Shown here: in pieces, positions 1-64,000 of the stretch
How the letters are laid out: each line of letters begins with the position of its first letter
How positions within the stretch are numbered: the first letter of the stretch is position 1
NCBI GenBank assembly: GCA_002269645.1
Contig: NIVC01002547.1
Coordinates: forward strand, 60,849 to 124,848
Reading direction: 5' to 3'
From: Macrostomum lignano
Taxonomy: Eukaryota
Length of the DNA stretch: 64,000 nucleotides
Program-made: the position numbers and the translations under genes
Notes under the pieces: generated by a model
What the model was told of the DNA's origin: nothing
Seen by the model: only the letters and a program-made list of their open reading frames with translations
Database searches by the model: none

Positions 1-98
1 CTTCTTGCGATTAAGCAATGTTTCATTTGGATTTTCCACGTCATCCAATTGTCCTTCCTGAGCTTCTCTATGTGCCATTTTTCTTCGCTTGCAGCCAT
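1..98 (-). CDS. Ty1/Copia gag N-terminus (continues beyond the left edge of the window)
   Basis: Minus strand from ATG at 98 reads MAASEEKWHIEKLRKDNWMTWKIQMKHCLIAR, matching the Copia gag N-terminal pattern (IEKL..DN..TWK.QM). It lies downstream of a PBS and an LTR. Confidence 0.85.
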   Translation of the reverse strand, partial: MAASEEKWHIEKLRKDNWMTWKIQMKHCLIAR

Positions 99-199
99 AG
101 CAACGTAACTGATCGACCGAGCGATCAAGTTTCCAGATGGCACGAACAACCAGATTACCAGAATGATCTAGTACATCGAAGTACTCGCAGTGGCCTCGG

Positions 200-499
200 C
201 TGGGCCTATAACCTGTTGAAGTTTGCTTCTTTTAATTAAGTATATTTTATCAGTTTGAACAAAAAGAAATACACAAGATGAAAAATTGAGCAGTTTGGGG
301 GGGCACTTAAAGTATTAGCGTATTTGCGATATGAACTAACAACCATAGATATATCGGTACGATACTGTATTGAATATTTATTGAACTTTCTAGAAAGGGA
401 TACGCACAGCTATTTGCATTAACAATATTAATCAATATTATGTATCTGACAATTACTATATAAAGTACTAAAAGTACGAGCTATATACTATAAACAACA
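200..499 (-). mobile_element. Copia 5' LTR (214-499) and primer-binding site (200-213)
   Basis: The LTR is bounded by TGTTG...CAACA (214-218, 495-499). On the minus strand it is followed immediately by GGTTATAGGCCCAG, a copia-type PBS for an internal tRNA-iMet fragment. Predicted TSD is ATCCC (500-504). Confidence 0.85.
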
Positions 500-1324
500 A
501 TCCCGACCATCAAACCATCACAGCTCATCGACGTTAACCATGAAGAGGTGCAGAGCTGGCACAGAAACTATGTCCAAGACATGAAGGCGCGTTTCGATGA
601 TCGCAAGGGTGTCAACGAGCACGACGTCAGAGTCGGCAACAAAGTTCTGCGAAAGAAGCAACCACGTAACAAACTGCAGCTGCCGTTCGAGCCACATCCT
701 TGGACAGTCAAGCAGGTCCAGGGACACGTGTGTCCTGCAACGCGGCGAACAGTCCTGCATGCGCCACGTCTCGCAGCTGCGGCCCCTGGTCGGAGAGCCT
801 GCCGGCCAGCCTGCCGGCCAGCCTGCCGGAGAGCCTGCCGGCCAGCCTGCCGGAGAGCCTGCCGGCCAGCCTGCCGGAGAGCCTGCCGGCCAACCTGCCG
901 GCCAACCTGCCGGCGAACCTGCCGGCCAACCTGCCGGAGAGCCTGACGGCCAACCTACCGGTCAGCCCGCCGGTCTATCCAGCGGTAGCATCGCCACGCG
1001 AGAACATCCAAGAGCTGCCCGTAACAGAGTGCTCAGCTACAAATTGTGATCCTAGGGTTTTGTGCGTGGGCGGGCCGCTTTGATTGCTTTGGGGTTTGGG
1101 CTGGTAGTAACTGAGTAATTGAGCTCGTTTTTTTATCCCCTGGGATCTCTCTGGTTGGGGAGAATTGTAGGCACCTGCTGCCTAGTGCTTGCATAATAAG
1201 TGTTTTTAGTCCTGGTGTGCATTTCCGATGTACATCCAATATTCTTGGCTTTTTGTTTTTAATGTACGCAGTCTCAACTGCAGGGTCGCTGCTAAATATA
1301 TAAATCAATCGCACAGAGCCTACA
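500..1324 (+). mobile_element. Gypsy/Ty3 LTR retrotransposon 3' end: integrase C-terminus (500-1049), PPT and 3' LTR (1166-1324)
   Basis: Reads ...KARFDDRKGVNEHDVRVGNKVLRKKQPRNKLQLPFEPHPWTVKQVQG, then after a 1-nt shift at ~720 DTCVLQRGEQSCMRHVSQLRPL...RAARNRVLSYKL*. PPT GGGGAGAA at 1157-1164. LTR has 7-bp inverted termini TGTAGGC...GCCTACA. Confidence 0.8.
797..962 (+). repeat. 12-bp coding tandem repeat (PAGQ/PAGE) in the Gypsy integrase tail
   Basis: About 13 copies of GCCTGCCGG(CCA/AGA), in frame with ORF 597..1049. Confidence 0.9.
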
Positions 1325-3327
1325 ATAGATTGAGGCTTTATCGGCTACACACAACACATAACTTTCTCTCGGCTTCGCTCTCTACACCATCCTTTCCGTC
1401 TTCCATTTGCGACAAGACGACTTTGCTACTATAGGACTTATGAACTGACATATAATCCAATCTACTAAAATTTTCGTTTCATTTTTACGATATACAGAGC
1501 ACCGATATTATACATACTATAATTTAAGATGCACCGGTGTATAATTAATTACATACGTTTAACAGATGCAGTGATATAGTGTGTAAACTGAGTGTCCATA
1601 ATTTTCTTCATCGATTGGTGTATTGCACTAGGTCGCCTAAGATTTGGCGTGATTAGGGGTGTCGGAAACTTTTTAGCGCTAGATGTTATACTGGGCTGCC
1701 TCAAACTATATACATACATGAGTGGACAGAATACCAGAACTCTCCCTGCGGCTGCATGGCACTCGTGGTCTGCACCAAACAATACAGTGAATCAGTAATT
1801 GGCTAATGAAAAAGATTATTGTACATCACTTTTTGTAAGATAACAATAACATGAACAATCTGAAGTCCATGATGCAGATAAACGAAAAATAAAGAATTGA
1901 ATTGAAAGGAGCTTAAGTAATATAAATAGTCACATAGATAATATTATTCCGTTCAATTCAAAATTAAATTATCGCGCTAAAAAGCTATTGAAATTGGATT
2001 AATAGTTAGCGCAATTTAAATTTATACGTCAGTTTAAGGCAGGTGACTGACTTTAACTGGTTTTAAACCTCCCCGCGCCGGCCTGGCCTCGTTAGGGGGT
2101 TGTTTAGGTAGGTGCGGGTGCTCTGTGTGTGCGTCCGGGGCTTAGGGCCGCCTCCCCCTTCCACTGTGTGCTATTATAGTCTCGCGTTCGCGGCCGCTGA
2201 GTCGGCACCCGGCATAATTTTTAGCGAAATATATCTTTCTGTTTTACATCATAAAAAATAATAGACTTCGTCGCTTAAGGGGTTCGCTTCACCTTTCTGG
2301 ACCGAGTTTACCGCTCTTTTGTGCTACTTGCTTTGCGTTTATCTTTTGGGGTTTTACCTGTTAATTAGATGTTTAAAACATGTGCGAATGCTGAACAAAG
2401 TACAAAGTAAAAATGAAAATAACATTGTACTTTTTTGAAGCGCTATTTAGTAAGAAAAGTTTCCTGCATTAGAAAACGTATTTATCAGCTAATTCGCTTA
2501 CACCGAAAAACTAATTATGAAAACAACACTGAATTTAAACGTACTTTTGTTTTCTAAGAAACAACAAGGTAAGAGATCGAGGCAGGTGACTGACTGACAA
2601 GGTAAGGCCTAACTGACAAGGTAAGGCAAGGTAACACAAGGCAAGGACTATAAGCCCTACCCGCGAAAATAAGTAAACTAAAACCCTTACCCAACCTGAA
2701 AATTTTTGTGCAAAGCCACCTTGAGGCTTGAGTGGTATAAAATAAAATGAGTCTGATTAATAAAATGGAGCCAATTTTTTCACATTCAGTTAATATTAAT
2801 CAAGAAATTGTTTTACAAAAAACAACGAAACTGCACTGCACTAAGGCTAAGCCTAGTGCCCTAATTACCATATATAGACTTACCTAAGGTTTTTATAAAT
2901 TGATAAATTTCATATTATTTATAACATGAATTTAATGCTCCCTGACAGTAATATACTTAAAATGTGACAGTATTTGCAGGATTTAAACTTTATTATGGCA
3001 TGGCAATGCATGCCTGGCTCAAAATCTATATTGTATTACTGAGTGTGTGCCATGGCAATGTCATAGGACTACCATAGGCCTAATTTCTATCATTGACTAT
3101 ATATCTTTAGTCTGATTGCTTTTTTACTTCAAGCTGAAAACTAAATACAAAGTAAAGTTGAAAAAACTAACTTACTTTTACACAATTATATGCCAAATTA
3201 GAAGGTCTAAGCTAGGTTTTTTGTATATACAGTGTCACAAGTGTGTGTCTACAACCTTAATTTTGAAACTACAATCATACCTTAAAATAGAAAAATTGGG
3301 TGCAGTTTAAGTGTAGTCTGATAGGGC

Positions 3328-4430
3328 CAGTGTTGGGCACTTCCGTTACCGAGTAACTTGCAAATGGTAACGCAAGTTACTTTTTCGTAAAGCGTTCCTT
3401 ACGCAAGTTACTTTTTTATTTTAGTAACGGAGTAACGGTAAGTTACTCAAATTTCGGAAGTCCGTTACAGTTACTTTGCAACAATCGCAATATTTAAATT
3501 AAAAACTGAAATGCTTAGCTAGTACGCCGGTTGTCACATGTTTTTGCATTTTTCATTCATAAATTCAAAATTAAGTGAATAGTATCATATGGTATTGCGC
3601 TTAATTAATGAAGAAATACTTAAAACATGTTTTACTTTGTTAATATTGGTAAAATATTTTCGCCTTTCATTGAGGCTTTTCATATTACCAATTCCAGAAT
3701 CAGAATCGGTTCGGATCTTCCAAGAAAAACAGCAGTATAACTATTTAATTCTGTTGAATGTTTGACTGCCTTAACAACCTCACATAGCACAATTTTTCAC
3801 TTTCTTCTTAGCGATTTTCATTCAATAATAAAAACTTTATAGCACGTATCTCCCTCTAGTTATGGAGACAAAAAGTTATACTTCACAAATTGGTTCTGAT
3901 TCTGGAACCAGAACTAGCTATATGAAAAGGCCCATTTTCGTTACTAAAAATTTTCAAGTTTGATTCAAACAAACAACCAAAGAAAGAAATTCATCTGTAG
4001 CCTCCACAAGTCCCTCCACTGGCACTGCAGTACACTACACCATTTTATACAGTTCTATTTATTTTACTCTATTGAATTATTGATATTCGTTTATTTTATC
4101 ATTTATAATTTTAATTATTGATTGCCATTGCCCATTGGTCCTTCTATTTGCCTCACATCGTGTCGCCAATTCCTGTCTCTGTCTGTTAATCGGTTAATCC
4201 CAATGCCCAATGGCAAATTTCGGTAACAACAATGTGAAAAATGTGCAATGTGAAAAAAGCAGAAAATTTTGTTAATAACATGGGTAACGGAAGTGAGTAA
4301 CGGACAGTAACTTAAAAGTTACCAGGTTTTTGTCTAAAGTTACTAGGCTAACGTAAGTTACTTTTTAAAAATTGGTAACTTAAGTTACAGTAACGCAAGT
4401 TACTTTTTTTAAGTAACTTGCCCAACACTG
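3328..4430. mobile_element. Non-autonomous hAT-type DNA transposon (MITE), 1,103 bp
   Basis: TIRs CAGTGTTGGGCA / TGCCCAACACTG. Perfect 8-bp TSD GATAGGGC at 3320-3327 and 4431-4438. Many subterminal GTAAC/GTTAC motifs. No ORF. Confidence 0.92.
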
Positions 4431-5139
4431 GATAGGGCCTAACCTATTTTTCTTTTTAAGGCTCAAGACTCATTTAATAAGAGAAATTGCACTCTAAGCC
4501 ATAAAATTGCATCTTGAAATTTGGCACAAGATGCAATTTTGTACTTAGTTCTGGCAAAAACCCAAGATCTAAGACAAGTAGTATAAAGACGCACACGTCT
4601 TTTTGCCACTAGTGAACGGGCTTCTTTTTAGATGTGGGTCTTCATACTACTTGATAAACCTAGTTTTGTACCGATGAAAAAGAACTTTGAGAAGCTCAAT
4701 AAAAATGTAAATCTCTACTTCTCCCATTTTCTCTTTTTGTCTGTTCTGTTTCTCTCCACTCTAATCTCTCTCTAGTCTCCCCTCTCCTCTCCTCTCGCTT
4801 CTAGCTCTCGTCTTATCTCTTATCTTCTCTTTAGTCTTATCTCTTCTCTATTCTCTTTCTCTCGCATCTGACCTGCAGCCATGAGCTGGAATAGAATCTT
4901 CTATAATAGGCTCTAGAAGGCCTCTATATAAAAAATTCCTAATGACTAAAGTCTACAGAGCGTAGCAGGGTTATATACTAACTCATTAAGCTGGTTGTTT
5001 CGGCGTATGCTCCGCTTAGCATCAGCTTAAGTGCTTGGAAAGTCAAGCTAGTTTTGTGGGACATAAACGTAAACCTCGTACTCTCAACTCAATCAGATAG
5101 TACACTTAAGTTACCCTAAGGCTCTTCATTCTCCAATGG

Positions 5140-5462
5140 AGTTGCAAAGAAAGCTATAAATAAAGTCTTTCTAAAACACTGTATATACCTACTTCAGAAG
5201 CCGTATCGCCTGACTTTTTAGTTAGGGGGAGGATTGTATACGTAGTGACTTGGATCTTGTGCCCGACAAACTTTGTACTGGGCTTGCAATTCAAATGTGC
5301 TAAATTTATTACGAAATTTTAATCACGTGATGCCCATTTATTGATCTAATTTCCCTTGGTCTGTGTGCAAGTCAAATGAAGCTCTATTACACGCCCTCCA
5401 AACCAAGCCGCCAAGCCCTCTCGCGTTGCCACAACCCCACTTGGAAGGGACGGGTGTGTACA
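5140..5462 (+). mobile_element. Possible decayed LTR retroelement remnant (integrase-like fragment, PPT, LTR)
   Basis: SNGVAKKAINKV-like peptide near 5130-5170 (compare integrase SNG.AER). PPT AGGGGGAGGA at 5224-5233 is followed by TGTA (5235) ... TACA (5462). Confidence 0.35.
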
Positions 5463-5480
5463 TTGTATGTACGATTATTC

Positions 5481-5519
5481 TTTCCTTTCCTTTCCTTTCC
5501 TTTCCTTTCCTTTCCTTTC
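5481..5519. repeat. (TTTCC)n microsatellite
   Basis: About 8 perfect pentamers. Confidence 0.95.
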
Positions 5520-8114
5520 TAACCAGCTTAACTTAGCCTAATGCCAAAGCCATGCAAGCAATTGCATGCAAATGCAGATTATGCAAAGTGGTATGCAGCT
5601 TAATGTGATGAATTTCGATGCAAAAAGGCATTTTTTACCTGTAAAAAATCATCGAATCATTGTAAAACTCAAGAAATTTGTTAAATTAACTGTCTAGAAC
5701 ACTATGCATTGTTTTCAGTGCAAAATTCCTAAGATTTCAAGTTTAAATAGCCCCGGAACTAACATAAGAGTAAAAAATCAAGTTTTCAGTTTTTTATAGA
5801 TATTTTTTTACCCAATGAACCGAATGTCTAGAAATTGCACACAAATATGCCTCGTTTTGTGGGAAATCAGCCGTCATAAAAATAATTCCATCCTAATACG
5901 TTATTTTGCCTGATTTCAAGCAAAATATTAAATAATCACTACTTAGATCGATTTTCAATCACTTTTGACACATGAGCACTTGTTGAAGACACTCAAAAAC
6001 TTGGTCAATTTTAGCCAGACATTAGTACAACTAATTGCAGTGTCCGCATTTGATTTACCATTCTTTAAAAAAATTAATCACCCATTTTTCTGGCACCCAA
6101 TTAGCCAAAAATCACAAATTATTGATTTCTGATCAATTTTTCAACCCAAAAGTAGCAAAATCAGATGGTGGCAATTCAAACCAATATAGTATAGCAACTA
6201 TGCTATAGAAATTCAAAGTCGGATTATTCGCACCATGTTCTCAAAATTATAATGAGCAATAATGTGAAAGTCATGTGATTTTTTTCAAAATAGATCTTTG
6301 TCAATTTTCTTAGCACTGCAGAATTGTAGGAAAACAAAACTTTAGACACTTGTAGATTTTTGCATTGCGCATCTAACTGCACTGCTTTGAAGCCGAAACT
6401 CAAAAAGCTTCGTAGGAAAAAGTGGGGAAATAATAAAATGAGAGTCATTTTTTTACCCAAAAAACCCACCAAAACTGAATAAAGATGTCGAAATAAATTA
6501 AAGTGCCATGTACCATTTTGTAGGAAATTTAGTTTTACAACTTTGATCCTTAGATGTTGATGTCGAAACCGTATCTCGTAAGGTGTACCAGAATTTTGAG
6601 ATCTCCCAGAAGCACTTTTGAAAAAATCGTCTCTCTAGTTAATTTACGGCTTAGTAATAAAACCTCTGCACTTAAAAGTATATTTATTCGATAGATCTAA
6701 AAGTTTTCTATCGATCAATACCTCACTCAACTCAATCGGTGCAGTGGTTGCAAAACAAGAACATTTTTTAGCGAAAAAATGTGAAATTTAAAAATGCATG
6801 TGAGTCTAACTTATTTACTTGTAAATACTTTCTAGCCCATGTCAGCCTTCGGCCACCATGGGTAGAAATTATTTACTCGCCCTTGGCCCTTGGTGGGGCC
6901 TTGGGTTCTCTTGCTCTCGCCTGACGCCGCCTTCGGCGACCCTGGGCTCAGCTTGTTCACTGGTGGAACTAGGCCTAGATTGTGCTATTCAGTCATATAT
7001 ATTTAGTAAAATAGCTTTCTACTTTCAGTTCAATAGCAAAGAAGAATACACTATTTTATAAAAATAAAAACTGTTGAGATGACTTTGATAAGTTAAGAAG
7101 CCAAGCTTTTAGAGATAAATAGCTTGCTAATTAGTTTAGCCATTAATATATATTAGCTACTAAAATTTACAAAGCAGATTTATACTAGAACAAGCAAAGA
7201 AAGTAATGAAAAATAGGTGGCACTATAGGGTTAAAGGTTCTAAATGAAGTTTAAAGGTTTAAGCTTGGGAATAATAATTTAATTAGCTATTAAGCATTGA
7301 TATTATTAGGCCTACTATTTCTATTATATTACTCCTGCCTAGTCTATTATTACTAGTCTATTATTATTGCCCATGTATGCTGACTTTGAATAGGTCCAAT
7401 GTTTTATTTGAGCAATTTGCTACTTTTGCCTAAATAGTACTAGCTTATATAATTTGAAATATTTTATTTTAGCCTTCTAGGTTTAATTTAATTAATACTA
7501 TATAGCTTAAAAAATCAATAATATTGCAATAGTAAGAGTTATCAAAATAAAGAGTTATGTACCTAATTTGGTTTTTGATATATTCCTATATATATAATAG
7601 TTCATTATTAACAAACTCAGCATTTGACCTAAAAGTATAGAAATATCCTAATACATATTCAAGTATCACCAATATAAAGCTATTACTCAACGATAGTAAT
7701 TAATAATATTTAAGAGTTATAGTTCAATTAGTATTTAAATTCATTTATCTATATCGATGCAAATGAATATAATGGCCCTTAAAAATTCTTATAGCTAAAT
7801 TGCTTACTGACTCTTACCAGTTAACTGTTAACTATATTAGTATATCTGTTAATATACTATATCAGTAAACTATAAAAATGTCCCAATTGCCAATGCCCAA
7901 ATGTTAGAGCATGAGAACAAGGATGTTCTTCTCTTGAAACAACAGCTACATCCTAAATCTTGAGCCTTGATAGCTATGCTATGTGAAATGAAGCCAATCC
8001 TAGTTAAGGGCGCTCATGGCTCAAAGGCTTCTAGCTCTTCATTGCATAGACCAGACCCAGTTGATGGCAAACCACTTGGACCTAATGGGCCAAATGCCTT
8101 CACCTCGTTGCTGC

Positions 8115-10405
8115 ATGGCGCTGTCCGATGCGGACTTCCAGAGCCTCCAGCAACAGCTGGTGGACGCGAAGTCCGCTCTATACCAGTCGCGCGAGGACGG
8201 CCTGAAGCTCAAGCAGGAGCTGCTGGACCAGCGGGCTCGCTCAGCTGACCTGGAGCGGGACGCGGCCCGAGCTGCGGACCTGCTGGCACGGAGCCGGCGC
8301 GCCCGGGAACTCGAGCAGCTGATGGCGGACAACGAGAAGCTGCGAGTGAAGGTGCAAAACGCTGAGGACGACTTCAAGCTGCAGTACGCCACCCTCATGA
8401 CCGAGTACAGCAGCGTGCTGTCCGAGAATGAGCGCCTGCAGAGCCAGCTGGAGACCTACAAGGCTGCCAGTCGGCGCGTCGCACCTGCAGACGGCGCCGC
8501 CGATTCCGTCGATGTGGCTGACGCTGGCGACACGGCAGATTCGGCAGCGGATGCAGCAGAGCCCGCGCTGCAGAGATCTGAGGACTATCTGGACCAGAAG
8601 GTGGCCATCCTGCAGGTGAGCCGTGCTGTAGCAGGCGTGAAGTCGGTGGCTAATGCCAGTCTAGTCGGTGGCTAATGCCAGTCTAGAATCTAAATCCCCA
8701 TCTGGCCCATTTTTATTATTCATCAGGCCGAAGTGACGAAGCTGTGCGAGGAGAAGTCGGCCCTGCAGCTGCAGCTTTCTGCGTCGGAGGAAGAACGGAC
8801 GGCTCTGCAGGCGGCCAAGAAGGAGCTGCTGAACCAGATCGGCGAGTTCCAGCTGGCCACTGACGAGCTGCGCCGGGCCAATCAGCAGGCGGAGGCGGCG
8901 GTAGAGGCGGAGCGGGCGTCGAACGGGGCCGCACTGGCCAAGATGGCCGAGGCCACGGAGCGCCGGCTGGAGCGGCAGCGGCGCGAGGCGGACCTGGCGC
9001 TGGGCGAGCTCGAGCGCCGACTGCGCGCCGAAGCAGCGGAGGCCGAGCGGGACCTGCAGGACCGGCTGGCCGAGGCGGAGACGCGGCTAGTGGCTGAGGA
9101 GGAGCGGCGGCAGCAGCAGCTGGCCGAAGCGGCTGCGGAGGCGGAGGCGCGGGCAGCGGAGGCGGCCGAGCGGGCCAGCGCGGAGGCGGAGGAGCTGCGG
9201 GCTGCGCAGCGGAGCCTGAGTGCTGAGCTTGAGACCGCCCGATCGGACGCGGAGGCGGCCCGCAGCGAAGTTTCGGAGCTCCGGCAGCAGCTGCAGGACA
9301 GCCAGCAGGATGTGCGCCTGGCCGAGCGGAAGGTGGAGCTGCACGTCCGCGACCTGCGCAAGCAGCTGGCCGCCGAGAAGCGCCGCTGCGCTCGCCTTCA
9401 GGAGAAACTCCGCGATTCCTTGGCTGGGCAGCAGCCAGATGACCAGGGACTGCTGAATGTAAGTCTGGACGGCCGCGCCTACAAACTTTTATTTGTAGAT
9501 AGAGAAACCTCTGATTTTGTAATCCTCGTTTTGGTAAATCTGGTTCTGGTAATCCATTCTGGTTAATCTGATTCTGGTTAATCTGATTCTGGTTAATCTG
9601 ATTCTGGTTAATCTGATTCTGGTAATCCTGATTCTGGTTAATCTGATTCTGGTTAATCTGATTCTGGTAATCCTTATTCTCGTAATCCTGATTCTGGTAA
9701 TCCTGATTCTGGTAATTCCGATTCTGGTAATCCTGATTCTGGTAATCTTGAACTGGAGTGAGACCATATGCGATCGCCAACTGAAGATTAGCAGAATTGA
9801 GCCGCGAGCTCGAGCCCCAAGTCAATGCATTTGCCGCCCGCCCTCAGCGCGCCAGCCAGGCCAGCCCGGACGACAAGGCCTCCAACCTGTCGTGGAACAG
9901 CGGCAGCTGCCTGGACGCGGGCGGCGGCAGCGGCGGCGCGCCGGAGTCCGAGCAGGACCAGCGCGACTTGCGCGACCTCATCGACCGGCTGACGCGGCTC
10001 CAGGCGCACAACTCGCAGCTGCGGGACCAGGTGGAGCTGCTGGAGACGGCGAACTCCGCCATGGCCGAGGACCTGCTTCAGAAGAGCAGCCTCATCGACC
10101 GCTACCTGCAGACAGGCCGGCCCGCTCCAGCCTCCCAGACCGCCTCCCCCGCCCACGCAACCAACCGCGGAGGCGGCAACAGCAGCGGCTCGGCGGCGAC
10201 CGCGGCCTCGCAGCTGTCGGCGCGGTTCTCCGCCAAGCTGTCGGAGCTGACGAAGCCGCAGCAGGCCAGCGACTATCGGGACATGAACAAGAACCTCCGG
10301 GACATGCTGGAGGAGCTGCTCATGAGGAACATTCACCTTGAGGAGGCTGTGCAGCACCTGGCCAAGGAGCTGCAGGAGGCAAAGTCTGCCGGCCCCACAG
10401 CCTGA
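8115..10405 (+). CDS. GRIPAP1: GRIP1-associated protein 1 (GRASP-1) homolog, long coiled coil; exons 8115-8615, 8727-9458, 9848-10405
   Basis: N-terminus MALSDADFQSLQQQL...LMADNEKLRVKVQNAEDDFKLQYATLMTEYS and C-terminus MAEDLLQKSSLIDRY...DMNKNLRDMLEELLMRNIHLEE match GRIPAP1 termini as I recall them. Both introns are GT-AG and phase 0, and the frame stays open. Confidence 0.85.
9535..9752. repeat. 15-bp minisatellite in GRIPAP1 intron 2 (GATTCTGGTAATCCT / GATTCTGGTTAATCT)
   Basis: About 14 tandem copies. Confidence 0.95.
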
Positions 10406-10842
10406 CGCTGATTATGCTTTGGCTTCCTGCTAATTGACTGACCTTCAGGTTGGCTCGCCAACCCCATTCTCAGCCTCCGCCATTCCAGCCCGAGCCCTCA
10501 GTCTAGTCCTTGAGCTGCCACGCCTGTGCCGTTTGTGCACCAGCTTTAGCTGAATTCATAATGCACTTTGCTGCCTTAGTATAAATATTTCAATGATTCC
10601 TTCGATTCGCTACTTATAGTAGGTGGTTGGTGATTTTTTGTATTCAAACTCACTTTCTGTTATGTAAAAATCTTCCACTGTCTTCTCGATTCTCGTTAGT
10701 GTGCGTTCAGTTTGATTTGTTTCCTGCTTGTACAAATCCGTTTATTCTTTTTGTACTGGTATGTCTCCACGACCGCTATGAAATTTCCAAAATTGCTTTG
10801 TGCGGTTTAATTCAGCTTAATGGGCTGCTTGCGAGTCTTTAG

Positions 10843-13800
10843 TGTGTTTTGTTTGTTTGGTTCATTTGTTTGTGGGGTTCATTTGTTTGTGTGGTTTATT
10901 TGTTTGTGTGATTCATTTGTTTGTGTGGTTCATTTGTTTGTGTGATTCATTTGTTTGTGTGGTTCATTTGTTTGCGTGGTTCATTTGTTTGCGTGGTTCA
11001 TTTGTTTGTTTGGTTAATTTGTTTGTGTGGTTCATTTGTTTGTTTAGTTCATTTGTTTGTGTGGTTCATTTGTTTGTGTGATTCATTTGTTTGTGTGGTT
11101 CATTTGTTTGTGTGGTTCATTTGTTTGTGTGGTTCATTTGTTTGTGTGATTCATTTGTTTGTTTGGTTCATTTGTTTGTGTGGTTCATTTGTTTGTTTAG
11201 TTCATTTGTTTGTGTGGTTCATTTGTTTGTTTAGTTCATTTGTTTGTGTGGTTCATTTGTTTGTTTAGTTCATTTGTTTGTTTGGTTCATTTGTTTGTGT
11301 GGTTCATTTGTTTGTGTGATTCATTTGTTTGTGTGGTTCATTTGTTTGTGTGATTCGTTTGTTTGTTTTGTTCATTTGTTTGTGTGATTCATTTGTTTGT
11401 GTGGTTCATTTGTTTGTGTGGTTCATTTGTTTGTGTGGTTCATTTGTTTGTGTGGTTCATTTGTTTGTTTTGTTCATTTGTTTGTGTGGTTCATTTGTTT
11501 GTGTGATTCATTTGTTTGTGTGGTTCATTTGTTTGTGTGGTTCATTTGTTTGTGTGGTTCATTTGTTTGTGTGATTCATTTGTTTGTGTGGTTCGTTTGT
11601 TTGTTTAGTTCATTTGTTTGTTTAGTTCATTTGTTTGTGTGGTTCGTTTGTTTGTGTGGTTCATTTGTTTGTGTGGTTTATTTGTTTGTGTGGTTCATTT
11701 GTTTGTGTGGTTCATTTGTTTGTTTTGTTCATTTGTTTGTTTGATTCATTTGTTTGTGTGATTCATTTGTTTGTGTGGTTCGTTTGTTTGTTTTGTTCAT
11801 TTGTTTGTTTGGTTCGTTTGTTTGTTTTGTTCATTTGTTTGTGTGGTTCATTTGTTTGTGTGGTTCATTTGTTTGTGTGGTTCATTTGTTTGTGTGATTC
11901 ATTTGTTTCTGTGGTTCATTTGTTTGTGTGGTTCATTTGTTTGTGTGATTCATTTGTTTGTGTGGTTCGTTTGTTTGTTTTGTTCATTTGTTTGTTTGGT
12001 TCGTTTGTTTGTTTTGTTCATTTGTTTGTGTGGTTCATTTGTTTGTGTGGTTCATTTGTTTGTGTGGTTCATTTGTTTGTGTGGTTCATTTGTTTGTTTT
12101 GTTCATTTGTTTGTTTGATTCATTTGTTTGTGTGATTCATTTGTTTGTGTGGTTCGTTTGTTTGTTTTGTTCATTTGTTTGTTTGGTTCGTTTGTTTGTT
12201 TTGTTCATTTGTTTGTGTGGTTCATTTGTTTGTGTGGTTCATTTGTTTGTGTGGTTCATTTGTTTGTGTGGTTCATTTGTTTGTTTTGTTCGTTTGTTTG
12301 TTTTGTTCATTTGTTTGTGTGGTTCATTTGTTTGTGTGGTTCATTTGTGTGGTTCATTTGTTTGTTTTGTTCATTTGTTTGTGTGGTTCATTTGTTTGTG
12401 TGGTTCATTTGTTTGTGTGATTCATTTGTTTGTGTGGTTCATTTGTTTGTGTGGTTCATTTGTTTGTGTGGTTCATTTGTTTGTGTGATTCATTTGTTTG
12501 TGTGGTTCGTTTGTTTGTTTAGTTCATTTGTTTGTTTAGTTCATTTGTTTGTGTGGTTCGTTTGTTTGTGTGGTTCATTTGTTTGTGTGGTTTATTTGTT
12601 TGTGTGGTTCATTTGTTTGTGTGGTTCATTTGTTTGTTTTGTTCATTTGTTTGTTTGATTCATTTGTTTGTGTGATTCATTTGTTTGTGTGGTTCGTTTG
12701 TTTGTTTTGTTCATTTGTTTGTTTGGTTCGTTTGTTTGTTTTGTTCATTTGTTTGTGTGGTTCATTTGTTTGTGTGGTTCATTTGTTTGTGTGGTTCATT
12801 TGTTTGTGTGATTCATTTGTTTGTGTGGTTCATTTGTTTGTGTGGTTCATTTGTTTGTGTGATTCATTTGTTTGTGTGGTTCATTTGTTTGTGTGGTTCA
12901 TTTGTTTGTGTGGTTCATTTGTTTGTGTGGTTCATTTGTTTGTGTGATTCATTTGTTTGTGTGGTTCGTTTGTTTGTTTAGTTCATTTGTTTGTTTAGTT
13001 CATTTGTTTGTGTGGTTCGTTTGTTTGTGTGGTTCATTTGTTTGTGTGGTTTATTTGTTTGTGTGGTTCATTTGTTTGTGTGGTTCATTTGTTTGTTTTG
13101 TTCATTTGTTTGTTTGATTCATTTGTTTGTGTGATTCATTTGTTTGTGTGGTTCGTTTGTTTGTTTTGTTCATTTGTTTGTTTGGTTCGTTTGTTTGTTT
13201 TGTTCATTTGTTTGTGTGGTTCATTTGTTTGTGTGGTTCATTTGTTTGTTTTGTTCATTTGTTTGTTTGATTCATTTGTTTGTGTGATTCATTTGTTTGT
13301 GTGGTTCGTTTGTTTGTTTTGTTCATTTGTTTGTTTGGTTCGTTTGTTTGTTTTGTTCATTTGTTTGTGTGGTTCATTTGTTTGTGTGGTTCATTTGTTT
13401 GTGTGGTTCATTTGTTTGTGTGGTTCATTTGTTTGTGTGGTTCATTTGTTTGTTTTGTTCATTTGTTTGTTTGATTCATTTGTTTGTGTGATTCATTTGT
13501 TTGTGTGGTTCGTTTGTTTGTTTTGTTCATTTGTTTGTTTGGTTCGTTTGTTTGTTTTGTTCATTTGTTTGTGTGGTTCATTTGTTTGTGTGGTTCATTT
13601 GTTTGTGTGATTCATTTGTTTGTGTGGTTCATTTGTTTGTGTGGTTCATTTGTTTGTGTGGTTCATTTGTTTGTGTGATTCATTTGTTTGTGTGGTTCGT
13701 TTGTTTGTTTAGTTCATTTGTTTGTTTAGTTCATTTGTTTGTGTGGTTCGTTTGTTTGTGTGGTTCATTTGTTTGTGTGGTTCATTTGTTTGTGTGGTTC

Positions 13801-15176
13801 ATTTGTTTGTTTTGTTCATTTGTTTGTTTGATTCATTTGTTTGTGTGATTCATTTGTTTGTGTGGTTCGTTTGTTTGTTTTGTTCATTTGTTTGTTTGGT
13901 TCGTTTGTTTGTTTTGTTCATTTGTTTGTGTGGTTCATTTGTTTGTGTGGTTCATTTGTTTGTGTGGTTCATTTGTTTGTGTGGTTCATTTGTTTGTGTG
14001 GTTCATTTGTTTGTGTGGTTCATTTGTTTGTGTGATTCATTTGTTTGTGTGGTTCATTTGTTTGTGTGGTTCATTTGTTTTTGTGGTTCATTTGTTTGTG
14101 TGATTCATTTGTTTGTGTGGTTCGTTTGTTTGTTTAGTTCATTTGTTTGTTTAGTTCATTTGTTTGTGTGGTTCGTTTGTTTGTGTGGTTCATTTGTTTG
14201 TGTGGTTTATTTGTTTGTGTGGTTCATTTGTTTGTGTGGTTCATTTGTTTGTTTTGTTCATTTGTTTGTTTGATTCATTTGTTTGTGTGATTCATTTGTT
14301 TGTGTGGTTCGTTTGTTTGTTTTGTTCATTTGTTTGTTTGGTTCGTTTGTTTGTTTTGTTCATTTGTTTGTGTGGTTCATTTGTTTGTGTGGTTCATTTG
14401 TTTGTGTGGTTCATTTGTTTGTTTTGTTCATTTGTTTGTTTGATTCATTTGTTTGTGTGATTCATTTGTTTGTGTGGTTCGTTTGTTTGTTTTGTTCATT
14501 TGTTTGTTTGGTTCGTTTGTTTGTTTTGTTCATTTGTTTGTGTGGTTCATTTGTTTGTGTGGTTCATTTGTTTGTGTGGTTCATTTGTTTGTGTGGTTCA
14601 TTTGTTTGTTTTGTTCATTTGTTTGTTTGATTTATTTGTTTGTGTGATTCATTTGTTTGTGTGGTTCGTTTGTTTGTTTTGTTCATTTGTTTGTTTGGTT
14701 CGTTTGTTTGTTTTGTTCATTTGTTTGTGTGGTTCATTTGTTTGTGTGGTTCATTTGTTTGTGTGGTTCATTTGTTTGTTTTGTTCATTTGTTTGTTTGA
14801 TTCATTTGTTTGTGTGATTCATTTGTTTGTGTGGTTCGTTTGTTTGTTTTGTTCATTTGTTTGTTTGGTTCGTTTGTTTGTTTTGTTCATTTGTTTGTGT
14901 GGTTCATTTGTTTGTGTGGTTCATTTGTTTGTGTGGTTCATTTGTTTGTGTGGTTCATTTGTTTGTGTGGTTCATTTGTTTGTTTTGTTCATTTGTTTGT
15001 TTGATTCATTTGTTTGTGTGATTCATTTGTTTGTGTGGTTCGTTTGTTTGTTTTGTTCATTTGTTTGTTTGGTTCGTTTGTTTGTTTTGTTCATTTGTTT
15101 GTGTGGTTCATTTGTTTGTGTGGTTCATTTGTTTGTGTGGTTCATTTGTTTGTGTGGTTCATTTGTTTGTGTGTGA
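10843..15176. repeat. 4.3-kb 17-bp G/T-rich minisatellite (GTGGTTCATTTGTTTGT)
   Basis: About 255 copies with a few recurring variants and one 13-bp truncated unit. All ORFs here are repeat translations. Confidence 0.98.
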
Positions 15177-15867
15177 TCTCTAGTTTGTTTGAATTATCAG
15201 TATTGGTGAAATATTAACTCTAGTGAATAAAACTCTTGACTCCATTATCATTAATTCTCGTAAGCAATCTTCTGTGTGATTCGCGCACCTGCTGCTGTGA
15301 TCTACCAGTTTGCTTCTGCGAGGTCTGCCTGTTGCTTCCAAGCTCATGGGAATTCAAGGGGGAATTCAACAAGGCCATGTCGCACCGATGCACCCGGCAG
15401 CAATTGCTACAGCCCCCCCATTTCCTGTGAAACCTGTGCGTTCCAATAGAGTTTTGAACCATTTTTCTGTTGAACAAATCATTAGAATCCGTTTTGCGAT
15501 TTTTCCCGCCTGATTTCCGTAGTTGGAGTGAAGCCTCGAGCTTCAGTTTAATTTGTGATTTAAGCTGTTGATTTGCGACACTTTTGCTGTTAGTATTTTT
15601 TCTATTGGGTTAAATTGCACCTGTTTGCCAATGAAATAAAATTGTGCTTTTTTACTGAGCATCCGCCATCTGTTTGATCTCGCCGCCATCCGTACAATCC
15701 ACTGGATCTCTTGATTTTAAACTTTAGCGTCTTTAGCGTCATGCGTCTTTCTGTTTATTTTGCTTTCTTGAGCCAGTGGAGTCACAGCATTGTAACATTT
15801 TTCGTTCGAATTCTACAGTCGCTCTGTAAACGCCCTCACGCATTGAGAATCGCCCTAAAACCCCTTC

Positions 15868-16293
15868 GAGTTGCAGTCAAACATCGAGAGTTGCAGTCAA
15901 ACATCAAGAGTTGCACTCAAACATCGAAAGTTGCAGTCAAACATCGAGAGTTGCAGTCAAACATCGAGAGAGTTGCAGTCAAACATCGAGAGAGTTGCAG
16001 TCAAACATCGAGAGAGTTGCAGGCAAACATCGAGAGAGTTGCAGTCAAGCATCGAGAGAGTTGCAGTCAAAAATCGAGAGAGTTGCAGTCAAGCATCGAG
16101 AGAGTTGCAGTTAAACATCGAGAGAGTTGCAGTCAAACATCGAGAGAGTTGCAGTCAAACATCGAGAGAGTTGCAGTCAAGCATCGAGAGAGTTGCAGTC
16201 AAGCATCGAGAGAGTTGCAGTTAAACATCGAGAGAGTTGCAGTCAAACATCGAGAGAGTTGCAGTCAAGCATCGAGAGAGTTGCAGGCAAACA
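15868..16293. repeat. 20/22-bp minisatellite (GAGTTGCAGTCAAACATCGAGA)
   Basis: About 20 copies; 20-bp units at the left become 22-bp units. Confidence 0.95.
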
Positions 16294-19200
16294 TCATCAG
16301 GGGAGTTGCACTGAATTATTTTTTGTCATTTTTTACGTTGATCTTCTAGTCAGAGTCAAGTCAGGTGTGTCAGGGCCGCACCGAGTTTATTCGGATGTTG
16401 GTGAGGCCCAATCGTCTTCAGTCTTATTCAAGTAGCAGTATTTTTCGATGCGCCTGCATGACCAAGGAGGAGACTTGGCCGTACGAGCGTATTCTTGCAC
16501 TGCTTCTTACGTCACATCAGCTTTCTCATTTTTCCCCTGCCCTTCACGCCCGCCACTGCCAGCCACTGTCACACGGCTTCTGCTCTTTGTTTCACTTTGC
16601 TGGGTCGTTCGCAAATTCTAGGAGGAGCAAAAATTTTAACAATTTTCCGAACATTTACTATTGTTACTGCCATATTGAAAATAATAGGACACTTTTATCT
16701 GTGAATAAAGATAATTTTTGGGTTAAACTTTATCATGCAAAAGTGTTTTTTAATCATCTGGCGGTATTAAGCGATAATTAGCGATGAAAAAATTCAAATT
16801 CAATCATTTCACCGATGTTAATTTTTGGTACTACAAGATGTCTGTAGCTAAAAAAAAGTTGTTGTTGTGTTGAAACCTTGCTATATTACATTTAAAATTA
16901 AAGCTTATATAAATTTAATTTAAGATTTTTTTAAAGCTCAATAAACTGCACTATAAATGATTTTATAGACGCTTAACTGTACGCCTAGCATTTCCGGTGG
17001 GATAGCCTCTTTGCGTCTCACAAAATGTATTTTTTCAGCTGACGTCTAGAATGTGCGCTTAAAATGATACATTTTGATGCAGATAATTAGAAAAACATGT
17101 CTTTTTATCTTTTTGTAAAAAATTGTTATGAAATAGAGCACTATTGTTGATAAAAATAATTAAAAGCAACCATGCATCGCAATAAACTCCTACTTTGAAG
17201 CACAAAATAAATATCCTGTAACCACACTAGCATTCTCCATGGAGCACCTTTTGAGCTGAAATTTTACACAGATATCCAGTAAAGTAAACTGAGCAAATGA
17301 TTTTTTTTGTTTTTGAAAATACTTCAATTTGGCTATGTATCAGTTAGTACATTGGACATATTTATTATATTTTTATTAAAATCCTTGTAACCAAGCTACA
17401 GAGAAACATGTGCAAAACTGGACCTTGAAATTTGACCTGAATGATCAGCAAATGTGTATCTCGAAATGATTTTTTTTGTTTTCATCAAGTCATTCTATGC
17501 TAATTTTTTCTGAAGGTAAAGATACCATATATTTAGAGTCAATAGGGGAAGCATTTAGACTTATTCAATAGTCATTAAAATTGCAACTATATTATTATAA
17601 TATAGTAATAATATTATACATGTATTATATAGTAATATTAACTTCTAAGATGCCCTTATAAATTTAAGTAAAGACAACAGGCCTTAATTAATTAATCAGC
17701 ATTTTGAAGAAACTGACCTTATACAGATGGGCCCCAAGCTAAGAAATGAATGTAGAGCTTATTTCGTGTAAGGTATAAAAATCAATTTATTAAAATATTA
17801 AATACTTCTAATAAATTGGTTAAATTAGTTATTTACCTTGAATTAATTTAATTTTAATAATTAAATATATAAATTTGTTTCACTTCTTACTGCATTTAAA
17901 TAGAGTACCTCTCTACTATACTATAGAAGTATAGTAAAAGTACATGGTAAAAAAGTATAGTAAAAAATTTTCTTTGGTTTAATCCCAGCTTGCCTCAGTT
18001 TTTTAGTCTTAATACGAGCTAGATAGTAAGTGTTGATTAATTTGCTCCATCACCTTTTGCCACGGAAACAGCACATGTCGGACATGCAACACTCTTCCTG
18101 ATCCCTGGATTCAAGATGACTGCTTCTGCTTCTTCAATGCTTGAAAACTGAGCTCATGGAGCTTTAGGTTATGCTGTCAGAGTGCTGCTGCCGGTGCTGT
18201 GTGTGTATGTGTGTGTCTTCTGCGGGTAGGTTCCATGTCCCTCAGTTTAGCCACTGTTGTGGGCTAACTGGAGGAATTGCCGTTGTCGGTGCTGCAGGTG
18301 GCACTGCATGGTAGTATTGACGCTGTCAGTGACGCTGGCAAAGGCTTGGACGAAGCTAGGTGCCGTCATTGTCAGAAGGACATGCGTGTGCTGCTTAGAC
18401 CAGTGCGCACATTCGACTGGACTCGTATCTGGTGCAGTCTGGTGTATTCACTGAGATTGTGTGGATCTGCCTCCTCGCATCACCTCAACCAGGCTCAATT
18501 TCTTTTGTAGAATTTTCGTGCGCTGCTTAACTGCATCTTGTGCCTGCTGAGTGATGCCAAGAATTGTGCCACACAATAATTTGGCCCATAAACTACTCGT
18601 ATATTATACATATGTATGCACAGCACACACACACGCAGTTCATTCACATTAAACGTACTAGTTAATGGAATTCTCATCTCATGAGCTCCAGTCTATGGAC
18701 AAACCTGAAATTACTAGAATATCTAGACAGATCTAAACTTCTTTGAGCAGCGCGCTGCGCTGCGAGCAAATACATGTAGATTCCTTAGCGCAACTAATTA
18801 ATAGTGTAGTACAGTCTACAGCCTGAAGTAGCCTGTGTAAGATGCGGAGGGATGATTTTTGCATAGGAAGCCACTACGGTAAGGTTGATGGAACTATGGG
18901 GAGGTGAGAGATTCAAAGCGAGGGACGGAAGCCATGCATAGTTCGATCATAAGTTTGATTATTGCATGAGTCTGGGGATGCATTAACGAGAGGCAGACGA
19001 GAGCATAGAAATAAAGCGGGCTAAATATATTATTACACAAAATTACATGTACTAGCTAGTAATTTCAGAATGGTCAGCGACTCCTCCGATTTGTATCCGC
19101 GACCGCGTGCCCACAAATCCCCCGGCAGACCCTGTCGCAGTTGGTGGTTGTGCACAGAATACAATGTTAATTTTCGAGCTTCTCTGCAAAAAATGCGTGA

Positions 19201-22200
19201 TGCACTCAAGATGCGTGCTATAGTCTACTTCTTTGATTGATGGCTGGGTTTTGCCTTTTCGCTTGTGATCATCAAAAGCTTGGGCGTCATTGCTACGGTG
19301 TTTCAGTGTGCGCATTATGTCTGGTTATCATATTATGTGCATGTGCAGTGTCTTTTACCTACATTTTTGTTTGTCTCTGTTTCCTGCATGCTCTTTCGCA
19401 TTTTTACACCTCGCAAATCCTCATTTTTCTCAATTAACAAGTGAAATCTTTTCTTAAAGACTAATTGCTATTTTAGTTAAGCTAGTAGGTTTTTGGTAAT
19501 TAAATAATTCAATTTTGTCTATTTTCCAAAAAGTTTCAAAAAATGAATTAATTAAAATAAATTTGAATTATTTTAAGTTAATTGGAGTAAAATGTCTAAT
19601 AAGTAACTATGATTTTTTATTTTAAGTACATGTAGCTTTGGTATAAGTATTAATGTAATGAGTACTTAAAGTAAAATCAAGCAAGTTATAGTTTTCAGAA
19701 ATTATGCTACAAATAATCAAATATATACTAGAATCCGAATTCCTTTATTAAGGAACATGCAGTCGATATTAAATCCACAATGTGCGTTTTGGTGTTCAAG
19801 GATAGTTCCCTGACTTTTTCTATTATTAGTTAGATTTTATTATATTTAATGTAAAAATGAACAATTCTATTCAAGGTAAAAATGAACATTCTTTATTTGT
19901 CGAATCATCTTGCCTTTGAAAAGATACATAGTGAAAACTTGATTTTTAATTCAACCTTTCAAGACTTATTTAGACTTCTCAATTCAGTGATTAGTTAAAC
20001 TGATCGAAGTTCTTTCGAGTGCATGCTATAATAATTTCGCACTTTTTCGCACACGATAATTTTAAATGTCTGGGATTTAGAGCAGAGTAACAAAATGCTG
20101 TGCTCAAAAACATTTCCTTTGTCAATTTCTTGTTCTTTTATTTTTGCAAAAGAAATTTAACTGCATATTTAAAATAAAAATGGAAGAAAATTTTATTTTC
20201 TCTTTAATATTTTTGTCGTTTATTTTCCGCAACAAAGAATAACAAATAGCCTTGATTTCTTCTCAATTTCAAGTTTTCTTGTGGTTTTAGTAGCAGCTTC
20301 TTACAGAAATTGTCAAAAGAATTTTTTTTGTACGATTATTGGTCGATGTATAAACTTTTTTTGCAATAACAAAAAGTTGTGACCTAGCTTTGAGAACGAC
20401 CCCGGTCGAGGATAATTTTTTAGATCATTTAAAAATGATTCTTTAGAATTAGCATATCATAATAGATAAACTAGTTTTCTTTCCCCAACTGATTTTTTTA
20501 CCTAATAGGTATCAGAGAAAATAGTAATTAATGGTACGATAAATGCATTTAACTTGTTTTTATTAGTTGCTAAAATGAAGCGTCACTTGTCATAATGCAT
20601 TACGACAAAAAAGCAAACAGCTACCTTCCTAGAGTTGAAACGACACGCGATAATAGATGAGGCGTGAGGTGGTGGTTCTAGAGTATATCATTAATAAAAT
20701 CGATAGCAAGGTAGAACGCAAGGGTGCAACTGTTTATAGATTGCGGTTGCGGGTACCTTTTATATTCATATATTCATAGTTTTTTCATGGAACATTCCGG
20801 AAGCCAGAATGTTCTAGGCCGGAATTTGTCAACTTAGCTATTTTTGGTAAATATTTATCGGGGAAATTTATATAATTATAGTGTGTTTCTACAGACCGTA
20901 CATGCACATGCTAAAATTTACTTCATATGTAGTATTTATGTCTATGCGCTCGTAGATAAGATGCACTACTTTTTAATCTCTCTTGGCAAATCTGTTAATG
21001 TGCAGTTTGTGCTTAAGGTTTTAAATGAGTTAATTTAGGAATTATATAATAAAGTTTTTTTGGAATCAGAACATGGACCGTTTTTAGGAGTGACAACATT
21101 TACATAGTGTTGTGCTAAACTGGATCGCAACTCTAGTCATCTCAGTGGACGAGCCCGAAGATGGCGTCAGTCAACTGGCCGGACTGACTTCGGACTCGGA
21201 GCGTGGGATCGCGTCAGGAGACTTGATCAGCCTGTCGATCCCTACGGCACAAATTAAACCCAGCCAGTCCCTCAAATGAGAAAGACACGCGACTTACTCT
21301 CTTATCTTCACGCAACAGTGATGGCGGCGGCAGGGGTGGCTTCTCTCAACTTCTGACAAAAGTTCTGAGTAAAGACTGGCTTCTGAGTAAGTTCAGTTTT
21401 GGTTGTAATAGATCGAGCTTGTAGCTGCGTATAGATCGACACGAAAGGGTGGCCTCCCCTACCGCCACTCCTGCATACAGTTATATTTACGCTAGCTGGT
21501 AAAGCCCTGGGGTATCGCTACCCCAGGCCCAGCTAGCCAAAATTACGAGTCTTAACAGTTACAAAGCGCACCGAGGTCGCGATTGGAGGAGGGAGAGTAC
21601 ACATTGGACCGCCAGCCAATCGCAGGGCGAGTGAGGGCGCACTGGGGCGCAGCCAGCCAAAACCGGCTGGCCCATACAGACAGTGGGGTTGGGTGCATCT
21701 GGGGGGGGGTCTGACACAGACAGAATGGGGGGGGGTTGACGCAGGCACGCTGCCGGTATGGGTAGGAGTGCAGTGCACACTCATAATTACATCCATGAAC
21801 CTTAAGTGCCCGCAGCTATGCCTATATGATTAAGCATAGTGCAACTTGAATGCAGATGCATGGCATCAGTTTTTTTGTAGGGATTTTGTAGGGATGCTGT
21901 AGGAATATGAGCGCGCGTGCAATTTCAATCTCAGACAGACAGGTATAAATTGCGCGCTCACCAAGGACGACTGAATCTCACCCTGCTGGCGCTCTGTGCA
22001 GCAAAATGCTGTCTGGGTACAATATTTAGAAGTATATATACGATTCCATATCCAAAACACGAGCAAACCAGGGACTACCCAAACAGCTAATTGTTTAAGT
22101 AGTCCCTGGCTGAAGCAAACTCGTAAAAGCGAAATTGTTGGAAGACACTTCTAGCCACCTGCCAATGAAAATTATTTCGGACTCGCTCTTTCAGGTGGAG

Positions 22201-24947
22201 CTGATCGCATTGACGATCGGTTTTAAACTTGAGACGAGATGCTCAAACTTGGACGAATACTTGAGCGCGCTTGGACTTTATTCTGCGCACCGAGGAGCCG
22301 ATCTACCGAGAACTCGAAACAGACAGCCGAATGGCGCCCAACAATACTAACAGGAAATCCTCAAGCAGAACTTCTATAGGCTACGAAGCTTCAGTTGGGT
22401 CACTTTTATAATCTCGAAAATTCACGGATTGAAAGGCAGTATACGCAATTAGAACTACAAACTCAGAATTTCGTGGAAAATGTCGAAAAGCATGGATAGT
22501 GTAACTTTCGCTTGCTAAAAATGTCAAAATTCTGCCAAAATTGCAGGCTTGTAAAACACTGAATTTTGCCGTTAGCCATGCATTTGACCACATTAGGCTA
22601 ATAAAGTCCATTTGCCCATGAAAGGATGAATCCAGTTCTCATGTGGCTATAAAGAAACTCTAGGCAGGCATTGCACAGCACCCCCATGCATCTTCTCATA
22701 AATCAGACTGATCGAGCAGCATGAACCTGTGTTGCCAGCCTGCAAAGAGAAGTCAAATATCCTGCTCAGCCCCCGGGGACTCATTAATGTCTCCTCTTCC
22801 CGAACTTTTCTCCCATCACCACCCCATCTCTCTCTCCCTCGCAGTATTGAATTCCCGGCTGGGTTCCCCAGCGGCTTCATTCTTTGTGCATCCTCGCCGC
22901 ATGTCTAGCAGAGCTTTGTGCGCTCCGCGGTCAAACATCGCAGCGGGCCGACTTTTCCGTCCAGCCCCTTCGCGATTTTGCTGGGGCAAACTGTCTGCAA
23001 CTTTGTTGCTCTTGCCGCTATGAGCAAGCTTCCAGTCTCTAATTAGCGTCATCCTCTTTGCATCCCCTCCCTGTGTGCAGATTCGAACCCTTTGAATGCG
23101 AAGTAGATCTCTTGAAGCTTCAGTGCACATCACTTATTTGCTGTATCCATAAAAATGCGCGCTTAAGGTATTCTACTCACCTATGCAGTTTCGGAAGGTG
23201 CGTGGCGAAGTTCAGCCATCAATTTACAAATCATTTACACTGCCTGACAATGAGTTTGATCTAACGTATGCGTTTGTGTGAGCGGCGTGCTCAGGGTCAG
23301 CGTTAGCGAACTTGAGCATAACTGCCTGACAGTCCTTCCTGTGTGCCTGTGCATGCAGCTTTGAGTTGCGGCAGTGCCCAGAGCTGCCTTCGACAGACTG
23401 ATGTCTGCCTCTCTGGCTCACCCTGTGCGCTGTCTCCCTGGAGACAGCCCAACAAAAATTTGAGAAATTTTCATCTTATTCAATGAATTGATTCAGAGAA
23501 TGGATGAAGCTTCTCTTGCGCTAATGACTCAAGCTGCTCTGGCAAGTATGTCAACAGCTTCTCTTGCGCTAATGACTCAGGCTGCTCTGGCAAGTATGTC
23601 AACAGCTTCTCCCGCCCCGCCAAACCCTCAATTCTGAATGACCAGCCCTCAAAAATGATAGCATTAGCAAGCATTAGCATTAGCATTAGCAAAAGCATTA
23701 GCAAGCTCCGGTTTGAATCAGTTGAATATCGGGCCCAGCTGCCCTGCAAGGTGGCAGTGACGACCTGCACCTGCACAGCCGCACAGCCTTCCCACTGCTA
23801 ACCGAATGCAGCAGGATCAAGCCAAATGCGGAGGTCAATTTGCAGCCCGAGCCAGAGGAGAAATCCCTGCAACAGCGAGCGGGTCGGAGCAGTAGACGAT
23901 AATTTATTGCTGTTGTTCGACCTCCCATGCAGCTGGCCCGGCGACGGAGCCCGCGGCTCTGCCCGAGCTCGAGGATTCTCGTACGCGAGCTGGCCCTCCC
24001 CATCCTTCCTTAGCTGCAGAAAAAGATTAAAAGCCAGGGCCAAAAGAGCAGCGGATGAACGGCCCCGCCCAGCCCAGACGGCACCTGGGATTTGGGTGGG
24101 ATCGGCGGCAGGCTGCGTGAGTCACCGCACGCGCAGACAGCCCGCAGTGCGATTCAATTATTCGTGTTTGCTTAGCACTCGCATCGGGGCCCGCAATTAC
24201 AGCCGGATTGATTGATGCGCCCGATACGGGGCCTGATGGGGAATCGAGCCGGGCATTAAATGGGATATTTGGAATGCGCCCAAGCAACATCCACTGCACG
24301 GCCCATCGGCCTGGGACAGGAGGGCACGGATTTCTGCGGCAATGTGGATCTGGATTGGGATTGGGATCTGTGGCGAGCCAGTGGGATCGGGCTGGTGGGA
24401 GCGAGGGTCGGGGAGGGAAAAGCGTGCGGGGTAGGCGGTGAGGCGGCTCACGGACGGGGCTGGTCCGTGGGAGCCGGACCGGACGCGGGCTGAACAATGC
24501 CTGATTGGCATCTCAGGAGGCCGTGAGGCGGGGTGGAGACACGGAAGCTGCGGCTGAATTACCTGCCTATAGAGACACGCGGAGAAAGAGAGAGCAGGTG
24601 GAGCTGGAATGACAGGGAACACGGAGTGGGAAAGCTTAGGGCAGAGATTGATTCGCGGGGAGGAGGGACCTCGCACTAGGCGGGTGAAAGTTGGACGGCA
24701 CCGCAAATGGTGCGGCCGCGGTGCAGGGAGGGAGAGGCAGGGCAGAATTTGTGGATCGCTGGCCAGCCAACCTGGATAGGGCGGGGGAGCCAGTGAAGGA
24801 TGAGAAGAAATAAAACAGGGAATCAAGCTTGAGCGCAGGCCAGTGGCCAGCAACCCTCGTGTAGCGCAAAGAAAAGCAGCGTTCCTGCGCTGCAGTCATT
24901 GCCAGCGGGTCACTGCCAGGTCATACAGCTCACTCGCCACGCCAGCC

Positions 24948-26141
24948 ATGTGCCAGCAGGAAGGACGGCTGGCCACGACTTTCTTGCGGCCGCTGCAGAC
25001 GCATTTCTTCGTCCCAGACGACGGGCACAAGTGCACGCCGAAGCGCCTGATTGACTTCTGCCTGACTCCGGCTCCCAGCGATGATGCAGATGCAAGGGAA
25101 TTGCGCTCCGCCTCAGAGAGTCTGGTTTGCTCCATGTTCTGCTCGGTGGAGGCCCAGAAGCGGTTCTTTCATCTGAAGGTGAAGACGGTGTTCCCACTGA
25201 AGGCGGCCCACCTGCTGCTGCGCTGCCGCTACCTCAGCAAGGAGAGCAGCTGGAAGGAGCTGGCGTTTCACTCCCGCCTGAGCGTGTGGAACAAGTGCGA
25301 TGTGTCCCTGTTCTGGGTGCGCCGAGACCTCATCCAGCACGACACCAGCTACAGGGACCGCTACCGGATCCTCGTGGACTTTGACCTGGTCCACTGCGAC
25401 TGGTTCCCGCCCGAGAACCCCTACTTCGCGGACAAGGCCTGTCAGGTGTACCTGGAGGGCGCGGCGCCTAAATGTCTCCCGGCGCTGCCCGGCTTCAGCG
25501 ACGAGCGGCATCACCCGGACTGCAACCTGGTGCTGGTCGCAGACGATGGCCGGCTGCTGACGCTGGCGGACCTGCTCACCGCGGTGTCGCCGGTCTTCGC
25601 TCGCATGCTCAGCCGCTGCGACGACCACGACGCTGCCGGCCGGCGGCGGCTGCGGCTGCCGGGCAAGTCGACCGCCGAGCTTGAAGAGCTGCTACGTCTA
25701 ATGCACCCGGCCACGCCGCACCGGCTCAGCCTGCAGCAGGCGCCCTCGGTGCTGACGCTGGCCGAAGAGTACCAGATCGACCACCTGAAGGAGACTGCCG
25801 AAGAGCTCATAATCCATTCTTTTGCGGCCATGCACGACGGCGAGGCGACCGAGGACGATGCGGAGGGCGGCGATGCATCCTTGGAAGTGCCGGCGCAAGG
25901 CCAGGCCTCCTCAAAGCTGTTGGACAGCCTTCGGCCCTCGGCCATGGACGGTTACGCGCTGGCGCGCATGTACAACTGCCAGCGCCTGGAGCAGACCTGC
26001 GTGCGCCTCCTCATGGACTGGAGCGTGGAGCAGATCGAGCGCCATCCCGTGTTCAACCGCATGGACAAGGAGGACCGCTGCGCGCTCGCTCTGGCCCGCA
26101 TGCGAATCATGGAGACTGCCGCCATTTCCAGGATGCACTGA
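24948..26141 (+). CDS. BTB/POZ protein with a probable N-terminal MATH/TRAF-like domain; single coding exon
   Basis: Open GC3-rich ORF. BTB signature PDCNLVLVADDGRLL...LLTAVSPVFARML...RLRLPGKSTAELEELLRLMHP...SVLTLAEEYQIDHLKETAEELII. The upstream beta-rich segment is only tentatively MATH. ATG at 24948 chosen because the ORF-track start is GTG. Confidence 0.8.
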   Translation: MCQQEGRLATTFLRPLQTHFFVPDDGHKCTPKRLIDFCLTPAPSDDADARELRSASESLVCSMFCSVEAQKRFFHLKVKTVFPLKAAHLLLRCRYLSKESSWKELAFHSRLSVWNKCDVSLFWVRRDLIQHDTSYRDRYRILVDFDLVHCDWFPPENPYFADKACQVYLEGAAPKCLPALPGFSDERHHPDCNLVLVADDGRLLTLADLLTAVSPVFARMLSRCDDHDAAGRRRLRLPGKSTAELEELLRLMHPATPHRLSLQQAPSVLTLAEEYQIDHLKETAEELIIHSFAAMHDGEATEDDAEGGDASLEVPAQGQASSKLLDSLRPSAMDGYALARMYNCQRLEQTCVRLLMDWSVEQIERHPVFNRMDKEDRCALALARMRIMETAAISRMH

Positions 26142-27902
26142 TACTACTGCTATAAGTAGTTGAAAGATATAGATGGTATAAAGGAAATATTATATCATTA
26201 ATAAAAAAATCCTACAGCTGGGAAACGAATATTTTCGTCGCTCAATCGTGACAGATTCTTAACTGCTGCTGGTCTTTTGTGCACGCCGTGCTGATTGATG
26301 CATATTGATGCATATTGATGCCGTGCTGAATTTTGTGATTCTGTACTTCCGTACGTCCTTAGAATTGGAGCGCCATCGCACCTCTGTCGGGTCTTAGTGT
26401 GGACTGCAGGCCTTATAGTGTGGATTGCAGTGCAACGTATCTACGTATGCAACGTAGCCCGGCGCCGATACTCCTAATTTGATTTGGCATGGCCGCAGAC
26501 ACGGCAGCAGCTCACTACTCGTAGGAAAGGCTTTCCTATTTTGCGGCTGCGATCCCCTAATTAGCTGCCTCCACTTCCCGCTAATTGGCTCCGTCTAGAG
26601 CTCTCAGCTGCCACGCGAGCTGCTTGCGTGTCTCCGAGGATGCCGTGCCGATAAGCCTCTGGCCTCCCAAGCAGGGGACACGCAGCTCTCCGCTCCGGTT
26701 GCCGGACTTCCCGGATCAGTTTGTCCCGCCTTGTCCGCGGCTTCCTGGAATTCCGAACGGCGGCTATCGACTCCGCTTTCCTAATCGAATTTCTCAGCTG
26801 AAGTTGATGCCTTCAGCCGGGCATCCCAGCCCGCACAGTTCGATTTCTCAGGCCTTCCCTTTGCACGCACGAGAAAGCCGAGCTGCCTGCCGCAGTCTCA
26901 GCTGCAACTCGCAAGATTTCCGCGCTTCTCCTGCTTGCCTGCTCTGGCAGGGGAGCTTGCAGCAAACCGCTGCATGCAGGCTAATGCAACATTGGCTGCA
27001 GAGAAGACTCAGAGGCTCAACATGAGCAATTAGATTGAGCTTGCCAATTTTCCTTTTATTGCTGCTAACTTCTGTAGAAACTTGCGAAACTCAACATAGC
27101 TGTTTTGGTGCACACCTATGTACATCAATGAATAACTAATTAGCCTGGACTATGAATAAGGTCCATAAAATAAGCCTCTGGCCTCTCCTAGCTCCCAATC
27201 AAGGAACATGCAGAGTCCAAGGACACCTGAAGGCAAATATGTGAAATCTCAAGTATTCCTGCATTCAGAATTTTTGTGCACGCTCAAAACTATACAGCTA
27301 AGAAGATGGCTCGCAGCTCTGAAAGCCGAAAGGAGTACATTAATTACCCCAGAAGTGCACCCAGATGGAGCCTGGCGCAATCATATCCAAATAACTAGGA
27401 AGATAAAGGCCGGCATTCACAAGATTTTAAGACCATCAAATCTGATTCGGCTAGCAGTTGCGGTTTATTCAATATATTTTACGGGCGAGTGTCCGAGGCC
27501 GCAAAGGCTTGCAGCGGAATGGGTTCGGGAGCGCACAGACAGACAGGCAGGTGCGAGCAGGCCGGGGTGATCAGAAAGGTAAAACCGCCAAACAGCCAAA
27601 AGTAAAGAAAAAAATGACACCGAGAGGGAAAGTGTAAACATAATTTTTGATTAACGAGAGCCGAGCGGACACGGCGGTGCACGGCAGACCCCCACTGTTT
27701 TGCAACACTAACTGGGGCCACGGCAGTCAACTGTTATATAGTTTGATCCTGGCTAGAAAATGCACTGACACGGGGCGGTGACGGCATTGGCAGTAGATAA
27801 GGATACGAGTATTTTATAATAATCAGAGCTAGAACAAAAAACGCGGAAAATCGGACGAAACAGAGAGTACATCAGGAGTTTAGCCAGGCAGGTGAAAGTT
27901 TG

Positions 27903-28821
27903 AGACTGCTCACAATCACGCTAACAGATGAGAATTCAAGAGTGCTCACAATCACGCTAACAGATGAGAATTCAAGAGTGCTCACAATCACGCTAACAGA
28001 TGAGAATTCAAGAGTGCTCACAATCACGCTAACAGATGAGAATTCAAGACTGCTCACAATCACGCTAACAGATGAGAATTCAAGAGTGCTCACAATCACG
28101 CTAACAGATGAGAATTCAAGAGTGCTCACAATCACGCTAACAGATGAGAGTTCAAGACTGCTCACAATCACGCTAACAGATGAGAGTTCAAGACTGCTCA
28201 CAATCACGCTAACAGATGAGAGTTCAAGACTGCTCACAATCACGCTAACAGAAGACTGCTCACAATCACGCTAACAGATGAGAATTCAAGAGTGCTCACA
28301 ATCACGCTAACAGGTGAGAATTCAAGAGTGCTCACAATCACGCTAACAGGTGAGAATTCAAGACTGCTCACAATCACGCTAACAGATGAGAATTCAAGAC
28401 TGCTCACAATCACGCTAACAGATGAGAATTCAAGACTGCTCCCAATCACGCTAACAGATGAGAATTCAAGACTGCTCACAATCACGCTAACAGATGAGAA
28501 TTCAAGACTGCTCACAATCACGCTAACAGATGAGAATTCAAGAGTGCTCACAATCACGCTAACAGATGAGAATTCAAGACTGCTCACAATCACGCTAACA
28601 GATGAGAATTCAAGAGTGCTCACAATCACGCTAACAGATGAGAATTCAAGACTGCTCACAATCACGCTAACAGATGAGAATTCAAGAGTGCTCACAATCA
28701 CGCTAACAGATGAGAATTCAAAACTGCTCACAATCACGCTAACAGATGAGAATTCAAGACTGCTCACAATCACGCTAACAGGTGAGAATTCAAGACTGCT
28801 CACAATCACGCTAACAGATGA
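27903..28821. repeat. 36-bp minisatellite downstream of the BiP stop codon (CTGCTCACAATCACGCTAACAGATGAGAATTCAAGA)
   Basis: About 25 copies with one deleted unit near 28250. Confidence 0.97.
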
Positions 28822-28949
28822 GATTCGGCAATGAGAAAGCGGGAAATTCCACTAACAACTGCAAACGGAGCACGACAGCAAGATAATTAGATAAGCTTTA
28901 CGATATGCAGTTTAGCAGCTTGGCGGTGTCCGAGTCACAACCCCTGCGC

Positions 28950-34443
<5,494 letters not shown>

Positions 34444-35378
34444 AGAGAATTATCTGGGCTCAAGGGAGCATGCATGACAAATAGCAATCAATTTGTTGTT
34501 TGTCATAATAATAATGTCTATAAAACAATACATTTGAGACAATAACATATTTTATTTAAATTATAATACACTAGTTTAGAACAATGAAAACATTATTTAT
34601 TTTCCTTTTATTCTTTTTTTCAGCTATCATTTAAGCTTAAAAACATAAAAATGTTAGCAAATAATGTCAAAAATAAACTTTAGTTGAGAGTCCATATTTA
34701 ACATTAAATTGTAAGAATTGAGATATATTTTTGCTATAAAAAATATTGTTAAAAAATCTATATACCCAATACTAACATTAAACCATATATAGAATATACT
34801 ATAATATAAAAAAATATTACTTATATACACTATTGATTAAAGTGAAAAAATAAAGCTTAACAAGTTAACTAAAATGATTTATTGAATAATGGATGTATTG
34901 AATAAAAATTAAGTTAAAAGCTCCTATTTCATAACACTGCTAATGTACCTAAAACAAAAACCAACCAAATACAAATACAAAAAACAATTTCCTATCAGTT
35001 CAGTGCAAGTTATGCAAAATCTGTTGAGCCTAGTTTTCATTTTAAAAATCAATTTTGGTTACAGTTACACTGCTCTTATTTGCTTATATAGTAATAAATA
35101 GCTGTTAGATAGCTTATGAAAACAAAAGAAGAATGACTTTAATGATGTTTTATGGTGTAGACAAATATTAAATAAAAAACAATCCTAATTTTATACAATT
35201 TACTTTCCATGATACAAATTCAAGAGTCGTCTACTACAGAGCTTTTAATTAACTTGCTTCATATGCGACGCCATTGCAGTTGTTCAGAGCAAACTATTAT
35301 TAACTGGAACCTTGTCAATAACCTTCCCTTACAGGACAGCTTAACGAGTAAGATCCAGTTAGCAATTATCGTGGATCA

Positions 35379-35390
35379 TGCGCACGCGCG
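35379..35390. promoter_or_regulatory. NRF1/alpha-Pal-type motif TGCGCACGCGCG in the BiP-GST divergent promoter
   Basis: Matches YGCGCAYGCGCR and is a rare GC-rich element in an AT-rich 1.25-kb intergenic region. Confidence 0.45.
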
Positions 35391-35697
35391 GTAACTCAAA
35401 CTTATACTCCCAGTTTTACATTTTAAAAGCGTACCTTCCAGAGGCAAATAATATAAATAATGTATTTTTTGAAGCACATATATTTATAAAATTCAATTTT
35501 TATATTTAGAAACAACATTTACCGCTGGATTCTGTTTTAGTAAAACTGTTTTGTTCATTCTGTTTTTATTCAAAAACTGAAAATTCTAAGACACCCTCAT
35601 TATGAGCTGATGAAGTTAAGTAACAGTTAACGATTAGCAATTAAATCAGACAGTGCGATTTTTGATAAATATATAAAGAACAGGCAAAATAAAAACA

Positions 35698-37380
35698 ATG
35701 AGTCTTAAAGTATATTATGATCTAATGTCCCAGCCTGCTAGAGCAGTTTTGCTTTTTCTAAAGAAAAATTCTATTGAACACACACCTGTTTTAATTGATC
35801 TTCGTCGGCGTAAGTAGGTGGTGTATTTTATTATGCTTGCTTTGCATTCAATGTGTATTATTCGTATACAGCTTTAAAATCGAATCTCAAATTCTTTCCT
35901 ATTCTTTCCTATACATAGTTTTGGCACATTTTCTCATTTACTTGCATAGCTTTTCAAATCAAAGTTATTTACATTTTAAATTTTATCAATGCAGATAATA
36001 AATAGCACTCCATCCTTGGAACTTTCACTAAAGATCCTTTCCTTTTCACTAAAAAAAGACAAATTATAGATGAATAGACAGGCTAGACACTTGCTAACCA
36101 TAGATGCTAGCATTACACTAGGTTTTGGGGCACAGTTATACCAGGATAAAAGATATAAATAGTATGAGTTTGATTTGTCTAAATGCTTACTTCTGAATAA
36201 CAATTAAAGTGTATTGAAATTCCCTAACTATTTTACTATTTAAAAAAATGACATACCTCAACACCACAGTTTTAGCCCAATGGCCTTTCAGTTCTCAGAA
36301 AGAAACCAAGCTTCTATAATCAGTTTTCTTTTATGTTTATGAGTATGATAAAAAATAAGAATGAGTCCAAGTCCATAAAATCTAGCAAGCTCATCTCAAT
36401 CAATCTCTGCAGGTGCACACCTGACTGACGAATTTCGTCAGGTGAACCATTTCCAGCGAGTCCCAGCCATCGAGGACAGCGGCTTCTGCCTGTCTGAGAG
36501 CGCTGCCATCCTGCGCTATCTGTGTCGCCGCTTCCCCTGTCCAGACCACTGGTACCCAAAGGATCTGCAGGCCAGGGCTCGCATTGACCAGTATCTGGAT
36601 TGGCAGCATCTCAACACCCGGCTGAATGCCGCGCTGCTGTTCCAGACTCTCGTCATCCGGCCTCGCGCCACTGGCCAACCTGTGGACCAGCAGCGGGCTG
36701 ACTTCTATCGGCAGGTGAGATCTTATTTTGCCAGCGTCCTAGAATCTCACCCAAGGTGTCTTTTTCATATACTCTCACGCGAGTGTCATCACTTTCCTAG
36801 AAATCTCACCTTAGGTGTCGCTTTCATAGAAATCCCACATCGGGTTTCTTACAAATCTCACCTCAGGTGTCCCTTTTCTAGAAATCTAACCCCGGGGAAG
36901 GTGTTGCTTTCGTGACACTTTCTTAGAAATCCTACATCTGGTGTCGCTTTTTTGAAATCTTAGCTCAGGTTTTCTAAAAATCACCCCAGGTATCGACTTT
37001 CTGGCATCTCACCTCAGGCGTGTTGCCTTCTTAGAATTGAATCGCCGCCAATTAATTCGATCCACCACCTCTCACAGGAGCTGGCTGGCACGCTCGACCA
37101 CCTGGAGAATTTTTTCCTCCGAGACACGCCGTACCTGGCGGCGGACCGGATTAGCATCGCCGATCTGCTGGCGGCCTGCGAGCTCGAGCAGCCAACCGCC
37201 TGCGGCTTCAGCTACAGCGCCGAGTCGCACCCGCGCCTGCTGGCCTGGATGGGCCGCGTCAAGGCTGACCTGGCGCCGCACTTTGAAGAGGCTCACCGGA
37301 TTCTCTACATGGTGCGGGACCGCTACAACTCCAGGCAGTTGGACACAGGCTCCGGTGGCGGCCCCGCACCCCGCATCTGA
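35698..37380 (+). CDS. GSTT1: Glutathione S-transferase, theta class, 238 aa; exons 35698-35809, 36413-36714, 37078-37380
   Basis: MSLKVYYDLMSQPARAV (catalytic Ser motif), RVPAIEDSGFCLSESAAILRYL, WYPKDLQARARIDQYLDWQH and ISIADLLAACELEQP. Exon lengths 112+302+303 give an open frame. Exon 1 is missing from the supplied ORF track. Confidence 0.93.
36735..37035. repeat. Degenerate ~30-bp tandem repeat in GST intron 2 (TTTCTAGAAATCTCACCTNAGGTGTCGC)
   Basis: About 9 diverged copies. Confidence 0.7.
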
Positions 37381-37394
37381 GCTGGCCCGGCGGT

Positions 37395-37862
37395 CCTCTG
37401 AGTTGCAGACAGATGACCTTTTGCAAACAATTTGATTCAGTAGCTGGCAGCGCCTCTGAGTTGCAGACAGATGACCTTTTGCAAACAATTTGATTCAGTA
37501 GCTGGCAGCGCCTCTGAGTTGCAGACAGATGACCTTTTGCAAACAATTTGATTCAGTAGCTGGCAGCGCCTCTGAGTTGCAGACAGATGACCTTTTGCAA
37601 ACAATTTGATTCAGTAGCTGGCAGCGCCTCTGAGTTGCAGACAGATGACCTTTTGCAAACAATTTGATTCAGTAGCTGGCAGCGCCTCTGAGTTGCAGAC
37701 AGATGACCTTTTGCAAACAATTTGATTCAGTAGCTGGCAGCGCCTCTGAGTTGCAGACAGATGACCTTTTGCAAACAATTTGATTCAGTAGCTGGCAGCG
37801 CCTCTGAGTTGCAGACAGATGACCTTTTGCAAACAATTTGATTCAGTAGCTGGCAGCGCCTG
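37395..37862. repeat. 58-bp tandem repeat starting 15 bp after the GST stop codon
   Basis: 8 essentially identical copies. Confidence 0.97.
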
Positions 37863-37991
37863 CCGCCCCTTGGACTGAGAGCTCGATCATTTCTAGCGAG
37901 AGAAATCTTTTCCGCAGTGCCTGAGCTGCAGGCCGATCTGCTGCTGCTCATCTAATTGTTACTGATGCCTTGGTGTGCCGCATTTGCGATT

Positions 37992-38150
37992 CCACACTGA
38001 TTCCCCGCAGCGGTCCGCCAGTGCTATCAGCAATTCCCCACTGATTCCCCGCAGCGGTCCGCTAGTGCTATCAGCAATTCCCCACTGATTCCCCGCAGCG
38101 GTCCGCCAGTGCTATCAGCAATTCCCCACTGATTCCCCGCAGCGGTCCGC
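37992..38150. repeat. 44-bp tandem repeat
   Basis: About 3.5 copies of TTCCCCACTGATTCCCCGCAGCGGTCCGCCAGTGCTATCAGCAA. Confidence 0.9.
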
Positions 38151-38405
38151 AGTGTAGCATGTAGCTTGTCAGATCAAAAAGTTCCAATTTTTGAAGAAAT
38201 TCACTTTGATTTTTGCGGCGCCGTTCTTTCACAATAAATTTCTTTCTGCTGCAGTTTAGCATCGAAATCAGCAGGCGTTTGTCCTCCATCTTCTCATTTT
38301 TTCAACTTTTAGCCTCCATATTGCGTGCTGGTGGATATGAGGCTTACAGCAACTCTCTCGCTTACCCTGCATTGGTGAAGGCCTGGAAACTGAATCGGTC
38401 GATTG

Positions 38406-41400
38406 GCCAAACCCAGTGACCAATCTGAATGCAAACACTGTGACCAAACCCAGTGACCAATCTGAATGCAAACACTGTGACCAAACCCAGTGACCAATCT
38501 GAATGCAAACACTGTGACCAAACCCAGTGACAAATCTGAATGCAAACACTGTGACCAAACCCAGTGACCAATCTGAATGCAAACACTGTGACCAAACCCG
38601 GGGGGGCCGTAGCCCAGCGGTAGCGCAGCTGCTCTGGTGTGCCGCGACCCAGGCTCGATTCCAAGTGCAGCCACATTAATTTGGGGCTGAATTGGAATCT
38701 CGGCTTGGCTCGCTTGTGCAATTAACGGCCTTGAGAGCCAACCCCCCAAGGCGCAGTGAAGTGTACATGCCTAACAATTGATAAAGTTAGGGCCGCTGTA
38801 CACTCCTGTGTGAGTGTGTGCCTGCGTAACGTATCCGCGCGCTTGTATGCCTGCTCAGGGGAGTCGGCGGAATGGGCAGTAATGCCTCTCGCCGGTTGTG
38901 TGCCAATGACGCTTAAATTGCGCCAGGGTGCACACAACCCCCCTGCCTCTAATAAAAAAAATGTGACCAAACCCAGTGACCGATCTGAATGCAAACACTG
39001 TGACCAAACCCAGTGACCAATCTGAATGCAAACACTGTGACCAAACCCAGTGACCGATCTGAATGCAAACACTGTGACCAAACCCAGTGACCGATCTGAA
39101 TGCAAACACTGTGACCAAACCCAGTGACCAATCTGAATGCAAACACTGTGACCAAACCCCGGCCAGTGACCAATCTGAATGCAAACACTGTGACCAAACC
39201 CAGTGACCGATCTGAATGCAAACACTGTGACCAATCTGAGTACAAACACTGTGACCAAACCCAGTGACCAATCTGAATGCAAACACTGTGACCAAACCCA
39301 GTGACCGATCTGAATGCAAACACTGTGACCAAACCCAGTGACCAATCTGAATGCAAACACTGTGACCAAACCCCGGCCAGTGACCAATCTGAATGCAAAC
39401 ACTGTGACCAAACCCAGTGACCGATCTGAATGCAAACACTGTGACCAAACCCAGTGACCGATCTGAATGCAAACAATGTGACCAAACCCAGTGACCAATC
39501 TGAATGCAAACACTGTGACCAAACCCAGTGACCAATCTGAATGCAAACACTGTGACCAAACCCAGTGACCGATCTGAATGCAAACAATGTGACCAAACCC
39601 AGTGACCAATCTGAATGCAAACACTGTGACCAAACCCAGTGACCAATCTGAATGCAAACACTGTGACCAAACCCAGTGACCAATCTGAATGCAAGCACTG
39701 ACCAAACCCAGTGACCAATCTGAATGCAAACACTGTGACCAAACCCAGTGACCGATCTGAATGCAAACACTGTGACCAAACCCAGTGACCGATCTGAATG
39801 CAAACACTGTGACCAAACCCAGTGACCAATCTGAATGCAAACACTGTGACCAAACCCCGGCCAGTGACCAATCTGAATGCAAACACTGTGACCAAACCCA
39901 GTGACCGATCTGAATGCAAACACTGTGACCAAACCCAGTGACCGATCTGAATGCAAACAATGTGACCAAACCCAGTGACCAATCTGAATGCAAACACTGT
40001 GACCAAACCCAGTGACCAATCTGAATGCAAACACTGTGACCAAACCCAGTGACCAATCTGAATGCAAGCACTGACCAAACCCAGTGACCAATCTGAATGC
40101 AAACCAGTGACCAATCTGAATGCAAACCCAGTGACAAATCTGAATGCAAACACTGTAACCAATCTGAATGCAAACCCAGTGACCAATCTGAATGCAAACC
40201 CAGTGACCAATCTGAATGCAAACTCAGTGACAAATCTGAATGCAAACACTGTGACCAATCTGAATGCAAACACTGTGACCAATCTGAATGCAAACCAGTG
40301 ACCAATCTGAAAGCAAACCAGTGACCAATCTGAATGCAAACCAGTGACCAATCTGAATGCAAACCCAGTGACAAATCTGAATGCAAACACTGTGACCAAT
40401 CTGAATGCAAACCCAGTGACCAATCTGAATGCAAACCCAGTGACCAATCTGAATGCAAACCAGTGACCAATCTGAATGCAAACCCAGTGACCAATCTGAA
40501 TGCAAACCCAGTGACAAATCTGAATGCAAACACTGTGACCAATCTGAATGCAAACCCAGTGACCAATCTGAATGCAAACCCAGTGACAAATCTGAATGCA
40601 AACACTGTGACCAATATGAGTACAAACACTGTGACCAAACCCAGTGACCGATATGAATGCAAACACTGTGACCAAACCCAGTGACCAATCTGAATGCAAA
40701 CACTGTGACCAAACCCAGTGACCGATATGAATGCAAACACTGTGACCAAACCCAGTGACCAATCTGAATGCAAACACTGTGACCAAACCCAGTGACCAAT
40801 CTGAATGCAAACACTGTGACCAAACCCAGTGACCGATATGAATGCAAACACTGTGACCAAACCCAGTGACCAATCTGAATGCAAACACTGTGACCAAACC
40901 CAGTGACCAATCTGAATGCAAACACTGTGACCAAACCCAGTGACCAATCTGAATGCAAACACTGTGACCAAACCCAGTGACAAATCTGAATGCAAACACT
41001 GTGACCAAACCCAGTGACCAATCTGAATGCAAACACTGTGACCAAACCCCGGCCAGTGACCAATCTGAATGCAAACACTGTGACCAAACCCAGTGACCAA
41101 TCTGAATGCAAACACTGTGACCAAACCCAGTGACCAATCTGAATGCAAACACTGTGACCAAACCCCGGCCAGTGACCAATCTGAATGCAAACACTGTGAC
41201 CAAACCCAGTGACCGATCTGAATGCAAACACTGTGACCAAACCCAGTGACCAATCTGAATGCAAACACTGTGACCAAACCCAGTGACCAATCTGAATGCA
41301 AACACTGTGACCAAACCCAGTGACCAATCTGAATGCAAACACTGTGACCAAACCCAGTGACCAATCTGAATGCAAACACTGTGACCAAACCCAGTGACCA

Positions 41401-42237
41401 ATCTGAATGCAAACACTGTGACCAAACCCAGTGACAAATCTGAATGCAAACACTGTGACCAAACCCAGTGACCAATCTGAATGCAAACATTGTGACCAAA
41501 CCCAGTGACCAATCTGAATGCAAACACTGTGACCAAACCCAGTGACCAATCTGAATGCAAACACTGTGACCAAACCCAGTGACCAATCTGAATGCAAACA
41601 CTGTGACCAAACCCCGGCCAGTGACCAATCTGAATGCAAACACTGTGACCAAACCCAGTGACCAATCTGAATGCAAACATTGTGACCAAACCCAGTGACC
41701 AATCTGAATGCAAACACTGTGACCAAACCCAGTGACCAATCTGAATGCAAACACTGTGACCAAACCCAGTGACCAATCTGAATGCAAACACTGTGACCAA
41801 ACCCCGGCCAGTGACCAATCTGAATGCAAACACTGTGACTAAACCCAGTGACCAATCTGAATGCAAACACTGTGACCAAACCCAGTGACCAATCTGAATG
41901 CAAACACTGTGACCAAACCCAGTGACCGATCTGAATGCAAACACTGTGACCAAACCCAGTGACAAATCTGAATGCAAACAAACACTGTGACCAAACCCAG
42001 TGACCGATCTGAATGCAAACACTGTGACCAAACCCTGTGACCAATCTGAATGCAAACGCTGTGACCAATCTGAATGCAAACGCTGTGACCAATCTGAATG
42101 CAAACGCTGTGACCAATCTGAATGCAAACGCTGTGACCAATCTGAATGCAAACGCTGTGACCAATCTGAATGCAAACACTGTGACCAAACCTAGTGACCA
42201 ATCTGAATGCAAACACTGTGACCAAACCCAGTGACCA
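38406..42237. repeat. 3.8-kb 37-bp minisatellite (CCAAACCCAGTGACCAATCTGAATGCAAACACTGTGA), interrupted by a SINE
   Basis: About 100 units, including 24-25 bp deletion variants (40090-40620, 42040-42180) and +5 bp CGGCC variants. The >1000-aa ORFs here are repeat translations. Confidence 0.97.
38600..38961 (+). mobile_element. tRNA-derived SINE, full length (362 bp), with 13-bp TSD
   Basis: tRNA-like head GGGGCCGTAGCCCAGCGGTAGCG with A box (38610-38620) and B box GGCTCGATTCC (38652-38662). 3' end AATAAAAAAAA. TSD TGTGACCAAACCC at 38587-38599 and 38962-38974. Confidence 0.88.
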
Positions 42238-43184
42238 GTCAGAGGCACGGGCACAATTTCAGTCTCTATTCCAGAAGCCAGCAGCCGAATGACATCGAGC
42301 TGATTCAGAGTTTGTATTTGAATTGATGCGAATTCATGCACACATCAAGCCGCTATTAAGTGTAGTATGAAGCGCGGCATTCTCGTACATGCTTTGCTGG
42401 GCAATCCAGTGTTAAACTGACGTCAATGGTAGAACTGCCAAGCCAAGTGCATTTTTCTTCTCCAGTTAACTAAGAGAATTCCGGATTCAATTTTTCTGCG
42501 CATAGATAGCGCAACGCAGACAAGAAATTTCCCAAGTTATCTTGAACTGCAATTCAAACATATCAAAATGCATTTATGCATTAAGATTAGCAAGTTTCCA
42601 GCTTTTTACAAGCTTTTAACACGAAAACAAGTATAGTTTTTTATTGAAATCAGATCAACTCCAAATGCTCATCTTTAAACCTGACTTGCATATGCATGTA
42701 TAGAATTTGTGTGAATTACAGACATGCCCTAAACCAAATGAACTCTTAAAATAGCACGGCATGATCTTTTATTTTGGTTCCTTCTAAAGCAAGTTCCGCA
42801 TGTCTTCAATATGCATTTCAATGCCCGTTTGTTTTCAGATATGTAAAAATTCAATTCAGTGCCAGACATTTCAGTGCAAAATACAGACAGGCAGGTCATG
42901 TTAAAAGTTTTTATCCGATTTCAACAAACAACTCCGTATTTTTGTGTTGGAATTTCCCATCTCGGTCAGCTTTCAGCCTTCAAAAGTTTTCTAAAGAAAC
43001 TAAGCATCCCATCTGCCTGCTTGAGTCTTCCTTGCTTGGCGTTTCCCCAATTGAAAAAGCGGAGTTCTATCAAGCTAATGAGAACACATATGAGTACAGA
43101 CTAGCCTAAAAGGTATAATGTGCAGTACAATGTGCATCAACTTCATCCAATCCAATCGCTGAACGGCAGCTGGGTTCGGCTGGT

Positions 43185-46100
43185 TCACGAGTTGTCCGCA
43201 ATGGTCTTGTCAATCCAGTTCCTGAAGTACGGCACGTGGGTGTACACTCCCGGCGAGTTGGGCTCGGCGCATCCGTTGCCGAAGGAGGTGATGCCCACCA
43301 CGGTGTGCCGAGCTGTGGGTGGCATTCAGGAGTGCCTTCGGGAGGGGCTGGTACTCGCAGAATTATATTTTTCTCATGTTTTTCAAGTCAAAATTCGGTA
43401 CTGCCTAAGCTTTTAAAATACTCGTATTTTCGATGAAGCGGGGATACTGGCTCCACGGCTATATATTAGATATTATACACTTTCGTGATTTGAGCAGTAT
43501 TCGACCTCCAAGGCTGCGAGTGCAACGCTAACCTGCCTTCATAGTTATAGTAAAGTTATTCAGGTGCTTGCAGGGGTTGTCAGGCTGCTGACTCACCCTC
43601 CCCACTCCTCAGCGGCCCCCTACTCACCCTCCACACTCCTCAGCGGCCCCCTACTCACCCTCCCCACTCCTCAGCGGCCCCCTACTCACCCTCCCCACTC
43701 CTCAGCGGCCCCCTACTCACCCTCCCCACTCCTCAGCGGCCCCCACTCACCCTCCCCACTCCTCAGCGGCCCCCTACTCACCCTCCCCACTCCTCAGCGG
43801 TCCCCCTTCGCGGCAGCGCCGCCGGCCTCAGCGGGTGGTCCGGGGTCGACGATTTTGCAGACCAGCGGGCCGCCAGAGTCGCCCTGGCAGGCGTCGATGC
43901 CGCCCTCTTTGTAGCCGGCGCAGAACATTCGCTCCGTGATGTTCTCGAACTCGTACATGCGGTCGCAGACCTCCCGGCGAATCAGCGGCACCTCGGCCAT
44001 CTGCAGGGCCTCCGGATAGTCAAAGCCTGCAAGGACGAGCTTTGTGTTCAGCGCTGGGAAACCCGAGCCACATCCCACCGTGTAACTTGATTGCGGATTG
44101 CTGAGTTCTCGTATTGGGTGGTCCTTGCTGTGCATGATTTCCCAAGGACCGATTCAATCCAGCAGCTGTTGCCATCTTTCCTTCGTCTCTTCTCCTACAA
44201 CTTACCTCCCCTGGATCCCCAGCCGCTGATGAGGCACTTGGAGGTTGGATCATAGTTCATCGGCTGGTTCTGCCGAGGCAGGCAGGCGGGCTGGACGCCC
44301 GCGTTGAACTCCAGGTAGCCGCGGCTGTCCGGCTTGATGCGCAGCAGGCTGATGTCGAAGTCGTAGGCCGGCGGGCCCGTGTACCGCTCGTGCTGGATCA
44401 GCAGGTCCACATCGAACTCGCGCTCGTACTGATCGGGCGCCGTGTTGTTCCAGTCGCCTGCGCGCACCACAAAGGCGGACTTTGGCATGCTGAGGGCGAT
44501 TGGGTGGTGCGGAGTGGGGAGGGTGCGGAGTGGGATATTTGCAGATTGGTGGGTGAGGCGGCACTCACTTGGCGTAGGGGAAGCAGTGGGCGGCGGACAG
44601 AATCCAGCGATCGGACAAGATGGTGCCGCCGCACCAGGCAGAGCTGCTGGGCAGCTTGATGTCCTTGCGCAGTCCGGCGGGCCGGATCACCTTCTTCCTG
44701 ATGGCGACCTGCCATGGCACCTCCGTGATGCCAGAGTTGCGGCCGCCACCGATGCGGTAGAAGCTGTAGGGGGCCAGGCGCTTGCCGCATATCTCTGAGT
44801 AGTCTGCAGCGAGTGTGAGGGGTGATGTCTGTCAGGATCTGTTATGCCCTGTCATGAAAAGCACACAGCGGATTTGTAGGCTCAAAGAAGGCAGGTTTTT
44901 GCTATGTAGGAATTAAGTACGATGATGTGCTGATAGATAGCAAACAGGAAGACTGCATTATTTTCTCTAGGATGCTTATAATTTATCCTCTTTTAAGCTG
45001 AGATGCGAGACAAGTCTATAGCTCCAAACGGTCACAAGAAACTAAAAGGCAAAGCCCAGATAAGCAGAGCCGGGTAACAGACTTGAGCAACGCTCACCCG
45101 TCTGCGGCGCCTGGGTGGTTTCCGGGTCGGTGACCTCAGGCAGGCCGCACAACAGCTGCACTGCCTCATCTATCGAGCAGGTGGACTCGCCCCAGTCTCT
45201 GAGGCTGCAGTCGAACAGCGAGGCCTCGGTGCCCTCGCAGCGAATGTCCTGCAGCCACATCACCACGCCAGCTGGAGTGCTGAATTGCCCGCGCTGTGCC
45301 AGCGCCCCCTGCCTGGGATGCCCAGGTGGCGGCAGACGACCTTCACCTCCTCGTCCGAGAAGTGATCGTCGCACACGACGCCCTGGATGCCGCCGCGGGA
45401 GATCTCCACGACACCCGCCGTTCTGTTGTGCGACAGAGTCACGTCTGCGGCGCGGGGGAAATGCGGCTGTGCAATTTGGCCTGCAGCAACTCAGGACACC
45501 TGCAGCCCCTGCCACTCATCACTCAGGACACCTGTACCTGCAGCCCCTGCCACTCATCACTCAGGACACCTGTACCTGCAGCCCCTGCCACTCATCACTC
45601 AGGACACCTGTACTTGCAGCCCCTGCCACTCATCACTCAGGACACCTGTACCTGCAGCCCCTGCCACTCATCACTCAGGACACCTGTACCTGCAGCCCCT
45701 GCCACTCATCACTCAGGACACCTGTACCTGCAGCCCCTGCCACTCATCACTCAGGACACCTGTACCTGCAGCCCCTGCCACTCATCACTCAGGACACCTG
45801 TACCTGCAGCCCCTGCCACTCATCACTCAGGACACCTGTACCTGCAGCCCCTGCCACTCATCACTCAGGACACCTGTACCTGCAGCCCTTGCCACTCATC
45901 ACTCAGGACACCTGTACCTGCAGCCCCTGCCACTCATCACTCAGGACACCTGTACCTGCAGCCCTTGCCACTCATCACTCAGGACACCTGTACCTGCAGC
46001 CCCTGCCACTCATCACTCAGGACACCTGTACCTGCAGCCCTTGACACTCACTCAGGACACCTGTACCTGCAGCCCTTGACACTCACTCAGGACACCTGTA

Positions 46101-49100
46101 CCTGCAGCCCTTGCCACTCATCACTCAGGACACCTGTACCTGCAGCCCCTGCCACTCATCACTCAGGACACCTGTACCTGCAGCCCTTGACACTCACTCA
46201 GGATGTCCCTGCAGCCCCTGCCACTCACTCAGGATGTCCGTCAGTCCCCCTGGTACTCACTCAGGATGTCCGTCAGTCCCCCTGGTACTCACTCAGGATG
46301 TCCGTCAGTCCCCCTGGTACTCACTCAGGATGTCCGTCAGTCCCCCTGGTACTCACTCAGGATGTCGCACTCGGTCTCGTCCCAGCCGTCCGAGCAGTCG
46401 GGGACACCGTCGCACATTTTCGACAAAGGAAAGCAGCGACTGTCGCAGCGGACCTCGTGCATGCTGCAGGCTGAAAAGTCAATTCAGAGATTGCGATTGC
46501 TACGAGCTGACTTGAAAGATTGCAAATATTGCTTCAGGGCGCCTCTCGAAAGATCCATAACCAGGTATGTTGGCCTGCCTTACAAGCACTCACGCCTGTC
46601 TATCAAGCAGATGAGCCCGGCCACATTCTTGACGCTGCAGGCGCCGCTGTCGCCCCAAGGCCGGTGGGCGCAGTCCGTGATGTTCTTGGCTCCGGGGCTG
46701 CAGTGGACACCACTGAGGATGAAGCCGCCGGTTCCGCGACCGAACTGCTGCCAGGCATTCAGGATGAAGCGCTCGTGGCCGGGGTAGCCCAGCTGCTGGC
46801 AGATCACGTCGGCCATGGCAGCGTTCAGCCCATCATCGCAGACGAGGCCGCGCTGGTTGAACAGGCGAATCTCGATGCGGCCCTCGTGGTTGTCCGAGCC
46901 GCCACTCAGCACCAGCTCGTAGTTTTTGGCCGGGTCTGCGGGCCCAGAGATTCGATGGGAACGGGTACTGGCCGCATCTCAGACTGGGAGAGACCGAGTT
47001 CTGGCGGCATCTCAGACTGGGAGAGACCGAGTTCTGGCGGCATCTCAGACTGGGAGAGACCGAGTTCTGGCGGCATCTCAGACTGGGAGAGACCGAGTTC
47101 TGGCGGCATCTCAGACTGGGAGAGACCGAGTTCTGGCGGCATCTCAGACTGGGAGAGACCGAGTTCTGGCGGCATCTCAGACTGGGAGAGACCGGGTTCT
47201 GGCGGCATCTCAGACTGGGAGAGACCGAGTTCTGGCGGCATCTCAGACTGGGAGAGACCGAGTTCTGGCGGCATCTCAGACTGGGAGAGACCGAGTTCTG
47301 GCGGCATCTCAGACTGGGAGAGACCGGGTTCTGGCGGCATCTCAGACTGGGAGAGACCGAGTTCTGGCGGCATCTCAGACTGGGAGAGACCGGGTTCTGG
47401 CGGCATCTCAGACTGGGAGAGACCGGGTTCTGGCGGCATCTCAGACTGGGAGAGACCGGGTTCTGGCGGCATCTCAGACTGGGAGAGACCGGGTTCTGGC
47501 GGCATCTCAGACTGGGAGAGACCGGGTTCTGGCGGCATCTCAGACTGGGAGAGACCGGGTTCTGGCGGCATCTCAGACGGGAGAGACCGAGTTCTGGCGG
47601 CATCTCAGACTGGGAGAGACCGAGTTCTGGCGGCATCTCAGACTGGGAGAGACCGAGTTCTGGCGGCATCTCAGACTGGGAGAGACCGAGTTCTGGCGGC
47701 ATCTCAGACTGGGAGAGACCGAGTTCTGGCGGCATCTCAGACTGGGAGAGACCGAGTTCTGGCGGCATCTCAGACTGGGAGAGACCGGGTTCTGGCGGCA
47801 ATAAAAAACCAAGATCTCAAATCTCACCCTTCCCGCAGCGACTGTTGATCTCGTCAGAGAAGTCTCCGCAATCGTCAAAGCCGTTGCAGGCCTGCGATTT
47901 TTTCACGCAATGACTGTTGTTGCAGAGGAAGTCGTCAGCGTCATTGCAAGCTGGGGTTGAGGAGTTGGTTTATTGAGAGTGCGACTCTTGAGCTAATAAT
48001 AAAGTGTCACTGCCTGAAATCCAGCTAATAATAAACTGTCACTGCCTGAGATCCAGCTAACAATAAACTGTCACTGCCTGAGATCCAGCTAACAATAAAC
48101 TGTCACTGCCTGAAATCCAGCTAATAATAAATTGTCACTGCCTGAAATCCAGCTAATAATAAAGTGCCACTGCCTGAGATCCAGCTAACAATAAACTGTC
48201 ACTGCCTGAGATCCAGCTAACAATAAACTGTCACTGCCTGAGATCCAGCTAACAATAAACTGTCACTACCTGAGATCCAGCTAACAATAAACTGTCACTG
48301 CCTGAGATCCAGCTAACAATAAACTGTCACTGCCTGAGATCTCTTTTCAATCGATCGCTGACAGCCGTGACTGCACCATAGTTTTGAGCCATATCCAACG
48401 GACGAGTCCCAAGCCCCAGCCCGCTCTCACTCTCAGGGATCTCGTAGTACTTGGCCTCGATGCTGGGGTCGGCCTTACTGGCCGGGTCTGTTATTCGGCT
48501 TCCCAGCAGGAAGCACTTGGACTGGAAGCGCTGCTCGCCGGTCCGGTAGTAGATGAAGCTCTTGCAGAAGAACTGTTCCAGGCGGTCGCAGTGCTTGGCA
48601 CACTGAAATTCCATGCCAGGGGTTGCTCGCATCCTGCTCACGGGATTTCAGTTTAGAAGCAGCTCCCTGCCATCGCTCACCTGCACCAGAGTCTTCCTGT
48701 AGTAGATCGCCAGCTTGGCGTCGGCGGGGACGCTCGACTCGTCGATGCCAGCCGTCATCTGGAACTCGTTTGCCAGCTCCGCCTCGGCCTCTGCAATTCA
48801 CCGGGCATTCGGAAATCTCAGCCAGCTGAAGATTCGAAGACTCGGGGCTTCTCTCCGTGGGGGGCGGCGGAGCAGCTCAGCGCTAAACGCATCTGACTCT
48901 CGCGTCACGAGCCGTGGGAGTCACACTCAAGGACCAACCCCCAAGGAACACAGGGTGTACATGCCTGCTGATTAGAGAGTCGGGGCCGCTGTACACCCCG
49001 TGTGAGCGTGTCTGTGAGTGCGTGCCTGCTGACTAGAGAGTCGGGGCCGCTGTACACCCGGTGTGAGCGTGTCTGTGAGTGCGTGCCTGCTGACTAGAGA

Positions 49101-52100
49101 GTCGGGGCCGCTGTACACCCTGTGTGAGCGTGTCTGTGAGTGCGTGCCTGCTGACTAGAGAGTCGGGGCCGCTGTACACCCCGTGTGAGCGTGTCTGTGA
49201 GTGCGTGCCTGCGCACAATATCTCAGTGTCGCGCATCGACTTATTTATATTAAAAAATACTCGAGTGCACGCTTCTCTCAGAGCGAACCTCAATCAGACT
49301 CAGCCAGCACAGACTCAGTCAGGACAGACTCAGTCAGCACAGACTCAGTCAGCACAGACTCAGCCAGCACAGACTCAGTCAGCACAGACTCACGGGCCTT
49401 GACGCTCATGCAAGCCTCCTCAGTCTCGTCGTCGCCGAGGTCGCAGTCGGCAAGCCCGTCGCACACCTGGTCCATTGAGATGCACCTGCGGGATCCAGGC
49501 AAGGAATTTCAGTCTTGGCATTGCAGTGCTGCGGGCCTCATTAAACTGGAAGCAATTCTGCGCTGTACTTGTGAAATTTCCTGCAGTAGAAGTGGTCGCT
49601 CGTGCAGGTGTCTGCAATGCGACAGCGGTGTGCACTTGCGAGTTCTTGCCGACGAATCAGGTTTACGTCATAGAAGACTCAGCTTGGCGACTCACAGTTC
49701 CTGCAGAAGGCCTCGTCCTCGTCCTCCTTGCCAACGCAGTCGACGAACCCGTCGCAGACCTGCCGCTCCACTACGCAGCTGCGGGCAGGGCGTCCGAGAC
49801 AAGCATGTTCCAGCCTCACTCACACAGCCTCACTCACGCAGCCTCACTCACACAGCCTCACTCACACAGCCTCACTCACACAGCCTCACTCACACAGCCT
49901 CACTCACACGGCCTCACTCACACAGCCTCACTCACACAGCCTCACTCACACAGCCTCACTCACACAGCCTCACTCACACAGCCTCACTCACACGGGCCGG
50001 TAGCTCAGCATGCTCGGGCAGAAAAAGTCCTCATGCCGGTCGCACTTCTCGTGGCCAAACCCCGGCGTCATCGGCGGTCCCTCCTGCGGCTGCGGCAGCT
50101 CATCCGAGCACTGCCTGAGGCTGCAGTAGCCAAAGACGTTGTTCTTGTTGTCCACCCAGCACCAGGGCTTCGCGTCTCCGTCCGGGTTGCGGCAGAGGCC
50201 GTGGCCGCTGAGACCCGCATTCGGGTAGGTGCTCGGATTGATCAACTGGTTGTCGCCCCACGGCTGGCAGGGCGTGCCTTTGTCGGTTCTGGGGGCGAGG
50301 GAGTCCGCTGTGTGCACTGGCTGTAGCCTGAGATCTGTGTGCTGTAGCCTGAGATCTGTGTGCTGTAGCCTGAGATCTGTGTGCTGTAGCCTGAGATCTG
50401 TGTGCTGTAGCCTGAGATCTGTGTGCTGTAGCCTGAGATCTGTGTGTTTTAGCCTGAGATCTGTGTGCTGTAGCCTGAAGATCTGTGTGCTGTAGCCTGA
50501 GATCTGTGTGCTGTAGCCTGAGATCTGTGTGCTGTAGCCTGAGATCTGTGTGCTGTAGCCTGAGATCTGTGTGTTTTAGCCTGAGATCTGTGTGCTGTAG
50601 CCTGAGATCTGTGTGCTGTAGCCTGAGATCTGTGTGCTGTAGCCTGAGATCTGTGTGTTTTAGCCTGAGATCTGTGTGCTGTAGCCTGAAGATCTGTGTG
50701 CTGTAGCCTGAGATCTGTGTGCTGTAGCCTGAGATCTGTGTGCTGTAGCCTGAGATCTGTGTGCTGTAGCCTGAGATCTGTGTGCTGTAGCCTGAGATCT
50801 GTGTGCTGTAGCCTGAGATCTGTGTGCTGTAGCCTGAGATCTGTGTGCTGTAGCCTGAGATCTGTGTGTTTTAGCCTGAGATCTGTGTGCTGTAGCCTGA
50901 AGATCTGTGTGCTGTAGCCTGAGATCTGTGTGCTGTAGCCTGAAGATCTGTGTGCTGTAGCCTGAGATCTGTGTGCTGTAGCCTGAGATCTGTGTGCTGT
51001 AGCCTGAGATCTGTGTGCTGTAGCCTGAAGATCTGTGTGCTGTAGCCTGAGATCTGTGTGCTGTAGCCTGAGATCTGTGTGCTGTAGCCTGAGATCTGTG
51101 TGCTGTAGCCTGAAGATCTGTGTGCTGTAGCCTGAGATCTGTGTGCTGTAGCCTGAAGATCTGTGTGCTGTAGCCTGAGATCTGTGTGCTGTAGCCTGAG
51201 ATCTGTGTGCTGTAGCCTGAGATCTGTGTGCTGTAGCCTGAAGATCTGTGTGCTGTAGCCTGAGATCTGTGTGCTGTAGCCTGAGATCTGTGTGCTGTAG
51301 CCTGAGATCTGTGTGCTGTAACCTGAGATCTGTGTGCTGTAGCCTGAGATCTGTGTGCTGTAGCCTGAGATCTGTGTGCTGTAGCCTGAAGATCTGTGTG
51401 CTGTAGCCTGAGATCTGTGTGCTGTAGCCTGAAGATCTGTGTGCTGTAGCCTGAGATCTGTGTGCTGTAGCCTGAGATCTGTGTGCTGTAGCCTGAGATC
51501 TGTGTGCTGTAGCCTGAAGATCTGTGTGCTGTAGCCTGAGATCTGTGTGCTGTAGCCTGAGATCTGTGTGCTGTAGCCTGAGATCTGTGTGCTGTAACCT
51601 GAGATCTGTGTGCTGTAGCCTGAGATCTGTGTGCTGTAGCCTAAGATCTGTGTGCTGTAGCCTGAGATCTGTGTGCTGTAGCCTGAGATCTGTGTGCTGT
51701 AGCCTAAGATCTGTGTGCTGTAGCCTGAGATCTGTGTGCTGTAGCCTGAGATCTGTGTGCACTGGCTGGATCCTCATCAAAGCGGGGATCCTCATCAAAG
51801 CGGGGATCCTCATCAAAGCGGGGATCCTCATCAAAGCGGGGATCCTCATCAAAGCGGGGATCCTCATCAAAGCGGGGATCCTCATCAAAGCGGGGATCCT
51901 CATCAAAGCGGGGATCCTCATCAAAGCGGGGATCCTCATCAAAGCGGGGATCCTCATTGTCTCCACCTGGTAGTCGGTGCCGATGCCCTCGTAGCAGTCC
52001 GCGCTGGCCACCGCCAGCTTCTGGCAGACGAAGGGCAGGCGGGTCTTGCAGCTGATGTTGTCCCACCAGAAGTAGTTCACGTCTACATCCCGTCTGCTGC

Positions 52101-54010
52101 GCGGATTCTGGAACAGCTTCGACATGGCGATGCAGGAGCGCTGCTGTGGATCCCCCGCCGGCCTCTGATCGGTGCCGGGCTCGAACCCCGGGAACCACAG
52201 CGGCTGCCGCGCCATATGGATCGTGTCCACGAAGGTCCAGGACGTGTACTGCGAGCCCACGTCCCTGAAGGAGCCGAACTGACCTCCTGTCCACACCGCG
52301 TTGAGTGCTGCAGGTGGTGCGGTAGGTGGCTTGCAGGCCTGACAGTTCGCAAGTCTGACATTTTGCAAGTCTGACATTTTGTAATTCTGAAAGTTCACAA
52401 GTCAGCAAACACCTAACACACTCAGCAGTCATCTGACTCAATCAGCAGTCTTCTGACTGAATCATAAATCATCTGACTCAAATACCAATCATCTGACTCA
52501 ATCCGCTGTCATCTGACTCAATCATAAATCATTTGACTCAATCAGCATTCATCTGACTCAATCATCAATCTCTGACTCAATCATCAGTCATCTGACTCAA
52601 TCAGCAATGATCCGACTCAATAAAAATCAATCATTGACTCAATCAGCAGTCATCTGACTCAATCAGCAGTCATCTGACTCAATCATAAATCATCTGACTC
52701 AATCAGCAATGATCCGACTCAATAAAAATCAATCATTGACTCAATCAGCAGTCATCTGACTCAATCAGCAGTCATCTGACTCAATCAGCAATGATCCGAC
52801 TCAATAAAAATCAATCATTGACTCAATCAGCAGTCATCTGACTCAATCAGCAGTCATCTGACTCAATCATAAATCATCTGACTCAATCAGCAATGATCCG
52901 ACTCAATAAAAATCAATCATTGACTCAATCAGCAGTCATCTGACTCACTCAGCAGTCATCTGACTCAATCATAAATCATCTGTCTCAATCAGAAGTCATC
53001 TGACTCAATCAGAAGTCATCTGACTCAAAAAGCAGTCATCTGACTCAATCCGCTGTCATCTGACTCAATCCGCTGTCATCTGACTCAATCAGAAGTCATC
53101 TGACTCAATCAGAAGTCATCTGACTCAATCCGCTGTCATCTGACTCAATCAGAAGTCATCTGACTCAATCAGAAGTCATCTGACTCAATCAGCAGTCATC
53201 TGACTCAATCAGCAGTCATCTGACTCAATCAGCAGTCACTGACCACATCGAACTGACTCACATCTGAACTTGGTGTACAGCATGTTGGTAATGTAGTTGC
53301 CCTCCTCCAAGGAGTTCACCGACACCAGCTTGGCACCCTTGGCCTGGCAGGCGGTGGCGGCCTCGGTAGCAGTCTTAGGCTCGGTCTCCAGCCGGTAGCA
53401 GAGGCCGTCGAAGCTGGACCAGCCCCAGTCGCAGCCTGCGTTGGGAGACAATGCGATGTCTTCATTTATGAATTGTGAGCTACTAAAGTGCTACTACTAC
53501 TAAAGAAATCAGGTGACTCGAACGAAAGGCAAAGAGAGAGGAAAAGTAAGGGCAGAGCAGGAAGGGCAAGGCAGAAGGGATTGAGAGATGATTACGTAAA
53601 CAAGAGAAAATACAAGAAGAGTGGGAGAGGAATTGGAGGGGAAGGAAAGCGAGAGTCAGGAGAGGAAGAGACAGGAAAGGGAGAGAGGAGAAGGAGAAGA
53701 AGGAAAGGGAGAGTGAGGAGAGGGAGAGGAAGGAAAGGGAGAGTCAGGAGAGGAAGAGACAGGAAAGGGAGAGAGGAGAAGGAGAAGAAGGAAAGGGAGA
53801 GTGAGGAGAGGGAGAGGAAGGAAAGGGAGAGTGAGGAGAGGAAGAGACAGGAAAGGGAGAGAGGAGAAGGAGAAGAAGGAAAGGGAGAGTGAGGAGAGGG
53901 AGAGGAAGGAAAGGGAGAGTGAGGAGAGGAAGAGAGAGGAAAGTAGAGTAAGGAGAGAGAGAGGAAGGAAAGGGAGAGAGGAGAGGAAGAGGAAAGAAAG
54001 GTGGAGAGAT

Positions 54011-54042
<32 letters not shown>

Positions 54043-54171
54043 AAGGAAGGGAGAGTGAGGAGAGAGAGAGGAAGGAAAGGGAGAGAGGAGAGGAAGAGGA
54101 AGGAAGGGAGAGTGAGGAGAGAGAGAGGAAGGAAAGGGAGAGAGGAGAGGAAGAGGAAAGAAAGGTGGAGA

Positions 54172-54235
<64 letters not shown>

Positions 54236-55973
54236 GGGAGAGAGGAGAGGAAGAGGAAGGAAGGGAGAGTGAGGAGAGAGAGAGGAAGGAAAGGGATAGA
54301 GGAGAGAGAGAGGAAGGAAAGGGAGAGAGGAGAGAGAGAGGAAGGAAAGGGAGAGAGGAGAGAGAGAGGAAGGAAAGGGAGAGAGGAGAGAGAGAGGAAG
54401 GAAAGGGAGAGAGGAGAGAGAGAGGAAGGAAAGGGAGAGAGGAGAGAGAGGGGAAGGAAGGGAGAGAGAGGAGAGAGAGGGAGTGTGAGCAAGAAGGGCA
54501 GCAGAGGAAGCATTCAGCCAGAGCCACACCGGTGTTGTAGATGCACTCGATCCCGGTGGTGGAGTTCAGGTCGCAGGGTGGCATCAGCTTCCGGTTGCAG
54601 TCGAACAGCGTCAGCTCGTCGCCGTCGTGCTTGCACTGCACGTGGCCCACGATGATGTCCTGCCGCTTGTAGTGGCCGGTGCCGTAGTACGAGTTCTTGT
54701 ACACCCGGTTGGCTCCGCTGCGGGCCGAGTTCAGTTTGAACTCTCGTGCTGCCCGCTTTTTCCCCTTCACAAACCGGCTCTCACCCCATCTACTCTCACC
54801 CTATCTACTCTCACCCCATCTACTCTTACCCTATCTACTCTCACCCCATCTACTCTCACTCCATCTACTCTCACCCCATCTACTCTCACCCCATCTACTC
54901 TCACCCCATCTACTCTCACTCCATCTACTCTCACTCCATCTACTCTCACCCCATCTACTCTCACCCCATCTACTCTCACCCCATCTACTCTCACCCCATC
55001 TACTCTCACCCCATCTACTCTCACCCCATCTACTCTCACCCCATCTACTCTCACCCCATCTCACCTCACCTGCTCTCACCCCATCTACTCTCACCCCTTC
55101 TACTCTCAACCCATCTACTCTCACCCTATCGAATCTCGCCATATCGACTCTCACGTATCAAATCTCGCCCTATCAAATCTCGACCTATCGAATTTCACCT
55201 ATCGAATCTCACCCTATCGAATCTCACCCTATCGAATCTCACCTATCGAATCTCACCTATCGAATCTCACCCCAGGCAGGCCCTGTTCCCAGCTCACAGC
55301 TCGAAGCCCAGCTGGTGGCAGACCAGCGTGGCCTCAATCTGCTGCACGTAGTCACCGCAGACGAGCCCCCAGACGCCGTGGTAGTTGACCTCGACGCGGC
55401 CCTCGTTGGGGTTCATCTTCATCAGGTCGCCGCGGATTCGCACGATCTGCGGCGTCGGGGGCACCCCGCCGGTGCGGTGGCGGCTCAGCTCGTCCGGCTT
55501 TGAGTCCGGCGAGGTGCGCGGATAGCCGGGCTGCGGTTCGGGGTTCGAGTCGCCGAACAGGCGCAGCGGGATGAAGGGGCTGGTGGCCTCGCGTCTGCTG
55601 CGCGCGTGCCGCGAGCCCTCGACTGCGGGGCCGGGTGGGATGGTTACGTTGAGCAGAGACGCTCCTCATCACAGGAACTACTCACAGTAGTAGTTGTGAC
55701 TCAACAGAAATTTTATTTGTGTTCTGATATGAATTTTTCATTATTCACAATGTTGAACATTTTTTACTCTTTTTTAGCCTTGCTTACAGGTGAAAGCAAG
55801 CAAAAGCAAGTTAGAAAAGTTGCAAAATTTAATAACAAAGGTTTGCCTGCTCAAGTCAAGAGCAACTCACGAGTCTTGACCGCTGCCCCCGTCAGGCTGA
55901 GGCCCGCCGCCCGGCTCGCAAGCAGCGGCGCCAGCAGCAGCAGCGGTAGTAGAAGCGACAGCTGGGTTGCCAT
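43185..55973 (-). CDS. Mosaic secreted trypsin-like serine protease, ~1,259 aa, 19 exons: SP-SRCR-C-type lectin-kringle-LDLa-LDLa-PAN-LDLa-SRCR-LDLa-SRCR-trypsin
   Basis: Exons: 55973-55871, 55622-55298, 54717-54530, 53435-53262, 52307-51967, 50320-49992 (5' edge uncertain), 49778-49696, 49611-49569, 49485-49394, 48790-48681, 48602-48431, 47950-47828, 46935-46594, 46470-46357, 45444-45098, 44803-44569, 44489-44206, 44026-43782, 43312-43185. All introns are GT-AG and phases are consistent after two 1-nt corrections (G/C runs at ~45305-45309 and ~43799-43806). Catalytic motifs [13 protein letters not shown] and [10 protein letters not shown] are intact. Confidence 0.9.
43591..43805 (-). repeat. 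31-bp tandem repeat made of the exon 18 end plus donor site
   Basis: 7 copies of GGGGGCCGCTGAGGAGTGGGGAGG|GTGAGT(A). Confidence 0.95.
45488..46366 (-). repeat. Compound 32-bp and 38-bp minisatellite in protease intron 14
   Basis: GACATCCTGA|GTGAGT... units (31-32 bp) grade into about 18 copies of a 38-bp unit TCCTGAGTGATGAGTGGCAGGGGCTGCAGGTACAGGTG. Confidence 0.95.
46968..47800. repeat. 33-bp minisatellite in protease intron 12
   Basis: About 25 copies of TCTGGCGGCATCTCAGACTGGGAGAGACCG(A/G)GT. Confidence 0.97.
47990..48342. repeat. 32-bp minisatellite in protease intron 11
   Basis: About 11 copies of CCAGCTAACAATAAACTGTCACTGCCTGAGAT. Confidence 0.95.
48859..49256 (+). mobile_element. Second, diverged SINE sharing a core with the 38.6-kb SINE; internal 61-bp segment amplified four times (48964-49207)
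   Basis: G-run and degenerate tRNA-like head. Shared blocks CCAACCCCC(C)AAGG, GTGTACATGCCT, GGGCCGCTGTACAC, TGTGAG and TGCCTGCG. A-rich end near 49250. Confidence 0.7.
49295..49393 (-). repeat. 15-bp repeat derived from the intron 9 donor
   Basis: Donor GTGAGTCTGTGCTGA followed by 6 copies starting CTGAGTCTG. Confidence 0.92.
49812..49993 (-). repeat. 14-bp repeat forming most of protease intron 6 (GTGAGTGAGGCTGT)
   Basis: About 13 copies starting exactly at the donor. Confidence 0.95.
50308..51768. repeat. 21-bp minisatellite in protease intron 5 (TAGCCTGAGATCTGTGTGCTG)
   Basis: About 68 copies with +A variants; flanked by a 16-bp direct repeat. Confidence 0.97.
51769..51957. repeat. 18-bp minisatellite in protease intron 5 (GATCCTCATCAAAGCGGG)
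   Basis: About 10.5 perfect copies abutting the 21-bp array. Confidence 0.97.
52425..53240. repeat. 20-bp minisatellite in protease intron 4 (TCTGACTCAATCAGCAGTCA)
   Basis: About 40 variant copies. Confidence 0.95.
53620..54485. repeat. Compound GA-rich repeat with (GA)n in protease intron 3
   Basis: Almost pure purine tract with ~23-26 bp subunits and perfect GA runs. Confidence 0.95.
54778..55270. repeat. 14-15 bp minisatellites in protease intron 2 (CTCTCACCCCATCTA; CGAATCTCACC(C)TAT)
   Basis: About 23 copies plus about 9 copies. Confidence 0.93.
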
Positions 55974-57047
55974 GGTGACTGCGATTTTGAAGGAAAGTTC
56001 AAGCCGGTGGTCAGAATTTCAAGGCCAGAACAGACAAGGCCAGAGTTTCGGGGCCTCGGCCGGACAACCTGGGCCTGCCGCCGCCTTTTATCTCGGCGCC
56101 TTCTGGCCCGCATTAAGCCTCATCCATTCAGCCTCCCGACGCGGCTGATGAAGGGCCGGTGTCCTCACCTGCCCCCGCAGCCTGTCATCGCCGAATCCCG
56201 GGGCACCGACGGTCAGGTGGGCAGCGGTGATTTCTCACCTCCAGGCCAGCAGCCGAATTGATAAGAGAGCCAAGAAAAATCGCCCGCCCGCCCTGACCGC
56301 GCGGCCCCAATTAAAATATTTGCTCAGCTTTGCGAATTTATCTTATGCAGCGCGCACATTGCTACTGATTGGCGATAGACAGTAGTGTACAATGGTTGCA
56401 AATTTCACGACACAAGGAGTTTACCGTTGGCTTTGAATCGGAGGCAATACGAAGCTCGCTATGGTGTTTTTCTGAGCTGAAATCGGAGATCAATCAGGTA
56501 AAAATGTAAAATCCTCATGGGGATGCTGGAATGGCTTTGAATAAGCTGGTACGAGCGCACACATTCGGACAGTGCTGCTGCCTCACCAGTTGCCATGGAG
56601 AGTCGCCAATAACTGTTCGGCAGGCCACGGTATACCGGAGATGAACCGGTGCTGGTGCGGAAGCGCGGGCGCCCCCCCCCCCCAACAGGCTGGGCGGTTG
56701 CTGACGAGCCCGGACTGAAACCCAAGACCTGCTGTTGGCGGCAGAGGCCCCTCAGAAGTGGCAGGTTTATGATGGGCGGCCACCGACACCAACGCGGTGT
56801 CGGGTTTCACCATTTTATAGCCGCGGCCGCCGCGCTCTCCCCGCTCCTTCCGGCCGCCGGAATCCCACTGAGGATCTCGGGCGCGAGCCGCGGCCACCCC
56901 ATCACTGCACAAAGCAGATTCGGCAAGAAGCCAAATTACTGAAATCCGAGCTCGAGGGTTTTTCCTATTCAGCTTTTTGTTGCTCCGCTCATTGATAAAT
57001 ATTTATGGCTGCGCCTGGCGACTCCGCCCTCAGCTATTGAGACAAGG

Positions 57048-57465
57048 AGTGCCAGACAAGGAGTGCCAGGCAAGGAGTGCCAGGCAAGGAGTGCCAGGCA
57101 AGGAGTGCCAGGCAAGGAGTGCCAGGCAAGGAGTGCCAGGCAAGGAGTGCCAGACAAGGAGTGCCAGACAAGGAGTGCCAGACAAGGAGTGCCAAACAAG
57201 GAGTGCCAGACAAGGAGTGCCAGACAAGGAGTGCCAGACAAGGAGTGCCAGGCAAGGAGTGCCAGGCAAGGAGTGCCAGGCAAGGAGTGCCAGACAAGGA
57301 GTGCCAGACAAGGAGTGCCAAACAAGGGGTGCCAGACAAGGAGTGTCAGACAAGGAGTGCCAGACAAGGAGTGCCAGACAAGGAGTGCCAGACAAGGAGT
57401 ACTAGACAAAAACTACTAGACAAGGAGTGTCAAGGAGTGTCAGACAAAAAGTGTCAGACAAGGAG
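57048..57465. repeat. 14-bp minisatellite (GTGCCAG[A/G]CAAGGA)
   Basis: About 29 copies, degenerating to the right. Confidence 0.95.
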
Positions 57466-58254
57466 TCATTTTTCACTTGCAAAAGTACCAAGAGCGCAGT
57501 TTGGGATCACAACTTTGACCATTCAAATAAAAAGATCACGCCAGAGAATTCAGACAGTCCGCGGCAAGACAATCATTTCGGGGACCTGTTCTGAGAACGC
57601 GGCTACTCGCCAACAAAACGGGGCGCATTCAGAGCCGGGTGCTTTACCGCAGCTAATTAAAAAGTTGGCAGAGGTTGCCGAGGCCCCAGACTCCATGCAG
57701 TCCGCAGGGGGAGTCGCGTGCGGCTCCTCAAGCGCGGCGCTGCCGGCCCCAATTTGGCACAGAGCCGGCCGCCTCATCTGCCCCCCCCAAGGATAAGAAG
57801 CCAGAAGCAAAATAACGAGGCCTGGGATAACACACGCGACTGGTGCCTTGATGGACGGGCCGGGCTGAGAGCCCCGCGGGAGGTTTTGAGTCGGGGTCGC
57901 CGGGTGAGATTTTGGGAGATAAAAAAACCGCCGGGCCACGAGACCCCGGCTTGGCTGGCTGCCAGCAATTTCTCATAGAATTCTAAATATTTATGGCGGC
58001 ATGTGTGCCGGCCCGCATTGGCGGCGAGACCCCGGCCGCCCCGCCCAGGCGGCCTCAATGCCGCAAGCTGAGCAAACAGTTGGGGCGGGGGCCCCGGATA
58101 CTCGGGCTTGCGAAATCCCCATTCAGCCCGTTTAGCCTCCCATCCACAGTGGCCCCTGCCTGAGTCGTTGTCAAATTAATTTCTCCCATTTGAATAATTT
58201 CTCTGCTTTTCTTCATGAAGCCAATCTGCCTCGCAATATCCTTGAACTATCCTA

Positions 58255-59442
58255 CAGATTTTGGGATCTGCAGATTGAACTGGGATCTGTAGATTCAATT
58301 GGGATCTGTAGATTGAACTGGGATCTGTAGATTGAACTGGGATCTGTAGATTCAATTGGGATCTGTAGATTGAACTGGGATCTGTAGATTGAACTGGGAT
58401 CTGCAGATTGAACTGGGATCTGTAGATTGAACTGGGATCTGTAGATTGAACTGGGATCTGTAGATTGAACTGGGATCTGCAGATTGAACTGGGATCTGTA
58501 GATTGAACTGGGATTTGTAGATTGAACTGGGATCTGTAGATTGAACTGGGATCTGTAGATTGAATTGGGATCCGTAGATTGAATTGGGATCTGTAGATTG
58601 AATTGGGATCTGTAGATTGAACTGGGATCTGTAGATTGAACTGGGATCTGTAGATTGAACTGGGATCTGTAGATTGAATTGGGATCTGTAGATTGAATTG
58701 GGATCCGTAGATTGAACTGGGATCTGTAGATTGAATTGGGATCTTTAGATTGAACTGGGATCTGTAGATTGAACTGGGATCTGTAGATTGAACTGGGATC
58801 TGTAGATTGAATTGGGATCCGTAGATTGAATTGGGATCTGTAGATTGAATTGGGATCTGTAGATTGAACTGGGATCTGTAGATTGAATTGGGATCCGTAG
58901 ATTGAATTGGGATCTGTAGATTGAACTGGGATCTGTAGATTGAACTGGGATCCGTAGATTGAATTGGGATCTGTAGATTGAACTGGGATCTGTAGATTGA
59001 ATTGGGATCTGTAGATTGAATTGGGATCTGTAGATTGAATTGGGATCTGTAGATTGAACTGGGATCTGTAGATTGAATTGGGATCTGTAGATTGAACTGG
59101 GATCTGTAGATTGAACTGGGATCTGTAGATTGAACTGGGATCTGTAGATTGAATTGAGATCTGTAGATTGAACTGAGATCTGTAGATTGAACTGGGATCT
59201 GTAGATTGAATTGAGATCTGTAGATTGAACTGGGATCTGTAGATTGAACTGGGATCTGTAGATTGAATTGGGATCTGTAGATTGAATTGGGATCTGTAGA
59301 TTGAACTGGGATCTGCAGATTGAATTGGGATCTGTAGATTGAACTGGGATCTGTAGATTGAACTGGGATCTGTAGATTGAACTGGGATCTGTAGATTGAA
59401 CTGGGATCTGTAGATTGAACTGGGATCTGTAGATTGAATTGG
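58255..59442. repeat. 19-bp minisatellite (GGGATCTGTAGATTGAA[C/T]T)
   Basis: About 62 copies. Confidence 0.97.
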
Positions 59443-61147
59443 CATCCCCAGACATGAAGCACTGCATGCCAGCAGCCCCCCACAGGTGTCATGCGATGCT
59501 TGGCAGCGGCAGCTGAGGCTCAGCCAGCAAATAAATTTTATGACGCGATGAGTTTCCGTTTCGGTAGGAAATGGCGCTGGCAGCCCCGGCAGGGGTTTCC
59601 CGTGCCCCGCTGACCCAGCTGACCCAGCTGACCCAGTTCTCGGCTGCCGCGGCCGTGAGAAACTGCCTCAGTTTCCTCTGTAGCGCACCGCCCGTGCCGC
59701 CTCTGCATCCGGGATTCGCTGGTGCAGGCAGGGGTCTGTTGGTGGCACGGGGAGGGGGGCAACTGCCTGGCCGGCTGCCTGTTGCTTGCGGCAGAAATCA
59801 AAGCCGAGATTTTTGGCTCTGGAAGACTCAGAAAGTGCTTTCTAGATTTGGATGCTTATTGTGCTTAGCTCTTAGATGGCACTGCTTTGCGGCCAAATGA
59901 TATTCTCACTATGTAGTCACCATGGCCAACAACATCGAGTGCCTTCCCGAGTTTATTCTCCAAGCAGCACTGAGATGTAAAACCCGAGTGAAGCGATATT
60001 GCTGGAAAATTTCGCACCGTAAACTGCAGTCTGCGGGCCATAAACAGCGAACCAAAAGTGTCTCATCCATCGCTCCGATAAAACTTTCCCCTTTGTGCCA
60101 TAGACATTTCCCACGCTGAGACAGTCGGGGTTAAAGAACGCGGAAGCTCAGCGCATGTCCTGTAAAATCTCAGCGAGCAATAAAATATTTATGAAGGCCG
60201 AAACTGAACAGTCAAGCAACAAGCCCTGCTCTGCCCGGCTCCCCGGTTGTCAATGTGGCTCGCAAAATGTTTAATTGTCAGCCCGCGCTCCGCACTGCAG
60301 GGCCCGCAGGTTTGCTCTGATTTCAGTTTCCAAAGCCCATAATTGTAGCGATCCCCAGTTGCCAATGGGAGTTCGGGGGCCATAAAGCACAGAAACTGAC
60401 ACCCAACTGGCAAAAATGCAGCGAATGCCATGGTTTTTCTTGTTTCACCGACTGCTTTTTGTTACTTTCAGTTCTGCTTTCAGTCGCTCTCGAGTTTCCA
60501 CGCGCGAGTCGCCCCGCTGCCCGAAACAGAAATCTCTGGCAGGTTTGGTGCCGTCTCCGTGCGCCCTCATCTCTGGGTTGTTTTCACGGTGGAATTTGTC
60601 ATTCTGAAACTTGTCGGGGCATTTTTATGGCCCCGAAGGTCCTTCAGGCAGATGATGACCAATGCGGACTCATGACCCACACTTTGGCTCCCCAGCAAGG
60701 CACCGGAAAACCGCTGGTTGAGATTGAGGACTCATGGTTGAAATTAAGGAAAAGCTGGTTGGTAAAAGAAACTGCAACGCTTTCAAGAGAAGATTTGATT
60801 ATCTACGCAGAAATGACGAGTGGCTCATGGTGTTCAGCATCACAGGCTGATTTTCCAGTGTTAATTGACCCTGCGGCCTGTGAAGAATTGCCTGCCAGAT
60901 TTATTATCTCTGTAATTGCTTTCAGCCCGATTCTCAGTGCCGGGGCTTCAGGCCGCAGGTGCGGGCTCGAAACTCCCTCTGCAGATCGCTGCGTCAGTTC
61001 GGAGTGCGACACCCAATTCCCGGCTAAACAGTGCGGCATTGCGTCACTCGCGGCGGTATCTCCCAGCCTCCTTCATCCTCGGCCCCGGCCGGCAAAGTCA
61101 AACAGCCGCAGATAAGCTGGAGTGTCAACTTTGCCGTGCAAGTGCGC

Positions 61148-62895
61148 GAGTCATAAAGCTGGATGCTGTCATGACGAGTCATAGAGCTGGATGCTGTCAT
61201 GAGACGAGTCATAGAGGTGTGTGCTGTCATGACACGAGTCATAGAGCTGGATGCTGTCATGACACGAGTCATAGAGCTGGATGCTGTCATGACGAGTCAT
61301 AGAGCTGGATGCTGTCATGACACGAGTCATAAAGCTGGATGCTGTCATGACACGAGTCATAAAGCTGGATGCTGTCATGACACGAGTCATAGAGGTGTGT
61401 GCTGTCATGACACGAGTCATAGAGGTGTGTGCTGTCATGACACGAGTCATAGAGCTGGATGCTGTCATGGCACGAGTCATAGAGCTGGATGCTGTCATGA
61501 CACGAGTCATAGAGCTGGATGCTGTCATGACACGAGTCATAGAGCTGGATGCTGTCATGAAGAGTCATAGAGCTGGATGCTGTCATGACACGAGTCATAA
61601 ATAGAGCTGGATGCTGTCATGACACGAGTCATAGAGGTGTGTGCTGTCATGACACGAGTCATAGAGGTGTGTGCTGTCATGACACGAGTCATAGAGCTGG
61701 ATGCTGTCATGGCACGAGTCATAGAGCTGGATGCTGTCATGACACGAGTCATAGAGGTGTGTGCTGTCATGACACGAGTCATAGAGCTGGATGCTGTCAT
61801 GGCACGAGTCATAGAGCTGGATGCTGTCATGACACGAGTCATAGAGCTGGATGCTGTCATGACACGAGTCATAGAGCTGGATGCTGTCATGAAGAGTCAT
61901 AGAGCTGGATGCTGTCATGACACGAGTCATAAATAGAGCTGGATGCTGTCATGACACGAGTCATAGAGGTGTGTGCTGTCATGACACGAGTCATAGAGGT
62001 GTGTGCTGTCATGACACGAGTCATAGAGGTGTGTGCTGTCATGACACGAGTCATAGAGGTGTGTGCTGTCATGACACGAGTCATAGAGCTGGATGCTGTC
62101 ATGGCACGAGTCATAGAGCTGGATGCTGTCATGACACGAGTCATAGAGCTGGATGCTGTCATGACACGAGTCATAGAGCTGGATGCTGTCATGAAGAGTC
62201 ATAGAGCTGGATGCTGTCATGACACGAGTCATAAATAGAGCTGGATGCTGTCATGACACGAGTCATAGAGGTGTGTGCTGTCATGACACGAGTCATAGAG
62301 GTGTGTGCTGTCATGACACGAGTCATAGAGCTGGATGCTGTCATGGCACGAGTCATAGAGCTGGATGCTGTCATGACACGAGTCATAGAGGTGTGTGCTG
62401 TCATGACACGAGTCATAGAGCTGGATGCTGTCATGGCACGAGTCATAGAGCTGGATGCTGTCATGACACGAGTCATAGAGCTGGATGCTGTCATGACACG
62501 AGTCATAGAGCTGGATGCTGTCATGAAGAGTCATAGAGCTGGATGCTGTCATGACACGAGTCATAAATAGAGCTGGATGCTGTCATGACACGAGTCATAG
62601 AGGTGTGTGCTGTCATGACACGAGTCATAGAGGTGTGTGCTGTCATGACACGAGTCATAGAGCTGGATGCTGTCATGGCACGAGTCATAGAGCTGGATGC
62701 TGTCATGACACGAGTCATAGAGCTGGATGCTGTCATGACACGAGTCATAGAGCTGGATGCTGTCATGACGAGTCATAGAGCTGGATGCTGTCATGACACG
62801 AGTCATAAATAGAGCTGGATGCTGTCATGACACGAGTCATAGAGGTGTGTGCTGTCATGACACGAGTCATAAAGCTGGATGCTGTCATGACAAGA
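61148..62895. repeat. 30-bp minisatellite with higher-order structure (GAGTCATAGAGCTGGATGCTGTCATGACAC)
   Basis: About 58 units; a variant marker recurs every 242-332 bp. Confidence 0.97.
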
Positions 62896-63924
62896 GTCCT
62901 AGCAACAGAGTCATTTGCCTTGAAAAAAGCCACCAAAAGCCGGCGGGCCTTCCAAGAGCGCAGAAGTCTCGCGACCGCCCCAGCAGCTGCCGCACGAAGG
63001 CCCAACAGCCGCATCTGTAAAGTTAAGGCGAGCTCGAAATGCTTAGGGAGTTCGCACCGCTCCGAACGCTTCGGCCACTTCAGCGCTCCTTCTTCGATCC
63101 CCGCACGGGCGGCGCTGACCCGGATGCAGTCGCACCTGGCCGGATTACGCCACGGGCCCGCCCCTCCAGCTCATTGATATCCCACTGATGCCCCAGCGTG
63201 ACGGGCCTGGGGATTAAGCACAGCTGGGGTCAGCTGACTGGCCAGTTTAGCTAAACAAAACTTGCAGGCAAACTGCAGGCCTCGGCAACGAGTTTATGGC
63301 GCAGGCTCGAGTAGCGAATATTTATATTATTGAAAACTGCGGGCGGTGACGCAAGTCTCCCGCAGTGTCATCCGAGCTGTCACCGATGACGAGAGTCCGG
63401 GGATGGCCGGCTTCCGCCCTCCTCCTGACTCGTAATTGCCTTCTCAAAGCTGCTGTCTATGGCCGCGACCCCCCGCCGGCCTCCGTGCGGCTCGCGACAA
63501 AAACTCGGCGTGGCGTCACCGCTGAGCAGCCGGATGGAGCCCCCCTGTCTCCGGGCCGAGATGGCCTGCATTGTTGTTCGAGTGGCAATTCGATCTAATT
63601 CGAATCGAATATCCATCTATTTCCCAAGCTCGGGCTCAACAAGTATTTGGCCAGCATTGCCTGCTTGTGAATTGGGAAACATGCAATTTTAGGACACTCG
63701 ACTGGCCCACGGGAGATGCGAAGTGTGCCGTGCGATGGCCTGTCAGTCACGGATTCTGGAGCTGCTCAGCTGCTCTGCTATCGCCCGGTTACTGGGGCTC
63801 AGTTGATGCTTAAGGTGTGCGCGCAGGGAAAGGGGAAGAGTAGAGCTGAGACTGTGGGATGGAGAGAGCGTTTAAAATAGAGAGGGACAGCGGGTCAGAG
63901 AAAGGGAGACGAGTGAGACAGATA

Positions 63925-64000
63925 GATTTAGATACAGAGATACAGACAGATACAGACAGATACAGACAGATACAGAGATACAGATGGATATAGACAGATA
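63925..64000. repeat. GATACAGA(CA)-type short tandem repeat running off the window
   Basis: Repeated GATACAGACA / GATACAGA. Confidence 0.8.

Follow-up and report, generated by a model that had tools for sequence, protein, structure and literature searches.

Minisatellites spanning donor junctions in a neurotrypsin-like protease gene of the flatworm Macrostomum lignano

The stretch of DNA analysed here (the window) comprises 64,000 nucleotides of M. lignano contig NIVC01002547.1, to which it was matched by identity across 28,741 bases. A serine protease gene, BOX15_Mlig012109g2, extends from ATG to stop at positions 43185-55973 on the minus strand, as do its features and arrays described below. 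The exon model built here has 19 exons and 18 introns and agrees with the intron numbering of an initial annotation of this DNA. The encoded protein contains, in order, SRCR, C-type lectin, kringle, LDLa, SRCR, LDLa, SRCR and trypsin domains, with Pfam matches to SRCR (three), Kringle, Lectin_C, Ldl_recept_a (three) and Trypsin. The His, Asp and Ser motifs of the trypsin domain are seen in the translation as SAAHC, DFDISLL and GDSGGP. This architecture, with SRCR and kringle domains ahead of a trypsin domain at the C terminus, identifies the gene as neurotrypsin/PRSS12-like. Its product is 99% identical to M. lignano proteins, and relatives are named Neurotrypsin or Serine protease 12 in the sources.

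Two further copies of the gene, about 99% identical, lie on other contigs (L001 and L002), and dN/dS among the three copies is 0.12-0.16. The G5 run in exon 15 of the window copy (45304-45308) has one base fewer than in both other copies, causing a frameshift that terminates the deposited 901-aa model. The G5 run of exon 18 (43802-43806) is G6 in the intact copy L002, and the missing base places an in-frame TGA ahead of the donor. A deletion confined to the window copy (51967-51968) has removed 14 nt from exon 5 at its 3' end, and the deposited model has to use a non-canonical TG..CT intron 5 at this site.

Tandem arrays occupy 35% of the window; simple and tandem repeats account for 15% of the M. 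lignano genome (PMC5730564). Among three independent members of the protease family, introns above about 200 nt almost always contain an array, and many array-free introns measure just 73-123 nt. Several arrays of the focal gene are unrelated to a splice junction. These are a 33-mer repeated 25 times in intron 12 (46968-47800, from +27 to -32), a 32-mer repeated 11 times in intron 11 (47991-48341, from +89 to -40) and a purine/pyrimidine-rich array with 28- and 88-nt periods in intron 3 (53635-54483). A second array of intron 9, a 61-mer in 4.1 copies (48962-49212), has donor-like motifs on its antisense strand only. Elsewhere in the window, three other array-bearing introns have arrays that start at approximately +45 to +60. 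An unrelated GST gene about 6 kb away contains one more degenerate donor-junction case.

The initial annotation had reported that the array units in introns 6, 9, 14 and 18 copy the donor junction of their own intron, and this is borne out, with exon bases included in introns 6, 14 and 18. In intron 6, the 14-mer GTGTGAGTGAGGCT is repeated 13.1 times (49811-49993). The first unit crosses the border between exon 6, which ends at 49992, and intron 6, and consists of the last 2 exon bases plus the donor. The array fills the intron until 32 nt before the acceptor and presents 25 decoy GT sites above the position weight matrix (PWM) threshold. If the array is collapsed, intron 6 shrinks to 46 nt, which is less than the shortest array-free intron seen (73 nt). 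The intron 9 array, 6.5 copies of the 15-mer TGAGTCTGTGCTGAC (49295-49392), begins at intron base +2, immediately after the donor G at 49393. Since it includes no exon bases, it is a borderline boundary-spanning member, and its later copies read CTGAGT, without GT, and are therefore dead as donors.

Intron 14 contains two related arrays. Array A, 5.5 copies of the 32-mer GACATCCTGAGTGAGTACCAGGGGGACTGACG (46192-46366), opens with 10 exon bases (46357-46366) and the donor GTGAGT. It appears as a 31-mer variant in the other gene copies. Across intron 14 as a whole, 7 decoys are identical to the authentic donor over -3..+6. Array B, a 38-mer in 19.6 copies (45498-46227) that ends 53 nt before the acceptor, is a derivative of array A. 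Array B retains TCCTGAGTGA..GT, has a 10-nt core in common with array A and ranks first against its own donor window. In intron 18, the first of 7 units of the 31-mer AGGGGGCCGCTGAGGAGTGGGGAGGGTGAGT (43591-43807) comprises the final 26 exon bases (43782-43807) plus the donor GTGAGT, and 6 decoys are identical to the authentic donor.

A less obvious case occurs in intron 4, where all three gene copies have a proto-array consisting of a 14-16-nt duplication in 2.2 copies (53238-53270) that starts at -9 and includes 9 exon bases and the donor. It adjoins 41 copies of the 20-mer TTGAGTCAGATGACTGCTGA (52422-53243), which have lost GT and offer no functional decoys. Among 58 donor windows, the best match of the 20-mer is to its own, and it is best read as the degenerate descendant of a junction-spanning duplication, that is, as a degenerate fifth case. 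First units that join exon bases to the splice site are thus present in introns 6, 14, 18 and 4, with 2, 10, 26 and 9 exon nucleotides, respectively. The donor is repeated in downstream units in introns 6, 14 and 18, but not in introns 9 and 4, where GT is lost. Relative to the donor, arrays of the focal gene start at -26, -10, -9, -2, +1, +9, +23, +27, +46 and +89, which looks like a scatter over the border rather than a pile-up on it.

Two other introns had been singled out for splice-site-like sequence. Donor-like motifs had been noted in the units of introns 2 and 4; GTGAGA is real in intron 2, but such motifs occur at chance level in arrays that do not overlap the donor (see below). The intron 2 array, 34 copies of a 15-mer starting at +23 (54778-55274), has 30 donor-like GT sites, 29 of which score higher than the authentic GTGAGC. 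As a junction copy this array was rejected, because its own donor ranks 31st of 58. Intron 5 carries an 18-mer in 10.6 copies (51768-51957) and a 21-mer in 68 copies (50320-51760), together spanning 50320-51957. An acceptor-like junction was said to be duplicated at both ends. A 16-nt repeat does flank the 21-mer array (50308-50323 and 51753-51768), but this is an older version of the unit, located where the array begins and ends, and not the true acceptor junction. The true acceptor can be read from the two copies whose exon 5 is intact: it is CTCGCCCCCAG/AAC (slash, intron-exon border) and follows the array after 31-32 nt. In the window copy, the ancestral acceptor corresponds to 50289-50290.

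Array copy numbers differ greatly among the near-identical gene copies, which belong to one assembly and are not proven alleles. In the window, L001 and L002, respectively, the intron 6 unit is present 13, 40 and 28 times, the intron 9 15-mer 6.5, 9.5 and 7.5 times, and the intron 4 20-mer 41, 385 and 41 times, so that the L001 array extends over 7.7 kb. The intron 18 array has 7 copies in the window and 8 in L002. These comparisons bear on whether a repeat-rich PacBio assembly could have produced the arrays, or their positions, as artefacts. Residual indel errors do exist, such as the frameshifting G runs of exons 15 and 18 and frameshifts in the BiP gene, and REAPR calls only 64% of assembly bases error-free (PMC5730564). 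However, three separate contigs agree on which array lies at which junction while differing in copy number, and the lengths of array-free introns agree within 1-3 nt among the three copies. An assembly artefact is therefore highly improbable.

The arrays appear to have arisen separately in an existing set of introns. Units of different introns share stretches of at most 8-10 nt, and in the window plus L001-L004 (about 100 kb, which makes for a weak test) no focal unit was found outside this gene. The same weak test speaks against a transposon- or introner-derived repeat, whose unit or flanks would recur at other loci. The suggestion of independent events is therefore supported. All 18 introns match those of the paralogue L003 in position and phase, and 17 of 18 also match L004; the paralogues used for dating the introns are 42-48% identical.

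The initial annotation had further connected the arrays with intron gain. In the Rogers model, tandem duplication of an AGGT-containing segment creates an intron (as cited in PMC3087553; De Grassi and Ciccarelli 2009, PMC2812944). As in M. lignano, sequence bearing splice signals is duplicated at or near an exon-intron border, and an origin of this kind might be read into intron 6, which is almost wholly array and collapses to 46 nt, or into a weak similarity between the ends of exon 5 and intron 5. Because 18 of 18 introns are common to the paralogues, the arrays must postdate the introns, and paralogous introns hold unrelated content. Junction duplication as the origin of these introns is refuted by these shared positions and phases, and we give it practically no weight. 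In contrast to the model, at most one donor has been shifted (that of exon 18) and no introns have been made.

Whether exon-intron borders are preferred sites of amplification was evaluated with a geometric null, using collapsed intron lengths estimated post-event. The sample was small: three related genes contributed 27 array-bearing introns, and the window has 4 more. Under this null, 3.97 donor-spanning arrays are expected with full neutrality and 6.8 if the last 30 intron nucleotides are protected, compared to 4-5 observed. The preferential amplification at borders that had been proposed is not evident in these numbers. Among 26 arrays that do not overlap a donor, donor-like motifs number 6 in the sense and 6 in the antisense orientation, against 6.6 in shuffles. 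A comparison of arrays with their own and with non-self junctions, of the kind that the initial annotation had recommended genome-wide, yields no enrichment for arrays not overlapping the tested window (p=0.30 for similarity to exon plus donor core, p=0.69 for acceptors).

A border-preferring mutational process, for example transcription- or splicing-coupled instability or slippage at GTGAGTGAG-type repeat donors, predicts that junction DNA is amplified more often than other intronic DNA. Several donors do have internal short repeats such as GTGAGTGAG, the GST gene adds its degenerate case about 6 kb away, and all five cases fall in one gene. Donor-junction arrays affect 5 of 10 array-bearing introns of the focal gene versus 0 of 17 in two paralogues (Fisher p=0.003), a comparison that is post hoc because the gene was chosen as striking. 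The paralogues are below expectation, at about 1% under the 3'-protected null by hand multiplication of per-intron probabilities and at P=0.07 under full neutrality. However, this clustering was spotted only after the gene had been selected, and the overall count is at or below geometric expectation (4-5 versus 4.0-6.8). The missing self-junction similarity in non-overlapping arrays (p=0.30) and the starts at about +45 to +60 in three other window introns also speak against such a process, which we regard as unlikely.

A departure from geometry is found at the other end of the intron. None of the 27 arrays reaches the acceptor, compared to 4.1 expected (P=0.01); array ends lie at least 13 nt upstream of it, many at -29 to -32. 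This absence fits tolerance of additional downstream donors combined with selection against extra acceptors.

Most probably, these are ordinary intronic minisatellites in a genome with a very high rate of repeat formation, of which 4-5 began by chance with a duplication straddling a border. The seed event would be a tandem duplication of 14-32 nt that straddles the exon-intron border or starts at intron base +2. Extra copies would be added downstream of the authentic donor, leaving exon sequence and first donor intact, and hence would be tolerated. The spliceosome would take the most upstream donor, and the remainder of the array would leave with the intron. The mirror event would put a premature acceptor ahead of the authentic one and be selected against, so that arrays would stop before the branch-point and acceptor zone. 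Copy number would afterwards drift by slippage or unequal exchange as the array edges decay.

Deposited gene models are consistent with the use of the first donor. Models P0016 and P0001 were built with StringTie/TACO from STAR-mapped RNA-seq, whose reads multi-map between the gene copies. Both models have GT-AG borders at the first unit, and the intact copy P0016 uses the first-unit donor of intron 18. The use of the first donor of each array in these RNA-seq-guided models suggests a first-donor rule in this animal, although decoys may be used at a low level. Loss of that donor would move splicing to a later unit, and array sequence would become coding, which is the likely source of a 60-nt extension (about 20 residues) at the 3' end of exon 18 (43782-43841). 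By alignment, the extension is absent from the orthologue and paralogues; exon lengths are 246 versus 177 nt, and the ancestral donor position now reads G/GACCAC. Its first half has an in-register 9-nt match to the array unit, which 33 of 2000 shuffles reached. Exon 18 may thus have lengthened as its donor slid down its array.

The initial annotation had suggested that decoy-donor arrays are either tolerated or used to tune splicing and nonsense-mediated decay. Tolerance agrees with the dN/dS values of the three copies, whereas a tuning role is unsupported, since copy numbers drift. Selection might keep decoys that recruit U1 or adjust splicing or decay, given that many are intact (25 in intron 6, 7 identical ones in intron 14 and 6 in intron 18) and that three intron 14 unit variants are most alike in the junction core. 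Such intactness is also expected of young arrays or of homogenisation against a selected first unit. Copy numbers such as 13/40/28 and 41/385/41 vary freely, GT is lost in introns 9 and 4, donor-like motifs are no commoner on the sense than on the antisense strand of the 26 arrays, and the paralogues have no such decoy-donor arrays. A function is accordingly quite improbable, more so than a border-directed process.

The pattern had been presented as undescribed, but boundary-spanning minisatellites are on record, and the M. lignano protease arrays belong to that kind. Human examples are F7 (the 37-bp VNTR of intron 7), IFI6 (6-16), CBS (IVS13), LMNB2 and PDGFA (Borensztajn et al. 2006, PMC1557585). 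As here, the first monomer crosses the border, further copies of the donor follow within the intron, the number of repeats is polymorphic and the most upstream donor is in use, to judge in M. lignano by the gene models. In F7 IVS7, several identical donors are present but splicing takes only the one furthest upstream, and when it is mutated the next monomer takes over, a parallel to the history that we infer for exon 18. Donor use was established by minigene experiments for F7, whereas it rests on RNA-seq-guided annotation in M. lignano. The flatworm, a host with short introns, differs further in having four to five such arrays in a single gene, up to 25-30 decoys per intron and some arrays whose later copies are GT-less.

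Amphioxus 'mirages' in the Adh3, globin, TnC and PGBD5 genes (PMC3087553; Pavelitz et al. 2013, PMC3902484; Canestro et al. 2002, as cited there) resemble the M. lignano arrays in having border-spanning units that are tens of bases long and in recurring within one species. Mirages are unstable in length between haplotypes and occur in several genes, splicing is reported to be normal despite the repeated AG/GT signals, and it has been suggested that they supply raw material from which exon-intron structure can change. Some of their units exceed those of M. lignano in length, at 150-160 bp. Both 5' and 3' boundaries are duplicated in amphioxus, whereas in the M. lignano gene only donor borders are, in keeping with the 0 of 27 arrays at an acceptor.

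The protease gene BOX15_Mlig012109g2, as modelled from reading frames and GT-AG sites, occupies the minus strand from an ATG at 55973 to a stop codon at 43185 and is divided into 19 exons and 18 introns. All 28,741 bases of the window that were compared match contig NIVC01002547.1 of assembly GCA_002269645.1 (Mlig_3_7) exactly. A prokaryote-style reading of the sequence was dropped, as this is an intron-rich animal gene. Its product contains three SRCR domains, a C-type lectin domain, a kringle, LDL-receptor class A repeats and a C-terminal trypsin domain, and its top database matches are Macrostomum lignano proteins named neurotrypsin or serine protease 12. Two further copies of the gene, with exons that are approximately 99% identical, reside on other contigs (L001, Mlig020209g1; L002, Mlig012109g1). 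The dN/dS ratio among the three copies is 0.12-0.16 (dS 0.8-2.2%), so the gene has been under purifying selection while carrying its arrays. This ratio counters the alternative that the gene is a pseudogene evolving under relaxed constraint.

Ten of the protease introns contain tandem arrays. Counting the first intron base as position 0, the arrays start at -26 in intron 18, -10 in intron 14, -9 in intron 4 (a duplication of 2.2 copies, with a 20-mer array after it at +18), -2 in intron 6, +1 in intron 9, +9 in intron 5, +23 in intron 2, +27 in intron 12, +46 in intron 3 and +89 in intron 11. The repeat units of introns 6, 14 and 18 include exon bases together with the donor GTGAGT, and the unit of intron 9 corresponds to intron bases +2 to +16, with CTGAGT in its later copies. 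Decoys, that is, donor-like GT sites inside an array and downstream of the authentic donor, are intact 25 times in intron 6, seven times in intron 14 and six times in intron 18, where eight weaker ones also occur; none is intact in the intron 9 or intron 4 array. Units from different introns match each other over at most 8-10 nt, which speaks against a common origin; the only exception is the pair of arrays within intron 14, which are mutually related. These offsets and units, combined with the low similarity between introns, indicate that the arrays of introns 6, 9, 14 and 18 genuinely copy the donor junctions of their own introns and that the four arose independently. The initial annotation, which had described them in these terms, was largely right on this observation. 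When its array is collapsed to a single unit, intron 6 (49779-49991, minus strand) measures approximately 46 nt; the 31 array-free introns of the protease gene and its two paralogues are all longer (minimum 73 nt).

The same arrays are found at the same junctions in L001 and L002, and this recurrence counters the possibility that the junction duplications are assembly artefacts. Their copy numbers differ, with 13, 40 and 28 units of the intron 6 array in the window, L001 and L002, respectively, 41, 385 and 41 for intron 4, and 25, 44 and 11 for intron 12. The largest, the 20-mer array in intron 4 of Mlig020209g1 (L001, 5558-13364), spans 7.7 kb with about 385 copies. Array-free introns agree in length within 1-3 nt across the three copies.

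Intron age was assessed with deposited proteins mapped back to their own loci, namely those of L002 and of the paralogues L003 (48% identity) and L004 (42% identity). All junctions in these mappings are GT-AG. Position and phase are common to the protease gene and L003 for 18 of 18 introns, and to the protease gene and L004 for 17 of 18. The arrays are therefore secondary expansions within old introns, and the link to intron gain that had been suggested does not hold.

Arrays of this kind had been thought undescribed, yet the class is known from both human and amphioxus genes. In intron 7 of human F7, the exon-intron border is spanned by the first monomer of a 37-bp minisatellite (Borensztajn et al. 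2006, PMC1557585), and IFI6, CBS, LMNB2 and PDGFA have been named as similar cases (PMC1557585). The amphioxus 'mirages' are unstable in length and splice normally (PMC3087553, PMC3902484). The M. lignano genome paper assigns 15% of the genome to simple and tandem repeats and makes no mention of junction arrays (PMC5730564). What distinguishes the protease case is the presence of several boundary-spanning arrays in one gene, and this flatworm example extends a class whose described members have so far come from humans and amphioxus.

The number of donor-spanning arrays can be compared with chance expectation in the 27 array-bearing introns of three genes of the family, the protease gene and its two paralogues. 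Many array-free introns of these genes are 73-123 nt long, and nearly all longer introns carry arrays. In a geometric null model, a unit (length u) is dropped at a random position of the collapsed intron, with exon overhang allowed if the unit takes in the donor. The model predicts 3.97 donor-spanning arrays under full neutrality and, with the intron's final 30 nt protected, 6.8, versus the four observed (five with intron 4). A mutational process acting preferentially at exon-intron borders, which had been offered as one explanation, thus finds no support in the available sample. Donor-spanning cases do cluster in the protease gene (5/10 array-bearing introns versus 0/17 in the paralogues; Fisher p=0.003), but this clustering is a lead and not a result because the gene was picked for being striking. 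Elsewhere in the window, arrays in introns of a BiP/GRP78-type HSP70 gene (two introns, about +45 and +60) and of a coiled-coil protein gene begin at approximately +45 to +60.

In arrays that lie clear of the donor, donor-like sites are no commoner than expected by chance. With a matrix derived from 58 real donors, such a site is found in 6 of 26 of these arrays on each strand, sense and antisense, compared to 6.6 in dinucleotide shuffles. When arrays were compared with their own versus non-self junctions, as the initial annotation had proposed, using only arrays without physical overlap of the tested window, one-sided p values were 0.30 for the exon and donor core (-25..+6), 0.69 for the acceptor core and exon (-15..+25) and 0.014 for intron positions +7..+30. 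The last, mild signal reflects degenerate array edges that extend towards the donor. The donor-like motifs of introns 2, 12 and elsewhere, considered as junction relics, fail both the matrix test and the self versus non-self ranking. Regulatory use of decoy arrays is likewise unsupported in this sample, and the junction arrays reveal neither a new mutational process nor a new regulatory device.

The two ends of the intron are not equivalent. None of the 27 introns has an array that reaches the acceptor, versus approximately 4.1 expected by symmetry (P=0.01). Arrays end at least 13 nt upstream of the acceptor, many of them at -29 to -32. Stops 29-32 nt before the acceptor are seen in introns 5, 6 and 12 of the protease gene and in introns 5, 6 and 17 of L003. 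Array expansion seems to be limited by a fixed branch-point zone, and the asymmetry fits a protected branch-point/acceptor zone. Donors added downstream of the authentic one would be harmless, whereas acceptors added upstream of the authentic one would be harmful. The asymmetry is a simple genomic indicator of splicing-machinery tolerance.

Three differences break the reading frame of the window copy relative to the intact copy L002. These are a 14-nt deletion at the 3' end of exon 5 (51967-51968, minus strand) and one-base gaps in two G runs, both G5 and on the minus strand. The exon 15 run (45304-45308) is one base shorter than in L001 and L002, and the exon 18 run (43802-43806) is G6 in L002. 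L001 carries only the exon 18 gap. The deposited BOX15_Mlig012109g2 model ends at the exon 15 frameshift and includes a TG..CT intron. The assembly was produced by Canu from PacBio reads and polished with Pilon. The one-base gaps are probably assembly errors, a reading made more likely because the BiP gene (about 28995-34290, minus strand) is also frameshifted; the 14-nt deletion is possibly real. In the BiP gene, frameshifts at 33304-33795 run across the conserved VPAYFND...AIAYG region and suggest either indel errors in the assembly or decay of this copy.

Intron 5 had been described as having an acceptor-like junction duplicated at both ends of its array. A 16-nt repeat does flank the 21-mer array (50308-50323 and 51753-51768), but this repeat represents an older unit variant of 27 nt that has been retained along the margins of the array. 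Both L001 and L002 have ...CGGGGACTCGCCGCCAG/GTGGAG as their exon 5 donor and, 31-32 nt downstream of the array, CTCGCCCCCAG/AAC as acceptor; there is therefore no duplicated acceptor junction. In the window copy, the end of exon 5 lacks 14 nt and the deposited intron 5 has the non-canonical TG..CT termini. The exon 6 acceptor CCCCCAG/AACC breaks the frame in this copy and is the ancestral acceptor by comparison with L001 and L002; a hypothetical in-frame alternative is CTACAG/CCAGTG. Similarity between the ends of exon 5 and intron 5 might be taken as the mark of an insertion or intron gain. This reading was rejected because the intron is common to both paralogues and the similarity is weak and C-rich.

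Deposited models, which derive from StringTie/TACO assembly of STAR-mapped RNA-seq, splice L001 and L002 at the first unit of every array, which is indirect evidence for the donor in use. In F7, the most upstream donor is the only one used, and the next takes over when the first monomer is mutated (PMC1557585). In the intron 2 array (54778-55274, minus strand), 29 of 30 donor-like GT sites outscore the authentic GTGAGC with the 58-donor matrix, and the authentic donor is chosen in the deposited models despite these higher-scoring decoys.

Exon 18 may record a change of donor. This exon measures 246 nt in L002, compared with 177 nt for its homologue in each of the two paralogues. A 60-nt extension at its 3' end (43782-43841, minus strand) encodes about 20 residues of the protease domain, placed after GDSGGP and before the TSFG strand; it is absent from the paralogues and from the orthologue of another Macrostomum species, which reads CKITETG/KYTVVG where M. 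lignano is about 20 residues longer. The ancestral donor position now reads G/GACCAC, and the donor now in place sits within the first array unit, 60 nt farther downstream. Within the first half of the extension, CCGCTGAGG is in register with the array unit, a score matched in 33 of 2000 shuffles. The extension probably consists of array units exonised after the original donor was lost, with splicing shifting to a later array unit, the same outcome as that obtained experimentally in F7 (PMC1557585). Such exonisation would show a route by which arrays could alter proteins, and it and the clean donor/acceptor asymmetry merit genome-wide follow-up.

A further, older boundary-spanning array is present in an unrelated neighbouring gene encoding a GST. 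Its 363-nt intron (36715-37077, plus strand), between exons ending at 36714 and starting at 37078, is in its entirety a degenerate array of approximately 29-nt units such as CAGGTGTC...TAGAAATCTCACC, the first of which starts at the exon's CAG/GTGAGA. The match of this junction segment to the rest of the intron is beaten or equalled by only 2 of 1000 shuffles. A broader proposal, which we regard as unlikely, is that boundary-spanning minisatellites are unusually common in certain M. lignano genes (five in the protease, one in the GST) and act as a source of coding change by donor sliding, as in the approximately 20 protease-domain residues that exon 18 would have gained, under a first-donor rule strict enough to withstand the 29 better-scoring decoys of intron 2. 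If true, this transgenesis-capable animal would offer a natural system in which to study how 5' splice sites are chosen.

Tandem arrays with a TRF score of at least 80 make up 35% of the 64-kb window, in introns and intergenic regions alike. A 4.3-kb 17-mer satellite (TTTGTTTGTGTGGTTCA x255; 10848-15173, plus strand) with extreme GC and AT skew lies immediately downstream of the coiled-coil protein gene (8016-10405). Arrays with 37/111-nt periods (38407-42237) fill more than 3 kb, much of the spacer that separates the GST gene from the protease gene's 3' end. Intergenic arrays of the general type seen in the introns also precede the protease gene: a 14-mer array of 31 copies (57040-57466), about 1 kb from the start codon on its upstream side, and, farther upstream, a 19-mer array of 62 copies (58262-59446). 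A 332-nt tandem repeat (5.3 copies, 61147-62902) is itself composed of shorter subrepeats of approximately 30 nt. An uninterrupted 432-codon open reading frame (24843-26141, plus strand) has matches to BTB/POZ and BACK domains and looks like a single-exon gene.
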